A stretch of DNA of 64,000 nucleotides, from the NCBI GenBank assembly GCA_038087875.1, contig JAXLNO010001453.1, positions 62,001 to 126,000 on the forward strand. The letters run 5' to 3'. The position numbers were made by a program, and so were the translations under genes. Source of the stretch: Malacoraja senta (lineage: Eukaryota). Of this stretch, positions 1 through 64,000 are shown piece after piece (positions within the stretch are counted from its first letter, which is position 1; the number at the start of each line of letters is the position of its first letter). The notes below the pieces were generated by a model, which saw nothing but the letters and a program-made list of their open reading frames with translations, had not been told where the DNA came from and did not search any database.

Positions 1-455
1 CCGAGTGAAAAAGGTTTCCCTCATCTCCGTTCGAAATAGCCTACACCTTGTTCTTAAACTATGGCCCCTAGTTCTGGACTCTGTCAACATCGGGAACATG
101 GTTCCTGCCTCCATCGTGTCCAATCCCTTAATAATATTTTATGTTTCAATAAGATCCCCTCTCATCTTACTAAATTCCAGCGTATACAAGCCCATCCGCT
201 CGATTCTATCCACATATGACTGTCCCGCCATCCCGGGAATTAACATCGTGAACGTACGGTGCACTCCTTCAATATCTAGAGTGCCGTTCCTCAAATCTGG
301 AGACAAAAACTGCACACAATACTCCAGGGGTGGTCTCTTTAGGGCTCTGAACAACTACAGAAGGACCTCTGGCTCCTTTACTCAATTCCTCTTGTTATGA
401 TGGCCAACGTGCAATTAGCTTTCTGCACTACTCCTGTACCTGCATGCTTACTTTC
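1..455 (-). mobile_element. CR1 LINE fragment, 3' part of ORF2
   Basis: Minus ORF 139-354 contains RPPLEYCVQFLSP...RTFTMLIPGM...SY..R...GLYTLE, the typical CR1 ORF2 C-terminus. Boundaries approximate. Confidence 0.8.
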
Positions 456-759
456 AGTGAGTGATGAACAAGAACCCCCAGGTGATACCCATCACCTTCT
501 CAAGTACAAAGGTTTCCCTCCCGTTCCTGTTAAATATTTCCCCTCACACCTTTAACCTAATTCCTCTGGTTCTTGATTCTCCAACTCTGGGTAAAGGACA
601 ATGTGCATTCACGTTCTCCAATCCGCTAATGTTTTCATACACTCAGCCTCCAGCGCTCAAGAGATCAGAGATCCGCCGTGGAAACAGGCCATTCGTCCCA
701 CAGAATCCGAGCTTACCAACGATCACCAACAGTAGCACTATCCTGCAAGCTAGAGACAA

Positions 760-960
760 GGTACAATTTGCAGACGTTAAAAATAAACCATATTTCTGTA
801 CATATTTCTAGTCTGGGAGGGAACCGGAACACCCGGAGAAAACCCAGGCAGTCATCAGGAGAACTTGCAAAATCGCTACTGACAGCACCGTACTCAGGTT
901 CTAATCCGGGTGCCTGACACTGCAAGGGAGCAACTCTACCGCTACGACACGATGCCGCCT
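760..960 (-). mobile_element. HE1-type tRNA-derived SINE, degenerate
   Basis: The reverse complement resembles the SINE head and body seen in forward orientation at 14276-14570. Boundaries approximate. Confidence 0.6.
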
Positions 961-1878
961 AATTTAGTCCTACCCAGCTCAACCGATCCTTTTTGCGTAG
1001 TCGCTCGAGGGAGTATAGTAGAGCTGTGATATGGAACACCCTTCTAGTGAAGGGGTTGTCATGTTGCTGTTGTGGGGGAATTCCCAGACTATAGCGATGC
1101 AGAGAAGTAATTCAGTACCGGCTCATTGAGCAAAAACAGTAATTACTGCTTTAAGGTATTTGCATATTTGTGCAGTCGCCCACTGGGAAAGGCACCAGGC
1201 GTATTTAAAGTGTTTAATTTTACTGCCCTCACGTGACTATCCATCAAGGGCTTTACTTTAGCAGTTGCTGTAGCTACGCATCTGGTGTCCAGTGATATAT
1301 CCAGCGACTCAGATCTGGATTACTCAGCAGGGCCCAATGGCGAACTACCCATCTATATTACTGGTAATCCGCCATTTGCGGTGGTATATTTTGGTTTATA
1401 GACTTCCTATTCTTCCCGAGTCCCGGACGATTTTGCTGCTATTAGTAAAGGCCAATCACTACCTGAAATTAGAAAGTCTGTCAGGGTGTCGGTAAAGTGG
1501 AATTGGTTAACGTAATTCTGACAATTCCGGGCCAGCCCATCCTCCATCCAGTGACACCCACGGTTCTATAATTAAAACAGATAATTCTGCAGTTATTAAA
1601 CAGGTTATCCAGGACCGAGAGAAAGTGAAACAGAACAAACGTTTCAGATCTCTGGTCACATTTCCTATCCCGCTGCCAAGTGTCGTAAGAGCTCTTGTAA
1701 TTCTCTGCAGCTATTGGCTAATGATATGGAAACGGATTCCGGAGAAGCAGCTCGCAGTTGGAAACAATCAAACCACCAGGACACCTGCACAGAATGAAAG
1801 CAAACCGACAACTGAGAGAGAAGAGTAAAGCAGGCACATCCAACCGCATCAGCGGAGCAGAGAACAAGACAACGGCGA

Positions 1879-1916
1879 TGTTTTTGTAAGGGGCTTAACT
1901 TGTTCCCATCACTGTG
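1879..1916 (-). promoter_or_regulatory. Recombination signal sequence (23-class RSS, 22-bp spacer) of the TCR V segment
   Basis: On the minus strand, perfect heptamer CACAGTG (1916-1910) follows the YYCALR codons directly, then a 22-nt spacer (1909-1888), then nonamer ACAAAAACA (1887-1879; 8/9 match to ACAAAAACC). Confidence 0.95.
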
Positions 1917-2382
1917 CGCCTCAGTGCGCAGTAATAGACTGCAGAGTCGCTGAGATCCAGCCCTGAGATACTCAAACTGGTGAACTTAGTCGCTGTATTG
2001 AGCTCAATAGAGAAACGAGTATCAACGTATTGGGCCTTATATTCATATGTGTTGGTGTCTCTCAACATAGTAAACTCGAGCTGCATGCCTGGATATTGTC
2101 GGTACCATAATAAAGCATATCCACTCGATGTGGTATCATAGTTACAGGTTAAAGTCACCGCTTCTCCTTTTGTCTTCTTCGCCGAGTGCAGTGGCTGTGT
2201 GACAGATTCTCCGTGAATCGTGACTGTAAAATAAATATATTGAGATAGTAACAGACACCGGAGTCTCATGAGATTGCACTTCTCAAAACCTGAATGAGAA
2301 AGGCGAGGGGAACTGAAACATTTGATCCCGAATTACCTGTCAGAAACGCTCCCCACCCAACACAGATGCCGAGGAAACACAT
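1917..2382 (-). CDS. T-cell receptor alpha/delta-type variable gene segment (leader exon + V exon), apparently functional
   Basis: Leader exon 2382-2337 (ATG; MCFLGICVGWGAFLT+G) ends at donor AG|GTAATT. A 113-nt phase-1 intron ends at TTTTACAG. V exon 2223-1917 reads TIHG-ESVTQP...VTLTC...LLWYRQYPG...RFS...DSAVYYCALR, with the conserved Cys, Trp and Cys and no stop. RSS adjoins. Confidence 0.93.
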
Positions 2383-2744
2383 TTTACCCGTTCACTCTGT
2401 ACTAGCTGCGTTCCAAACTTGAAGCGACACAAACTGGTGCGTTTTCTCAGTCAAAGAGCGGCTGCTGGTCACCGGATGTTCGCTGTCACTGCCCTGTGCC
2501 CCCAGTGATGGAGTCAGAGATGTGGGTGGGCAGCGGGGTCTCAGCCAATTGAAATACACGTAGCCGGAATCCAGCTTTCCCCCCGAGAGTAGTCGCATCC
2601 GCTTGAATGAACCGTGGTTGAGGAAGACATATTTGTTCTTGTAACCGGTAGTGAAGGTGCGAAGCCTGAGATTGTTAAACGGAACAATAATAATGTGCAT
2701 ATTCACAAATGCAATAGATCGGGTAAACTCACAGAGTCTCTTGG

Positions 2745-3050
2745 CCAGATTAGGGGGATCGAGAAACAGAGAAAATAGATTTAAGGTCAGTGGGGAGGAA
2801 GATTTAATAGAGACCAGAAGGGTAACTTTTTTTATACAAAGGGGGCTTATGGAACGAGCTGCCGGAGGTAGTAGTTAAGGCAGGCACAATCGCAAAGTTT
2901 AAGAAGAACGTTGACATGTGCATGGATAGAACATATGTTGAGGGATAGGGGCGAAACACATGCAGGTGGGACTAGTGTAGATGGAACATGTTGGCGGTGT
3001 GGGCAAGTTGGGTCGAAAGGTGTGTTTGCGCGCTGTAAGACCCTATGATG
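2745..3050 (+). mobile_element. CR1 3' end fragment
   Basis: Contains tggaacgagctgccggagg...gaggcaggcac-like and gggactag segments that match the other CR1 3' tails in the window. Confidence 0.65.
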
Positions 3051-3071
3051 CCATGATTCTAAAAAACACAA

Positions 3072-3199
3072 CAGTATTAACGGCATCCGTCCAAAGGCGA
3101 CAGTTGTACAGTCGTTTCGGCAGTGTCGAGAAAACATCAGTGTTAACGGCATCGTCCAAAGGCGACAGTTGTACAGTCGCTTCGGTAGTGTCGAGAAAA
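3072..3199. repeat. Two-copy tandem direct repeat, period 66 bp
   Basis: cagtattaacggcatccgtccaaaggcgacagttgtacagtcgtttcggcagtgtcgagaaaa (3072-3134) recurs at 3138-3199 with a few differences. Confidence 0.9.
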
Positions 3200-3479
3200 G
3201 GGGAGTTATTACGATGTTTTGATGTTTTAATTGAGAAATGCACGTGATTTCGATATGAAGTATATTACAAGCAAAGCCAGAAGGATGTACAAGGAGACAT
3301 TTTCAATCAATGTTTCCAGTTCCACTCTCCCTTCATCTGCCATGGTTTGGCATATGAAATTCATTCCTGAGGACCTCATCACACCGAGTCCACGCCGACC
3401 ACCGATGATCAGATAACTTTCGTTCCATGTTATTTCACTTTTCCATCTATTCCTTTCACACGTGGTGTATGCTTACAGA

Positions 3480-3655
3480 CGCCAATTAACCTAAAACATC
3501 ACACCTATTTGGGATACGGGAGGAAATCAGAGCACCTGGACGATACCGACACGGTCACAGCGAGACGGGAAAACTCCACTCAGACATCACCCGAGTACAG
3601 GATTGATCTCGGGTCTCTGAAGCGTTGAGGCAGCAGCTGCGCCACTGTGCCGACA
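3480..3655 (-). mobile_element. HE1-type SINE, degenerate
   Basis: Plus strand ccaattaacc...cgggtctctg...gcgccactgtgcc is the reverse complement of the SINE head ggcacagtggcgc...cagagacccg. Confidence 0.7.
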
Positions 3656-4529
3656 AAATGTGTGAATTGTTTTTATAAAGAGTGCAGCTGGGTGATTGTT
3701 GAACTTTAACCACAGCTAGCCGGCAATATAGGTTTGGAATTTCCATGAGTTGCAGCAGTATATCGCGTGGTTTGGTGATCTGCATTCTGCGCACAGACCG
3801 CTGCTGCCTGGATTCGGTTCGTGGTCAGGGAGTATGGCGGTTTTTTTCTGTCTCCAGTGGAAACACCATTAGACCGCGCACCGTTCACTCTGTGTAGTAT
3901 CAGCGTCGCCGCCAGCACGTGAACAGTCAGCAGCTCACTAATATTTAAAATGATATACTTATGCAAAATACACAAACATTATTGCGATTATTACCATAAT
4001 CGCGACAGGTTCAGGCGGCCAGGGGTTTCAGAGTCAAATTAATATTGAGATACGCATTCAAAATATATCTCCAAAATCAAAGAAAATATAAACTAACAAG
4101 GGCCCACAAATCATCTTTTCCATTATGCTAACTATACAACGTGTTGTCAGTCGTGTAAACAAACCACTGGAGATTGGAAGATAATTCAAATGCACTCTCG
4201 CTCACTTGCTCGCGGAATGGCGTGGATATCAGGGCAGTTGTGGACGAGCAGCCATGAATTGAGAAATCGCAAGATTTGACTGGGTCTTTACATGGAAATG
4301 GTTCCGCCTTCACAGACCTCTACTATGGGAAAAACAACTGCGATTATTGTGAATTGTAGGAACAGTCATAGTGCGTCAAGGTTTTGTATTTCAATATATA
4401 TACTTTATTCGAGAAATAAATATATATAATACATGATCCTTACAAAACCCCATCCGACACTCTCGGAGGCTAAACATACATTCAATACTGTTTACACAAA
4501 TTACACAATTTTACCTCCCACCTAAGGGG

Positions 4530-4710
4530 TCACAAGTAACATTAGCAAATTTGCAGATGACACAAAGCTGGGTGGCAGTGTGAACTGTGAGGAGGATGCA
4601 ATGAGAATGACTTCGACAGGTTAGGTGAGTGGGCAGATGCGTGGCAGAAGCAATTTAATGTGGGTAAATGTGAGGCTAGCCACATAATTAATGTGAGGTT
4701 AGCCAAGTAA
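4530..4710 (+). mobile_element. CR1 reverse-transcriptase fragment
   Basis: Translates as ISKFADDTKLGGSVNCEEDA...LGEWADAWQ.QFNVGKCE, the RT catalytic FADD region. Confidence 0.8.
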
Positions 4711-4729
4711 TTCCACATCAATGTATTTT

Positions 4730-5165
4730 CAATGCATTCCGATGATTTCGCCCTAATATCTGGAATAACGTCACAAGCGGTCCCCCTGACTGTTTTATTG
4801 ATAAAAACATCGCTCAAAATATAACTATTTGATCAAGGACATTCCTTGCTGATATTTATTTCTCGTTAATTGGCACGTTATACGTTAAATTTTCTTATGA
4901 TTCTCTTCATGAAGTGCCAACAGGTGAAAGATATTAATGCCGCTGCTGTATCCAATTATATTCACTCCCACCTAGGCAGGTCCATGTGATTTACATCATT
5001 TAGACCGCTGCACAGGAACCATTCTCGTTTGTTTTGAAGAGGAGCTCCAAGCGAAATCCAGGAAAATATTATTATTGGGTACATGTCAAGTGAATTCAAC
5101 AGTGTCTGGGAAGAGCAGTAGAAAGGTAGCAAATACAATATTACATCGCAGCATGTGTTGATAAG
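4730..5165. other. Diverged older paralog of the unassigned segment found upstream of each GPCR gene
   Basis: Aligns at roughly 70% by eye with 46520-46940. Shared blocks include gccctaatatctggaataac, gatatttatttct, ttcatgaagtgccaacag and gtgatttacatcattt. Confidence 0.75.
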
Positions 5166-5179
5166 TGATCAGAAGTTCA

Positions 5180-6055
5180 TAAATGATAGGTGCAGAATTA
5201 GGCCACTAGGCCCATCAAGCCTACTTCGCCATTTAATCATGGATGATCCATCTCTCCCCCCCAACCCCATCTTCCTACCTTCTCCCCATAACCCCTGACA
5301 CTCGTACTAATCAATAATCCGTCTATCTCTGCCTTAAATATATAAATTGACGGCTTCCACAGCCTGGTGTGGCAAAGAACTCCACAGATTCACCACCCTT
5401 TAATTAAATTAATTCTTCCTCCTTCTTCCCAAAGGAACGCCATTCCATTTTGAGGCTATGGCCCATGGTCGAAGACTCTCCCTCTAGTGGAATCATCCTC
5501 TCCACGTCCACTCTATGCAAACCTTTCACAATTCGATAAGTTTCAATGTGGACCCCCATGATGCTTCCAAACTCCCGCGAATGTCGTGAAACGCTCATCA
5601 TATTTTAACCGACTCATTTGCTGGGATCGTTGTTGTAAACGTACTCTGGACCCTATCAGGAACTGGCACATCCTTCCACAGATATGGTACCCACAATTGC
5701 TCACATTACTCCAAAAGGGACCTGACCAGTGCCTGATAGTGCCTCAGTATTGCATACCTATTTTTGTATTCTTGCCCTATTGAAATAAATGCTAGCATTT
5801 CGTTTGCCTTCCTTACTACCAATTCGATTTGAAAATTACCTGGTTTGGGAATCCTGCATTAGCACTCTCAAGTCCCTTTGCACCTTCGATTTCTGGATTC
5901 TCTCCCCATTTTGGAAATGGTCTACGCTTTTATTCCTACTACCAAAATGCATGACTCCACACTTTGCTACTCAATATTCCATCTGCCACTTCTCTGCACA
6001 CTCTCCCAAACTATCCAAGTCCTTATGTAAAATCCCAGCTTTCTCTACACTACAT
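5180..6055 (-). mobile_element. CR1 LINE fragment, 3' ORF2 and tail
   Basis: Minus-strand translation gives ETYRIVKGLHRVDVERMIPL.GES.T.GHSLK, a CR1 C-terminal motif. Confidence 0.7.
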
Positions 6056-7870
6056 GTGTATGGAGCATGCTGCCGGAGGAGGTAGTTGAGGCAGGTACTG
6101 TCGCAACGTTTATGAAATATTGCTACAGGTACATGGATAAGATATGTTAAGAGGAATATGGGCCAATCGTAGGCAGGTGGGGTGTGCAGATGGGGTACGT
6201 TGGTCATCGTGGGCATGTTGGGCCGGAGGACTATTTTTCACGCTGTATGACACTAGACCTCTTTGCCAAGATCGAAGAACAACAAGTCACTTTCCTCTTG
6301 TGCAAGGCGCAAGTTTCTGCAGTTAACATCCTAGTCTTCAACTTTACTCGATCTCTCTTCCTCTTCGTTTGGAAGACAATTCGGCATATCGACGCCCGTC
6401 TTGATTATATTGCCCCTCGCGATAACGTTCAAAACTTTAAATGTCAACTCACAACATCGTTCGCTCCAGAGAAATAATAAATCCTGACCTATACAGTCTC
6501 TCTCGGAATTGAACGCCTCCAGTCCTGGCAAAATCCTTGTCATTAATAATCTGCCACTCCCCAGATTAATGGTATCATTGCTAACATATTGCGATCTGAA
6601 CAACATTGCACGTGCTGTCTCGCCAACGTCCCAGACCAGATGGTTAAACTCCACTTATACCCAACCGCGTGCGACTCCGGAAGTGAAATAAGCCCACACC
6701 TTAAGATGGCTGAGGGAAACAATATCCTACAATCCCCGTACAAGTTGACTCGCATTGCATGCAATCCGATTGCTCATGAACAAGATGGAGAAAAAGCCCT
6801 GTTTCCGTGCTGTATAACATGTAACTACCACTTACAGTGAGAGTTCGTTCAATATACCTGCCCCTCCCGTGAGGAAGACTTGGCGCTGCGTCCCCTTTAA
6901 TTTTTTACCGACTCATTTTAGACTCCTGCCCTCTTTAAAGACCTATATCAGAAGAACAAAATAAAATACCCCCACTGATCATCACCGTGTCTTATTTTAA
7001 CACCCCATAACTCCTCGGGATCTTGTGCGCTGCAGAGGGAAACATCTGCATTATCATGTCCATCTCACAATTTACAGCGTCCAATATGAGTATCATTCTT
7101 GTGCATAGAGTTGCATACTCCCCAGTTAAAATGGATCCTTAATGAATTATTTCGAAAAATAATTTCCCTCCTCCTGTGCTGTACTGCTCTGTGCCGTTTT
7201 TTTCTGTGAATTGCTTAGTATGAGTGCACAAAACATGCCACTTCTTTCTTAGGTCACGACTTTCTTCAGAATGATCTATCCCCAAACATGTACCGCCGGT
7301 CAGATTCTCTTTAACCGATTCAGTCGGCTCTATCATCTTGCACATCAACATTCTTGATATCTCCAACGGATCAATGCATTGAGATTATTTTGCCCTAATA
7401 TCTGGAATAACATCAACATCTGTTCACCTCTCGTTTTATGAATTAACACATTTCTTCAAGATAACACTGCCATAGAATGATTCCATTTTCTTTTGAAAAG
7501 GAGCTGCAAGAGGAATCCAGGATCAAACTATTAATGGGTGCATGTTACTGAATGTAACTGTGTCTGAAAAATGCATTACAAATGCTACAAATAAAACTCT
7601 ATATTACATCGCAGCATATGTGGATAAATGCTAAATGACATGTATTTTGCTGCATCTTCGTGTCACACCTTTAAATTTAAAAATAGAATGTGCAGTCGTA
7701 TCTTACATTTCCCTTGTGCGGTTGGTACTCAGCTGGTGCCTGAGTAGCGAACGATCGCATAATGAGTTTGATCGCTTTGAATCACCAGGGAGCAACCTAT
7801 TTGTTCAACGGTCCACAACGGATGTCCGCGGGGAGGTGAACGCACGCTGTCCTTCACTTTTTTCTAGGAA

Positions 7871-7878
7871 TATAAATA
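7871..7878 (+). promoter_or_regulatory. TATA box of GPCR copy 1
   Basis: TATAAATA about 80 nt upstream of ATG 7952. Conserved at 47190 in the other intact copy. Confidence 0.6.
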
Positions 7879-7951
7879 TAGCGCGGTTTGACTTCTCACT
7901 TTGTCTTCTGTAAGTTTTGAACGGCATAACTGGGTACGGCTTGACGGAGAA

Positions 7952-9806
7952 ATGGGTTGGAAGTGGTATTTGACAGCTGAATATTATTATTATCCAATTC
8001 TAGCAGCAATCGCAGTACCTGGTAGGTAAATGGAACGTGTATGCGGGACAGACTTGTGGGATGATGTGTTGATAAAGGCAATGTTAAAGGTAAAGTGCAA
8101 ATAGTGTGCGAAACACGGGAATGCTGGACTGCATCCGTCGTCTATGAATTATCGTTGATGATATTAACTGGGAGGAACTTGAAGTCCTCAACCACTTCCA
8201 CTTCAGCACCGTTGATGGTGACCGGTGATCCATCGCTTTTCCTGAAATAGATAACTTGCTCCTTCGTCTGGTTGATACTGACTTTGAGATTGTTATTATC
8301 TAGAAAGTTGTGGGAGCAGTTACAGCCGAATTTGGCCGCGGGTCGTAAGTGTTTAGGGTGAAGTGTCGGGGACGGAGCAGACATCTTTATGGGGCACCGT
8401 TGTTGAGAATTATTGTGGATGGGGTGTTATCACTGATTATCACCGATTAAGGTATGTTCATTAGAAAGTCGAGTATCCACTCGCAAGCTGGAGTGCTGAT
8501 CGCGAGGCTCGGGAGTTTATCAATGCGTTTGGATGGGAGTAGAGTTGAAGGCAAGTGTTCCAGCGGAGAAACGGGAATCTAACATTCGACTCCTTCCTGC
8601 CTGGCTGTTACAGAGAAGGGTTTAGGTCCAGGACGATGGCGTCTGATGCGGAACTGCTGCTGCAATATGCAGTCTGCGGTTCATCAAAGGCGGCTGGGAG
8701 AGGGCTCACGCTACCTGCGTATACCGCTGATAGCTAATGCGCACATCTCCTTAGCACGCACTGAGGGATTGCAAGTAGTGCAGTCGTTTTCGACCAAATA
8801 AACAAAGCGTACCAAAAATTTACCCCCACCCCAAATTAGCATCGCGTTTCCCTTCCATGTAACGACAGTTTCCTCTTTTCTACTCCCCCCAGTGAACTTG
8901 TTGGCGATTGTGATACTGTCCCGCAGAAATTGTGGTCTCTCAAAATGCACCACTCGTTACCTGGTGGCCATGGCGGCGGTGGACCTCTCAGTGATTGTCT
9001 GCGAAGTGATATTACATCGGATTGCCGACGTTTACTGGTGGCGCACATTCCTCTTCCACAATACTGTGTGCATGTGCATTATGTTCCTCGCTCCCGCGGC
9101 CGTTGCCTGTTCGGTTTGGCTCACGGTCGCTTTCACATTTGATCGCTTTGTGGCCATTTCCACTCAAAATCTGAGAACCAGATACTGCACCGAAAGAACC
9201 GCGCTGGTGGTTATAGTGACCCTAACTGCGTCCTTCTGTTTACAGAACGCTCCGTGGGCTTTTGCGTACACTTATTATCTCAGGGATCAGCAGGGTATAC
9301 TGTGGGGTTGCCGAATGCGATATCACTTTTATGTCCTGCCATCGTGGATAGCATTTTCCTGGACTCAACAGCTGCTAATCCCAGTCATTCCATTTTGTTT
9401 GATTATGCTTATGAACATGCTCACTGTCAGACGCATTTTAGTGGCCAGTCGTGTCCGCAGAAAACTCCGCGATCTCAGTAGTGAGGACCCCGAAATCGCA
9501 AACCGCAGACGGTCCGTAATTTTACTCCTAGCAATTTCCAGCTGTTTTATGCTGCTCTGGGGCACAACTGTAGCATATTTCGTTTTCTATCGATGTACGA
9601 ACGCATTTTGGTTCAGAGGGTTGAAGAACCCATTTGCAACATTTGAACAAACTGGAATTATGCTACAACTGTTGAACACCTGCACAAACACGCTCATTTA
9701 CACCGTGACCCAGAGGAGGTTCAGAGAGCAGCTGCTCCAGGTACTCATGTACCCCTTCACCCTAACTGTAAGTTTAATAAAATCGAGAAAAGCTGGTGTA
9801 AAATAA
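7952..9806 (+). CDS. Class A (rhodopsin-like) GPCR, GPR139-like chondrichthyan type, intact two-exon gene, 327 aa (copy 1)
   Basis: Exon 1 7952-8021 (MGWKWYLTAEYYYYPILAAIAVP+G) ends at donor G|GTAGGT. An 871-nt phase-1 intron ends at tactccccccAG. Exon 2 8893-9806 is open to TAA. Seven hydrophobic segments, DRF at the end of TM3, Cys at the top of TM3 and in ECL2 (WGCR), NTLIY in TM7 and an FREQL helix 8. The family label comes from recalled motif similarity, not a search. Confidence 0.9.
8130..8750 (-). mobile_element. Rex1/Babar-type LINE RT remnant inside the GPCR intron
   Basis: Minus-strand peptides LLPSKRIDKLPSLAISTPACEWILDFL and NQTKE...INGAEVEVVEDFKFL match Rex1 RT motifs. Also present at about 47450-48070 and partly at 28667-31230. 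Confidence 0.7.
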
Positions 9807-9979
9807 CATTACAATAATAATCCCTTCGTGAGTGAGTGCAAAAACTATGTAATGAAGGAGTTTTCTCTGAAATCTTTACGCATCAATTTTCAAGAAAATA
9901 GCTGAAAAATACAATCTGAACGCGTTCCCTGCATTGGAATGCACATTTGTCCATCTATTTAGCATGCGACACAATAACG

Positions 9980-10867
9980 TGGGACAAAATTAATTTTCCT
10001 TCAGTTGTTTGTGCCAGTTTTGATATCCATTGGGGTCAGTGTCCATTTGTGACGTGGCGCCACCTTCCAGAGCAATCTTTTCTGAATCTGATTTACCAAC
10101 AAACCCTCCATCCGTAGAATCCAGCCGCCACGCCTCCAAATGAATGGCAATAGCTCTACTATTCCGGTCCTCGATTCTTCCCCATCATCACACTGTTCTT
10201 CTCTGAACCCATCTCTGATTGCTCATGTAAGTACTCATTGATATAATGAGATTACAATGTACATTAAAGATTCACTCTTCACCAGTTGCATCCAACGGTA
10301 GCGGATGGTGTTTATTCAAGCAAGGGAATCTAATAATATTTTAAGGAAGCAGAGTCTAGTAGTCGGGGCGGTAAAGGGCGAAGGTTCGCTTTTCTGATTG
10401 GTCATAGTTACAAATTGGTCTGGCATGTATCTTCCAAGCCACTACCACAGCGCAGACGCTGCAGTTCTGCAGAGGCTAAGAGAGTAGAATAAAAACAAGA
10501 GGAATACGCTCGAAAGGAAGCTTCTCAGAATCGAGTGCACCTCAGGTAGGACTCCGCAGTTGGGCAGACATTGAGAAAAATGGAGAAGGCTTCCAATTAA
10601 AATGTAACTGATTACGAAGAATAAGGGATCTTTCAGCTGTTTGTGCCAGCTAAGATATTCACGAGGATCAGGGTTGATTGGTGACTTTTGTCTTGGCGGC
10701 AACTTCTGCACAAATGTTTCCATAACATAATTTACATTCCTTCATACTTTGAATGCAAGAGCAAGCCTTCAGCTCTCAATGGCAATAGGTCCACAATTCC
10801 GTTCCTCAACCGTTCCATGCCCATCACACTTTTCTTTTTGTGGCCATTTATGATTTTCTATGTAAGT
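9980..10867 (+). other. Decayed tandem exon-like modules, each ending in GTAAGT (two in this unit, three in units 2 and 3)
   Basis: Homologous blocks end at GTAAGT 10227 and 10862 (period 635). Unit 2 has them at 32679, 33529 and 34164, and unit 3 at 49529, 50380 and 51013. Confidence 0.6.
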
Positions 10868-10957
10868 GCCCAGACCACAATTCTTGATAACCTTCTTGGA
10901 GACTGCTTCTCCCACATTCGTGCAATAATATGTCTATACACACACATATATTCCATT

Positions 10958-11265
10958 TGGAGATACAGCGCGGAAACAGGCTGCTCGGCACAGCGAGTCC
11001 GCGTTGATCAGCGATTCCCGCACACTAACACCATCCTACACATTGCGGATAATTTAACATTTTTACCGAAACCAATTAACCTACAAACCGATACGTCTTT
11101 GGAGTATTCGAGGAAACCGGAGCACCGGATAAAAGCCTACGGGGAGAACGGACAACGGGTCACGCGGATAACGGACAAACTCCGTGCAGGCAACTACAGT
11201 GGTCAGGATCAAATCCGGATCTCTGACGGTTTAGGACAGCATCACTGCCTCTGCGGCACCCCTGC
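10958..11265 (-). mobile_element. HE1-type SINE
   Basis: Plus strand agatacagcgcggaaacagg...ccaattaacctacaaacc is the reverse complement of the SINE 3' half. Copies at about 34260-34567 and 51106-51415. Confidence 0.8.
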
Positions 11266-11346
11266 GGGTTTGATAGTAAACAATGTTATGGAAAGATTTT
11301 TGCGGAAGGTGATGCCAAGTGAGATGTCATAAATCAACCCTGATCA

Positions 11347-11570
11347 TACATAGTAATATATATAGTAATATATATAAATATAAATATTTTAAAAATATGT
11401 TAATACATATAAAAATAATTGTTATAATAATATATACAAATATAATAATATATACAAATAATATTAGGGAATACTATTTATTGTCATACAAACCAGACAT
11501 GGTTCGTACGAAATGTATAATTGTATATATTATTATTATATTTATTTTAATATATTTATATATATATTTA
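11347..11570. repeat. AT-rich low-complexity (TA/AAT) tract
   Basis: Almost exclusively A/T with atatat and ataata runs. Copies at about 34648-34797 (shorter) and 51497-51720. Confidence 0.85.
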
Positions 11571-12159
11571 AATGGATGGATGGAGATATTAACAGAGGAC
11601 ATCGCATCAGGCGTTAAACAGATTAAATGCTTTTGGCGGAATGTCACACATCTAGAATCGTTTTGGCACTACGAGAACGCACAGAAGGAAGAGCAGTTCT
11701 CAGCAAAGTGTGTGGAGGCTTCTCTGAACTGCTGACAAAAGTTCACTTCAAATACTTCCAGCTGACTCACGAGATGTTTTTCTCACAGAGAAGACGGAAT
11801 GTTGCTCGAAAGCAAATATCTAAATTGCTCTCTGGGTATTACTTCCCCGATTTAATCCAATCCCTGCTAGGGTTTGTTGGCAATTGCAAAACAACACACT
11901 TCCCACATTATCTTCCGTGGCCCATGGACCGACCCTTTACCCAACCTTCCATTTACTGTTCTCTCTTGAGTCCTCCCTTCATCTTTGCAATCTCTGAGTA
12001 TCGGACATAACGCTGTTCCTACAATGTACGCTCTATTCGCTAACAAAATCAACCAAAGACTTAATTTTAAACAAACAAATCACACGAGATGAGCGTTAGT
12101 GGGAATAGTAAGTTATCAGCAATGGTCTCTCCAACGTGCATCACTTTCCAATGAGGATA

Positions 12160-12835
12160 ATAGAAACATAGAAACATAGAAAATAGAAGCAGGAGGAGGC
12201 CGTTGGGCCCTTCGAGCCAGCATCGCCATTCACTGTGATCATGGCTGATCGTCCGCAATCAATAACCCGTGCCTGCCTTCGCCCCATATCCCTTGATTCC
12301 ACTAGCCCCTAGAGCTGTATCTAACTCACTCTTAAATCCATCGAGTGACTTGGCCTCCACTACCCTCTGTGGTAGGAAATCCCACAAATTCACAACTCAC
12401 TGGGTGAAAAAGTTTTTCCTCACCTCTGTCTTAAATGGCTTCCCCCTTTATTCTAAGACTGTGGCCCTTGCTTCTGGACTCGCCCAACATTGGGGACATT
12501 TTTCCTGCATCTAGCTTATCCAGTCCTATTATGATTTTATATGTTTCTATAAGCCCCCCCCTTCATGCGTCTAAACTCCAGTGAATACAAGCCTAGTCTT
12601 TTCAATCGTTCCTCATATGACAGTCCCTCCATCGCAGGGATCAATCCCGTGAACCTACGGTGCAATGCCTCAATCAGAAGGATGTCCTTCCGCAAATTAG
12701 GAGACCAAAACTGTACACAATACTCCAGATGTGGTCTCATCAGAACCCTAACGACTGCAGAAGAAACTCTTTACTCCCAGACTGAAATCCTCTTGTTATG
12801 AAGGCCAACATTCCATTATCTTTCTTGTAATTGTA
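12160..12835 (-). mobile_element. CR1 3' end with (TTTCTATG)n tail
   Basis: tagaaacatagaaacatagaaa at the left end is the reversed octamer tail. Minus ORF RPHLEYCVQFWSPNLRKDILLIE. Confidence 0.85.
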
Positions 12836-13159
12836 AACCAGCATTTTCGGTTCCTTGTTGCTGCAGATGCAACAGCTGATTTTACACCTGCTCTATTCCC
12901 ACAATTCATGCCAATTGAAATCTATGGGGAACCATACGAGGTTGGGGGCGATGAACGGGCGAGGAGAACGTCCATACATTTAATATTTCAGGTAAAGGAT
13001 TTAGGGTAGTTGATGTTGGGAGAATGGTTTCACAGTGGAGAGAAACCAGGGAGGGATTGGGATGAGGTGTGGCGGGTGGGAGGTACATGGAAACAGTCCC
13101 GTCGAGTCAACACCGCCACCGATTACCCGTCCACAACCATTTCCATGTTATCTCAGTTT

Positions 13160-13365
13160 CGCACGACTCTCCCCATACGAGAGGAAATTTTCAGAGGGCT
13201 GATCAACCTACAAACCCGCATGCCTTTAGAACGTGGGCTCAAACCGGGACACCCGGAGTTAACACCCGCGTTCTCGTGGAGATTGCCCAGCAGCACCCGA
13301 GTTCAGGATCACACACGTCTATCTGGAGCTGTCATGTAGCAGCTCTACCAGCCGCGCCACTGTGT
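13160..13365 (-). mobile_element. HE1-type SINE, degenerate
   Basis: Plus strand aacctacaaacccgc...gcagctctaccagccgcgccactgtg is the reverse complement of a SINE head and body. Confidence 0.65.
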
Positions 13366-14275
13366 ATTCCGCTAATAGTGGGCGATTTCCTTCGGCTGCT
13401 CCAGTGTCTTCCCACGAAGGATGGCGATAATCTATCTGCGATTGCCGCGTGGAAAGCAGTATCATCGGTTGGAGTTGATTGGCAGATGAAATTGAGAGAT
13501 TTGCAATAGTAAGTAACAAGAATGAGATTCGAGGGATTGCTCAGAGCCGGCTTTAATTCCTCCTGCAGGGCAAGGAAAAGATGTGAAATCCCCTAAATTT
13601 ATTTTCTCAGCCGATGACGGCTGAGATTTGTATAGCTTCAAATTTGAGTTGGGTACTCTCTCCCCAAATCCTCTTCGCTGCAGACTCTAGTTTCCCGATT
13701 ACACCATACGGCAAACACATCCTGTCATTTGGGTCTTGGGTCCTGATATTTAGTTGACAGCGATGTACATGTTGTTCAATTTGAGGAATTCGCTGGGGCT
13801 GCTGGTTTCCGCTCAAGGGTAATTTCACGGTTGTTCACAGCTCATTCTGATTTATTGGCCCCCACATCCTGCTGTAGGATCGGCCCCTCTCTCTTTCTCT
13901 CGCTCTTTCCACCTCCGTCGACCCACCCACGGCCCCTCGGTCCAAACTGCAAACAATCTTTTTTATGTTGGATTCCAGCGGATATCACACTCTCAGAAAG
14001 GAAGCGGTAAATAAACCTCGTGGCCTTCGTTCAAGCAGTCCGATGGAACGGTCTCCCTGGACATCGACATCCCAAATGTCCCATTGGCGGACAATGGACG
14101 ATAGTGATACGCCAAAGCGCCAATCTGACCATTTCAATGAAGGCGCTTATCTAAAATGGTCCCATATGGCTGTACTTGGCGCATGTTCTTCTAAATCTTA
14201 TCTAACCATTAATTAGCCCAAATGCATCTTAAGTGTTGTAACGTTGCCGACTACGACCACTTCCTTACACATATC

Positions 14276-14570
14276 GGCACAGTGGCGTAGTGGTAAAGCT
14301 ACTGCCTTGGAGCGCCAGAGACCCGGGTTCGATCCTGACTACGGCTACTTGTCTGTACTGAGTTTGTCCATTCTACCCATGACCTGCGTGTGTTTTCTTC
14401 GAGATCTTCGATTTCACCCAACACGCCAAAACAGTCGAGTATGTAGGTTACAGGTTACTTGGCTTGGTGTAAATGTAAACATTGTCACTAGGGCAGTTTT
14501 AAGTGATCACTGGTGGGTGCGGACTCGGTTAGGCGAAGGGCCAGCATCCGCGTGGTATCTCTACATTAAA
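14276..14570 (+). mobile_element. HE1-type tRNA-derived SINE
   Basis: Box A TGGCGTAGTGG (14283-14293) and box B GGTTCGATCC (14326-14335), followed by a non-tRNA body. Copies at 38178-38473 and 54430-54595 (truncated). Confidence 0.85.
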
Positions 14571-15394
14571 TATCCACCGTGAGGGAACAAATGCGCTTCA
14601 CGACGTGTTTGAATGTTTCTCCTCCCTCCTTCGGCTTATGCACTCGTTTGGAGAACCGTGCCAAATATGAAACTCTTTATCTATTCTACTCGTGATACTA
14701 TAAACCATGAAAGGTCACCTCACGAACCCGTACAGTGAAGGGATGAAGTTCTCAGATCAATCCAGTTTCGTTCTGAATCGAATCCTTCGGGTCCCGGCAA
14801 CATCCCAGTAAATATTTTCTGGACGCACTCGAAGTTAACGTCATCCTTCCTGAAGTATTGACAGAACGGTATTCGAGAATGATATTCCAAGTGCAGAAAG
14901 AAGGAACTGCAAAAGCTACTTTAAAAAAAGATACATAACATTATGTAGACATTATTGGGTCAAACAACATCTCCGGAGAAAATGCACACTGTGTTACACA
15001 TTTAATGCTGCAATCCCCTGTAAATAAAAGTCGAACCTTACACTCCTTTCACCTCCAAAACATTATCGGGAAATCCATCGAGCAACAGGGATATTTTCAC
15101 CTCTGTGGTCCTGGCGCTTTTCAGTAATCGCGACCAGATGTGAAGTCTGGTGACTTCACTTATAGCATGGATTTATATACCAAGAATGCCTTTCTTCTGC
15201 CGTAACCAACAGATAATAGTTGGCTATGGTTTTGGAACTAGTCATTCTTCTTAGTGCTGAAAATGCATGCTATTTATTAATATCAGCCGCCGAGCTAGCC
15301 TCAAATGTATCTGAAATAGAGACGTTTACCTTTTCTCCATGGTAGGTGTCCTTGTTGCCGTGATTCAGAGGCCACGTGATTTCGTGGCAATTGT

Positions 15395-17402
15395 TTTTTT
15401 TTTATTTTTTTTTTTTTTATTTATTTTTAATTTTTTCTTACGAAGACCCTATAAGAGCGAAATTAAAAACAAAAAGAAAAAGAGTTAAGAAATAGACCCT
15501 AAGAAAAGAAAAGAGAAAGAGAAAAAAAGAGAAACAAATGTTTTTTTGAGCAATACGTAAATAGGACATACCAACTCTTCAACTATCATCCCCCCTTACC
15601 TGACCTCAATTTTTTATTTTTTTAAAGTACTTTTGCACCCTATGTTTGTAATAATTCTATAAATGCAGACCACGTCAGGTGGAAGTGATCTGGTTTACCT
15701 GCTAGGAGGAGTCTTATCTCTTCTAGGTGTAATGTTTCAAACATATTTGAAATCCACATATTTATAGTTGGTATTGGAGCCTTCTTCCAAAATTTTAGAA
15801 TTAGCTTTTTTCCAGTTATTAACCCATAGTCCATTAATTTCTTTTGAAACACATTTAGTTCTGGATCATCTTCCGTTATTCCGAAGATAATCCATTCTGC
15901 TTTGGGTATCAGTCTTGTTTTAAATAACTTTGTAAAGATTTCAAAAATTTCATTCCAAAATTTTTGAATTTTTGTACAGAAGACAAATGAGTGCGCTATA
16001 GTTGCTTCTTGGGATTGACATTTATCACAAATAGATGATACGTTTGGGAAAATTTTATGAATTTTAGTTTTCGAATAATATAATCTATGTAAAATTTTAA
16101 ATTGTATTAAAGTGTGTCTTACATTAATCGAGCATTTATGCACGTTTAATAAGTATTCATTCCAACTTTCCTTTGAAATTTTAATAGCTAACTCTTGTTC
16201 CCAGTCTCTTCTGATACCCTCCGTAGGTGGTATTTGTACATTTAAAATAATATTATACAAATATGATATTAAGTTTGCTGATTCCGCTTTTATCTGCATT
16301 GCCTCGTCCAATACATCTACTGGGTTATTATAATGATCTTTTGTATATTTTTTCAAATAGTCGCATATTTGAAAATATTTAAAATATTGATTATTTCCGA
16401 GTTTATATTTTATTTGTAATTGTTGAAATGAAAGTAATTTTCCAGTTTCATACAAGTCACCAAGCGTTTTAATTCCTAGTCTATCCCATTGTGTATAAGC
16501 TTTATCTATAATAGAAGGATTAAACGAAGGGTTATTGACTATAGGTAATAAAAGTGATAAGTTTCTTAATTTTAAATTTTGTTTTATTTGTTTCCAAATA
16601 CGGATTGTACTATGAATAATTGGGTTCTTATTATAGTTTATGTTATTCAGTTTCATTGGAGAGAGGAGGATCGCTCCAATGTTTCTAGAGGAGCAATCCT
16701 CTTTCTCCATTACAATCCAGTCTACTTGTTGGGCGGAGTTATCCATCAGTTGAAACATGTTTTTAATATTTACTGACCAATAATAATACATAAAATTAGG
16801 TAGTGCTAGACCCCCCAATACTTTAGGTTTATTCAGATGGGTTTTTTGTATTCTATGTGATTTATAGTCCCATATAAAATTAGTGATATCTGAGTCGAGT
16901 TTTTTAAAAACTTCTTAGGTAAGTATATAGGAATTGATTGAAATAGGTATAAAATTTGTGGTAAAAAGATCATTTTTATTGCGTTTATTCGGCCTATTAA
17001 AGACATCGGGAGCGTTTTCCAGAATTTAATTAGTGTATTTAGTTTATTAAGTAGGGGGTCAAAATTTGCCCTGAACATACCTTGATATGTTCTGGTAATT
17101 TCGATTCCCAAATATTTAAATTTTTCTGTAGCTATTTTAAAAGGGAATTTTAAAAGATGTGTTGAATCTTTCGGTTTTATTGACATAATTTCACTTTTAT
17201 TCCAATTTATTCTATATCCAGAAAAAGATCCGAAGTTTTCAATTAAATTTAATATATTTGGTATAGTGATTTGAGGTTTTGTAATATACAATAATATATC
17301 ATCCGCGTATAAAGATATTTTATTATATGAGTCTTTAGTATTATATCCATGAATATCAGGGTGTATTCTAATTTTTTCTGAGCAAACAGCTGTGGTGATA
17401 AG
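15395..17402 (-). mobile_element. L1-clade LINE, 5'-truncated (RT C-terminal half + Cys-rich C-terminus), unit 1 only
   Basis: Minus ORFs 16833-17429 (KISLYADDILLY) and 15640-16818 (CDKC...H.F.FC) are separated by a 1-nt frameshift near 16905. A poly(A) tail appears as a T-tract from about 15395. Nearly identical to the copy at 28724-30942. Confidence 0.92.
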
Positions 17403-18132
17403 GAGAACTTTAAAATCTTTCCCCTGCACGGGAGACCCGACCTTTTCTTTGTCGGGTCTCCGTTGTCGTTGGGGCTGGGCAACGTGGAGCGGCCTCCACC
17501 AGGAACGACCTGGGGCTCCAGTTGCGGAGCTGCGGACTACTCACCGTCACGGGGCTGGCCGAGTCCGGAGCGGGTGGAGATGTGGTGGAGACAATCGCTG
17601 CTGCGACCCGACCCCCGGAAATTCGGAGGCTACAACCGCGGGTCTGGCGGACAGGAACACAGGAAGCCCGCGAGTCCCTGGGGGGAGACCGCTTTTCGGG
17701 GCTTCCGCAGCGGCGACTTCTCCCGCCCGAGTTGCGGGGTTGAAGAGCACCTGGAGCGGGGCTTTACATCGTCGCCCCGCGCGGCTTGGAGTGGTCGCGG
17801 TCCTTTGCGATCGCGCGCCGGGGCTCTAACACCAAGACCCGGTGCGCGACCTTGCATTAACCGGCGTGGCTTTAATGGCCGCGTGATAATCACCATCGCC
17901 CGCCGGGGGCTTTGACTTTGACTCTGACATCGGGGGGGGAGGGGGAGTGCAGTGGTGAGATACGTTGTTTTGCCTTCCATCACAGCGCTGTGATGGATGT
18001 ATGTGTAAATTGTGTTGTGTTTCGGGTCTTCTTCGTTTTGTAATGTATGGCTGCAGAAACGATATTTCGTTTGGACCTCAACGGGGTCCAAATGACAAAT
18101 TTGTCCAAATGACAAATAAAATAATAATAATA
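17403..18132 (+). mobile_element. Non-autonomous GC-rich retroelement with hairpin + (TAA)n tail, 5'-truncated copy
   Basis: Matches 55541-56281. 3' stem-loop TTTGGACC-7nt-GGTCCAAA at 18070-18092, then ATGACAAAT (duplicated), AAA and (TAA)n. Confidence 0.8.
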
Positions 18133-18480
18133 ATCTGAAGACGAGTGGTCGAGACATAGGATGGCATGTCCATGCGCGTCGATTGGCTCTGTCTGCAAAC
18201 TTTGTTAAGCGTGGGCAAAGTTAGGGTAAGGGCTTGCCTCCGTAGTCTATAACTCAATAAGCAAAGATTAGAGTTCTGCTGGAAATTAATTCAAACCACG
18301 CAGCCACGTTCTGCACGCTCTCTATCTGTTGTCCCTCAGAACTCTGTCATACCATGCCCAGCTGTTGATCAGAACAAACATGCGACATCTTGCTCGCATT
18401 GCGTTGTGCGTGACATTCGTTATTGGTAACAACGTTTATTTTTTAAAGTTTTCATGTCCTTCAAGAGAGAATTGCAAATC

Positions 18481-19312
18481 TGTAGATTGATGACGCATGT
18501 GAACCAATCACACTTAGCCAGCATCACTAACTCCACCCCACTATAACACTTATTCTAGGGCCTATTCCCAGCACCGTCAGTCTGAGCAGCTAGGATGAAC
18601 TGACTACACCTTGTCTTTAAATGCTGCCAAGTTACAGTGCTGATTATATATGTGTTTAAATCATATACTCTCAGGTGTCTGTCTACATGGTGTCAGAAGT
18701 GGCATTAATCCCAAAGAACTGAACACTGCCATTAAGCGCCCACACCATCCCACGAAGACAGTAGAGAATGTTGCGGCAAAGATCGGAACGGTCACCCTAT
18801 TTTCTGTCCGAGATGCAAAGAAACGGTCATACGACAGATCCAGCAGACCACTCCAGCCTCTACTGCCGGGCCAGGTCGTCCGTCTATGAACTTCAACTGG
18901 ACATTGTCGTCTGGGCTCTGTTGTACGCCCGACTGATGAGCCGCGATCGTACCTTGTGGACTGTGAGGGAGCGGTATACCGGAGAAGTCGACAACACCTG
19001 CTTGCTGTGAAGGAGCCCCGACCACCGCCTGCTGATCCCTATGCTCCACCGCTCCAATTCCAGCCGCATTTCGCAATGTCTCACGCCCGTGGCCGCATGC
19101 CTTGCACCCCCCCCTCCCACGTCCCTCGATCTCCACTAACCACGGGGTTACACATACCGCATGTTTCCCCTCTCGGTCACCACAAGCCTCTCCCGTGCGA
19201 TTTTCACCTTCAACCTCTCCGCCTAATCCTTCAGTGGAGGGAGGGGATGGTTGGGTCTGATGCTGACTAAAGATGTGTTTAAATTATATACTGTCTCAGG
19301 TGTCTGTCTACA
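18481..19312 (+). mobile_element. Miniature internally deleted Gypsy-type LTR retrotransposon (832 bp)
   Basis: 5-bp TSD AAATC (18476-18480 and 19313-19317). Termini TGTAGA...TCTACA. 5' LTR 18481-18687. PBS TGGTGTCAGAAGTGGCATT at 18688. Integrase C-terminal remnant KRSYDRSSRPLQPLLPGQVVRL...PRSYLV...YRRSRQHL. PPT GGAGGGAGGGGA at 19236-19247. Short 3' LTR 19248-19312. Confidence 0.88.
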
Positions 19313-19332
19313 AAATCGAAGCGGTCGGGTTA

Positions 19333-19505
19333 AACATAGAAACATAGAAACATAGAAAATATGTGCAGGAATAGGCCATTCTGCCCTTCGAGCCTACAAC
19401 GCCATTCAATATGATCATGGCTGATCATCCAACTCAGTATCCTGTACCTGCTTTCTCTCCATACCCCCTGATCTCATTAGCCACAAGGGCCACATCTAAA
19501 TCCCT
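19333..19505 (-). mobile_element. Short CR1 3'-tail fragment
   Basis: (AAACATAG)3 followed by gcaggaataggccattctgcccttcgagcc, the reverse of the CR1 3' UTR. Copies at about 40731 and 57482. Confidence 0.75.
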
Positions 19506-20119
19506 CTAACTAAATGTTGTGGCCTAGCATAACAGGTCCACAAATCAAGGAGGCACAAGGGAAGATACAAAACAACATACACAAGGTATGCGTAGTCCTT
19601 GCCATCAGTAAATGTCGTTTGGGATGTAAATGGCCATCGGGATGTTCCCGTTTTCAGTATTAGAGATACAGCACAGAAACAGGCCCTTCGGCCCACCAAC
19701 TTCACGTTGACCAGCGATCCCCGTACACTAACACTATGCTACACATTGGACACTTTAGTTTCATTCTTGGAACACAGATTCTTGGATTCATGGAACACAT
19801 CGCAGAACAGCGTATATTGACGTCGCAACACGTCTCATGCTTCCAGAAACCCACTGCACCGACGAGGTCCTCTCTCCAGCAGCCGGTCTCCTTACCGGCC
19901 CTATGTCGGCCTCCTCCCATTGTGGGCGGGCGAACCGGGACTTCCGGCTGAGTTCCCGCGCGAGCCGCTTGTTCTCCGTCCTCGGTCTGCGGCGGGCGAA
20001 CCAGGCATACCGGGCTGGTCCTCAGTTATTGGCGATTGAGGTCTGGCCTAGCCAGCGATACTCTGTCCGTGTTGAGCTGCCTACTGCTGGGTGTGGCCGT
20101 GGCTAGATCACATCTGGCC

Positions 20120-20280
20120 GCGCTTTGGCCACATTCGAGACACATGCAGGTTTACCGTTTAATTGGTCTCTATAATTGTTCCTGTGTGCAGGAGAGAGGC
20201 TGTGTGCGGGTACTTGCTGGTCGGCGTGGACGCGATGGAGCGAAGGGACTGTTTTCACTCTGTAAACTAAACTAAAGAAA
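20120..20280 (+). mobile_element. HE1-type SINE 3' half with (AAACT)n tail, joined to a GC-rich 5' segment
   Basis: gcaggtttaccgtttaattgg...gctggtcggcgtggac...gaagggactgttttcactctgtaaactaaactaaa. Copies at about 41520-41680 and 58270-58430. Confidence 0.65.
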
Positions 20281-22189
20281 ACTCAAGCAATGTCTTATAG
20301 TTCACTCTATAATTCGCTCTCTTCAGAAACGGCACGAAGTTAGATTGTTTTCCTTTCAATGCTACATTATCGTGTAACTGAAATGTAACTAGCAGATGAA
20401 AGTGTTTTCACCGGAAGTAAAGATAATGAAATGTTTCTGGCTTCTTCTTCGCATTTCTTTATTCTTCCAAGTACTTTTTAGATATAGAGAATAAAAGATG
20501 AAAAAACTATTTTGTTATTAACATAAATCCTATTAAATCGTACACAAAAATATCAGCGAGATTGATTCGAATTGATCGGAGAGCACCTTGGTTCGCATTG
20601 AATAATTAAAATTGTTGAAACAGAATCTCTTGTTTGTTTCATATTGCTCATGTTGACAGTTGTTCAAAGAAGAAGAAAGATTCACCTGGTTAACTTGGTC
20701 AACACATTCCTATGTATTCATAATTTGAGTGTTTAGTAATAAATTGATCTTTGGCTAAATCGACTAAACCTGTTGTTTTTATTCCTGTCTTGAAAGAAGT
20801 TGCGCAACTTCTGGGGGCAGATAAATCTTCGGTAACCCGTCATGGTCAATGTGTATCTGCAACATCAGAGGTGCAGCTGTAGAAACGCTGCAGAATATGA
20901 CAGTGCCCCAATGCCTTATTTCATCGAATCTGCTTTTTAACATTTGGACCGAACTCTCTCTTGAGTACATTAATTTAATTTTATTGCTAATATTATGCAA
21001 ACTCCGGTCAGTCACCAATCAAATACACTTTACTGATTGCACCTGGCGAATTCTATTTTGAAGAAAAATAAACAGCCTTTATCATTAACCTTCTTTTTCG
21101 CCTTCTAACTGCTGCTTTTCCGCTGGAGATTTCTTTTATATTCTGTGCAATTGTACATGTTCAGTATCTGCGGTATTTTGTATTTTATTAAACTACGCCA
21201 TATTGCAGCTGGTCCAAATTCGGCGCACCTTCTGCTGCATATGCCATACATGCAGGGTACAGCCATTGCCTAAAAATTAAAAAAAATACTTCGTTTAACA
21301 GCAGGCACAATCACTGTTCATAATCACTGCACCTCTTCGGACTTCCTGTGGCCATTGCGAAAATAATACCAAACTTCCTAAACCTGGACCAGACTCTGTC
21401 TGTTTTGGAACGTTGAAAATATTTTGTAGCGTGCTATCCAGTCAGCAGAAAGACAATACTTGATTGTAATGGAGCCATTTGTAGTATTATAGATACATGA
21501 TAATGGCACAACGTTTAATGCAAGGTGAAGCCAGCATAGCCCAATCATACATAGTGCTAGGGTCAGCATTTAGGTAGATCAGTTGAGGAACAGATTTTTA
21601 GTCACAATGTCTGTGTCGACCTGATACCAAGAGCAGCTCGGATCTACCTGCGCGTTACCGATATCCCTCCATTCCCTGCAGATTCATATCTCCATCCAAA
21701 TCTATTTTAAATTCCACTATCGTATCCGCCTTAACCATCAGCCCTGGCAGCGCCTTACATGCACTCGCCACACTTTGTGTAAAACATTGCGCCGCACATG
21801 TTCGTTAAATTTTGCCATTCGTACCATAAAGCTGTGACCTCTTGTATATAATGTTTTCCATTCTGGGAAAATCAAAGTTCCGCCGGTCTACCGGGTCTCA
21901 TAAGTTTACATAACTCGACCAGGTCTCCCCGCAATCTCCGACGTTCCAGAGGGATAAAAATCCAAATATGACCAATCTCTCCCTGTACCTAATACCCGCC
22001 AATCCAGCCACCGTGCGCAACTGGACAACTGCGGCTGTGTAACACGCTGTTCTTATTACGTTTCCCCATCTTGCTGAATTGACAAAGTCATTCACTAATG
22101 GCTTTGCTGCCGGTCACCAGTTTCTGCAGCGTGCTAGTTTAGTTAGTTTACATTAGTTTGGTGTAGTTAAAGTAAACTAAACAAATACA

Positions 22190-23815
22190 GGTATAAATAT
22201 AAAGGTGGATAGTAAAAGCGTCTTTAGGTATGTGATGAGGAAAAAATAGTTAAGACCATAGTTGGACCCTTGAAGACTGAACAGCGTCAATTTATTATGG
22301 GGTACAAGGAAATGGCAAATGAGTTGGACAGGTACTTTGGATCCGTCTTCACTAAGGAGGACAGAAACAATCTTCCAGATGTACTAGCCGGATGATCTGG
22401 GGTGACGGAGGAACTGAAGGAAATCGACAATTGGCAGGAAATGGTGTTGGGTAGACTGATGCGATTGAAGGCTGATAAATCCCCAGCGCCTGATGATCTG
22501 CATCCCAGGGTAGATAAGGAAGTGACTCTAGAAATCGTGGACGCATTGGTGATCATTTTCCAATGTTCTATAGATTCAGGATAGGTTCCTGTGGATTGGA
22601 GTGTAGCTGATGTTATCCCACTTTTTAAGAAAGGCGGGAGAGAGAAAACAGTGAATTATAGATCAGTTAGCTTGACATCGGTGGTAGGGAAGATGCTGGA
22701 GTCAACTATATAAGATGAAATGGCGGCTCATTTGGAGAGAAGCAACAGGATCGGTCCGAATCAGCATGGATTTACGAAGGGGAAATCATGCTTGACTAAT
22801 CTTCTGGAATTTTTTGAGGATTTAACTAGGAGAATGGACAAGGGAGAGCCAGAGGATGAAGTGCACCTGGACATTCAGAAAGCATTTGATAAAGTCCCAC
22901 ATTGGAGATTAGTGGGCAAAATTAGGGCACATGGTATTGGGGGTAGAGTGCTGACATGGATAGCAAATTTGCTCATGTTACTTTGATTCCCTTCATCCAA
23001 ATCATTTATGTATATTGTAAATAGCTGCGGTCCCAGCACCGAGCCTTGCGGTACCCAACTTTTCACTGCCTGCCATTCCGAATGGGACCCGTTAATCCCT
23101 ACTCTTTGTATTCTGTCTGCCAAACAATTTTCCATCCATGTCAGCGCTCTACCACCAATACCATGTGGCCTAATTTTGCCCACTAATCTCCTGTGGGACC
23201 TTATCAAATGCTTTCTGCATGACCAGGACACTACATCCACTGGCTCTCCCTTGTCCATTTTCCTACTTCCATCCTTAAAAAATTTCCAGAAGATTAGTCA
23301 AGCATGATTTCCCCTTCGTAATTCCATGCTGACTCGGACCGATCCTGTTACTGCTAACCAAATGTGCCGCTATTCTTTTATAATTTATTCCAGCATCTAC
23401 CCAACTACCGATGTCAGGCAAACTGGTCTATAATTCCCTGTTTTCTCTCTCCCGCATTTCTTAGAAAGTGGGATAACATTAGCTACCCTCCAATCCACAG
23501 GAACTGATCCTGAATCTATAGAACATTGGAAAATTATCACCAATGCATCCACAATTTCTAAGCCACTTCCTTAAGTACCCTGGGATGCAGACTATCAGGC
23601 CTTGGGGATTTATCAGCCTTCAGTCCCATCAGTCTACAGAACACCATTTCATGCCTAATGTGGATTTCCTTCAGTTCATTCGTCCCCCAGATCCTCTGGC
23701 CACATCAAGAAAATTGTTTGTGTCCTCCTAAGTGAAGACGGATCCAAAGTACCTGTTCAACCCATCTGCCATTTCCTTGTTCCCAATAATAAATTCACTT
23801 TTTTCAATCTTCATG
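22190..23815. mobile_element. Inverted pair of CR1 ORF2 fragments (plus arm about 22190-22963, minus arm about 22962-23815)
   Basis: The plus arm encodes NQHGFTKGKSCLTNLLEFFE...KAFDKVPH. The minus arm encodes the same region through VPQGSVLGPQLFTIYINDLD...SKFA. The junction lies at palindrome AGCAAATTTGCT (22962-22973). Confidence 0.85.
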
Positions 23816-25585
23816 GTCCAATCTTCAAGGATGTAGTTTAGGCAGGTATTGTCGCAACGTTTAAGAAATATTGCGACAGGTACATAGATAAGATATGTTA
23901 AGAGGAATATGACTATGTTTCACGCTGTATTACACTAGAAATCTATGCCAAGATCGAAGAACAAATTACCTTCCGCTTGTGCAAGCCACACGATTCTGGA
24001 GTTAACATCCGAGTCTTCAACGTTACTATATCTCTCTTCCTCCTCATTTGGAAGAAAATTCGGCATATCGACGACTGTCTTGATTATATTGCCTCTCGTG
24101 ATAACGTTCAAAACTTGAAATGTCTACTCACAACATCGTTCGCTCCAGAGAAATAAAACATCCTGACCTATACAGTCTCTCTCGGAATTGAACGTCTCCA
24201 GTCCTGGCAAAAACTTTTTCATTAACACTCTGCCACTCCCCACATTAATGGTATCAATGCTAACATATTGCGATCTGAAGAACATCGCACGTGCTGTCTC
24301 GCCAACGTCCTATACCAGATGTTTGAATTCCACTTATACCCAACTGCGTGGGACTCCCGCAGTGAAATAAGGACACACCTCATGCTGGCGGAGGGAAGAA
24401 AAAATCCTACCATCCACATTCAAATTTACTCGCATTGGTTGTAAGCAGATTGTTCATGAACAAGATGGAGAAATGGCCCTCTTTCCGTGCTGTGTAACAT
24501 GCAACTACCACTTACAGTGAGAGTTCGTTCAATATACCTGCCCCGCCCGCGAGGAAGAGTTGACGCTGCGTCCCTTTAAACATTTACCGCCTCATTTGGT
24601 ACTTTTGCCCTCTTTTAGAGACGTATATCCGAGGAACAAAATAATATACCTCCACTGATCATCACCGTGTCTTATTTTAACCCTCCATAACTCCTCATTG
24701 TTTTGTTCGCTGCAGAGGGAAAACGCTTCTGCATTATCCTGTCCATCTTACAATTCACTCCGCCCAATATTAGTACCAGTATTGTGAATAGAGTTGCATA
24801 CTCCCTAGTTTAAATGGATCCTTAATGAATTATTTCGAAAAATAATATCCCTCCTCCTGTGCTGTACTGCTCTGTGAATTTTTTTTTCTGTGAATTGCTT
24901 AGTTTGAGTGCACAAAACATGACACTTCTTTCTTAGGTCACGACTTTCTTCAGAATGATCTGTTCCCAAACATGTACCGCCGGTCAGACTCCCCTTAACC
25001 GATTCAGTCGGCTCTATCATCTTGCCCATCAACATTCTTGATATCTCCAACGGATCAATGCATTGAGATTATTTCGCCCTAATATCTGAAACAACATCAA
25101 AATCAGTTCACCTCTCGTTTTATGAAATAACACATTACTTTCAAGATAACCTGTAGATCAAGAACATTTCTTGTCGATATTTATTTCTGGTCAGTTTCCT
25201 CGTTACACATAATATTTGCATATTATTTACTTCAAGAAATGCCAGCAGTTGAAAGATAGTAATGCTGCTGTTGTAGCTGAATTGTATAAGATGTCGTCTA
25301 GAAGGTTGCTGTGATTGACATCATTTGGACCCTGCCGAAGAATGATTCCATTTTCTTTTGAAAATGAGCTGCACGGGGAATCCAGGATCAAATTATTAAT
25401 GGGTGCATGTTAAGTGAATGGAACCGTCTCTGGAAAATGCATTACAAATGCTACAAATAAAATACTGTATTATATCGCAGCATATGTGGATAAATGGTAT
25501 ATGACATGTATTTTGCTGCATTAAAAAAAAATATTTTTGTATTTTTAAAATTGTGTTTAATATTAATCTTATTTTTAATGTACTT

Positions 25586-28500
25586 CCCCCTAGTCCCATC
25601 TACCTGCACTCAGACCATAACCCTTCATTCCTTTCCCGTCCATATACCCATCCAATCTATTTTTAAAGGAATACATCGAACCTGCCTCAACCACTTCCAC
25701 TGGAAGCTCATTCCACACAGCTACCAATCTATGAGTAAAGAAGTTCCCCCTAATGTTACCCCTAAACTTCTGTCCCTTAATTCTCAAGTCATGTCCCAGG
25801 CAACATTCTAGTAAATCTCCTCTGTACTCTCTCTATTTTGTTGACATCCTTCCTATAATTAGGCGACCAAAATTGTACTCCATACACCAGAATTGGCCTC
25901 ACCAATGCCTTGTACAATTTTAACATTACATCCCAACTTCTATATTCAATGCTCTGATTTATAAAGGCCAGCACACCAAAAGCTTTCTTTACCACCTGAG
26001 ATTCCACCTTCAGGGAACTATGCACAGTTATTCCTAGATCCCTCTGTTCAACTGCATTCTTCAATTCGCCACCATTTACCATGTACGTCCTATTTTGATT
26101 TGTCCTGCCGTGATGTAGCACCTCACATTTGTCAGCATTAAACTCCATCTGCCATCTTTCAGCCCAGTCTTCCAAATGGCCTAAATCTCTCTGTAGACTT
26201 TGAAAATCTACTTCATTATCCACAACTCCACCTATCTTAGTATCATCTGCATACTTACTAATCCAATTTTCCACACCATCATCCAGATCATTGATGTACA
26301 TGACAAACAACAGTGGAGCCAACTCAGACCCCTGAGGCACCCCACTAGTCACCGGCCTCCAACCTGACAAACAGCCATCCACCATTACTCTCTGGCATAT
26401 CCCATTCAGCCACTGTTGAATCCATCTTGCTACTCCACCATTAATACCCAACAATTGAATCTTCTTAACCAACATTCCATGAGGAACCTTGTCAAAGGCC
26501 TTACTGAAGTCCATATAGACAACATCCACTGCTTTACCCTCATCAATTTCCCTAGTAACCTCTTCGAAAAATTCAAGAACATTAGTCAAGCATGACCTGC
26601 CAGGCACAAATCCATGTTGACTGTTCCTAATCAGACCCTGGTTATCCAGATGCTTATATATATTATCTTTAAGTATCCTTTCCATTAATTTGCCCACCAC
26701 TGACGTCAAACTAACAGGTCTATAATTGCTAGGTTTACTCTTCGAACCCTTTTTAAACAACGGTACGCCAATCCTCCGGCACTTTTCCCGTTTCTAATGA
26801 CATTTGAAATATTTCTGTCATAGCCCCTGCTATTTCTACACTAACTTCCCTCAATGTCCTAGGGAATATCCTGTAAGGACCTGGCGACTTATCAGTTTCC
26901 ATATTTTTCAAAAGTGTCCGCACCTTCTCTTCTTTGAATCTCACAGTTTCCATTGCTACTCTGCTTGTTTCCCTTACCTCACATAATTCCATATCCTTCT
27001 CCTTGGTGAATACCGAAGAAAAGAAATTGTTGAATATCTCCCCCATCTCTTTTGGCTCTGCAGATAGCTGTCCACTCTGACTCTCTAATGGACACATTTT
27101 ATTCCTTATTATCCTTTTGCTATTAATATAGCTGTAGAAACCCTTTGGATTTACTTTCACCTTACTTGCCAAAGCAACCTCATATCTTCTTTTAGCTTTT
27201 CTAATTTCTTTCTTAATATACTTTTGACATTCTTTATACTCCCCAAGCACCTCATTTACTCCATGCTGCCTATAATTATTGTAGATCTCTCTCTTTTTCC
27301 GAACCAAGTGTCCAATTTCCCTTGAAAACCATGGCTCTTTCCAATTTTTACTATTTCCTTTCAACCGAACAAGGACATAAAGATTCTGTACTCTTAAAAT
27401 GTCACCCTTAAATGTCCTCCATTTCTCGTCTACATCCTTCCCATAAAACAACATGTCCCACTTCACTCGTTTTAAATCCTTTCGCATCTCCTCAAAGTTA
27501 GCCTTTCTCCAATCAAAAATCTCAACCCTAGGCCCAGTTCTGACCCTCTCCATAGTTGTATTGAAACTAATGGTATTGTGATCACTGGACCCGAAGTGCT
27601 CCCCGACGCATACCTCCGCCACCTGCCCTGACTCATTTCCAAACAGGAGGTCGAGCACTGCCCCTTCTCTAGTAGGCACCTCTATGTATTGCTGCAAAAA
27701 ACTATCCTGCACACATTTTACAAACTCCAAACCATCCAGCCCTTTTACAGAATGTGTTTCCCGGTCTATGTGTGGACAATTGAAATCTCCCACAATCACT
27801 ACCTTGTGCTTACTACTAATATCTGCTATCTCCTTACATATTTGCACTTCCAATTCTCGCTCCCCATTTGGCGGTCTATAAGTGTTGCTACACCTTTCCC
27901 ATTTCTCAGTTCCACCCAAATAGCCTCCCTAGACGAGCCCTCTAATCTATCCTGCCAAAGCACTGCTGTAATAACTTCCTTGACAAGCAATGCAACACCC
28001 CCACCTCTTGCCCCTCCAATTCTATCACCCATGAAGCAACGAAATCCTGGATTATTTAGTTTCCAATCACAGCCCTCCTGCAACCATGTTTCACTGGTCG
28101 CCACAACATCATACTTCCAGGTGTCAATCTAGGCTCTAAGCTCATCCACCTTTCTTATAATGCTCCTAGCATTAAAATATACACATTTAAGAAACCCATC
28201 ACCACTTATTCTCTGTTTATTATCTTTTTCTTCTTTGTCCCCTACATTTTGGGTCCGAGTGCTTCCCTTCTATGCCTCCTGCCTCCCACATTTTCCACTA
28301 GCTTTCTCTATTTGAGTCCCTCCCCCCAACCGTTCTAGTTTAAAGTCTCCCCAGTAGCCTTTGCAAATCTCCCCGCCAGGATATTGGTCCCCCTCGGGTT
28401 CAAGTGCAACCCGTCCTTTCTGTGCAGGTCACACCTTCCCCAAAAGAGGTCCCAATGATCCAGAAATTTGAATCCCTGCCCGATGCACCAGTTCCTCAGC

Positions 28501-28660
28501 CACGCAATTATCCTCCACCTCATTCCATTCCTACTCTCACCGTCGCTTGGCACAGGTATTAATCCTGAGATTGTTACCTTTGCGCTCCTTCACCTTAACT
28601 CTCATCCGAACTCCCTAAATTCTCCTTTCAAGACATCTTCTCTTTTTCTACCTATGTCGT
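25586..28660 (-). mobile_element. CR1 LINE, about 3.1 kb (ORF1 esterase C-terminus + ORF2 APE endonuclease and RT)
   Basis: ORF 28335-28553 has the SGNH-like DGLHLN. ORF 26753-27919 has GDFN, LDLL and SDH of the APE endonuclease. ORF 25789-26760 has QHGF, DFSKAFD, GVPQGS and KYADD. ORF2 is broken by frameshifts. Confidence 0.93.
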
Positions 28661-28723
28661 AACATATGTTATCACTAATTCTCACTGATTAAGGTATGTT
28701 CATTAGAAAGTCGTGTATCCAAT

Positions 28724-30942
28724 ATTATCTTCGAAATTCCAACTATCAAGGGGAAATAGACAATGATGCTCATTATCACCACAACTGTTTGCTCTCATTA
28801 TTGAACCGCTAGCAGAAAAAATTAGAATACACCCTAATATCCATGGATATAATACTAAAGATTCATATAATAAAATATCTTTATATGCGGATGATATATT
28901 ACTGTACATTACAAAACCTCAAATCACTATACCAAATATATTAAATTTAATTGAAGATTTTGGATCTTTTTCTGGATATAGAATAAATTGGAATAAAAGT
29001 GAAATTATGTCAATAAAACCGAAAGATTCAACACATTTTTTAAAATTCCCTTTTAAAATAGCTACAGAAAAATTTAATTATTTGGGAATCGAAATTACCA
29101 GATCATATCAAGGTATGTTTAGGGCAAATTTTGACCCCTTACTTAATAAATTAAACACACTAATTAAATTCTGGAAAACGCTCCCGATGTCTTTAATAGG
29201 CCGAATAAACGCAATAAAAATGATCTTTTTACCACAAATTTTATACCTATTTCAATCAATTCCTATATACTTACCAAAGAAGTTTTTTAAAAAACTCGAC
29301 TCAGATATCACTAATTTTATATGGGACTATAAATCACATAGAATACAAAAAACTCATCTGAATAAACCTAAAGTATTAGGGAGTTTAGCACTACCTAATT
29401 TTATGTATTATTATTGGTCAGTAAATATTAAAAATATGATTCAACTGATGGATAACTCCGCCCAGCAAGCGGACTGGATTGTAATGGAGAAAGAGGATTG
29501 CTCCTCTAGAAACATTGGAGCGATCCTCCTCTCTCCAATGAAATTGAATAACATAAATTATAATAAGAACCCAATTATTCATAGTACAATCCGAATTTGG
29601 AAACAAATAAAACAAAATTTAAAATTAAGAAATTTATCACTTTTATTACCTATAGTCAATAACCCTTCGTTTAATCCTTCTATTATAGATAAAGCATACA
29701 CAATGGGATAGATTAGGAATTAAAACGCTTGGTGACTTGTATGAAACTGGAAAATTACTTTCATTTCAACAATTACAAATAAAATATAAACTCGGAAATA
29801 ATCAATATTTTAAATACTTTCAAATATGCGACTATTTGAAAAAATATACAAAAGATCATCATAATAACCCAGCAGATGTACTGGACGAGGCAATGCAGAT
29901 AAAAGCGGAATCAGCAAACTTAATATAATATTTGTATAATATTATCTTAAATACACAAATACCATCTACGGAGGGTATCAGAAGAGACTGGGAACAAGAG
30001 TTAGCTATTAAAATTTCAAAGGAAAGTTGGAATGAATACTTATTAAACGTGCATAAATGCTCGATTAATGTAAGACACACTTTAATACAATTTAAAATTT
30101 TACATAGATTATATTATTCGAAAACTAAAATTCATAAAATTTTCCCAAATGTATCACTATTTGTGATAAATGTCAATCCCAAGAAGCTACCATAACGCAC
30201 TCATTCGTTTCTTGTACAAAAATTCAAAAATTTTGGAATGACATTTTTGAAATCTTTACAAAGTTATTTAAAACAAGACTGATACCCAAAGCAGAATGGA
30301 TTATCTTCGGAATAACGGAAGATGGTCCAGATCTAAATGTGTTTCAAAAGAAACTAATGGACTATGGGTTAATAACTGGAAAAAAGCGAATTCTAAAATT
30401 TTGGAAGAAGGCTCCAATACCAACTATAAATATGTGGATTTCAAATATGTTTGAAACATTACACCTAGAAGAGATAAGACTCCTCCTAGCAGGTAAACCA
30501 GATCACTTCCACCTGACGTGGTCTGCATTTATAGAATTATTACAAACATAGGGTGCAAAAGTACTTTAAAAAAAAATTGAGGTCAGGTAAGGGGGGATGA
30601 TAGTTGAAGAGCTGGTATGTCCCATTTACGTAATGCTCATAAAAATATTTGTTTTTCTCTTTTTCCTCTTTCTCTCTTTCTTTCTTTCCTAGGGTCTATT
30701 TCTTAACTCTTTTTCTTTTGTTTTTAATTTTGCTCTTATAGTGTCTTCGTCCTTTTTTGTTGTCACATTTCCTACACTTTCACTTTTTCCTTCACTTTCT
30801 TCTTTCTTTCAATCTTTTCCTTTTCTAGTGTAAAAAATAAATGGAGTACATTAATTGTAAGAAGATATAAATGACAAGTACTAATGTATGTGGTTGTAAT
30901 GTAATGTACTTCTAATAAAATACAAATTAAAAAAAAAAAAAA
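28724..30942 (+). mobile_element. L1-clade LINE, 5'-truncated, with 19-bp TSD and poly(A), inserted in the GPCR intron of unit 2
   Basis: TSD AGAAAGTCGTGTATCCAAT at 28705-28723 and 30943-30961. AATAAA at 30914 and an A-tract from 30929. RT motifs LSRGNRQ*CSLSP and LYADD. The empty site is visible at about 8463 and 47782. Confidence 0.95.
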
Positions 30943-31370
30943 AGAAAGTCGTGTATCCAATCGCAAGCTGGAGTGCTGATCGCTAGGCTCGGGAGTTTAT
31001 CAATGTGTTTGGAAGGGAGTAGTGTAGAAGGCAAGTGCTCCAGCGGAGAATTGGGAATCTAACGTTCGACTCCTTCCTGCCTGGCTGTTGGAGAGACGGG
31101 TTTAGGTCCAGGACGATGGCGTCTGATGCGGAACTGCTGCTGCAATATGCAGTCTGTGGTTCATCAAAGGCGGCTGGGGTGGGCTCACGCTACCTGCGTA
31201 TACCGCTGATAGCTAATGCGCACATCTCCTTAGCACGCACTGAGGGATTGCAAGTAGAGCAGTCGTTCTCGACCAAATAAACAAAGCGTACCAAAAATTT
31301 ACCCCCACCCCAAATTACCATCGCGTTTCCCTTTCATGTAACGACAGTTTCCTCTTTTCTACTCCCCCCG

Positions 31371-32283
31371 TGAACTTGTTGGCGATTGTGATACTGTCCC
31401 GCAGAAATTGTGGTCTCTCAAAATGCACCACTCGTTACCTGGTGGCCATGGCGGCGGTGGACCTCTCAGTGATTGTCTGCGAAGTGATATTACATCGGAT
31501 TGCCGACGTTTGCTGGTGGCGCACATTCCTCTTCCACAATACTGTGTGCAGGTGCATTATGTTCCTCGCTCCCGCCGCCGTTGCCTGTTCGGTTTGGCTC
31601 AGGGTCGCTTTCACATTTGATCGCTTTGTGGCCATTTCCACTCAGAATCTGAGAACCAGATACTGCACCGAAAGAACCGCGCTGGTGGTTATAGTGACCC
31701 TAACTGCGTCCTTTGTTTACAGAACGCTCCCTGGCCATTTACGTACACTTATTATCGCAGGGATCAGCAGGGTATACTGTGGGGTTGCCAAATACCATAT
31801 CACTTTTATGTTCTGCCATCGTGGATAGCATTTTCCTCGACTCAACAGCTGCTAATGCCAGTCATTCCATTTTGTTTGATTATGCTTATGAACATGCTTA
31901 CTGTCAGACGCATTTTAGTGGCCAGTCGTGTCCGCAGAAAACTCCGCGATCTCAGTAGCGAGGACCCCGAAATCGCAAACCGCAGACAGTCCGTAATTTT
32001 ACTTGTAGCAATTTCCAGCAGCTTTATGCTGCTCTGGGGCACAACTGTAGCATATTTCGTTTTCTATCGATGTACGAACGGATTTTGGTTCAGAGGGTTG
32101 AAGAACCCATTTGCAACATTTGAACAAACTGGAATTTTGCTACAACTGTTGAACACCTGCACAAACACGCTCATTTACAACGTGACCCAGAGGAGGTTCA
32201 GAGAGCAGCTGCTCCAGGTACTCAAATGCCCCTTCACCCTAACTGTAAGTTTAATAAAATCGAGAAAACCTGGTGTAAAATAA
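31371..32283 (+). pseudogene. GPR139-like GPCR pseudogene (copy 2)
   Basis: Exon 2 homologue is 913 nt versus 914. A 1-nt deletion near 31713 shifts the frame in TM4. The acceptor AG has become ccccccG. Promoter and exon 1 are absent, replaced by the CR1 at 25586-28660. Confidence 0.92.
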
Positions 32284-35200
32284 CATTACAATAATAATCC
32301 CTTCGTGAGTGAGTGCAAAAACTATGTAATGAAGGAGTTTTCTTTGAAACCTTTCCGCATCAATTTTCAAAAAAATAGCTGAGAAGTACAATCTGAACGC
32401 GTTCCCTGCACTGGAATGCATATTTGGCCATCTATTTAACATGCGACACGGGCGCGTTGTTCAAAGTGTCCAGTGGGGTGGGCGGCCATGTGGTATGTTG
32501 TACTGGAGCAGACCTCCAATGTTTCCGGAATTGAGCCTCGCCGTTAACTGTTTCCACCTTCCTTTGAATCCAGCGGCAAAGTCTCCAGCACGCAATGAAA
32601 ACAGACATAGAGTTATGGACATAAACATTTCATGCTCCATTACTCTAGTCTTCTTTCAGACGTTCCATGGTTACGTGTGTAAGTGCCCAGTGCACAAATG
32701 TGTTTAATAAAATTCTTGCTGCAACATTTACGTTAATGAGAGTTCGATTTTATTTTTGCTTCTCGCACTCAATGTAATGCCTCATTGCACCTTGCAGAGG
32801 CTTTCGGTTTTCATCATAATTATTAACTCTGGACTAGATGCAGCCAAAGGTTGTGGGTGCTATTCATACAAGTTGGCATTACTAATTATATTTTAATGGA
32901 AGCAGAGTGTAACAAGCGAGTGTCCAGTAGAGGGCGGTAAAGTGAGTAGGTTCACCTGTGTGGTAAAGATATTCTGAATCGATTTTCATTAATATCCCAC
33001 CTCCATTGATGCAGCGCCGACGCTGGAGCTCTGCCGAGGCGAAGTAGCTAAATTCGGCGTACCAGTACATATCTGTTTTGAGCGGTTGCATCATTTGCAT
33101 CATTTATCGCTCTCATTGTACGCATCACGGAGATGAAGAAGCGCAAAGGATTGCTTCTCCGTCTTGAGAGCATTTCTTGTCGGGTAGGCGACGTATCGGC
33201 TGTTTAGTGACCTGCAGCGAAAAAATGGAGACTGATGAACTAACATTTTATCGACATATAAACTGATAACAAAAGTATTTTTGGGACAAAATTAGTTTTC
33301 CTTCAGTTGTTTGTGCCAGTTTTGATATCCATTGGGATCAGTGTCCATTTGTCACGTGGCGCCACCTTCCACAGCAATCTTTTCTGAATCTGATTTACCA
33401 TAAAATCCTCCATCCGTAGAATCCAGCCGGCACGCCTCCAAATGAATGGCAATAGCTCTACTATTTCGGTCCTCGATTCTTCCCCATCATCACACTGTTC
33501 TTCTCTGAACCCATCTCTGATTGCTCATGTAAGTACTCATTGATATAATGAGATTACAATGTACATTAAAGATTCACTCTTCACCAGTTGCATCCAACGG
33601 TAGCGGATGGTGTTTACTCAAGCAAGGGAATCTAATAATATTTTAAGGAAGCAGAGTCTAGTAGTCGGGGCGGTAAAGGGCGAAGGTTCGCTTTTCTGAT
33701 TGGTCATAGTTACAAATTGGTCTGGCATGTATCTTCCAAGCCACTACCACAGCGCAGACGCTGCAGTTCTGCAGAGGCTAAGAGAGTAGAATAAAAACAA
33801 GAGGAATACGCTCGAAAGGAAGCTTCTCAGAATCGAGTGCACCTCAGGTAGGACTCCGCAGTTGGGCAGACATTGAGAAAAATGGAGAAGGCTTCCAATT
33901 AAAATGTAACTGATTACGAAGAATAAGGGATCTTTCAGCTGTTTGTGCCAGCTAAGATATTCACGAGGATCAGGGTTGATTGGTGACTTTTGTCTTGGCG
34001 GCAACTTCTGCACAAATGTTTCCATAACATAATTTACATTCCTTCATACTTTGAATGCAAGAGCAAGCCTTCAGCTCTCAATGGCAATAGGTCCACAATT
34101 CCGTTCCTCAACCGTTCCATGCCCATCACACTTTTCTTTTTGTGGCCATCTATGATTTTCTATGTAAGTGCCCAGACCACAATTCTTGATAACCTTCTTG
34201 GAGACTGCTTCTCCCACATTCGTGCAATAATATGTCTATACACACACATATATTCCATTTGGAGATACAGCGCGGAAACAGGCTCCTCGGCACAGCGAGT
34301 CCGCGTTGATCAGCGATTCCCGCACACTAACACCATCCTACACATTGCGGATAATTTAACATTTTTACCGAAACCAATTAACCTACAAACCGATACGTCT
34401 TTGGAGTATTCGAGGAAACCGGAGCACCGGATAAAAGCCTACGGGGAGAACGGACAACGGGTCACGCGGATAACGGACAAACTCCGTGCAGGCAACTACA
34501 GTGGTCAGGATCAAATCCGGATCTCTGACGGTTTAGGACAGCATCACTGCCTCTGCGGCACCCCTGCGGGTTTGATAGTAAACAATGTTATGGAAAGATT
34601 TTTGCGGAAGGTGATGCCAAGTGACAAGTCATAAATCAACCATGATCATACATAGTAATATATATAGTAATATATATAAATATAAATATTTTAAAAGTAT
34701 GTTAATACATATAAAAATAATCGTTATAATAATATAATTGTATAATTGTATATATTATTATTATATTTATTTTAATATATTTATATATATATTTAAATGG
34801 ATGGATGGAGATATTAACAGAGGACATCGCATCAGGCGTTAAACACATTAAATGCTTTTGGCGGAATGTCACAATTCTAGAATCGTTTTGGCATTACGAG
34901 AACGCACAGAAGGAAGAGCAGTTCTCAGCAAAGTGTGTGGAGGCTTCTCTGAACTGCTGACAAGAGTTCACTTCAAATACTTCCAGCTGACTCACTAGAT
35001 GTTTTTCTCACATAGAAGACGGAATGTTGCTCGAAAGCAAATATCTAAATTGCTCTCTGGGTATTACTTCCCCGATTTAATCCAATCCCTGCTAGGTTTT
35101 GTTTGCAATTGCAAAACAACACACTTCCCACATTATTCCGTGGCCCATGGACCGACCCTTTACCCAACCGTCCATTTACTGTTCTCTCTTGAGTCCTCCC

Positions 35201-35809
35201 TTCATCTTTGCAATCTCTGAGTATCGGACATAACGCTGTTCCTACAATGTACGCTCTATTCGCTAACAAAATCAACCAAAGACTTAATTTTAAACAAACA
35301 AATCACATGAGATGAGCGTTAGTGGAAATAGTAAGTTATCAGCAATGGTCTCTCCAACGTGCATCACTTTCCAATGAGGACAATAGAAACATAGAAACAT
35401 AGAAAATAGAAGCAGGAGGAGGCCGTTGGGCCCTTCTAGTCAGCATCGCCATTCACTGTGATCATGGCTGATCGTCCGCAATCAATAAGCCGTGCCTGCC
35501 TTCTCCCCATATCCCTTGATTCCACTAGCCCCTAGAGCTGCATCTAACTCACTCTTAAATCCATCCAGTGACTTGACCTCCACTACCCTCTGTGGTAGGA
35601 AATTCCACAAATTCACAACTCTCTGGGCGAAAAAGTTTTTTCTCACCTCAGTCTTAAATGGCTTCCCCCTTTATTCTAAGACTGTGTCCCTTGCTTCTGG
35701 ACTCGCCCAACATTGTGGACATTTTTCCTGCATCTAGCTTATCCAGTCCTATTATGATTTTATATGTTTCTATAAGCCCCCCCCTCATGCGTCTAAACTC
35801 CAGTGAATA

Positions 35810-36505
35810 TTGTATTGTATTGTATTGTATATCTTTATTGTCATTTCCTGAGTATTCGCATACCCAGAGGAAACAAAACACGTTCCTCAACCAGTGTCCA
35901 TTTCAGTGTGCAGTAAAAAATAAATAGAAGTAAAAATACATATATCATGAACAAATTAACACTCTACTCTACTAAACATCAACAGGCGTTCCAATCGGCA
36001 GCGGCACGACAGTGGCTCTGCTGCAGTGTGTCCAGGTTGGTGGTTGGTGCACGATACTTTGGCAGGGGACAAAGTCCGTTTATCAGTCTTATAACCTGCG
36101 GTAAGAAGCTGAGGAGCATCCTGCTGGTTTTGCACCTAATGCCTCTTCCCAGATGGCAGGATGGAGAATATGTGATGCGATGGGTGGTAGGGGTCTTTGA
36201 TGATGGAGATGGCTCTGCTGATACATCTCTTCCTGTATATGTCCAGCAGGAAAGGGAGTGGAGCACCAATAATCCTGCTGGCGGTCTTCACAATCCTGTC
36301 TAGTTGGTGCCGTTCGTACGCCTTGCAGCTCCCGAACCAGGAAGTGATGCCGTAGGTTAATGTGCTCTCGATTGTCCCCCTATATAAAGTTCGTAGGTGT
36401 GTAATGGGGAGACCTGCTTTACGTAGTCTTCGGAGAGGGTGTAGTCGCTTCTGGGCTCTCTTGACCAGTGCTGTGGTGTTGGTCGTGGACGTCAGGTCAT
36501 CTGAC
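35810..36505 (-). mobile_element. Rex1/Babar LINE 3' fragment with (TACAA)n tail, unit 2 only
   Basis: Minus peptide ALVKRAQKRLHPLRRLRK...YRGTIESTLTYGITSWFG...DPYHPSHHIFSILPSGKR. The tail reads tattgtattgtattgtat on the plus strand. It interrupts the CR1 that is contiguous at about 12585 in unit 1. Confidence 0.88.
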
Positions 36506-39500
36506 AGTCTTTTCAATCTTTCCTCATATGACAGTCCCTCCATCGCAGGGATCAATCTCGTGAACCTCAATCAGAAGGATGTCCTTCCTCAAATTAGGAG
36601 ACCAAAACTGTACACAAAACTCCAGATGTTGTCTCACCAGAGCCCTATACGACTGCAGAAGAAACTCTTTACTCCCAGACTGAAATCCTCTTGTTATGAA
36701 GGCCAACATTCCATTATCTTTCTTGTAATTGTAAACCAGCATTTTCGGTTCCTTGTTGCTGCAGATGCAACAGCTGATTTTACACCTGCTCTATTCCCAC
36801 AATTCATGCCAATTGAAATCTATGGGGAACCATACGAGGTTGGGGGCGATGAACGGGCGAGGAGAACGTCCATACATTTAATATTTCAGGTAAAGGATTT
36901 AGGGTAGTTGATGTTGGGAGAATGGTTTCACAGTGGAGAGAAACCAGGGAGGGATTGGGATGAGGTGTGGCGGGTGGGAGTTACATGGAAACAGTCCCGT
37001 CGAGTCAACACCGCCACCGATTACCCGTCCACAACCATTTCTATGTTATCTCAGTTTCGCATGACTCTCCCCATACGAGGGGGAATTTTCAGAGGGCTGA
37101 TCAACCTACAAACCCGCATGCCTTTAGGACGTGGGCTCAAACCGGGGCACCCGGAGTTAACACACGCGTTCTCATGGAGATTGCCCAGCAGCACCCGAGT
37201 TCAGGATCACACACGCCTATCTGGAGCTGTCAGGTATCAGCTCTACCAGCCGCGCCACTGTGTATTCCGCTAATAGTGGGCGATTTCCTTCGGCTGCTCC
37301 AGTGTCCTCCCACGAAGGATGGCGATAATCTATCTGCCATTGCCGCGTGGAAGGTAGTATCATCGGTTGGAGTTGATTGGCAGATGAAATTGAGAGATTT
37401 GCAATAGTAAGTAACAAGACTGAGATTCGAGAGATTGCTCAGAGCCGGCTTTAATTCCTCCTGCAGGGAGGGCAAGGAAAAGATGTGAAATCCCCTAAAT
37501 TTATTTTCTCCGCCGATGACGGCTGAGATTTGTATAGCTTCAAATTTGAGTTGGGTACTCTCTCCCCAAATCCTCTTCGCTGCAGACTCTAGTATCCCGA
37601 TTACACCATACGGCAAACACATCCTGTCATTTGGGTCTTGGGTCCTGATATTTAGTTGACAGCGATGTACATGTTGTTCAATTTGAGGAATTCGCTGGGG
37701 CTGCTGGTTTGCGCTCAAGGGTAATTTCACGGTTGTTCACAGCTCATTCTGATTTATTGGCCCCCACATCCTGCTGTACGTTCGGCTCCTCTCTCTTTCT
37801 CTCGCTCTTTCCACCTCCGTCGACCCACCCACGGCCCCTCGGTCCAAACTGCAAACAATCTTTTGTATGTTGGATTCCAGTGGATATCACTCTCTCAGAA
37901 AGGAAGCGGTAAATAAACCTCGTGGCCTTCGTTCAAGCAGTCCGATGGAACGGTCTCCCTGGACACCGACATCCCAAATGTCCCATTGGCGGACAATGGA
38001 CGATAGTGATACGCCAAAGCGCCAATCTGACCATTTCAATGAAGGCGCTTTTCTAAAACGGTCCCATATGGCTGTACTTGGCGCATGTTCTTCTAAATCT
38101 TTTCTAACCATTAATTAGCCCAAATGCATCTTAAGTGTTGTAACGTTGCCGACTACGACCACTTCCTTACACATATCGGCACAGTGGCGTAGTGGTAAAG
38201 CTACTGCCTTGGAGCGCCAGAGACCCGGGTTCGATCCTGACTACGGCTACTTGTCTGTACTGAGTTTGTCCGTTCTACCGGTGACCTGCGTGTGTTTTCT
38301 TCGAGATCTTCGATTTCACCCAACACGCCAAAAAAAGTCAAGTATGTAGGTTACAGGTTAATTGGCTTGGTGTAAATGTAAACATTGTCACTATGGCAGT
38401 TTTAAGTGATCACTGGTGGGTGCGGACCCGATTAGGCGAAGGGCAAGCATCCGCGTGGTATCTCTACATTAAATATCCACCGTGAGGGAACAAATGCGCT
38501 TCACGACGTGTTTGAATGTTTCTCCTCCCTCCTTCGGCTTATGCACTCGTTTGGAGACCCGTGGCAAATATGAAACTCTTTAGCTATTCTACTCGTGATA
38601 CTATAAACCATGAAAGGTCACCTCACGAACCCGTACAGTGAAGGGATGAAGTTCTCAGATCAATCCAGTTTCGTTCTGAATGGAATCCTTCGAGTCCCGG
38701 CAACATCCCAGTAAATATTTTCTGCACGCACTCGAAGTTAACATCATCCTTCCTGAAGTATTGACAGAACTGTATTCGAGAATGATATTCCAAGTGCAGA
38801 AAGAAGGAACTGTATAAGCTACTTTAAAAAAAGATACATAACATTATGTAGACATTATTGGGTCAAACAACATCTCCGGAGAAAATGCACACTATGTTAC
38901 ACATTTAATGCTGCAAACCTCTGTAAATAAAAGTCGAACCTTACACTCCTTTCACCTCCAAAACATTATGGGGAAATCCATCGAGCAACAGGGATATTTT
39001 CATCTCTGTGGTCCTGGCGCTTTTCAGTAATCGCGACCAGATGTGAAGTCTGGTGACTTCACTTATAGCATGGATTTATATACCAAGAATGCCATTCTTC
39101 TGCCGGAACCAACAGGTAATAGTTGGCTATGATTTTGGAACTAGTCATTCTTCTTAGTGCTGAAAATGCATGCTATATATCAATATCAGCCACCGAGCTA
39201 CCCTCAAATGTCTCTGAAATAGAGACGTTTACCTTTTCTCCATGCTAGGTGTCCTTGTTGCCGTGATTCAGAAGCCACGTGATTTCGTGGCAATTGTAAG
39301 TGAGCCCGAATATGTTTCCAAGCATCTAGAAGCGAACCTGCTTGCTTGACATGTGGTGCTGTTAGTAGACGAAAGCTGAAAACGTGTATACTCCTTTCAT
39401 TATAGAACTCACCATCGTCGTACACACATGTTCGTGTCCCATAGTATCAACCACTGCTTACATTGTCTGTACATTATCAGCTCACCGGACTAAATGCGAA

Positions 39501-39880
39501 CTTACAGGTTGAATGGTCTAATGCAAGCACACATCTGAAGACGAGTGGTCGAGACATAGGATGGCATGTCCATGCGCGTCGATTGGCTCTGTCTGCAGAC
39601 ATTGTTAAGCATGGGCAAAGTAAGGGTAAGGGCTTGCCTCCGTAGTTTATAACTCAATAAGCAAAGATTAGAGTTCTGCTGGAAATTAATTCAAACCACG
39701 CAGCCACGTTCTGCACGCTCTCTATCTGTTGTCCCTCAGAACTCTGTCATACTATACCCAGCTGTTGAGCTGAACAAACATGCGACATCTTGCTCGCATT
39801 GCGTTGTGCGTGGCATTCGTTATTGGTAACAACGTTTATTTTTTAATGTTTTCATGTCCTTCAAGAGAGAATTGCAAATC

Positions 39881-40712
39881 TGTAGATTGATGACGCATGT
39901 GAACCAATCACACTTAGCCAGCATCACTAACTCCACCCCACTATAACACTTATACTAAGGCCTATTCCCAGCACCGTCAGTCTGAGCAGCTAGGATGAAC
40001 TGACTACACCTTGTCTTTAAATGCTGCCAAGTTACAGTGCTGATTATATATGTGTTTAAATCATATACTCTCAGGTGTCTGTCTACATGGTGTCAGAAGT
40101 GGCATTAATCCCAAAGAACTGAACACTGCCATTAAGCGCCCACACCATCCCACGAAGACAGTAGAGAATGTTGCGGCAAAGATCGGAACGGTCACCCTAT
40201 TTTCTGTCCGAGATGCAAAGAAACGGTCATACGACAGATCCAGCACACCACTCCAGCCTCTACTGCCGGGCCAGGTCGTCCGTCTATGAACTTCAACTGG
40301 ACATTCTCGTCTGGGCACTGTTGTACGCCCGAGTGATGAGCCGCGATCGTACCTTGTGGACTGTGAGGGAGCGTTATACCGGAGAAATCGACAACACCTG
40401 CTTGCTGTGAAGGAGCCCCGACCACCGCCTGCTGATCCCTATGCTCCGCCGCTCCAGCTCCAGCCGCCTTTCGCAATGTCTCACGCCCGTGGCCGCATGC
40501 CTTGCACGCCCCCCTCCCACGTCCCTCGGTCTCCACTAACCACGGGGTTACACATACAGCATGTTTCCCCTCTCGGTCACCACAAGCCTCTCCCGTGCGA
40601 TTTTCACCTTCAGCCTCTCCGCCTAATCCTTCAGTGGAGGGAGGGAATGGTTGGGTCTGATGCTGAATAAAGACGTGTTTAAATTATATACGGTCTCAGG
40701 TGTCTGTCTACA
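39881..40712 (+). mobile_element. Miniature Gypsy-type LTR element (unit 2 copy)
   Basis: Same TSD AAATC, TGTAGA/TCTACA termini, PBS and PPT as 18481-19312. Confidence 0.88.
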
Positions 40713-43559
40713 AAATCGAAGCGGTCGGGTTAAACATAGAAACATAGAAACATAGAAAATATGTGCAGGAATAGGCCATTCTGCCCTTCGAGACTGAAAC
40801 GCTATTCAATATGATCATGGCTGATCATCCAACTCAGTATCCTGTACCTGCTTTCTCTCCATATCCCCTGATCCCATTAGCCAAAAGGGCCACATCTAAA
40901 TCCCTCTAACTAAATGTTGTGGCCTAGCATAACGGGTCCACAAATCAAGGGGGCACAAGGGAAGATACAAAACAAAATACACAAGGTATGCGTAGTCCTT
41001 GCCATCAGTAAATTTCGTTTGGGATGTAAATGGCCATCGGGATGTTCCCGTTTTCAGTATTAGAGATACAGCACAGAAACAGGCCCTTCGGCCCACCAAT
41101 TTCACGTTGACCAGCGATTTCCGTACACTAACACTATGCTACACATTGGGCACTTTAGTTTCATTCTTGGAACACAGATTCTTGGATTCATGGAACACAT
41201 CGCAGAACAGCGTATATTGACGTCGCAACACGTCTCATGCTTCCCGAAACCCACTGCACCGACGAGGTCCTCTCTCCAGCAGCCGGTCTCCTTACCGGCC
41301 CTATGTCGGCCTCCTCCCATTGTGGGCGGGCGAACCGTGACTTCCGGCTGAGTTCCCGCGCGAGGCGCTTGTTCTCCGTCCTCGGTCTGCGGCGGGCGAA
41401 CCAGGCATACCGGGCTGGTCCTCAGTTATTGGCGATTGAAGTCTGGCCTAGCCAGCGATAGTCTGTCCGTGTTGAGCTGCCTACTGCTGGGTGTGGCCGC
41501 GGCTAGATCACATCTGGGCGCGCTTTGGCCACATTCGAGACACATGCAGGTTTGCCGTTTAATTGGTCTCTATAATTGTTCCTGTGTGCAGGAGAGAGGC
41601 TGTGTGCGTTTACTTGCTGGTCGGCGTGGACGTGATGGAGCGAATGGACTGTTTTCACTCTGTAAACTAAACTAAAGAAAACTCAAGCAATGTCTTATAG
41701 TTCACTCTATAATTCGCTCTCTTCAGAAACGGCACGAAGTTAGATTGTTTTCCTTTCAATGCTACATTATCGTGTAACTGAAATGTAACTAGCAGGTGAA
41801 AGTGTTTTCACCGGAAGTAAAGATAATGAAATGTTTCTGGCTTCTTCTTCGCATTTCTTTATTCTTCCAAGTACTTTTTAGATAGAGAGAACAAAAGATG
41901 AAAAACTCTTTCGGAGACAAAAATATCAGCGAGATTGATACGAATTGATCGGAGAGCACCTTGGTTCGCATTGAATAATTAAAATTGTTGAAACAGAATC
42001 TCTTGTTTGTTTCATATTGCTCATGTTGACAGTTGTTCAAAGAAGAAGAAAGATTCACTTGGTTAACTTGGTCAACACATTCCTATGTATTCATAATTTG
42101 AGTGTTTAGTAATAAATTGATCTTTGGCTAAATCGACTAAACCTATTGTTTTTATTCCTGTATTAAAAGAAGTTGCGCAACTTCTGGGGGCAGATAAATC
42201 TTCGGTAACCCGTCATGGTCAATGTGTATCTGCAACATCAGAGGTGCAGCTGTAGAAACGCTGCAGAATATGACAGTGCCCCAATGCCTTATTTCATCGA
42301 ATCTGCTTTTTAACATTAGGAGCGAACTCTCTCTTGAGTACATTAATTTTATTTTATTGCTAATATTATGCAATCTCCGGTCAGTCACCAATCAAATACA
42401 CTTTACTGATTGCACCTGGCGAATTCTATTTTGAAGAAAAATAAACAGCCTTTATCATTAACCTTCTTTTCCGCCTTCTAACTGCTGCTTTTCCGCTGGA
42501 GATTTCTTTTATTTTCTGTGCAATTGTACATGTTCAGTATCTGCGGTATTTTGTATTTTATTAAATTACGCCATATTGCAGCTGGTCCAAATTCAGCGCA
42601 TCTTCAGCTGCATATGCCATACTTGCAGGGTACAGCCATTGCCTGAAAATTAAAAAAAAAAATAGTTTAACAGCAGGCACAATCACTGTTCATAATCACT
42701 GCACCTCTTCGGACTTCCTGTGGCCATTGCGAAAATAATACCAAACTTCCTAAACCTGGACCAGACTCTGTCTGATTTGGAACTTTGAAAAGCTTTTGTT
42801 GCGTGCTATCCAGTCAGCAGAAAGACAATACTTGATTGTAATGGAGCCATTTGTAGTATTATAGATACATGATAATGGAACAACGTTTATTGCAAGGTGA
42901 AACCAGCATAGCCCAATCATACATAGTGCTAGGGTCAGCATTTAGGTAGATCAGTTGAGGAACAGATTTTTAGTTCACAATGTCTGTGTCGACCCGATAC
43001 CAAGAGCAGCTCCGATCTACCTGCGTGCTACCAATATCCCTCCATTCCCTGCAGATTCATATCTCCATCCAAAACTATTTTAAATTCCCCTATCGTATCC
43101 GCCTTAACCATCAGCCCTGGCAGCGCCTTACATGCACTCGCCACACTTTGTGTAAAACATTGCGCCGCACATGTTCGTTAAATTTTGCCCTTCTTACCAT
43201 AAAGCTGTGACCTCTTGTATATAATGTTTTCCATTCTGGGAAAATCAAAGTTCCGCCAGTCTACCGGGTCTCATAAGTTTACATAACTCGACCAGGTCTC
43301 CCCGCAATCTCCGACGTTCCAGAGGGATACAAATCCAAATATGACCAAACTCTCCCTGTACCTAATACCCGCTAATCCAGCCACCGTGCGCAACTGGGCA
43401 ACTGCGGCTGTAAAACATGCTGCTCTTATTACTTTTTTCCATCTTGCTGAATTGGCAAAGTCATTCACTAATGGCTTTGCTGCCGGTCACCAGTTTGTGC
43501 AGCGTGCTAGTTTAGTTAATTTACATTCGTTTGGTTTAGTTAAAGTAATCTAAACAAAT

Positions 43560-45190
43560 ACAAGTATAAATATAAAGGAGGATAGTAAAAGTTTCTTTAG
43601 GTATGTGATGAGGAAAAAAATAGTTAAGACCAAAGTTGGACCCTTGAAGACTGAAAAGGGTCAATTTATTATGGGGTACAAGGAAATGGCAGATGAGTTG
43701 GACAGGTACTTTGGATCCGTCTTCACCAAGGAGGACAGAAACAATCTTCCAGATGTACTATCCAGATGATCTGGGGTGACGGAGTAACTGAAGGAATTCC
43801 ACAATTGGCAGGAAATTGTGTTGGGTAGACTGATGGGATTGAAGGCTGATAAATCCGCACGGCCTTATGATCTGCATCCCAGGGTAGTTACGGAAGTGAT
43901 TCTAGATATCGTGGGTGCATTGGTGATCATTTTCCAATGTTCTATAGATTCAGGATCAGTTCCTGTGGATTGGAGTGTAGCTGATGTTATCCCACTTTTT
44001 AAGAAAGCGGGAGAGAGAAAACAGTGAATTATAGATCAGTTAGCCTGACATCGGTGGTAGGGAAGATGCTGGAGTCAACTATATAAGATGAAATAGCGGC
44101 TCATTTGGAGAGAAGCAACAGGATCGGTCCGAGTCAGCATGGATTTACCAAGGGGAAATCATGCTTGACTAATCTTCTGGAATTTTTTGAGGATTTAACT
44201 GGGAGAATGGACAAGGTAGAGCCAGTGGATGAAGTGCACCTGGACATTCATAAAGCATTTGATAAGGTCCAACATTGGAGATTAGTGGGCAAAATTAGGG
44301 CACATGGTATTGGGGGTAGAGTGCTGACATGGCTAGCAAATTTGCTCATATTACTTTGAACCCCTTCATCCAAATCATTTATGTATATTGTAAATAGCTG
44401 CGGTCCCAGCACGGAGCCTTGCGGTACCCACATTTTCACTGCCTGCCATTCCGAATGTGACCCGTTAATCCCATCTCTTTGTTTCCTGTCTGCCAACCAA
44501 TTTTCCATCCATGTCAGCGCTCTACCACCAATACCATGTGCCCTAATTTTGCCCTAATCTCCTATGTGGGACCTTATCAAATGTATTCTGAATGGCCAGG
44601 ACACTACATTCACTGGCTCTCCCTTGTCCATTTTCCTACTTCCATCCTTAAATAAAATTCCAGAAGATTAGTCAAGCATGATTTCCCCTTCGTAAATCCA
44701 TGCTGACTCGGACCGATCCTGTTACTGCTATTCAAATGTGCCCCTATTCATCTTTTATAATTGATTCCAGCATCTTCCCAACCGCCGTTGTCAGGCAAAC
44801 TTGTCTATATTTCCCTGTTTTCTCTCTCCCGCATTTCTTAAAAGTGGGATAACATTAGCTACCCTCCAATCCACAGGAACTGATCCTGAATCTATAGAAC
44901 CTTGGAAAATTATCACCAATGCATCCACAATTTCTGGAGCCATTTCCTTAAGTACCTTAGGATGCAGACTATCAGGCCTTGGGGATTCATCAGCCGTCAG
45001 TCCCATCAGTCTACACAACACCATTTCATGCCTAATGTGGAATTCCTTCAGTTCCTTCATCACCCCAGATCCTCTGGCCACGACTACATCAAGACATTTG
45101 TTTGTGTCCTCCTCAGTGAAGACGGATCCAAAGTACCTGTTCAACCCATCTGCCATTTCCTTGTTCCCAATAATAAATTCACTTTTTTAA
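43560..45190. mobile_element. Inverted pair of CR1 fragments (unit 2 copy)
   Basis: Same arrangement as 22190-23815, with the junction palindrome at 44335-44346. Confidence 0.82.
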
Positions 45191-47189
45191 ATCTTCAAGG
45201 TCCAGTCTTCAAGGATGTAGTTGAGGCAGGTATTGTCACAACGTTCAAGAAATATTGCGACAGGTACATGGATAAGATATGTTAAGAGGAATATGGGCCA
45301 CTCGTAGGCAGGTGGGTGTGCAGATGGGGTACGTTGGTCATCGCGGGCAGTTTTGGCCGGAGGACAATGTTTCACGCTGTATGACACTAAAACTATATGC
45401 GAAGATCGAAGAAGAACCAGTCACCTTCCGCTTGTGCAAGGCGCAAGTTTCAGGAGTTAACATCCGAGTCTTCAACGTTACTAAATCTCTCTTGCTCCTC
45501 ATTTGGAAGAAAATTCGGCATATCGACGACTGTCTTGATTATATTGCCTCTCGTGATAACGTTCAAAACTTGAAATGTTTACTCACAACATCGTTCGCTC
45601 CAGAGAAATAAAATATCCTGACCTATACAGTCTCTCTCGGAATTGAACTTCTCCAGTCCTGGCAAAAACCTTTTCATTAATACTCTGCCACTCCCTACAT
45701 TAATGGTATCAATGCTAACATATTGCGATCTGGAGAACATCGCACGTGCGGTCTCGCCTACGTCCAATACCAGATGTTTGAACTCAACTTATACCCATCT
45801 GCGTGGGACTCCCGCAGTGAAATAAGCCCACACCGCAAGCTGGCTGAGTGAAGAAAAAACCATACCATCCACATTCAAATATACTCGCATTGGTTGTAAG
45901 CAGATTGTTTATGAACAAGATGGAGAAATGGCCCTCTTTCCGTGCTGTGTAACATGCAACTACCACTTACAGTGAGAGTTCGTTCAAAATACCTGCCCCG
46001 CCCGCCAGGAAGAGTTGGTGCTGCGTCCCTTCAAATATTTACCGTCTCATTTTAATCTTTTGCCCTCTTTTAGAGACCTACATCCGAGGAACAAAATAAA
46101 ATACCTCAACTGATCACCTTGTCATATTTTAACCCTCCATAACTCCTCATGGTTTTGTTCGCTGCAGAGGGAAAAAGCTTCTGCATTATCCAGTCCATCT
46201 CACAATTCACACCGTCCAATATTATTACCATTTTTTGTGAGGGGAGTTGCATACTCCCTAGTTTAAATGGATCCTTAATGAATTATTTCGAAAAAATAAT
46301 ATCCCTCCTCCTGTGCTGTACTGCTCTGTGGCGTTTTTTCCTGTGAATTGCTTAGTTTGAGTGCACAAAACATGTCACTTCTTTCTTAGGTCACGACTTT
46401 CTTCAAAATGATCTATCCCCAAACATGTACCGCCGGTCAGATTCTCTTTAACCGATTCAGTCGGCTCTATCATCTTGCACATCAACATTCTTGATATCTC
46501 CAACGGATCAATGCATTGAGATTATTTTGCCCTAATATCTGGAATAACATCAACAAGTGTTCACCTCTCGTTTTATGAATTAACACATTTCTTCAAGATA
46601 ACCTGTAGATCAAGAACATTTCTTGTCGATATTTATTTCTGGTCAGTTTCCACGTTACATATTAATATTTGTATATCCTTTAATTCATGAAGTGCCAACA
46701 GTTGAAAGATAGTAATGCTGCTGTTGTAGCTGAATTGTATAAGATGTCGTCTAGAAGGTTCCTGTGATTTACATCATTTGGAACGCTGCCAAAGAATGAT
46801 TCCCTTTTCTTTTGAAAAGGAGCTGCAAGAGGAATCCAGGATCAAACTATTAATGGGTGCATGCTAATGAATGGAACAGTGTCTGAAAAATGCATTACAA
46901 ATGCTACAAATAAAACACTATATTATATCGCAGATTGTGTGGATTAATGCTAAATGACATGTATTTTGCTGCATCTTCGTGTCACACGGTTAAATTTAAA
47001 AATAGAATGTGCAGTCGTATCTTACATTTCCCTTGTGCAGTTGGTACTCAGCTGGTGCCTGAGTAGCGAACGATCGCATAATGAGTTTGATCGCTTTGCA
47101 TCACCAGGGAGCAACCTATTTGTTCAACGGTCCACAACGGATGTCCGCGGGGAGGTGAACGCACGCTGTCCTTCACTTTTTTCTAGGAA

Positions 47190-47197
47190 TATAAATA
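47190..47197 (+). promoter_or_regulatory. TATA box of GPCR copy 3
   Basis: TATAAATA about 80 nt upstream of ATG 47271. Confidence 0.6.
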
Positions 47198-47270
47198 TAG
47201 CGCGGTTTGACTTCTCACTTTGTCTTCTGTAAGTTTTGAACGGCAGAACTGGGTACGGCTTGACGGAGAA

Positions 47271-49123
47271 ATGGGTTGGAAGTGGTATTTGACAGCTGAA
47301 TATTATTATTATCCAATTCTAGCAGCAATCGCAGTACCTGGTAGGTCAATGGAACGTGTGTGCGGGACAGACTTGTGGGATGATGTGTTGATAAAGGCAA
47401 TGTTAAAGGTAAAGTGCAAATAGTGTGCGAAACACGGGAATGCTGGACTGCATCCGTCGTCTATGGATTATCGTTGGTTATATTAACTCCGAGGAACTTG
47501 AAGTCCTCAACCACTTCCACTTCAGCACCGTTGATGGTGACCGGTGATCCATCGCTTTTCCTGGAATAGATAACTTGCTCCGTCGTCTGGTTGATACTGA
47601 CGTTGAGATTGTTATTATCTAGAAAGTTGTGGGAGCAGTTACAGCCGAATTTGGCCGCGGGTCGTAAGTGTTTAGGGTGAAGTGTCGGGGACGGAGCAGA
47701 AATCTTTATGGGGCACCGTTGTTGAGAATAATTGTGGAAGGGGTGTTATCACTGATTATCACTGATTAAGGTATGTTCATTAGAAAGTCGATTATCCACT
47801 CGCAAGCTGGAGTGCTGATCGCGAGGCTCGGGAGTTTATCAATGTGTTTGGATGGGAGTAGTGTTGAAGGCAAGTGTTCCAGCGGAGAAATGGGAATCTA
47901 ACGTTCGCCTCCTTCCTGCCTGGCTGTTACAGAGAAGGGTTTAGGTCCAGGACGATGGCGTCTGATGCGGAACTGCTGCTGCAATATGCAGTCTGCGGTT
48001 CATCAAAGGCGGCTGGGGAGGGCTCACGCTACCTGCGTATACCGCTGATAGCTAATGCGCACATCTCCTTAGCACGCACTGAGGGATTGCAAGTAGTGCA
48101 GTCGTTTTCGACCAAATAAACAAACCGTACCAAAAATTTACCCCCACCCCAAATTAGCATCGCGTTTCCCTTCCATGTAACGACAGTTTCCTCTTTTCTA
48201 CTCCCCCAGTGAACTTGTTGGCGATTGTGATACTGTCCCGCAGAAATTGTGGTCTCTCAAAATGCACCACTCGTTACCTGGTGGCCATGGCGGCGGTGGA
48301 CCTCTCAGTGATTGTCTGCGAAGTGATATTACATCGGATTGCCGACGTTTACTGGTGGGACACATTCTTATTCCACAATACTGTGTGCAGGTGCATTATG
48401 TTCCTCGCTCCCGCCGCCGTTGCCTGTTCGGTTTGGCTCACGGTCGCTTTCACATTTGATCGCTTTGTGGCCATTTCCACTCAAAATCTGAGAACCAGAT
48501 ACTGCACCGAAAGAACCGCGCTGGTGGTTATAGTCACCCTAACTGCGTTCTTCTGTTTACAGAACGCTCCCTGGCCTTTTGCGTACACTTATTATCTCAG
48601 GGATCAGCAGGGTATACAGTGGGGTTGCCGAATACCATATCACTTTTATGTCCTGCCATCGTGGATAGCATTTTCCTGGACTCAACAGCTGCTAATCCCA
48701 GTCATTCCATTTTGTTTGATTATGCTTATGAACGTGCTCACTGTCAGACGCATTTTAGTGGCCAGTCGTGTCCGCAGAAAACTCCGCGATCTCAGTAGTG
48801 AGGACCCCGAAATCGCAAACCGCAGACGGTCCGTAATTTTACTCCTAGCAATCTCCAGCAGTTTTATGATGCTCTGGGGCACAAATGTGGGATATTTCGT
48901 TTACTATCGATGTACGAATGCATTTTGGTACAGGGGGTTGAAGAACCCATTTGCAACATTTGAACAAACTGGAATTATGCTACAACTGTTGAACACCTGC
49001 ACAAACACGCTTATTTACACCGTGACCCAGAGGAGGTTCAGAGAGCAGCTGCTCCAGGTACTCATGTACCCCTTCACCCTAACTGTAAGTTTAATAAAAC
49101 TGAGAAAACCTGGTGTAAAATAA
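47271..49123 (+). CDS. Class A GPCR, GPR139-like, intact two-exon gene, 327 aa (copy 3)
   Basis: Exon 1 47271-47340, donor GTAGGT, 869-nt intron, acceptor ctcccccAG at 48209, exon 2 48210-49123 open to TAA. 16 amino-acid differences from copy 1 by manual alignment. Confidence 0.9.
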
Positions 49124-52100
49124 CATTACAATAATAATCCCTTCGTGAGTGAGTGCAAAAACTATGTAATGAAGGAGTTTTATCTGAAATCTTTCCGCAT
49201 CAATTAAAAAAAAAATAGCTGAGAAATAGAATCTGAAGTCGCTCCCTGCACTGGAATGCATATTTGGCCATCTATTTAACGTGCGACACGGGCGCGTTGT
49301 TCAAAGTGTCCAGTGGGGAGGGCGGCCATGTGGAACCGATTGCTATGTTGTACTGGAGCAGACCTCCAATGTTTCCGGAATTGAGCCTTGCCGTTAACTG
49401 TTTCCACCTTCCTTTGAATCCAGCGGCAAAGTCTCCAGCACGCAATGAAAACAGACAAAGAGTTATGGACATAAACATTTCATGCTCCATTACTCTACTC
49501 TTCTTTCAGACGTTCCATGGTTACGTATGTAAGTGCCCAGTGCACAAATGTGTTTAATAAAATTCTTGCTGCAACATTTACGTTAATGAGAGTTCGATTT
49601 TATTTTTGCTTCTCGCACTCAATGTAATGCCTCATTGCACCTTGCAGAGGCTTTCGGTTTTCATCACAATTATTAACTCTGGACTAGATGCAGCCAAAGG
49701 TTGTGGGTGCTATTCATACAAGTTGGCATTACTAATTATATTTTAATGGAAGCAGAGTGTAACAGGCGAGTATCCACTAGAGGACGGTAAAGTGAGTAGG
49801 TTCACCTGTGTGGTAAAGAGATTCTGAATCGATTTGCATTAATGTCCCACCTCCATTGATGCAGCGCCGACGCTGGAGCTCTGCCGAGGCGAAGTAGCTA
49901 AATTCGGCGTACCAGTACATATCTGTTTTGAGCGGTTGCATCATTTGCATCATTTATCGCTCTCATTGTACGCATCACGGAGATGAAGAAGCGCAAAGGA
50001 TTGCATCTTCGTCTTGAGAGCATTTCTTGTCGGGTAGGCGACGTATCGGCTGTTTAGTGACCTGCAGCGAAAAAAATGGAGACTGATGAACTAACATTTT
50101 ATCGACATATAAACTGATAACAAAAGTATGTTTGGGACAAAATTAGTTTTCCTTCAGTTGTTTGTGCCAGTTTTGATATCCATTGGGATCAGTGTCCATT
50201 TGTGACGTGGCGCCACCTTCCACAGCAATCTTTTCTGAATCTGATTTACCAACAAACCCTCCATCCGTAGAATCCAGCCGCCACGCCTCCAAATGAATGG
50301 CAATAGCTCTACTATTCCGGTCCTCGATTCTTCCCCATCATCACACTGTTCTTCTCTAAACCCATCTCTGATTGCTCATGTAAGTACTCATTGATATAAT
50401 GAGATTACAATGTACATTAAAGATTCACTCCTCACCAGTTGCATCCAACGGTAGCGGATGGTGTTTATTCAAGCAAGGGAATCTAATAATATTTTAAGGA
50501 AGCAGAGTCTAGTAGTCGGGGCGGTAAAGGGAGAAGGTTCGCTTTTCTGATTGGTCATATTACAAATTGGTCTGGCATGTATCTCCCGAGCCACTACCAC
50601 AGCGCAGACGCTGAGGTTCTGCAGAGGCTAAGAGAGTAGAATAAAAACAAGAGGAAAACGCTCGAAAGGAAGCTTCTCAGAATCGAGTGCATCTCGGGTA
50701 GGACTCCGCAGTTGGCCAGACATTGAGAAAAATGGAGAAGGCTTCCAATTAAAATGTAACTGATTACGAAGAATAATGGATCTTCAGCTGTTTGTGCCAG
50801 CTAAGATATTCACGAGGATCAGGGTTGATTGGTGACTTTTGTCTTGGCGGCAACTTCTGCACAAATCTTTCCATAACATAATTTACATTCCTTCATACTT
50901 TGAATGCAAGAGCAAGCCTTCAGCTCTCAATGGCAATAGGTCCACAGTTCCGTTCCTCAACCGTTCCATGCCCATCACAGTTTTCTTTTTGTGGCCATCT
51001 ATGATTTTCTATGTAAGTACCCAGACCACAATACTTGATAACCTTCTTTTAGTCTGCTTCTCCCACATTCGTGCAATAATATGTGTATACACACATATAT
51101 TCCATTTGGAGATACAGCGCGGAAACAGGCTCCTCGGCACAGCGAGTCCGCGTTGATCAGCGATTCCTGCACACTAACACCATCCTACACATTGCTGATA
51201 ATTTACCATTTTTACCGAAACCAATTAACCTACAAACCGAAACGTCTTTGGAGTGTTCGAGGAAACCGGAGCACCCGGATAAAAGCCTACGGGGAGAACG
51301 GCCAACGGGTCACGCGGATAACGGACATACTCCGTGCAGGCAACAATAGTGGTCAGGATCAAATCCGGATCTCTGACGGTTTAGGATAGCATCACTGCCG
51401 CTGCGGCACCTCTGCGGGTTTGATAGTAAACAATGTTATGGAAAGATTTTTACCGAAGGTGATGCCAAGTGTCAAGTCATAAATCAACACTGATCATAAA
51501 TAGTAATATATATAGTAATATATATAAATATAAATATTTAAACAATATGTTAATACATATAAAACTAATTGTTATAATAATATATACAAATATAATAATA
51601 TATACAAATAATATTAGGGAATACTATTTATTGTCATACAAAACAGACATGGTTCGTACGAAATGTATAATTGTATATATTATTATTATATTTATTTTAA
51701 TATATTTATATATATATTTAAATGGATGGATGGAGATATTAACAGAGGACATCGCATCAGGCGTTAAACAGATTAAATGCGTTTGGCAGAATGTCACAAT
51801 TCTAGAATCGTTTTGGCATTACGAGAACGCACAGAAGGAAGAGCAGTTCTCAGCAAAGTGTGTGGAGGCTTCTCTGAACTGCTGACAAGAGTTCACTTCA
51901 AATACTTCCAACTGACTCAGTAGATGTTTTTCTCACATAGAAGACGGAATGTTGCTCGAAAGCAAATATCTAAATTGCTCTCTGGGTATTACTTCCCCGA
52001 TTTAATCAAATCCCTGCTTGCTTTTGTTTGCAATTGCAAAACAAGACACTTCCCACATTATCTTCCGTGGCCCATGGACCGACCCTTTACCCAACCGTCC

Positions 52101-55100
52101 ATTTACTGTTCTCTCTTGAGTCCTCCCTTCATCATTGCAATCTCTGTGTATCGGACATAACGCTGTTCCTACAATGTACGCTCTATTCGCTAAAAAAATC
52201 AACCAAAGACTTAATTTTAAACAAAAAAATCACATGAGATGAGCGTTAGTGGGAATAGTAAGTTATCAGCAATGGTCTCTCCAACGTGCATCACTTTCCA
52301 ATGAGGACAATAGAAACATAGAAACATAGAAAATAGAAGCAGGAGGAGGCCGTTGGGCCCTTCTAGCCAGCATCGCCATTCACTGTGATCATGGCTGATC
52401 GTCCGCAATCAATAACCCGTGCCTGCCTTCTCCACATATCCCTTGATTCCACTAGCCCCTAGAGCTGTATCTAACTCACTCTTAAATCCATCCAGTGACT
52501 TGGCCTCCACTACCCTCTGTGGTAGGAAATTCCACAAATTCGCAACTCTATGGGTGAAAAAGTTTTTTCTCACCTCAGTCTTAAATGGCTTCCCCCATTA
52601 TTCTAAGACTGTGTCCCTTGCTTCTGGACTCGCCCAACATTGTGGACATTTTTCCTGCATCTAGCTTATCCAGTCCTATTATGATTTTATATGTTTCTAT
52701 AAGGCCCCCCCCTCATGCGTCTAAACTCCAGTGAATACCAGCCTAGTCTTTTCAATCTTTCCTCATATGACAGTCCCTCCATCGCAGGGATCAATCTCGT
52801 GAACCTACGCTGCACTGCCTCAATCAGAAGGATGTCCTTCCTCAAATTAGGAGACCAAAACTGTACACAATACTCCAGATGTGGTCTCACCAGAGCTCTA
52901 TACGACTGCAGAAGAAACTCTTTACTCCCAGGCTGAAATCCTCTTGTTATGAAGGCCAACATTCCATTATCTTTCTTGTAATTGTAAATCAGCATTTTCG
53001 GTTCCTTGTTGCTGCAGATGCAACAGCTGATTTTACACCTGCTCTATTCCCACAATTCATGCCAATTGAAATCTATGGGGAACCATACGAGGTTGGGGCG
53101 ATGAACGGGCGAGGAGAACGTCCATACATTTAATATTTCAGGTAAAGGATTTAGGGTAGTTGATGTTGGGAGAATGGTTTCACAGTGGAGAGAAACCAGG
53201 GAGGGTTTGGGATGAGGTGTGGCGGGTGGGTGTTACACGGAAACAGTCCCGTCGAGTCAACACCGCCACCGATTACCCGTCCACAACCATTTCCATGTTA
53301 TCTCAGTTTCGCACGACTCTCCCCATACGAGGGGGAATTTTCAGAAGGCTGATCAACCTAAAAACACGCATGCCTTTAGGACGTGGGCTCAAACTGGGGC
53401 ACCCGGAGTTAACACACGCGTTCTCATGGAGATTGCCCAGCAGCACCCGAGTTCAGGATCACACACGTCTATCTGGAGCTGTCAGGTAGCAGCTCTACCA
53501 GCCGCGCCACTGTGTATTCCGCTAATAGTGGGCGATTTCCTTCGGCTGCTACAGTGTCTTCCCACGAAGGATGGCGATAATCTATCTGCCATTGCCGCGT
53601 GGAAGGTAGTATCATCGGTTGGAGTTGATTGGCTGATGAAATTGAGAGATTTGCAATAGTAAGTAACAAGAATGAGATTCGAGGGATTGCTCAGAGCCGG
53701 CTTTAATTCCTCCTGCAGGGAGGGCAAGGAAAAGATGTGAAATCCCCAAAATTTATTTTCTCCGCCGATGACGGCTGAGATTTGTATAGCTTCAAATTTG
53801 AGTTGGGTACTCTCTCCCCAAATCCTCTTCGCTCCAGACTCTAGTATCCCGATTACACCATACGGCAAACACATCCTGTCATTTGGGTCTTGGGTCCTGA
53901 TATTTAGTTGACAGCGATGTACATGTTGTTCAATTTGAGGAATTCGCTGGGGCTGCTGGTTTCCGCTCAAGGGTAATTTCACGGTTGTTCACAGCTCATT
54001 CTGATTTATTGGCCCCCACATCCTGCTATACGTTCGGCTCCTCTCTCTTTCTCTCGCTCTTTCCACCTCCGTCGACCCACCCACGGCCCCTCGGTCCAAA
54101 CTGCAAACAATCTTTTTTATCTTGGATTCCAGTGCATATCACACTCTCAGAAAGGAAGCGGTAAATAAACCTCGTGGCCTTCGTTCAAGGAGTCCGATGG
54201 AACGGTCTCCCTGGACATCGACATCCCAAATGTTCCATTGGCGGACAATGGACGATAGTGATAGGCCAAAGCGCCAATCTGACCATTTCAATGAAGGCGC
54301 TTATCTAAAATGGTCCCATATGGCTGTACTTGGCGCATGTTCTTCTAAATCTTTTCTAACCATTAATTAGCCCAAATGCATCTTAAGTGTTGTAACGTCG
54401 CCGACTACGACCACTTCCTTACACATATCGGCATAGTGGCGTAGTGGTAAAGCTACTGCCTTGGAGCGCCAGAGACCCGGGTTCGATCCTGACTACGGCT
54501 ACTTGTCTGTACTGAGTTTGTCCATTCTACCCGTGTGTTTTCTTCGAGATCTTCGATTTCACCCAACACGCCAAAAAAGTCGAGTATGTAGGTTAACATC
54601 ATCCTTCCTGAAGTATTGACAGAACTGTATTCGAGAATGATATTCCAAGTGCAGAAAGAAGGAACTGCATAAGCTACTTTAAAAAAAGATACATAACATT
54701 ATGTAGACATTATTGGGTCAAACAACATCTCCGGAGAAAATGCACACTATGTTACACATTTAATGCTACAATCCTGTAAATAAAAGTCGAACCTTACACT
54801 CCTTTCACCTCCAAAACATTATCTGGAAATCCATCGAGCAACAGGGATATTTTCACCTCTGTGGTCCTGGCGCTTTTCAGTAATCGCGACCAGATGTGAA
54901 GTCTGGCGACTTCACTTATAGCATGGATTTATATACCAAGAATGCCATTCTTCTGCCGTAACCAACAGATAATAGTTGGCTATGATTTTGGAACTAGTCA
55001 TTCTTCTCAGTGCTGAAAATGCATGTTATTTATTAATATCATCCACCGAGCTAGCCTCAAATGTCTATGAAATAGAGACGTTTACCTTTTCTCCATGCTA

Positions 55101-55398
55101 GGTGTCCTTGTTGCCGTGATTCAGAGGCCACGTGACTTCGTGGCAATTGTAAGTGAGCCCGAATATGTTTCCAAGCATCTAGAAGCGAAACTGCTTGCTT
55201 GACATGTGGTGCTGTTAGTAGACGACTCCATCTTAGCTGAAAACGTGTATACTCCTTTCATTATAGAACTCACCATCGTCGTACACACATGTTCGTGTCC
55301 CATAGTGTCAACCACTGCTTACATTTTCTGTACATTATCAGCTCACCGGACTAAATGCGAACTTACAGGTTGAATGGTCTAAAGCAAGCACACATCTG

Positions 55399-56281
55399 TG
55401 GGCGGCGCGACTCTCGTCAGCAGCGGCCTCTGCAGTCCGTCTGTCTTTTTATTATTTTTGTCTCGTTTTTATGTAGTTTTTATTATTTTTTTTGTCGGGG
55501 TATATGTGTGTGGGGGGGGGGGTGGGGGTGGGGGTGGGGGGGGGAGAACTTTAAAATCTTTCCCCTGCACGGGAGACCCGACCTTTTCTTTGTCGGGTCT
55601 CCGTTGTCCTTGGGGCTGGGCAACGTGGAGCGGCCTCCACCAGGAACGACCTGGGGCTCCAGTTGCGGAGCTGCGGACTACTCACCGTCACGGGGCTGGC
55701 CGAGTCCGGAGCGGGTGGAGCTGTGGTGGAGACAATCGCTGCTGCGACCCGACCCCCGGAGATTCGGAGGCTACAACCGCGGTTCTGGCGGACAGCAACA
55801 CAGGAAGCCCGCGAGTCCCTGGAGGGAGACCGCTTTTCGGGGCTTCCGCAGCGGCGACTTCTCCCGCCCGAGTTGCGGGGTTGAAGAGCACCTGGAGCGG
55901 GGCTTTACATCGTCGCCCCGCGGGGCTTCGAGTGGCCGCGGTCCTTTGCGATAGCGCGCCGGGGCTCTAACACCAAGACCCGGTGCGCGACCTTGCATTA
56001 ACCGGCGTGGCTTTAATGGCCGCGGGATAATCACCATAGCCCGCCGGGGGCTTTGACTTTGACTCTGACATCGGGGGTGGGGGGGGGGGGGGAGAGTGCA
56101 GTGGAGAGATATGTTTTTTTGCCTTTCATCACAGCGCTGTGATGGATGTATGTGTAAATTATGTTGTGTCTCGGGTCTTCTTCGTTTTGTAATGTATGGC
56201 TGCAGAAACGATATTTCGTTTGGACCTCAACGGGGTCCAAATGACAAATTTATCCAAATGACAAATAAAATAATAATAATA
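55399..56281 (+). mobile_element. 883-bp non-autonomous GC-rich retroelement, longest copy in the window
   Basis: Absent at the empty site in unit 2 (cacacatctgaagacg, about 39535). Flanked by ATCTG duplicates (55394-55398 and 56282-56286). Has a G-tract at 55512-55544, a 3' hairpin at 56219-56241 and a (TAA)n tail. Confidence 0.85.
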
Positions 56282-56630
56282 ATCTGAAGACGAGTGGTCG
56301 AGACATAGGATGGCATGTCCATGCGCGTCGATTGGCTCTGTCTGCAAACTTTGTTAAGCGTGGGCAAAGTAAGGGTAAGGGCTTGCCTCCGTAGTTTGTA
56401 ACTCAATAAGCAAAGATTAGAGTGCTGCTGGAAATTAATTCAAACCACGCAGCCACGTTCTGCACGCTCTCTATCTGTTGTCCCTCAGAACTCTGTCATA
56501 CCATGCCCAGCTGTTGATCAGAACAAACATGCGACATTTTGCTCGCATTGCGTTGTGCGTGACATTCGTTATTGGTAACAACGTTTATTTTTTTAATGTT
56601 TTCATGTCCTTCAACAGAGAATTGCAAATC

Positions 56631-57462
56631 TGTAGATTGATGATGCATGTGAACCAATCACACTTAGCCAGCATCACTAACTCCACCCCACTATAACACT
56701 TATACTAAGGCCTATTCCCAGCAACGTCAGTCTGAGCAGCTAGGATGAACTGACTACACCTTGTCTTTAAATGCTGCCAAGTTACAGTGCTGATTATATA
56801 TGTGTTTAAATCATATACTCTCAGGTGTCTGTCTACATGGTGTCAGAAGTGGCATTAATCCCAAAGAACTGAACACTGCCATTAAGCGCCCACACCATCC
56901 CACGAAGACAGTAGAGAATGTTGCGGCAAAGATCGGAACGGCCATCCTATTTTCTGTCCGAGATGCAAAGAAACGGTCATACGACAGATCCAGCAGACCA
57001 CTCCAGCCTCTACTGCCTGGCCAGGTCGTCCGTCTATGAACTTCAACTGGACATTCTCGTCTGGGCACTGTTGTACGCCCGACTGATGAGCCGCGATCGT
57101 ACCTTGTGGACTGTGAGGGAGCGGTATACCGGAGAAGTCGACAACACCTGCTTGCTGTGAAGGAGCCCCGACCACCGCCTGCTGATCCCTATGCTCCGCC
57201 GCTCCAGCTCCAGCCGCCTTTCGCAATGTCTCACGCCCGTGGCCGCATGCCTTGCACGCCCCCCTCCCACGTCCCTCGGTCTCCACTAACCACGGGGTTA
57301 CACATACAGCATGTTTCCCCTGTCGGTCACCACAAGCCTCTCCCGTGCGATTTTCACCTTCAGCCTCTCCACCTAATCCTTCAGTGGAGGGAGGGAATGG
57401 TTGGGTCTGATGCTGACTAAAGATGTGTTTAAATTATATACTGTCTCAGGGGTCTGTCTACA
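56631..57462 (+). mobile_element. Miniature Gypsy-type LTR element (unit 3 copy)
   Basis: Same TSD, termini, PBS and PPT as 18481-19312. Confidence 0.88.
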
Positions 57463-58906
57463 AAATCGAAGCGGTCGGGTTAAACATAGAAACATAGAAA
57501 CATAGAAAATATGTGCAGGAATAGGCCATTCTGCCCTTCGAGCCTGAAACGCTATTCAATATGATCATGGCTGATCATCCAACTCAGTATCCTGTACCTG
57601 CTTTCTCTCCATACCCCCTGATACCATTAGCCACAAGGGCCACATCTAAATCCCTCTAACTAAATGTTGTGGCCTAGCATAACGGGTCCACAAATCAAGG
57701 AGGCACAAGGGAAGATACAAAACAAAATACACAAGGTATGCGTAGTCCTTGCCATCAGTAAATGTCGTTTGGGATGTAAATGGCCATCGGGATGTTCCCG
57801 TTTTCAGTATTAGAGATACAGCACAGAAACAGGCCCTTCGGCCCACCAATATCACGTTGACCAGCGAGTTCCGTACACTAACACTATGCTACACATTGGG
57901 CACTTTAGTTTCATTCTTGGAACACAGATTCTTGGATTCATGGAACACATCGCAGAACAGCGTATATTGACGTCGCAACACGTCTCATGCTTCCAGAAAC
58001 CCACTGCACCGACGAGGTCCTCTCTTCAGCAGCCGGTCTCCTTACCGGCCCTATGTCGGCCTCCTCCCATTGTGGGCGGGCGAACCGGGACTTCCGGCTG
58101 AGTTCCCGCGCGAGGCGCTTGTTCTCCGTCCTCGGTCTGCGGCGGGCGAACCAGGCATACCGGGCTGGTCCTCAGTTATTGGCGATTGAGGTCTGGCCTA
58201 GCCAGCGATACTCTGTCCGCGTTGAGCTGCCTACTGCTGGGTGTGGCCGCGACTAGATCACATCTGGCCGCGCTTTGGCCACATTCGAGACACATGCAGG
58301 TTTGCCGTTTAATTGGTCTCTATAATTGTTCCTGTGTGCAGGAGAGAGGCTGTGTGCGGTTACTTGCTGGTCGGCGTGGACGTGATGGAGCGAAGGGACT
58401 GTTTTCACTCTGTAAACTAAACTAAAGAAAACTCAAGCAATGTCTTATAGTTCACTCTATAATTCGCTCTCTTCAGAAACGGCACGAAGTTAGATTGTTT
58501 TCCTTTCAATGCTACATTATCGTGTAACTGAAATGTAACTAGCAGATGAAAGTGTTTTCACCGGAAGTAAAGATAATGAAATGTTTCTGGCTTCTTCTTC
58601 GTATTTCTTTATTCTTCCAAGTACTTTTTAGATAGAGAGAACAAAAGATGAAAAACTCTTTCGGAGACATAAAAATCAGCGAGATTGATTCGAATTGATC
58701 GGAGAGCACCTTGGTTCGCATTGAATAATTAACATTGTTGAAACAGAATCTCTTGTTTGTTTCATATTGCTCATGTTGACAGTTGTTCAAAGAAGAAGAA
58801 AGATTCACCTGGTTAACTTGGTCAACACATTCCTATGTATTCATAATTTGAGTGTTTAGTAATAAATTGATCTTTGGCTAAATCGACTAAACCTGTTGTT
58901 TTTATT

Positions 58907-59006
58907 GGGGGTACACAAAAAAATGCTGGAGAAACTCAGCGGGTGCAGCAGCATCTATGGAGCGAAGGAAATAGGTAACGTTTCGGGCCGAAACCCTTCT
59001 TCAGAC
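58907..59006 (-). mobile_element. 100-bp Penelope-type pseudo-LTR fragment with 15-bp TSD and hammerhead-like motif, unit 3 only
   Basis: TSD CCTGTTGTTTTTATT at 58892-58906 and 59007-59021, with the empty site at about 20769. The minus strand reads CTGAAGA-A-GGGT-TTCG-GCCC-GAAAC-GTT-ACC. Confidence 0.75.
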
Positions 59007-60424
59007 CCTGTTGTTTTTATTCTTGTATTGAAAGAAGTTGCGCAACTTCTGGGGGCAGATAAATCTTCGGTAACCCGTCATGGTCAATGTGTATCTGCAA
59101 CATCAGAGGTGCAGCTGTAGAAACGCTGCAGAATATGACAGTGCCCCAATCCCTTAATTCATCGAATCTGCTTTTTAACATTAGGAGCGAACTCTCTCTT
59201 GAATACATTAATTTTATTTTATTGCTAATATTATGCCATCTCCGGTCTGTCACCAATCAAATACACTTTACTGATTGCACTTGGCGAATTCTATTTTGAA
59301 GAAAAATAAACAGCCTTTATCATTAACCTTCTTTTTCGCCTTCTAACTGCTGCCTTGCCGCTGGAGATTTCTTTTATTTTCTGTGCAATTGTACATTTTC
59401 AGTATCTGCGGTATTTTGTATTTTATTAAACTACGCCATATTGCAGCTGGTCCAAATTCGGCGCATCTTCTGCTGCATATGCCATACATGCAGGGTACAG
59501 TCATTGCCTAAAAATTAAAAAAAAAACTTCGTTTAACAGCAGGCACAATCACTGTTCATAATCACTGCACCTCTTCGGACTTCCTGTGGCCATTGCGAAA
59601 ATAATACCAAACTTCCTAAACCTGGACCAGACTCTGTCTGTTTTGGAACGTTGAAAATATTTTGTAGCGTGCTATCCAGTCAGCAGAAAGACAATACTTG
59701 ATTGTAATGGAGCCATTTGTAGTATTATAGATACATGATAATGGCACAACGTTTAATGCAAGGTGAAGCCAGCATAGCCCAATCATACATAGTGCTAGGG
59801 TCAGCATTTAGGTAGATCAGTTGAGGAACAGATTTTTAGTCACAATGTCTGTGTCGACCTGATACCAAGAGCAGCTCCGATCTACCTGCGCGTTACCGAT
59901 ATCCCTCCATTCCCTGCAGATTCATATCTCCATCCAAATCTATTTTAAATTCCACTATCGTATCCGCCTTAACCATCAGCCCTGGCAGCGCCTTACATGC
60001 ACTCGCCGCACTTTGTGTAAAACATTGCGCCGCACATGTTCGTTAAATTCTGCCCTTCGTACCATAAAGCTGTGACCTCTTGTATATAATGTTTTCCATT
60101 CTGGGAAAATCAAAGTTCCGGCAGTCTACCGGGTCTCATAAGTTTACATAACTCGACCAGGTCTCCCCGCAATCTCCGACGTTCCAGAGGGATACAAATC
60201 CAAATATGACCAATCTCTCCCTGTACCTAATACCCGCCAATCCAGCCACCGTGCGCAACTGAGCAACTGCGGCTGTGAAACACGCTGTTCTTATTACGTT
60301 TCTTCATCTTGCTGAATTGACAAAGTCATTCACTAATGGCTTTGCTGCCGGTCACCAGTTTCTGCAGCGTGCTAGTTTAGTTAGTTTACATTAGTTTGGT
60401 GTAGTTAAAGTAAACTAAACAAAT

Positions 60425-62045
60425 ACAAGTATAAATATAAAGGAGGTTAGTAAAAGCTTCTTTAGGTATGTGATGAGGAAAAAATAGTTAAGACCATAGT
60501 TGGACCCTTGAAGACTGAACAGGGTCAATTTATTGCGGGGTACAAGGAAATGGCAAATGAGTTGGACAGGTACTTTCGATCCGTCTTCACTAAGGAGGAC
60601 AGAAACAATCTTCCAGATGTACTAGCCAGATGATCTGGGGTGACGGAGTAACTGAAGGAAATCGACAATTGGCAGGAAATGGTGTTGGGTAGACTGATGC
60701 GATTGAAGGCTGATAAATCCCCAGCGCCTGATGATCTGCATCCCAGGGTAGATAAGGAAGTGACTCTAGAAATCGTGGACGCATTGGTGATCATTTTCCA
60801 ATGTTCTATAGATTCAGGATAGGTTCCTGTGGATTGGAGTGTAGCTGATGTTATCCCACTTTTTAAGAAAGGCGGGAGAGAGAAAACAGTGAATTATAGA
60901 TCAGTTAGCTTGACATCGGTGGTAGGGAAGATGCTGGAGTCAACTATGTAAGATGAAATGGCGGCTCATTTGGAGAGAAGCAACAGGATCGGTCCGAATC
61001 AGCATGGATTTACGAAGGGGAAATCATGCTTGACTAATCTTCTGGAATTTTTTGAGGATTTAACTAGGAGAATGGACAAGGGAGAGCCAGAGGATGAAGT
61101 GCACCTGGACATTCAGAAAGCATTTGATAAAGTCCCACATTGGAGATCAGTGGGCAAAATTAGGGCACATGGTATTGGGGGTAGAGTGCTGACATGGATA
61201 GCAAATTTTCTCATGTTACTTTGATTCCCTTCATCCAAATCATTTATGTATATTGTAAATAGCTGCGGTCCCAGCACCGACCTTGCGGTACCCAACTTTT
61301 CACTGCCTGCCATTCCGAATGGGACCCGTTAATCCCTACTCTTTGTATCCTGTCTGCCAAACAATTTTCCATCCATGTCAGCGCTCTACCACCAATACCA
61401 TGTGGCCTAATTTTGCCCACTAATCTCCTGTGGGACCTTATCAAATGCTTTCTGAATGACCAGGACACTACATCCACTGGCTCTCCCTTGTCCATTTTCC
61501 TACTTCCATCCTTAAAAAAATTCCAGAAGATTAGTCAAGCATGATTTCCCCTTCGTAATTCCATGCTGACTCGGACCGATCCTGTTACTGCTAACCAAAT
61601 GTGCCGCTATTCTTTTATAATTGATTCCAGCATCTACCCAACCACCGATGTCAGGCAAACTGGTCTATAATTCCCTGTTTTCTCTCTGCCGCATTTCATA
61701 GAAAGTGGGATAACATTAGCTACCCTCCAATCCACAGGAACTGATCCTGAATCTAGAGAACATTGGAAAATTAACACCAATGCATCCACAATTTCTAAGC
61801 CACTTCCTTAAGTACCCTGGGATGCAGACTATCAGGCCTCGGGGATTTATCAGCCTTCAGTCCCATCAGTCTACAGAACACCATTTCATGCTTAATGTGG
61901 ATTTCCTTCAGTTCATTTGTCACCCCAGATCCCCTGGCCACATCAAGAACATTGTTTGTGTCCTCCATAGTGAAGACGGATCCAAAGTACCTTTTCAACC
62001 CATCTGCCATTTCCTTGTTCCCAATAATAAATTCACTTTTTTCAA
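60425..62045. mobile_element. Inverted pair of CR1 fragments (unit 3 copy)
   Basis: Near-identical to 22190-23815. The junction palindrome carries one substitution (AGCAAATTTTCT). Confidence 0.82.
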
Positions 62046-62065
62046 TCTTCATGGTCCAATCTTCA

Positions 62066-64000
62066 AGGATGTAGTTTAGGCAGGTATTGTCGCAACGTTT
62101 AAGAAATATTGCGACAGGTACATAGATAAGATATGTTAAGAGGAATATGGGCCATTCGTATGCAGGTGGGTGTGCAGATGGGATACGTTGGTCATCGCGG
62201 GCAGTATGGGCCGGAGGACTATGTTTCACGCTGTATTACACTAGAACTCTATGCCAAGATCGAAGAACAAATCACCTTCCGCTTGTGCAAGCCACACGTT
62301 TCTGGAGTTAACATCCGAGTCTTCAACGTTACTATATCTCTCTTCCTCCTCATTTGGAAGAAAATTCGGCATATCGACGACTGTCTTGATTATATTGCCT
62401 CTCGTGATAACGTTCAAAACTTGAAATGTCTATTAACAACATCGTTCGCTCCAGAGAAATAAAATATCCTGACCTATACAGTCTCTCTCGGAATCGAACG
62501 TCTCCAGTCCTGGCAAAAACGTTTTCATTAATACTCTGCCACTCCCCACATTAATGGTATCAATGCTAACATATTGCGATCTGAAGAACATCGCACGTGC
62601 TGTCTCGCCAACGTCCTATACCAGATGTTTGAACTCCACTTATACCCAACTGCGTGGGAGTCCCGCAGTGAAATAAGGCCACACCTCATGCTGGCTGGGG
62701 GAAGAAAAAATCCTACCATCCACATTCAAATTTACTCGCATTGGTTGTAAGCAGATTGTTCATGAACAAGATGGAGAAATGGCCCTCTTTCCGTGCTGTG
62801 TAACATGCAACTACCACTTACAGTGAGAGTTCGTTCAATATACCTGCCCCGCCCACGAGGAAGAGTTGACGCTGCGTCCCTTTAAATATTTACCGTCTCA
62901 TTTGGTACTTTTGCCCTCTTTTAGAGACGTATATCCGATGAACAAAATAATATACCTCCACTGATCATCACCGTGTCTTATTTTAACCCTCCATAACTCC
63001 TCATTCTTTTGTTCGCTGCAGAGGGAAAACGCTTCTGCATTATCCTGTCCATCTTACAATTCACTCCGCCCAATATTAGTACCAGTATTGTGAATAGAGT
63101 TGTATACTCCTTAGTTTAAATGGATCCTTAATGAATTATTTCGAAAAATAATATCCCTCCTCCTGTGCTTTACTGCTCTGTGAAGTTTTTTTTCTGTGAA
63201 TTGCTTAGTTTGAGTGCACAAAATATGACACTTCTTTCTTAGGTCACGACTTTCTTCAGAATGATCTGTTCCCAAACATGTACCGCCGGTCAGACTCCCC
63301 TTAACCGATTCAGTCGGCTCTATCATCTTGCCCATCAACATTCTTGATATCACCAACGGATCAATGCATTGAGATTATTTCGCCCTAATATCTGAAACAA
63401 CATCAAAATCAGTTCACCTCTCGTTTTATGAAATAACACATTACTTTCAAGATAACCTGTAGATCAAGAACATTTCTTGTCGATATTTATTTCTGGTCAG
63501 TTTCCTCGTTACACATAATATTTGCTTATTATTTACTTCAAGAAATGCCAGCAGTTGAAAGATAGTAATGCTGCTGTTGTAGCTGAATTGTATAAGATGT
63601 CGTCTAGAAGGTTGCTGTGATTGACATCATTTGGACCCTGCCCAAGAATGATTCCATTTTCTTTTGAAAATGAGCTGCACGGGGAATCCAGGATCAAATT
63701 ATTAATGGGTGCATGTTAAGTGAATGGAACCGTCTCTGGAAAATGCATTACAAATGCTACAAATAAAATACTGTATAATATCGCAGCATATGTGGATAAA
63801 TGGTATATGACATGTATTTTGCTGCATTAAAAATTTTTCTTTTTGTATTTTTAAAATTGTGTTTAATATTAATTTTATTTTTAATGTACTTCCCCCTAGT
63901 CCCATCTACCTGCACTCAGACCATAACCCTTCATTCCTTTCCCGTCCATATACCCATCCAATCTATTTTTAAAGGAATACATCGAACCTGCCTCAACCAC
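62066..64000. repeat. Start of segmental unit 4 (partial, unit-2 type)
   Basis: Matches 23828-25700, including the gctgcat / AT-filler / CR1 junction. Confidence 0.88.
63892..64000 (-). mobile_element. 3' end of a CR1, same insertion as 25586-28660
   Basis: ccccctagtcccatctacctgcactcagacc... is identical to 25586 onward, with the same flank. Confidence 0.85.

Follow-up and report, generated by a model that had tools for sequence, protein, structure and literature searches.

A probable alpha/delta-type T-cell receptor V segment beside duplicating GPR139-like receptor genes in the skate Malacoraja senta

Olfactory receptor (OR) genes lie among the distal TRAV genes of mammals, for example OR10G2 and OR4E2 in human and Olfr1507-1509 in mouse (PMC4574546). 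We analysed a 64-kb stretch of DNA from the skate Malacoraja senta, referred to as the window in this text, for which a first-pass annotation had drawn an analogy to the mammalian arrangement. The analogy is apt (PMC4574546). In both cases, intact class A GPCR genes that are unrelated to antigen receptors stand between germline alpha/delta V segments, and in both the arrangement is kept between related species (PMC4574546). The skate genes belong to another GPCR family, however, and while mammals have 2-3 ORs at the edge of the locus, the skate GPCR genes locally seem to be as numerous as the V segments or more so, and are being amplified. There is no support for a shared origin of the two arrangements. 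In a search of the open-access literature and bioRxiv for the organisation of TCR loci in elasmobranchs, no paper on a V/GPCR arrangement came up.

Our preferred reading, which we consider likely, is that a germline alpha/delta-type V segment lies in a batoid region interspersed with a duplicating clade of GPCR genes, and that the GPCR genes are passengers there. This would be a cohabitation like that of TRA/TRD and OR genes in mammals, except that the GPCR family is an unrelated one and is actively duplicating; none of the results demonstrates that V and GPCR genes are functionally linked.

The V segment

The V segment is located on the minus strand of the window and is intact, with an open reading frame (Table 1). 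Its spliced frame reads MCFLGICVGWGAFLTV/TIHGE..., the split leader being in frame with the V exon. The V exon carries the hallmarks Cys...WYRQ...YYC and matches the Pfam V-set profile at 7.7e-14. Leader, V exon, RSS and open frame together bear out the annotation of an intact, RSS-bearing V on this strand. The top ESM Atlas cluster of the V exon is 'T-cell receptor alpha/delta variable' (0.97). Among PDB entries, the best matches are TRA and Vdelta1 when the ranking is confined to single-domain rows (multi-domain scFvs rank first by summed scores), and the sole named match in the database search is a TCR alpha V. Identity to the nearest annotated relatives is just 48% (a chimaera Ig-like protein). 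The segment is probably of the alpha/delta type, a class assignment drawn from the Atlas cluster, the PDB rows and one named match.

The split leader, the V-set domain with its Cys/Trp/Cys framework, the FR3 end YYCAL and the 23-class RSS are all shared with vertebrate TRAV/TRDV segments, and the closest similarity of the skate V is to alpha/delta V clusters. Its RSS differs from theirs in having a spacer of 22 nt instead of 23. In a pattern scan this RSS was the sole canonical one within the 64-kb window, and an FGxG scan found no J-like motif in the same 64 kb. Neither the window nor the fetched loci showed a D, J or C segment. The window matches 48 diverse V-domain queries only at 1898-2269, so the earlier statement that the GPCR array holds no further V stands. 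An Rfam search of the whole window gave no match.

Table 1. Features of the window (exon boundaries within motifs are marked by a slash)
Feature	Position	Strand	Details
V leader exon	2382-2337	minus	46 nt; ATG at 2382; donor G/GTAATT
V leader intron	2336-2224	minus	GT...AG boundaries; kept in little skate
V exon	2223-1917	minus	307 nt; acceptor TTTTACAG/
V RSS	1916-1879	minus	heptamer CACAGTG 1916-1910; 22-nt spacer 1909-1888; nonamer ACAAAAACA 1887-1879; 23-RSS class
Putative V promoter and 5' UTR	2385-2784	minus	93-96.5% identity to little skate; role suggested by conservation
440-bp element	4729-5164		74% paralogue of an element about 330-760 bp upstream of each GPCR exon 1
Duplication unit 1	about 6077-23911	plus	own LINE fragment 15440-17380
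GPCR copy 1 exon 1	7952-8021	plus	23 codons + 1 nt; donor G/GTAGGT
GPCR copy 1 intron	8022-8892	plus	phase-1
GPCR copy 1 exon 2	8893-9806	plus	runs to stop codon
Duplication unit 2	23911-45363	plus	~5.4-kb insertion at about 25521-30943, in place of exon 1 region
GPCR copy 2 exon 2	31371-32283	plus	pseudogene; without exon 1; splice acceptor AG>CG; 1-nt deletion near 31714
Duplication unit 3	45363-62217	plus	from self-BLAST
GPCR copy 3 exon 1	47271-47340	plus
GPCR copy 3 exon 2	48210-49123	plus	intact
Fourth unit, start only	62217-64000	plus	runs off window end; 23911-25694 matches 62217-64000 at 98.1%

The GPCR genes and their duplicated units

GPCR copy 1 has two exons, and its spliced product of 327 aa is an intact class A receptor (Pfam 7tm_1 8.7e-14, profile positions 2-260 of 260). 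Its exon 1 has an identical counterpart at 47271, in copy 3. The annotation had described a tandem array of at least 58 kb from copy 1 onwards. The array is real, but it contains only three GPCR genes, one of them a pseudogene. By self-BLAST, it consists of three segmental duplicates of 17-21 kb, with 95-98% identity, and the start of a fourth. The insertion in unit 2 carries a LINE with RT/EN ORFs (25789-27919, minus strand; RVT_1 4e-36, Exo_endo_phos_2 2.6e-08) and also, at 28813-30750, an inverted copy of the LINE fragment found in unit 1.

Repetitive regions with units as similar as these could suggest that the tandem copies are haplotypes assembled in a row, or that the juxtaposition with the V is a false join. 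We give this explanation hardly any credence. The units differ by 2-5%, have separate LINE insertions and a 177-bp deletion, and include the three lesions of copy 2, which exceeds haplotype differences; the differing LINE insertions and the three lesions indicate that the units are separate loci. The annotation itself had named an assembly join among the findings that would refute its reading. The independent assembly of another genus, that of the little skate, shows the same V-to-GPCR join: there, too, the flank of the V leads into the 5' region of the GPCR.

Copies 1 and 3 share 94.7% aa identity (dS 0.043, omega 0.59), while copy 1 is 82-85% identical to the little-skate 'probable GPR139' (omega 0.46-0.51). 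The GPCR duplications are young, since dS is 0.043 between the paralogues versus 0.16 to little skate. On this evidence, a GPCR-only unit 5' of the V was probably amplified at least three times after the split from the little-skate lineage, one copy having decayed.

V segments and GPCR genes in other species

The ATG of the V (2382) and that of GPCR copy 1 (7952) are 5,570 bp apart in divergent orientation, which agrees with the head-to-head pair and the distance of about 5.6 kb noted before. In little skate, contig L001, an unplaced 170-kb scaffold, is colinear with window positions 1033-6287 at 87-90% identity. The order on this contig is V (minus, 1708-2013), GPCR (plus, exon 1 at 8123, then 9924-10837), the orthologue of our V (minus, 15955-16440) and a further GPCR exon 1 (plus, 23956), and both V segments carry 23-class RSSs. 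Thus RSS-bearing V segments enclose a GPCR gene there, whereas the window itself shows one V only. Window positions 23-858 match the DNA directly downstream of the little-skate GPCR on the other side of the V orthologue. By this orthology, the V of the window, too, would be interleaved with GPCR genes. The annotation had left it open whether the V was the most distal segment or the array interrupted the locus. The second alternative fits and the first was rejected: because the orthologue in L001 has a GPCR on each side and a second RSS-bearing V beyond, the V appears to be embedded in an array and not terminal.

The little-skate orthologue is intact and 84.7% identical to our V at the amino-acid level, with the changes concentrated in CDR1/CDR2. 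Heptamer and nonamer of its RSS are identical to ours, and the spacer has one change. Omega over the whole V is 0.71, a weak test of selection given only 28 substitutions. The best-conserved block of the V-GPCR spacer, which is 87% identical overall, is the putative promoter. We consider that the V is probably usable by T cells, judging from its sequence, and infer that it belongs to a working TRA/TRD locus.

Other batoids show the two gene types side by side as well: in sawfish and thorny skate, the closest GPCR relatives have V segments no more than 10 kb away. At the sawfish locus, a GPCR (plus) adjoins an intact V (minus) with a 23-RSS. The chromosome is 57.8 Mb long, with this locus at 54.18 Mb, and a published table gives Chr12 55.60 Mb as the position of TCR delta in sawfish and 54.04-55.45 Mb as that of IgM. 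If the accession is taken as Chr12, as the comparison with the table assumes, the pair is probably 1.4 Mb from TCR delta. In thorny skate, a V situated 5 kb downstream of a GPCR, on the same strand as the GPCR, is a frameshifted pseudogene. At three loci of the sevengill shark, which carry GPCRs of the same subclade, no V was present within 10 kb. The synteny comparison suggested earlier thus comes out positive for little skate, sawfish and thorny skate and negative for these shark loci. An old linkage between the receptor cluster and the TCR, which the annotation had also proposed, is not supported by the sevengill loci, nor by the spread of the GPCR family over many chromosomes.

The same spread, the absence of D, J and C segments from the window and L001, the unplaced state of L001 and the frameshifted thorny-skate V would all suit an orphon, that is, an intact V copied from the TCR locus into a GPCR cluster, too far from D-J-C for use and not yet decayed. 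It seems unlikely, however, that this is what we observe. V, RSS and promoter block are intact across two skate genera (dS ~0.11-0.16), with changes concentrated in the CDRs; several different RSS-bearing V segments in the same orientation stand among the little-skate GPCRs; and the sawfish pair is probably close to TCR delta at the distance given above.

We also considered a functional adjacency, in which V and GPCR genes share regulation or chromatin, the GPCRs are expressed or silenced with the T lineage, or GPCR promoters organise the V array. The divergent orientation recurs in Malacoraja senta, little skate and sawfish. Moreover, the 440-bp element found upstream of every GPCR exon 1 is also present 2.3-2.8 kb upstream of the V. 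Self-BLAST matches it to 25055-25493, 46508-46944 and 63361-63799, little skate carries it at the same three positions, and its sub-block 4964-5163 is 96% conserved between the two skates. It is the sole part shared between the V-GPCR interval and the GPCR upstream regions, a search of that interval for a relic GPCR exon 1 having found none. Despite these points, we regard functional adjacency as quite improbable. We rejected a bidirectional promoter because the ATGs are too widely spaced, by 5.6 kb in the window and about 7.5 kb in little skate. In addition, the GPCR unit was duplicated three times without a V, the V beside the thorny-skate GPCR is dead and shares the strand of that gene, and the closest shark GPCR relatives have no V within 10 kb.

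Under the passenger reading that we prefer, skates and their kin would possess a V-bearing part of the genome that is interspersed with chondrichthyan-specific GPR139-like class A GPCR genes. V and GPCR families would each grow by local tandem duplication, in a birth-and-death manner. The head-to-head geometry would be inherited from the common ancestor with little skate and be a by-product of duplication history, and the GPCRs would be passengers like the ORs among distal mammalian TRAV genes, presumably without functional coupling. The V faces lower coordinates, so that deletional joining of this V should leave the GPCR array in place. Joining of a same-oriented V further up, on the other hand, would remove the array from the chromosome concerned in the T cell where it takes place. 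If the region is a working TCR alpha/delta V array, many T cells would lose GPCR genes from their genome, and anyone annotating TCR loci of elasmobranchs should be prepared to meet GPCR genes within them.

Relationships of the GPCR family

The first-pass annotation had taken the receptor for an orphan-type GPCR of a family other than the ORs. The database comparisons support this and show it to be GPR139-like. The best 120 of 988 matches are all GPR139-like, while OR51E2 reaches only E 0.21 over 95 residues. At 50% identity, the relatives form 95 clusters (E<1e-30). GPR139 is the best PDB match (E 3.9e-4), barely ahead of the CCK-B and TRH receptors. The nearest proteins from outside the chondrichthyans are annotated as GPR139 and come from coelacanth, salamanders, teleosts and amphioxus, with about 28-30% identity. 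The alignment with GPR139, which with GPR142 makes up an orphan/aromatic amino-acid class A group, covers TM1 to helix 8. The two share ILS...YL.A.AA.D in TM1-2, W.TV..T.DR(F/Y).A in TM3, an LLNT..N...Y motif that lacks Pro in the NPxxY position, and RFR in helix 8.

Unlike a single-copy neuropeptide-type orthologue of GPR139, the skate gene belongs to a large chondrichthyan expansion with species-specific clades, whose size shows in the 988 matches and 95 clusters. A GPCR phylogeny had been proposed as a check, and in our tree the window genes belong to a clade of batoid genes that lies inside species-specific expansions of elasmobranchs. As far as its sequence tells, the receptor is a member of a large chondrichthyan clade distantly related to GPR139, and it fits a distant sister clade of GPR139/GPR142, not an orthologue. 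In sharks, rays and chimaeras together, the family comprises hundreds of genes. Open-access and bioRxiv searches on GPR139 in sharks or on chondrichthyan GPCR expansions found no paper on it.

Cartilaginous fish have very few classical ORs, which makes the family a candidate for a sensory or nutrient-sensing role. One could go further and imagine the batoid alpha/delta V region as a nursery of a lineage-specific receptor family that is subject to somatic deletion in T cells and may be regulated by the locus, for example by stochastic expression of one gene at a time that is borrowed from the chromatin setting of an antigen-receptor locus; we consider this highly doubtful. In a weaker form, an undescribed chondrichthyan chemosensory family might parallel the OR/TRAV arrangement in its position at TCR V segments for a mechanistic reason and not by chance. 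Logan contig P0001 (SRR13269359), 90% identical to the GPCR, was rejected as evidence of expression, as it reads through the intron and is genomic or unspliced. The thorny-skate protein P0003 shares the N-terminal layout of GPCR copy 1.

The V segment and the neighbouring GPCR gene

The minus strand of the window carries a complete germline TCR V gene segment (1879-2382), with leader, V exon and abutting recombination signal sequence (RSS) all present, as the first-pass annotation had described. The product of the V exon matches the Pfam V-set profile (7.7e-14). Its best protein-language-model cluster ('T-cell receptor alpha/delta variable', 0.97), its best single-domain PDB matches (a TRA chain and Vdelta1) and its sole named database relative (a TCR alpha V region) agree, and by these similarities the V is likely of the alpha/delta type. 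We could also confirm that the window holds no further V, since 48 diverse V-domain queries match only this one. Pattern scans across the 64 kb detected neither a second canonical RSS nor a J-like FGxGT motif.

The nearest GPR139-like gene (GPCR copy 1) lies on the plus strand. Its start codon at 7952 is borne out by a first exon with a donor site, and V and GPCR are indeed divergent, with 5,570 bp from ATG to ATG. The entry in the ORF table represents the second exon only (8892-9806). The spliced product comprises 327 aa with the N-terminus MGWKWYLTAEYYYYPILAAIAVPVNLLAIVILS, a layout also found in the thorny-skate relative P0003, and it matches the Pfam 7tm_1 profile over its full length.

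Coordinates of features in the window and in the little-skate locus L001
Feature	Position	Strand	Details
V leader exon	ATG at 2382	-	46 nt; donor G/GTAATT
V leader intron	between leader exon and V exon	-	113 nt
V exon	2223-1917	-	307 nt; C-terminal end ...DSAVYYCALR
V RSS	heptamer 1916-1910, nonamer 1887-1879	-	CACAGTG, 22-nt spacer, ACAAAAACA; abuts V exon directly
GPCR copy 1 exon 1	7952-8021	+	donor G/GTAGGT
GPCR copy 1 exon 2 acceptor	8892	+	...CCCCCCAG/
Duplication unit 1	~6077-23911		95-98% identity among units (self-comparison)
Duplication unit 2	~23911-45363		95-98% identity among units
Duplication unit 3	~45363-62217		95-98% identity among units
Duplication unit 4	from 62217		start only
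Inverted repeat arms, unit 1	22262-22969 / 23126-23821
Inverted repeat arms, unit 2	43633-44342 / 44499-45204
Inverted repeat arms, unit 3	60500-61207 / 61363-62059
L001 V2	1708-2013	-	with 23-RSS
L001 GPCR	exon 1 at 8123, exon 2 9924-10837	+
L001 V orthologue	15955-16440	-
L001 second GPCR, exon 1	23956	+

Segmental duplication of the GPCR unit

Self-comparison showed that a tandem segmental duplication fills the window from ~6077 on. Each unit contains one GPCR gene, and therefore the tandem GPCR array proposed earlier is real as a duplication but comprises only three genes in the window. Stacked haplotypes as the source of the units were ruled out by unit-specific LINE insertions and indels, which mark the units as separate loci. 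GPCR copies 1 and 3 are intact and share 94.7% aa identity (dS 0.043, omega 0.59). Copy 2 is a dead gene: an insertion of ~5.4 kb, including a LINE with reverse transcriptase (RT) and endonuclease ORFs, takes the place of its exon 1 region, its splice acceptor reads CG in place of the required AG, and 1 nt is deleted near 31714. With an omega of ~0.5, the intact GPCRs are under purifying but relaxed selection, which fits a fast-evolving receptor family.

The insertion in unit 2 (~25521-30943) contains a young LINE whose long endonuclease and RT ORFs lie on the minus strand (25789-27919). Unit 1 carries a 96% identical LINE 3' fragment (zf-RVT) as an insertion at 15440-17380, with an inverted copy at 28813-30750. 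The insertions in the two units point to recent retrotransposition, later than the duplications. Three long ORFs without Pfam match are probably repeat-derived: 10688-11332 and 33990-34634 (214 aa each), which represent one portion of the duplication unit in two copies, and 29007-29711 (234 aa). Each unit is closed by a large inverted repeat, whose two arms measure ~700 bp, share ~87% identity and are ~160 bp apart. This repeat, also present in little skate (L001 ~4135-5223 and 20787-21906), may represent a foldback element or, alternatively, a palindrome promoting tandem duplication.

Conservation of the V/GPCR neighbourhood

The window is colinear with a little-skate contig, JAMYXN010000269.1 (L001): positions 1033-6287 of the window align with L001 15098-20275 at 87-90% identity, and both sides run on into GPCR units. 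The V orthologue is intact, with identical splice sites, heptamer and nonamer and one change in the RSS spacer; amino acid replacements cluster in CDR1 (TSSGYA in the window, TWTAYT in little skate) and CDR2. Between V and GPCR, overall identity is 87%; conservation peaks in the RSS/FR3 region (95%) and over 200-400 bp ahead of the V ATG (93-96.5%), where a working V promoter, here putative, would give just such conservation. One of the two readings proposed earlier was that the V is the most distal segment. However, in L001 its orthologue has a GPCR on either side and another V beyond, and window 23-858 matches the DNA immediately downstream of the first L001 GPCR; the V is therefore embedded, not terminal.

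We could also observe such neighbours in other batoids. In sawfish (L003), a GPCR on the plus strand is followed 9.4 kb downstream by an intact V on the minus strand with the RSS CACACTG-23-GCAAAAACC. The locus maps to 54.18 Mb on GenBank CM019866.1, a chromosome of 57.8 Mb; this position, if that chromosome is Chr12, fits the published region of TCR delta (55.60 Mb) and IgM clusters (54.04-55.45 Mb; PMC10751288 supplement). Downstream of this V, three successive 23-spacer RSS-like signals occur within 190 bp (20111-20298, minus strand), with the heptamers CACACTG, CACAATG and CACAGCG and a good nonamer on each. In thorny skate, a frameshifted V with a heptamer is found 5 kb downstream of a GPCR on the same strand at locus L007, and no V is present within 10 kb of the GPCR at L002. 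Likewise, three sevengill-shark loci of the same GPCR subclade lack a V within 10 kb. The evidence for linkage is thus confined to batoids; the suggestion of an old link between receptor cluster and TCR is not supported, nor is homology with the mammalian OR/TRAV arrangement.

Genes with two V-set hits each, unlike rearranging TCR V segments in appearance, lie 8-9 kb from GPR139-like genes in thorny skate (L007 1-1502) and little skate (L009 1-1594), and therefore other IgSF genes also reside in these clusters. In sevengill shark, a GPR139-like gene of the same subclade, at a locus lacking a V within 10 kb, adjoins a zona-pellucida-domain gene (L006 1170-3693).

Receptor family, parallels and regulation

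The best 120 relatives of the window GPCR are all from elasmobranchs or chimaera and auto-named 'probable GPR139', with 82-85% identity in little skate and 65% in thorny skate, so that the window comes from a different rajid genus. Human GPR139 is the best solved-structure match at an E value of only 3.9e-4, beside the CCK-B and TRH receptors; an olfactory receptor (OR) identity was rejected (OR51E2, E 0.21). An exhaustive search yielded 95 clusters (50% identity) at E<1e-30, beyond which identity falls to ~28-30% with GPR139-annotated genes of coelacanth, salamanders, teleosts and amphioxus. Because of this drop, the family appears to be an expansion within chondrichthyans, with a distant relationship to GPR139. 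By maximum likelihood, the closest neighbours of the window copies in the tree are the little-skate sequence and one from another skate, followed by a thorny-skate pair, all within a batoid clade (100/99) nested among species-specific shark expansions, which reads as a typical birth-and-death pattern.

In mammals, too, GPCR genes occur within a TCR V array (human OR10G2 and OR4E2, mouse Olfr1507-1509; PMC4574546). The skate arrangement is a new form of this layout, as its GPCRs belong to another family that is locally abundant and actively duplicating. A description of the arrangement or of the GPCR family was not found in open-access papers and bioRxiv. The cohabitation is a real finding on genome organisation, to which the window contributes a clean comparison of orthologues and an amplification of the GPCR unit alone that could be dated.

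The most economical reading is that two unrelated multigene families duplicate in one stretch of DNA. V-plus-GPCR neighbourhoods are inherited, as the little skate indicates, and a GPCR-only unit amplified recently in the window (dS 0.04 between copies versus 0.16 between genera), with one copy already in decay. By the established rules of deletional V(D)J joining, rearrangement of the V itself, towards lower coordinates, would spare the GPCR array, and a V of the same orientation located further up would remove the array when it rearranges.

The proximity of V and GPCR had raised the possibility of shared regulation. Against this argue the long spacers (5.6 kb in the window, 7.5 kb in little skate), the duplication of the GPCR unit without the V and the different geometry in thorny skate.

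Upstream of the V, at a distance of 2.3-2.8 kb (window 4729-5164), there is an element of 440 bp, part of which is 96% conserved. It is a 74% paralogue of an element that precedes each GPCR exon 1 by 330-760 bp, both in this genome and in little skate, and that carries a 177-bp deletion at copy 1. The 440-bp element may represent the relic of a promoter, or else a local repeat.
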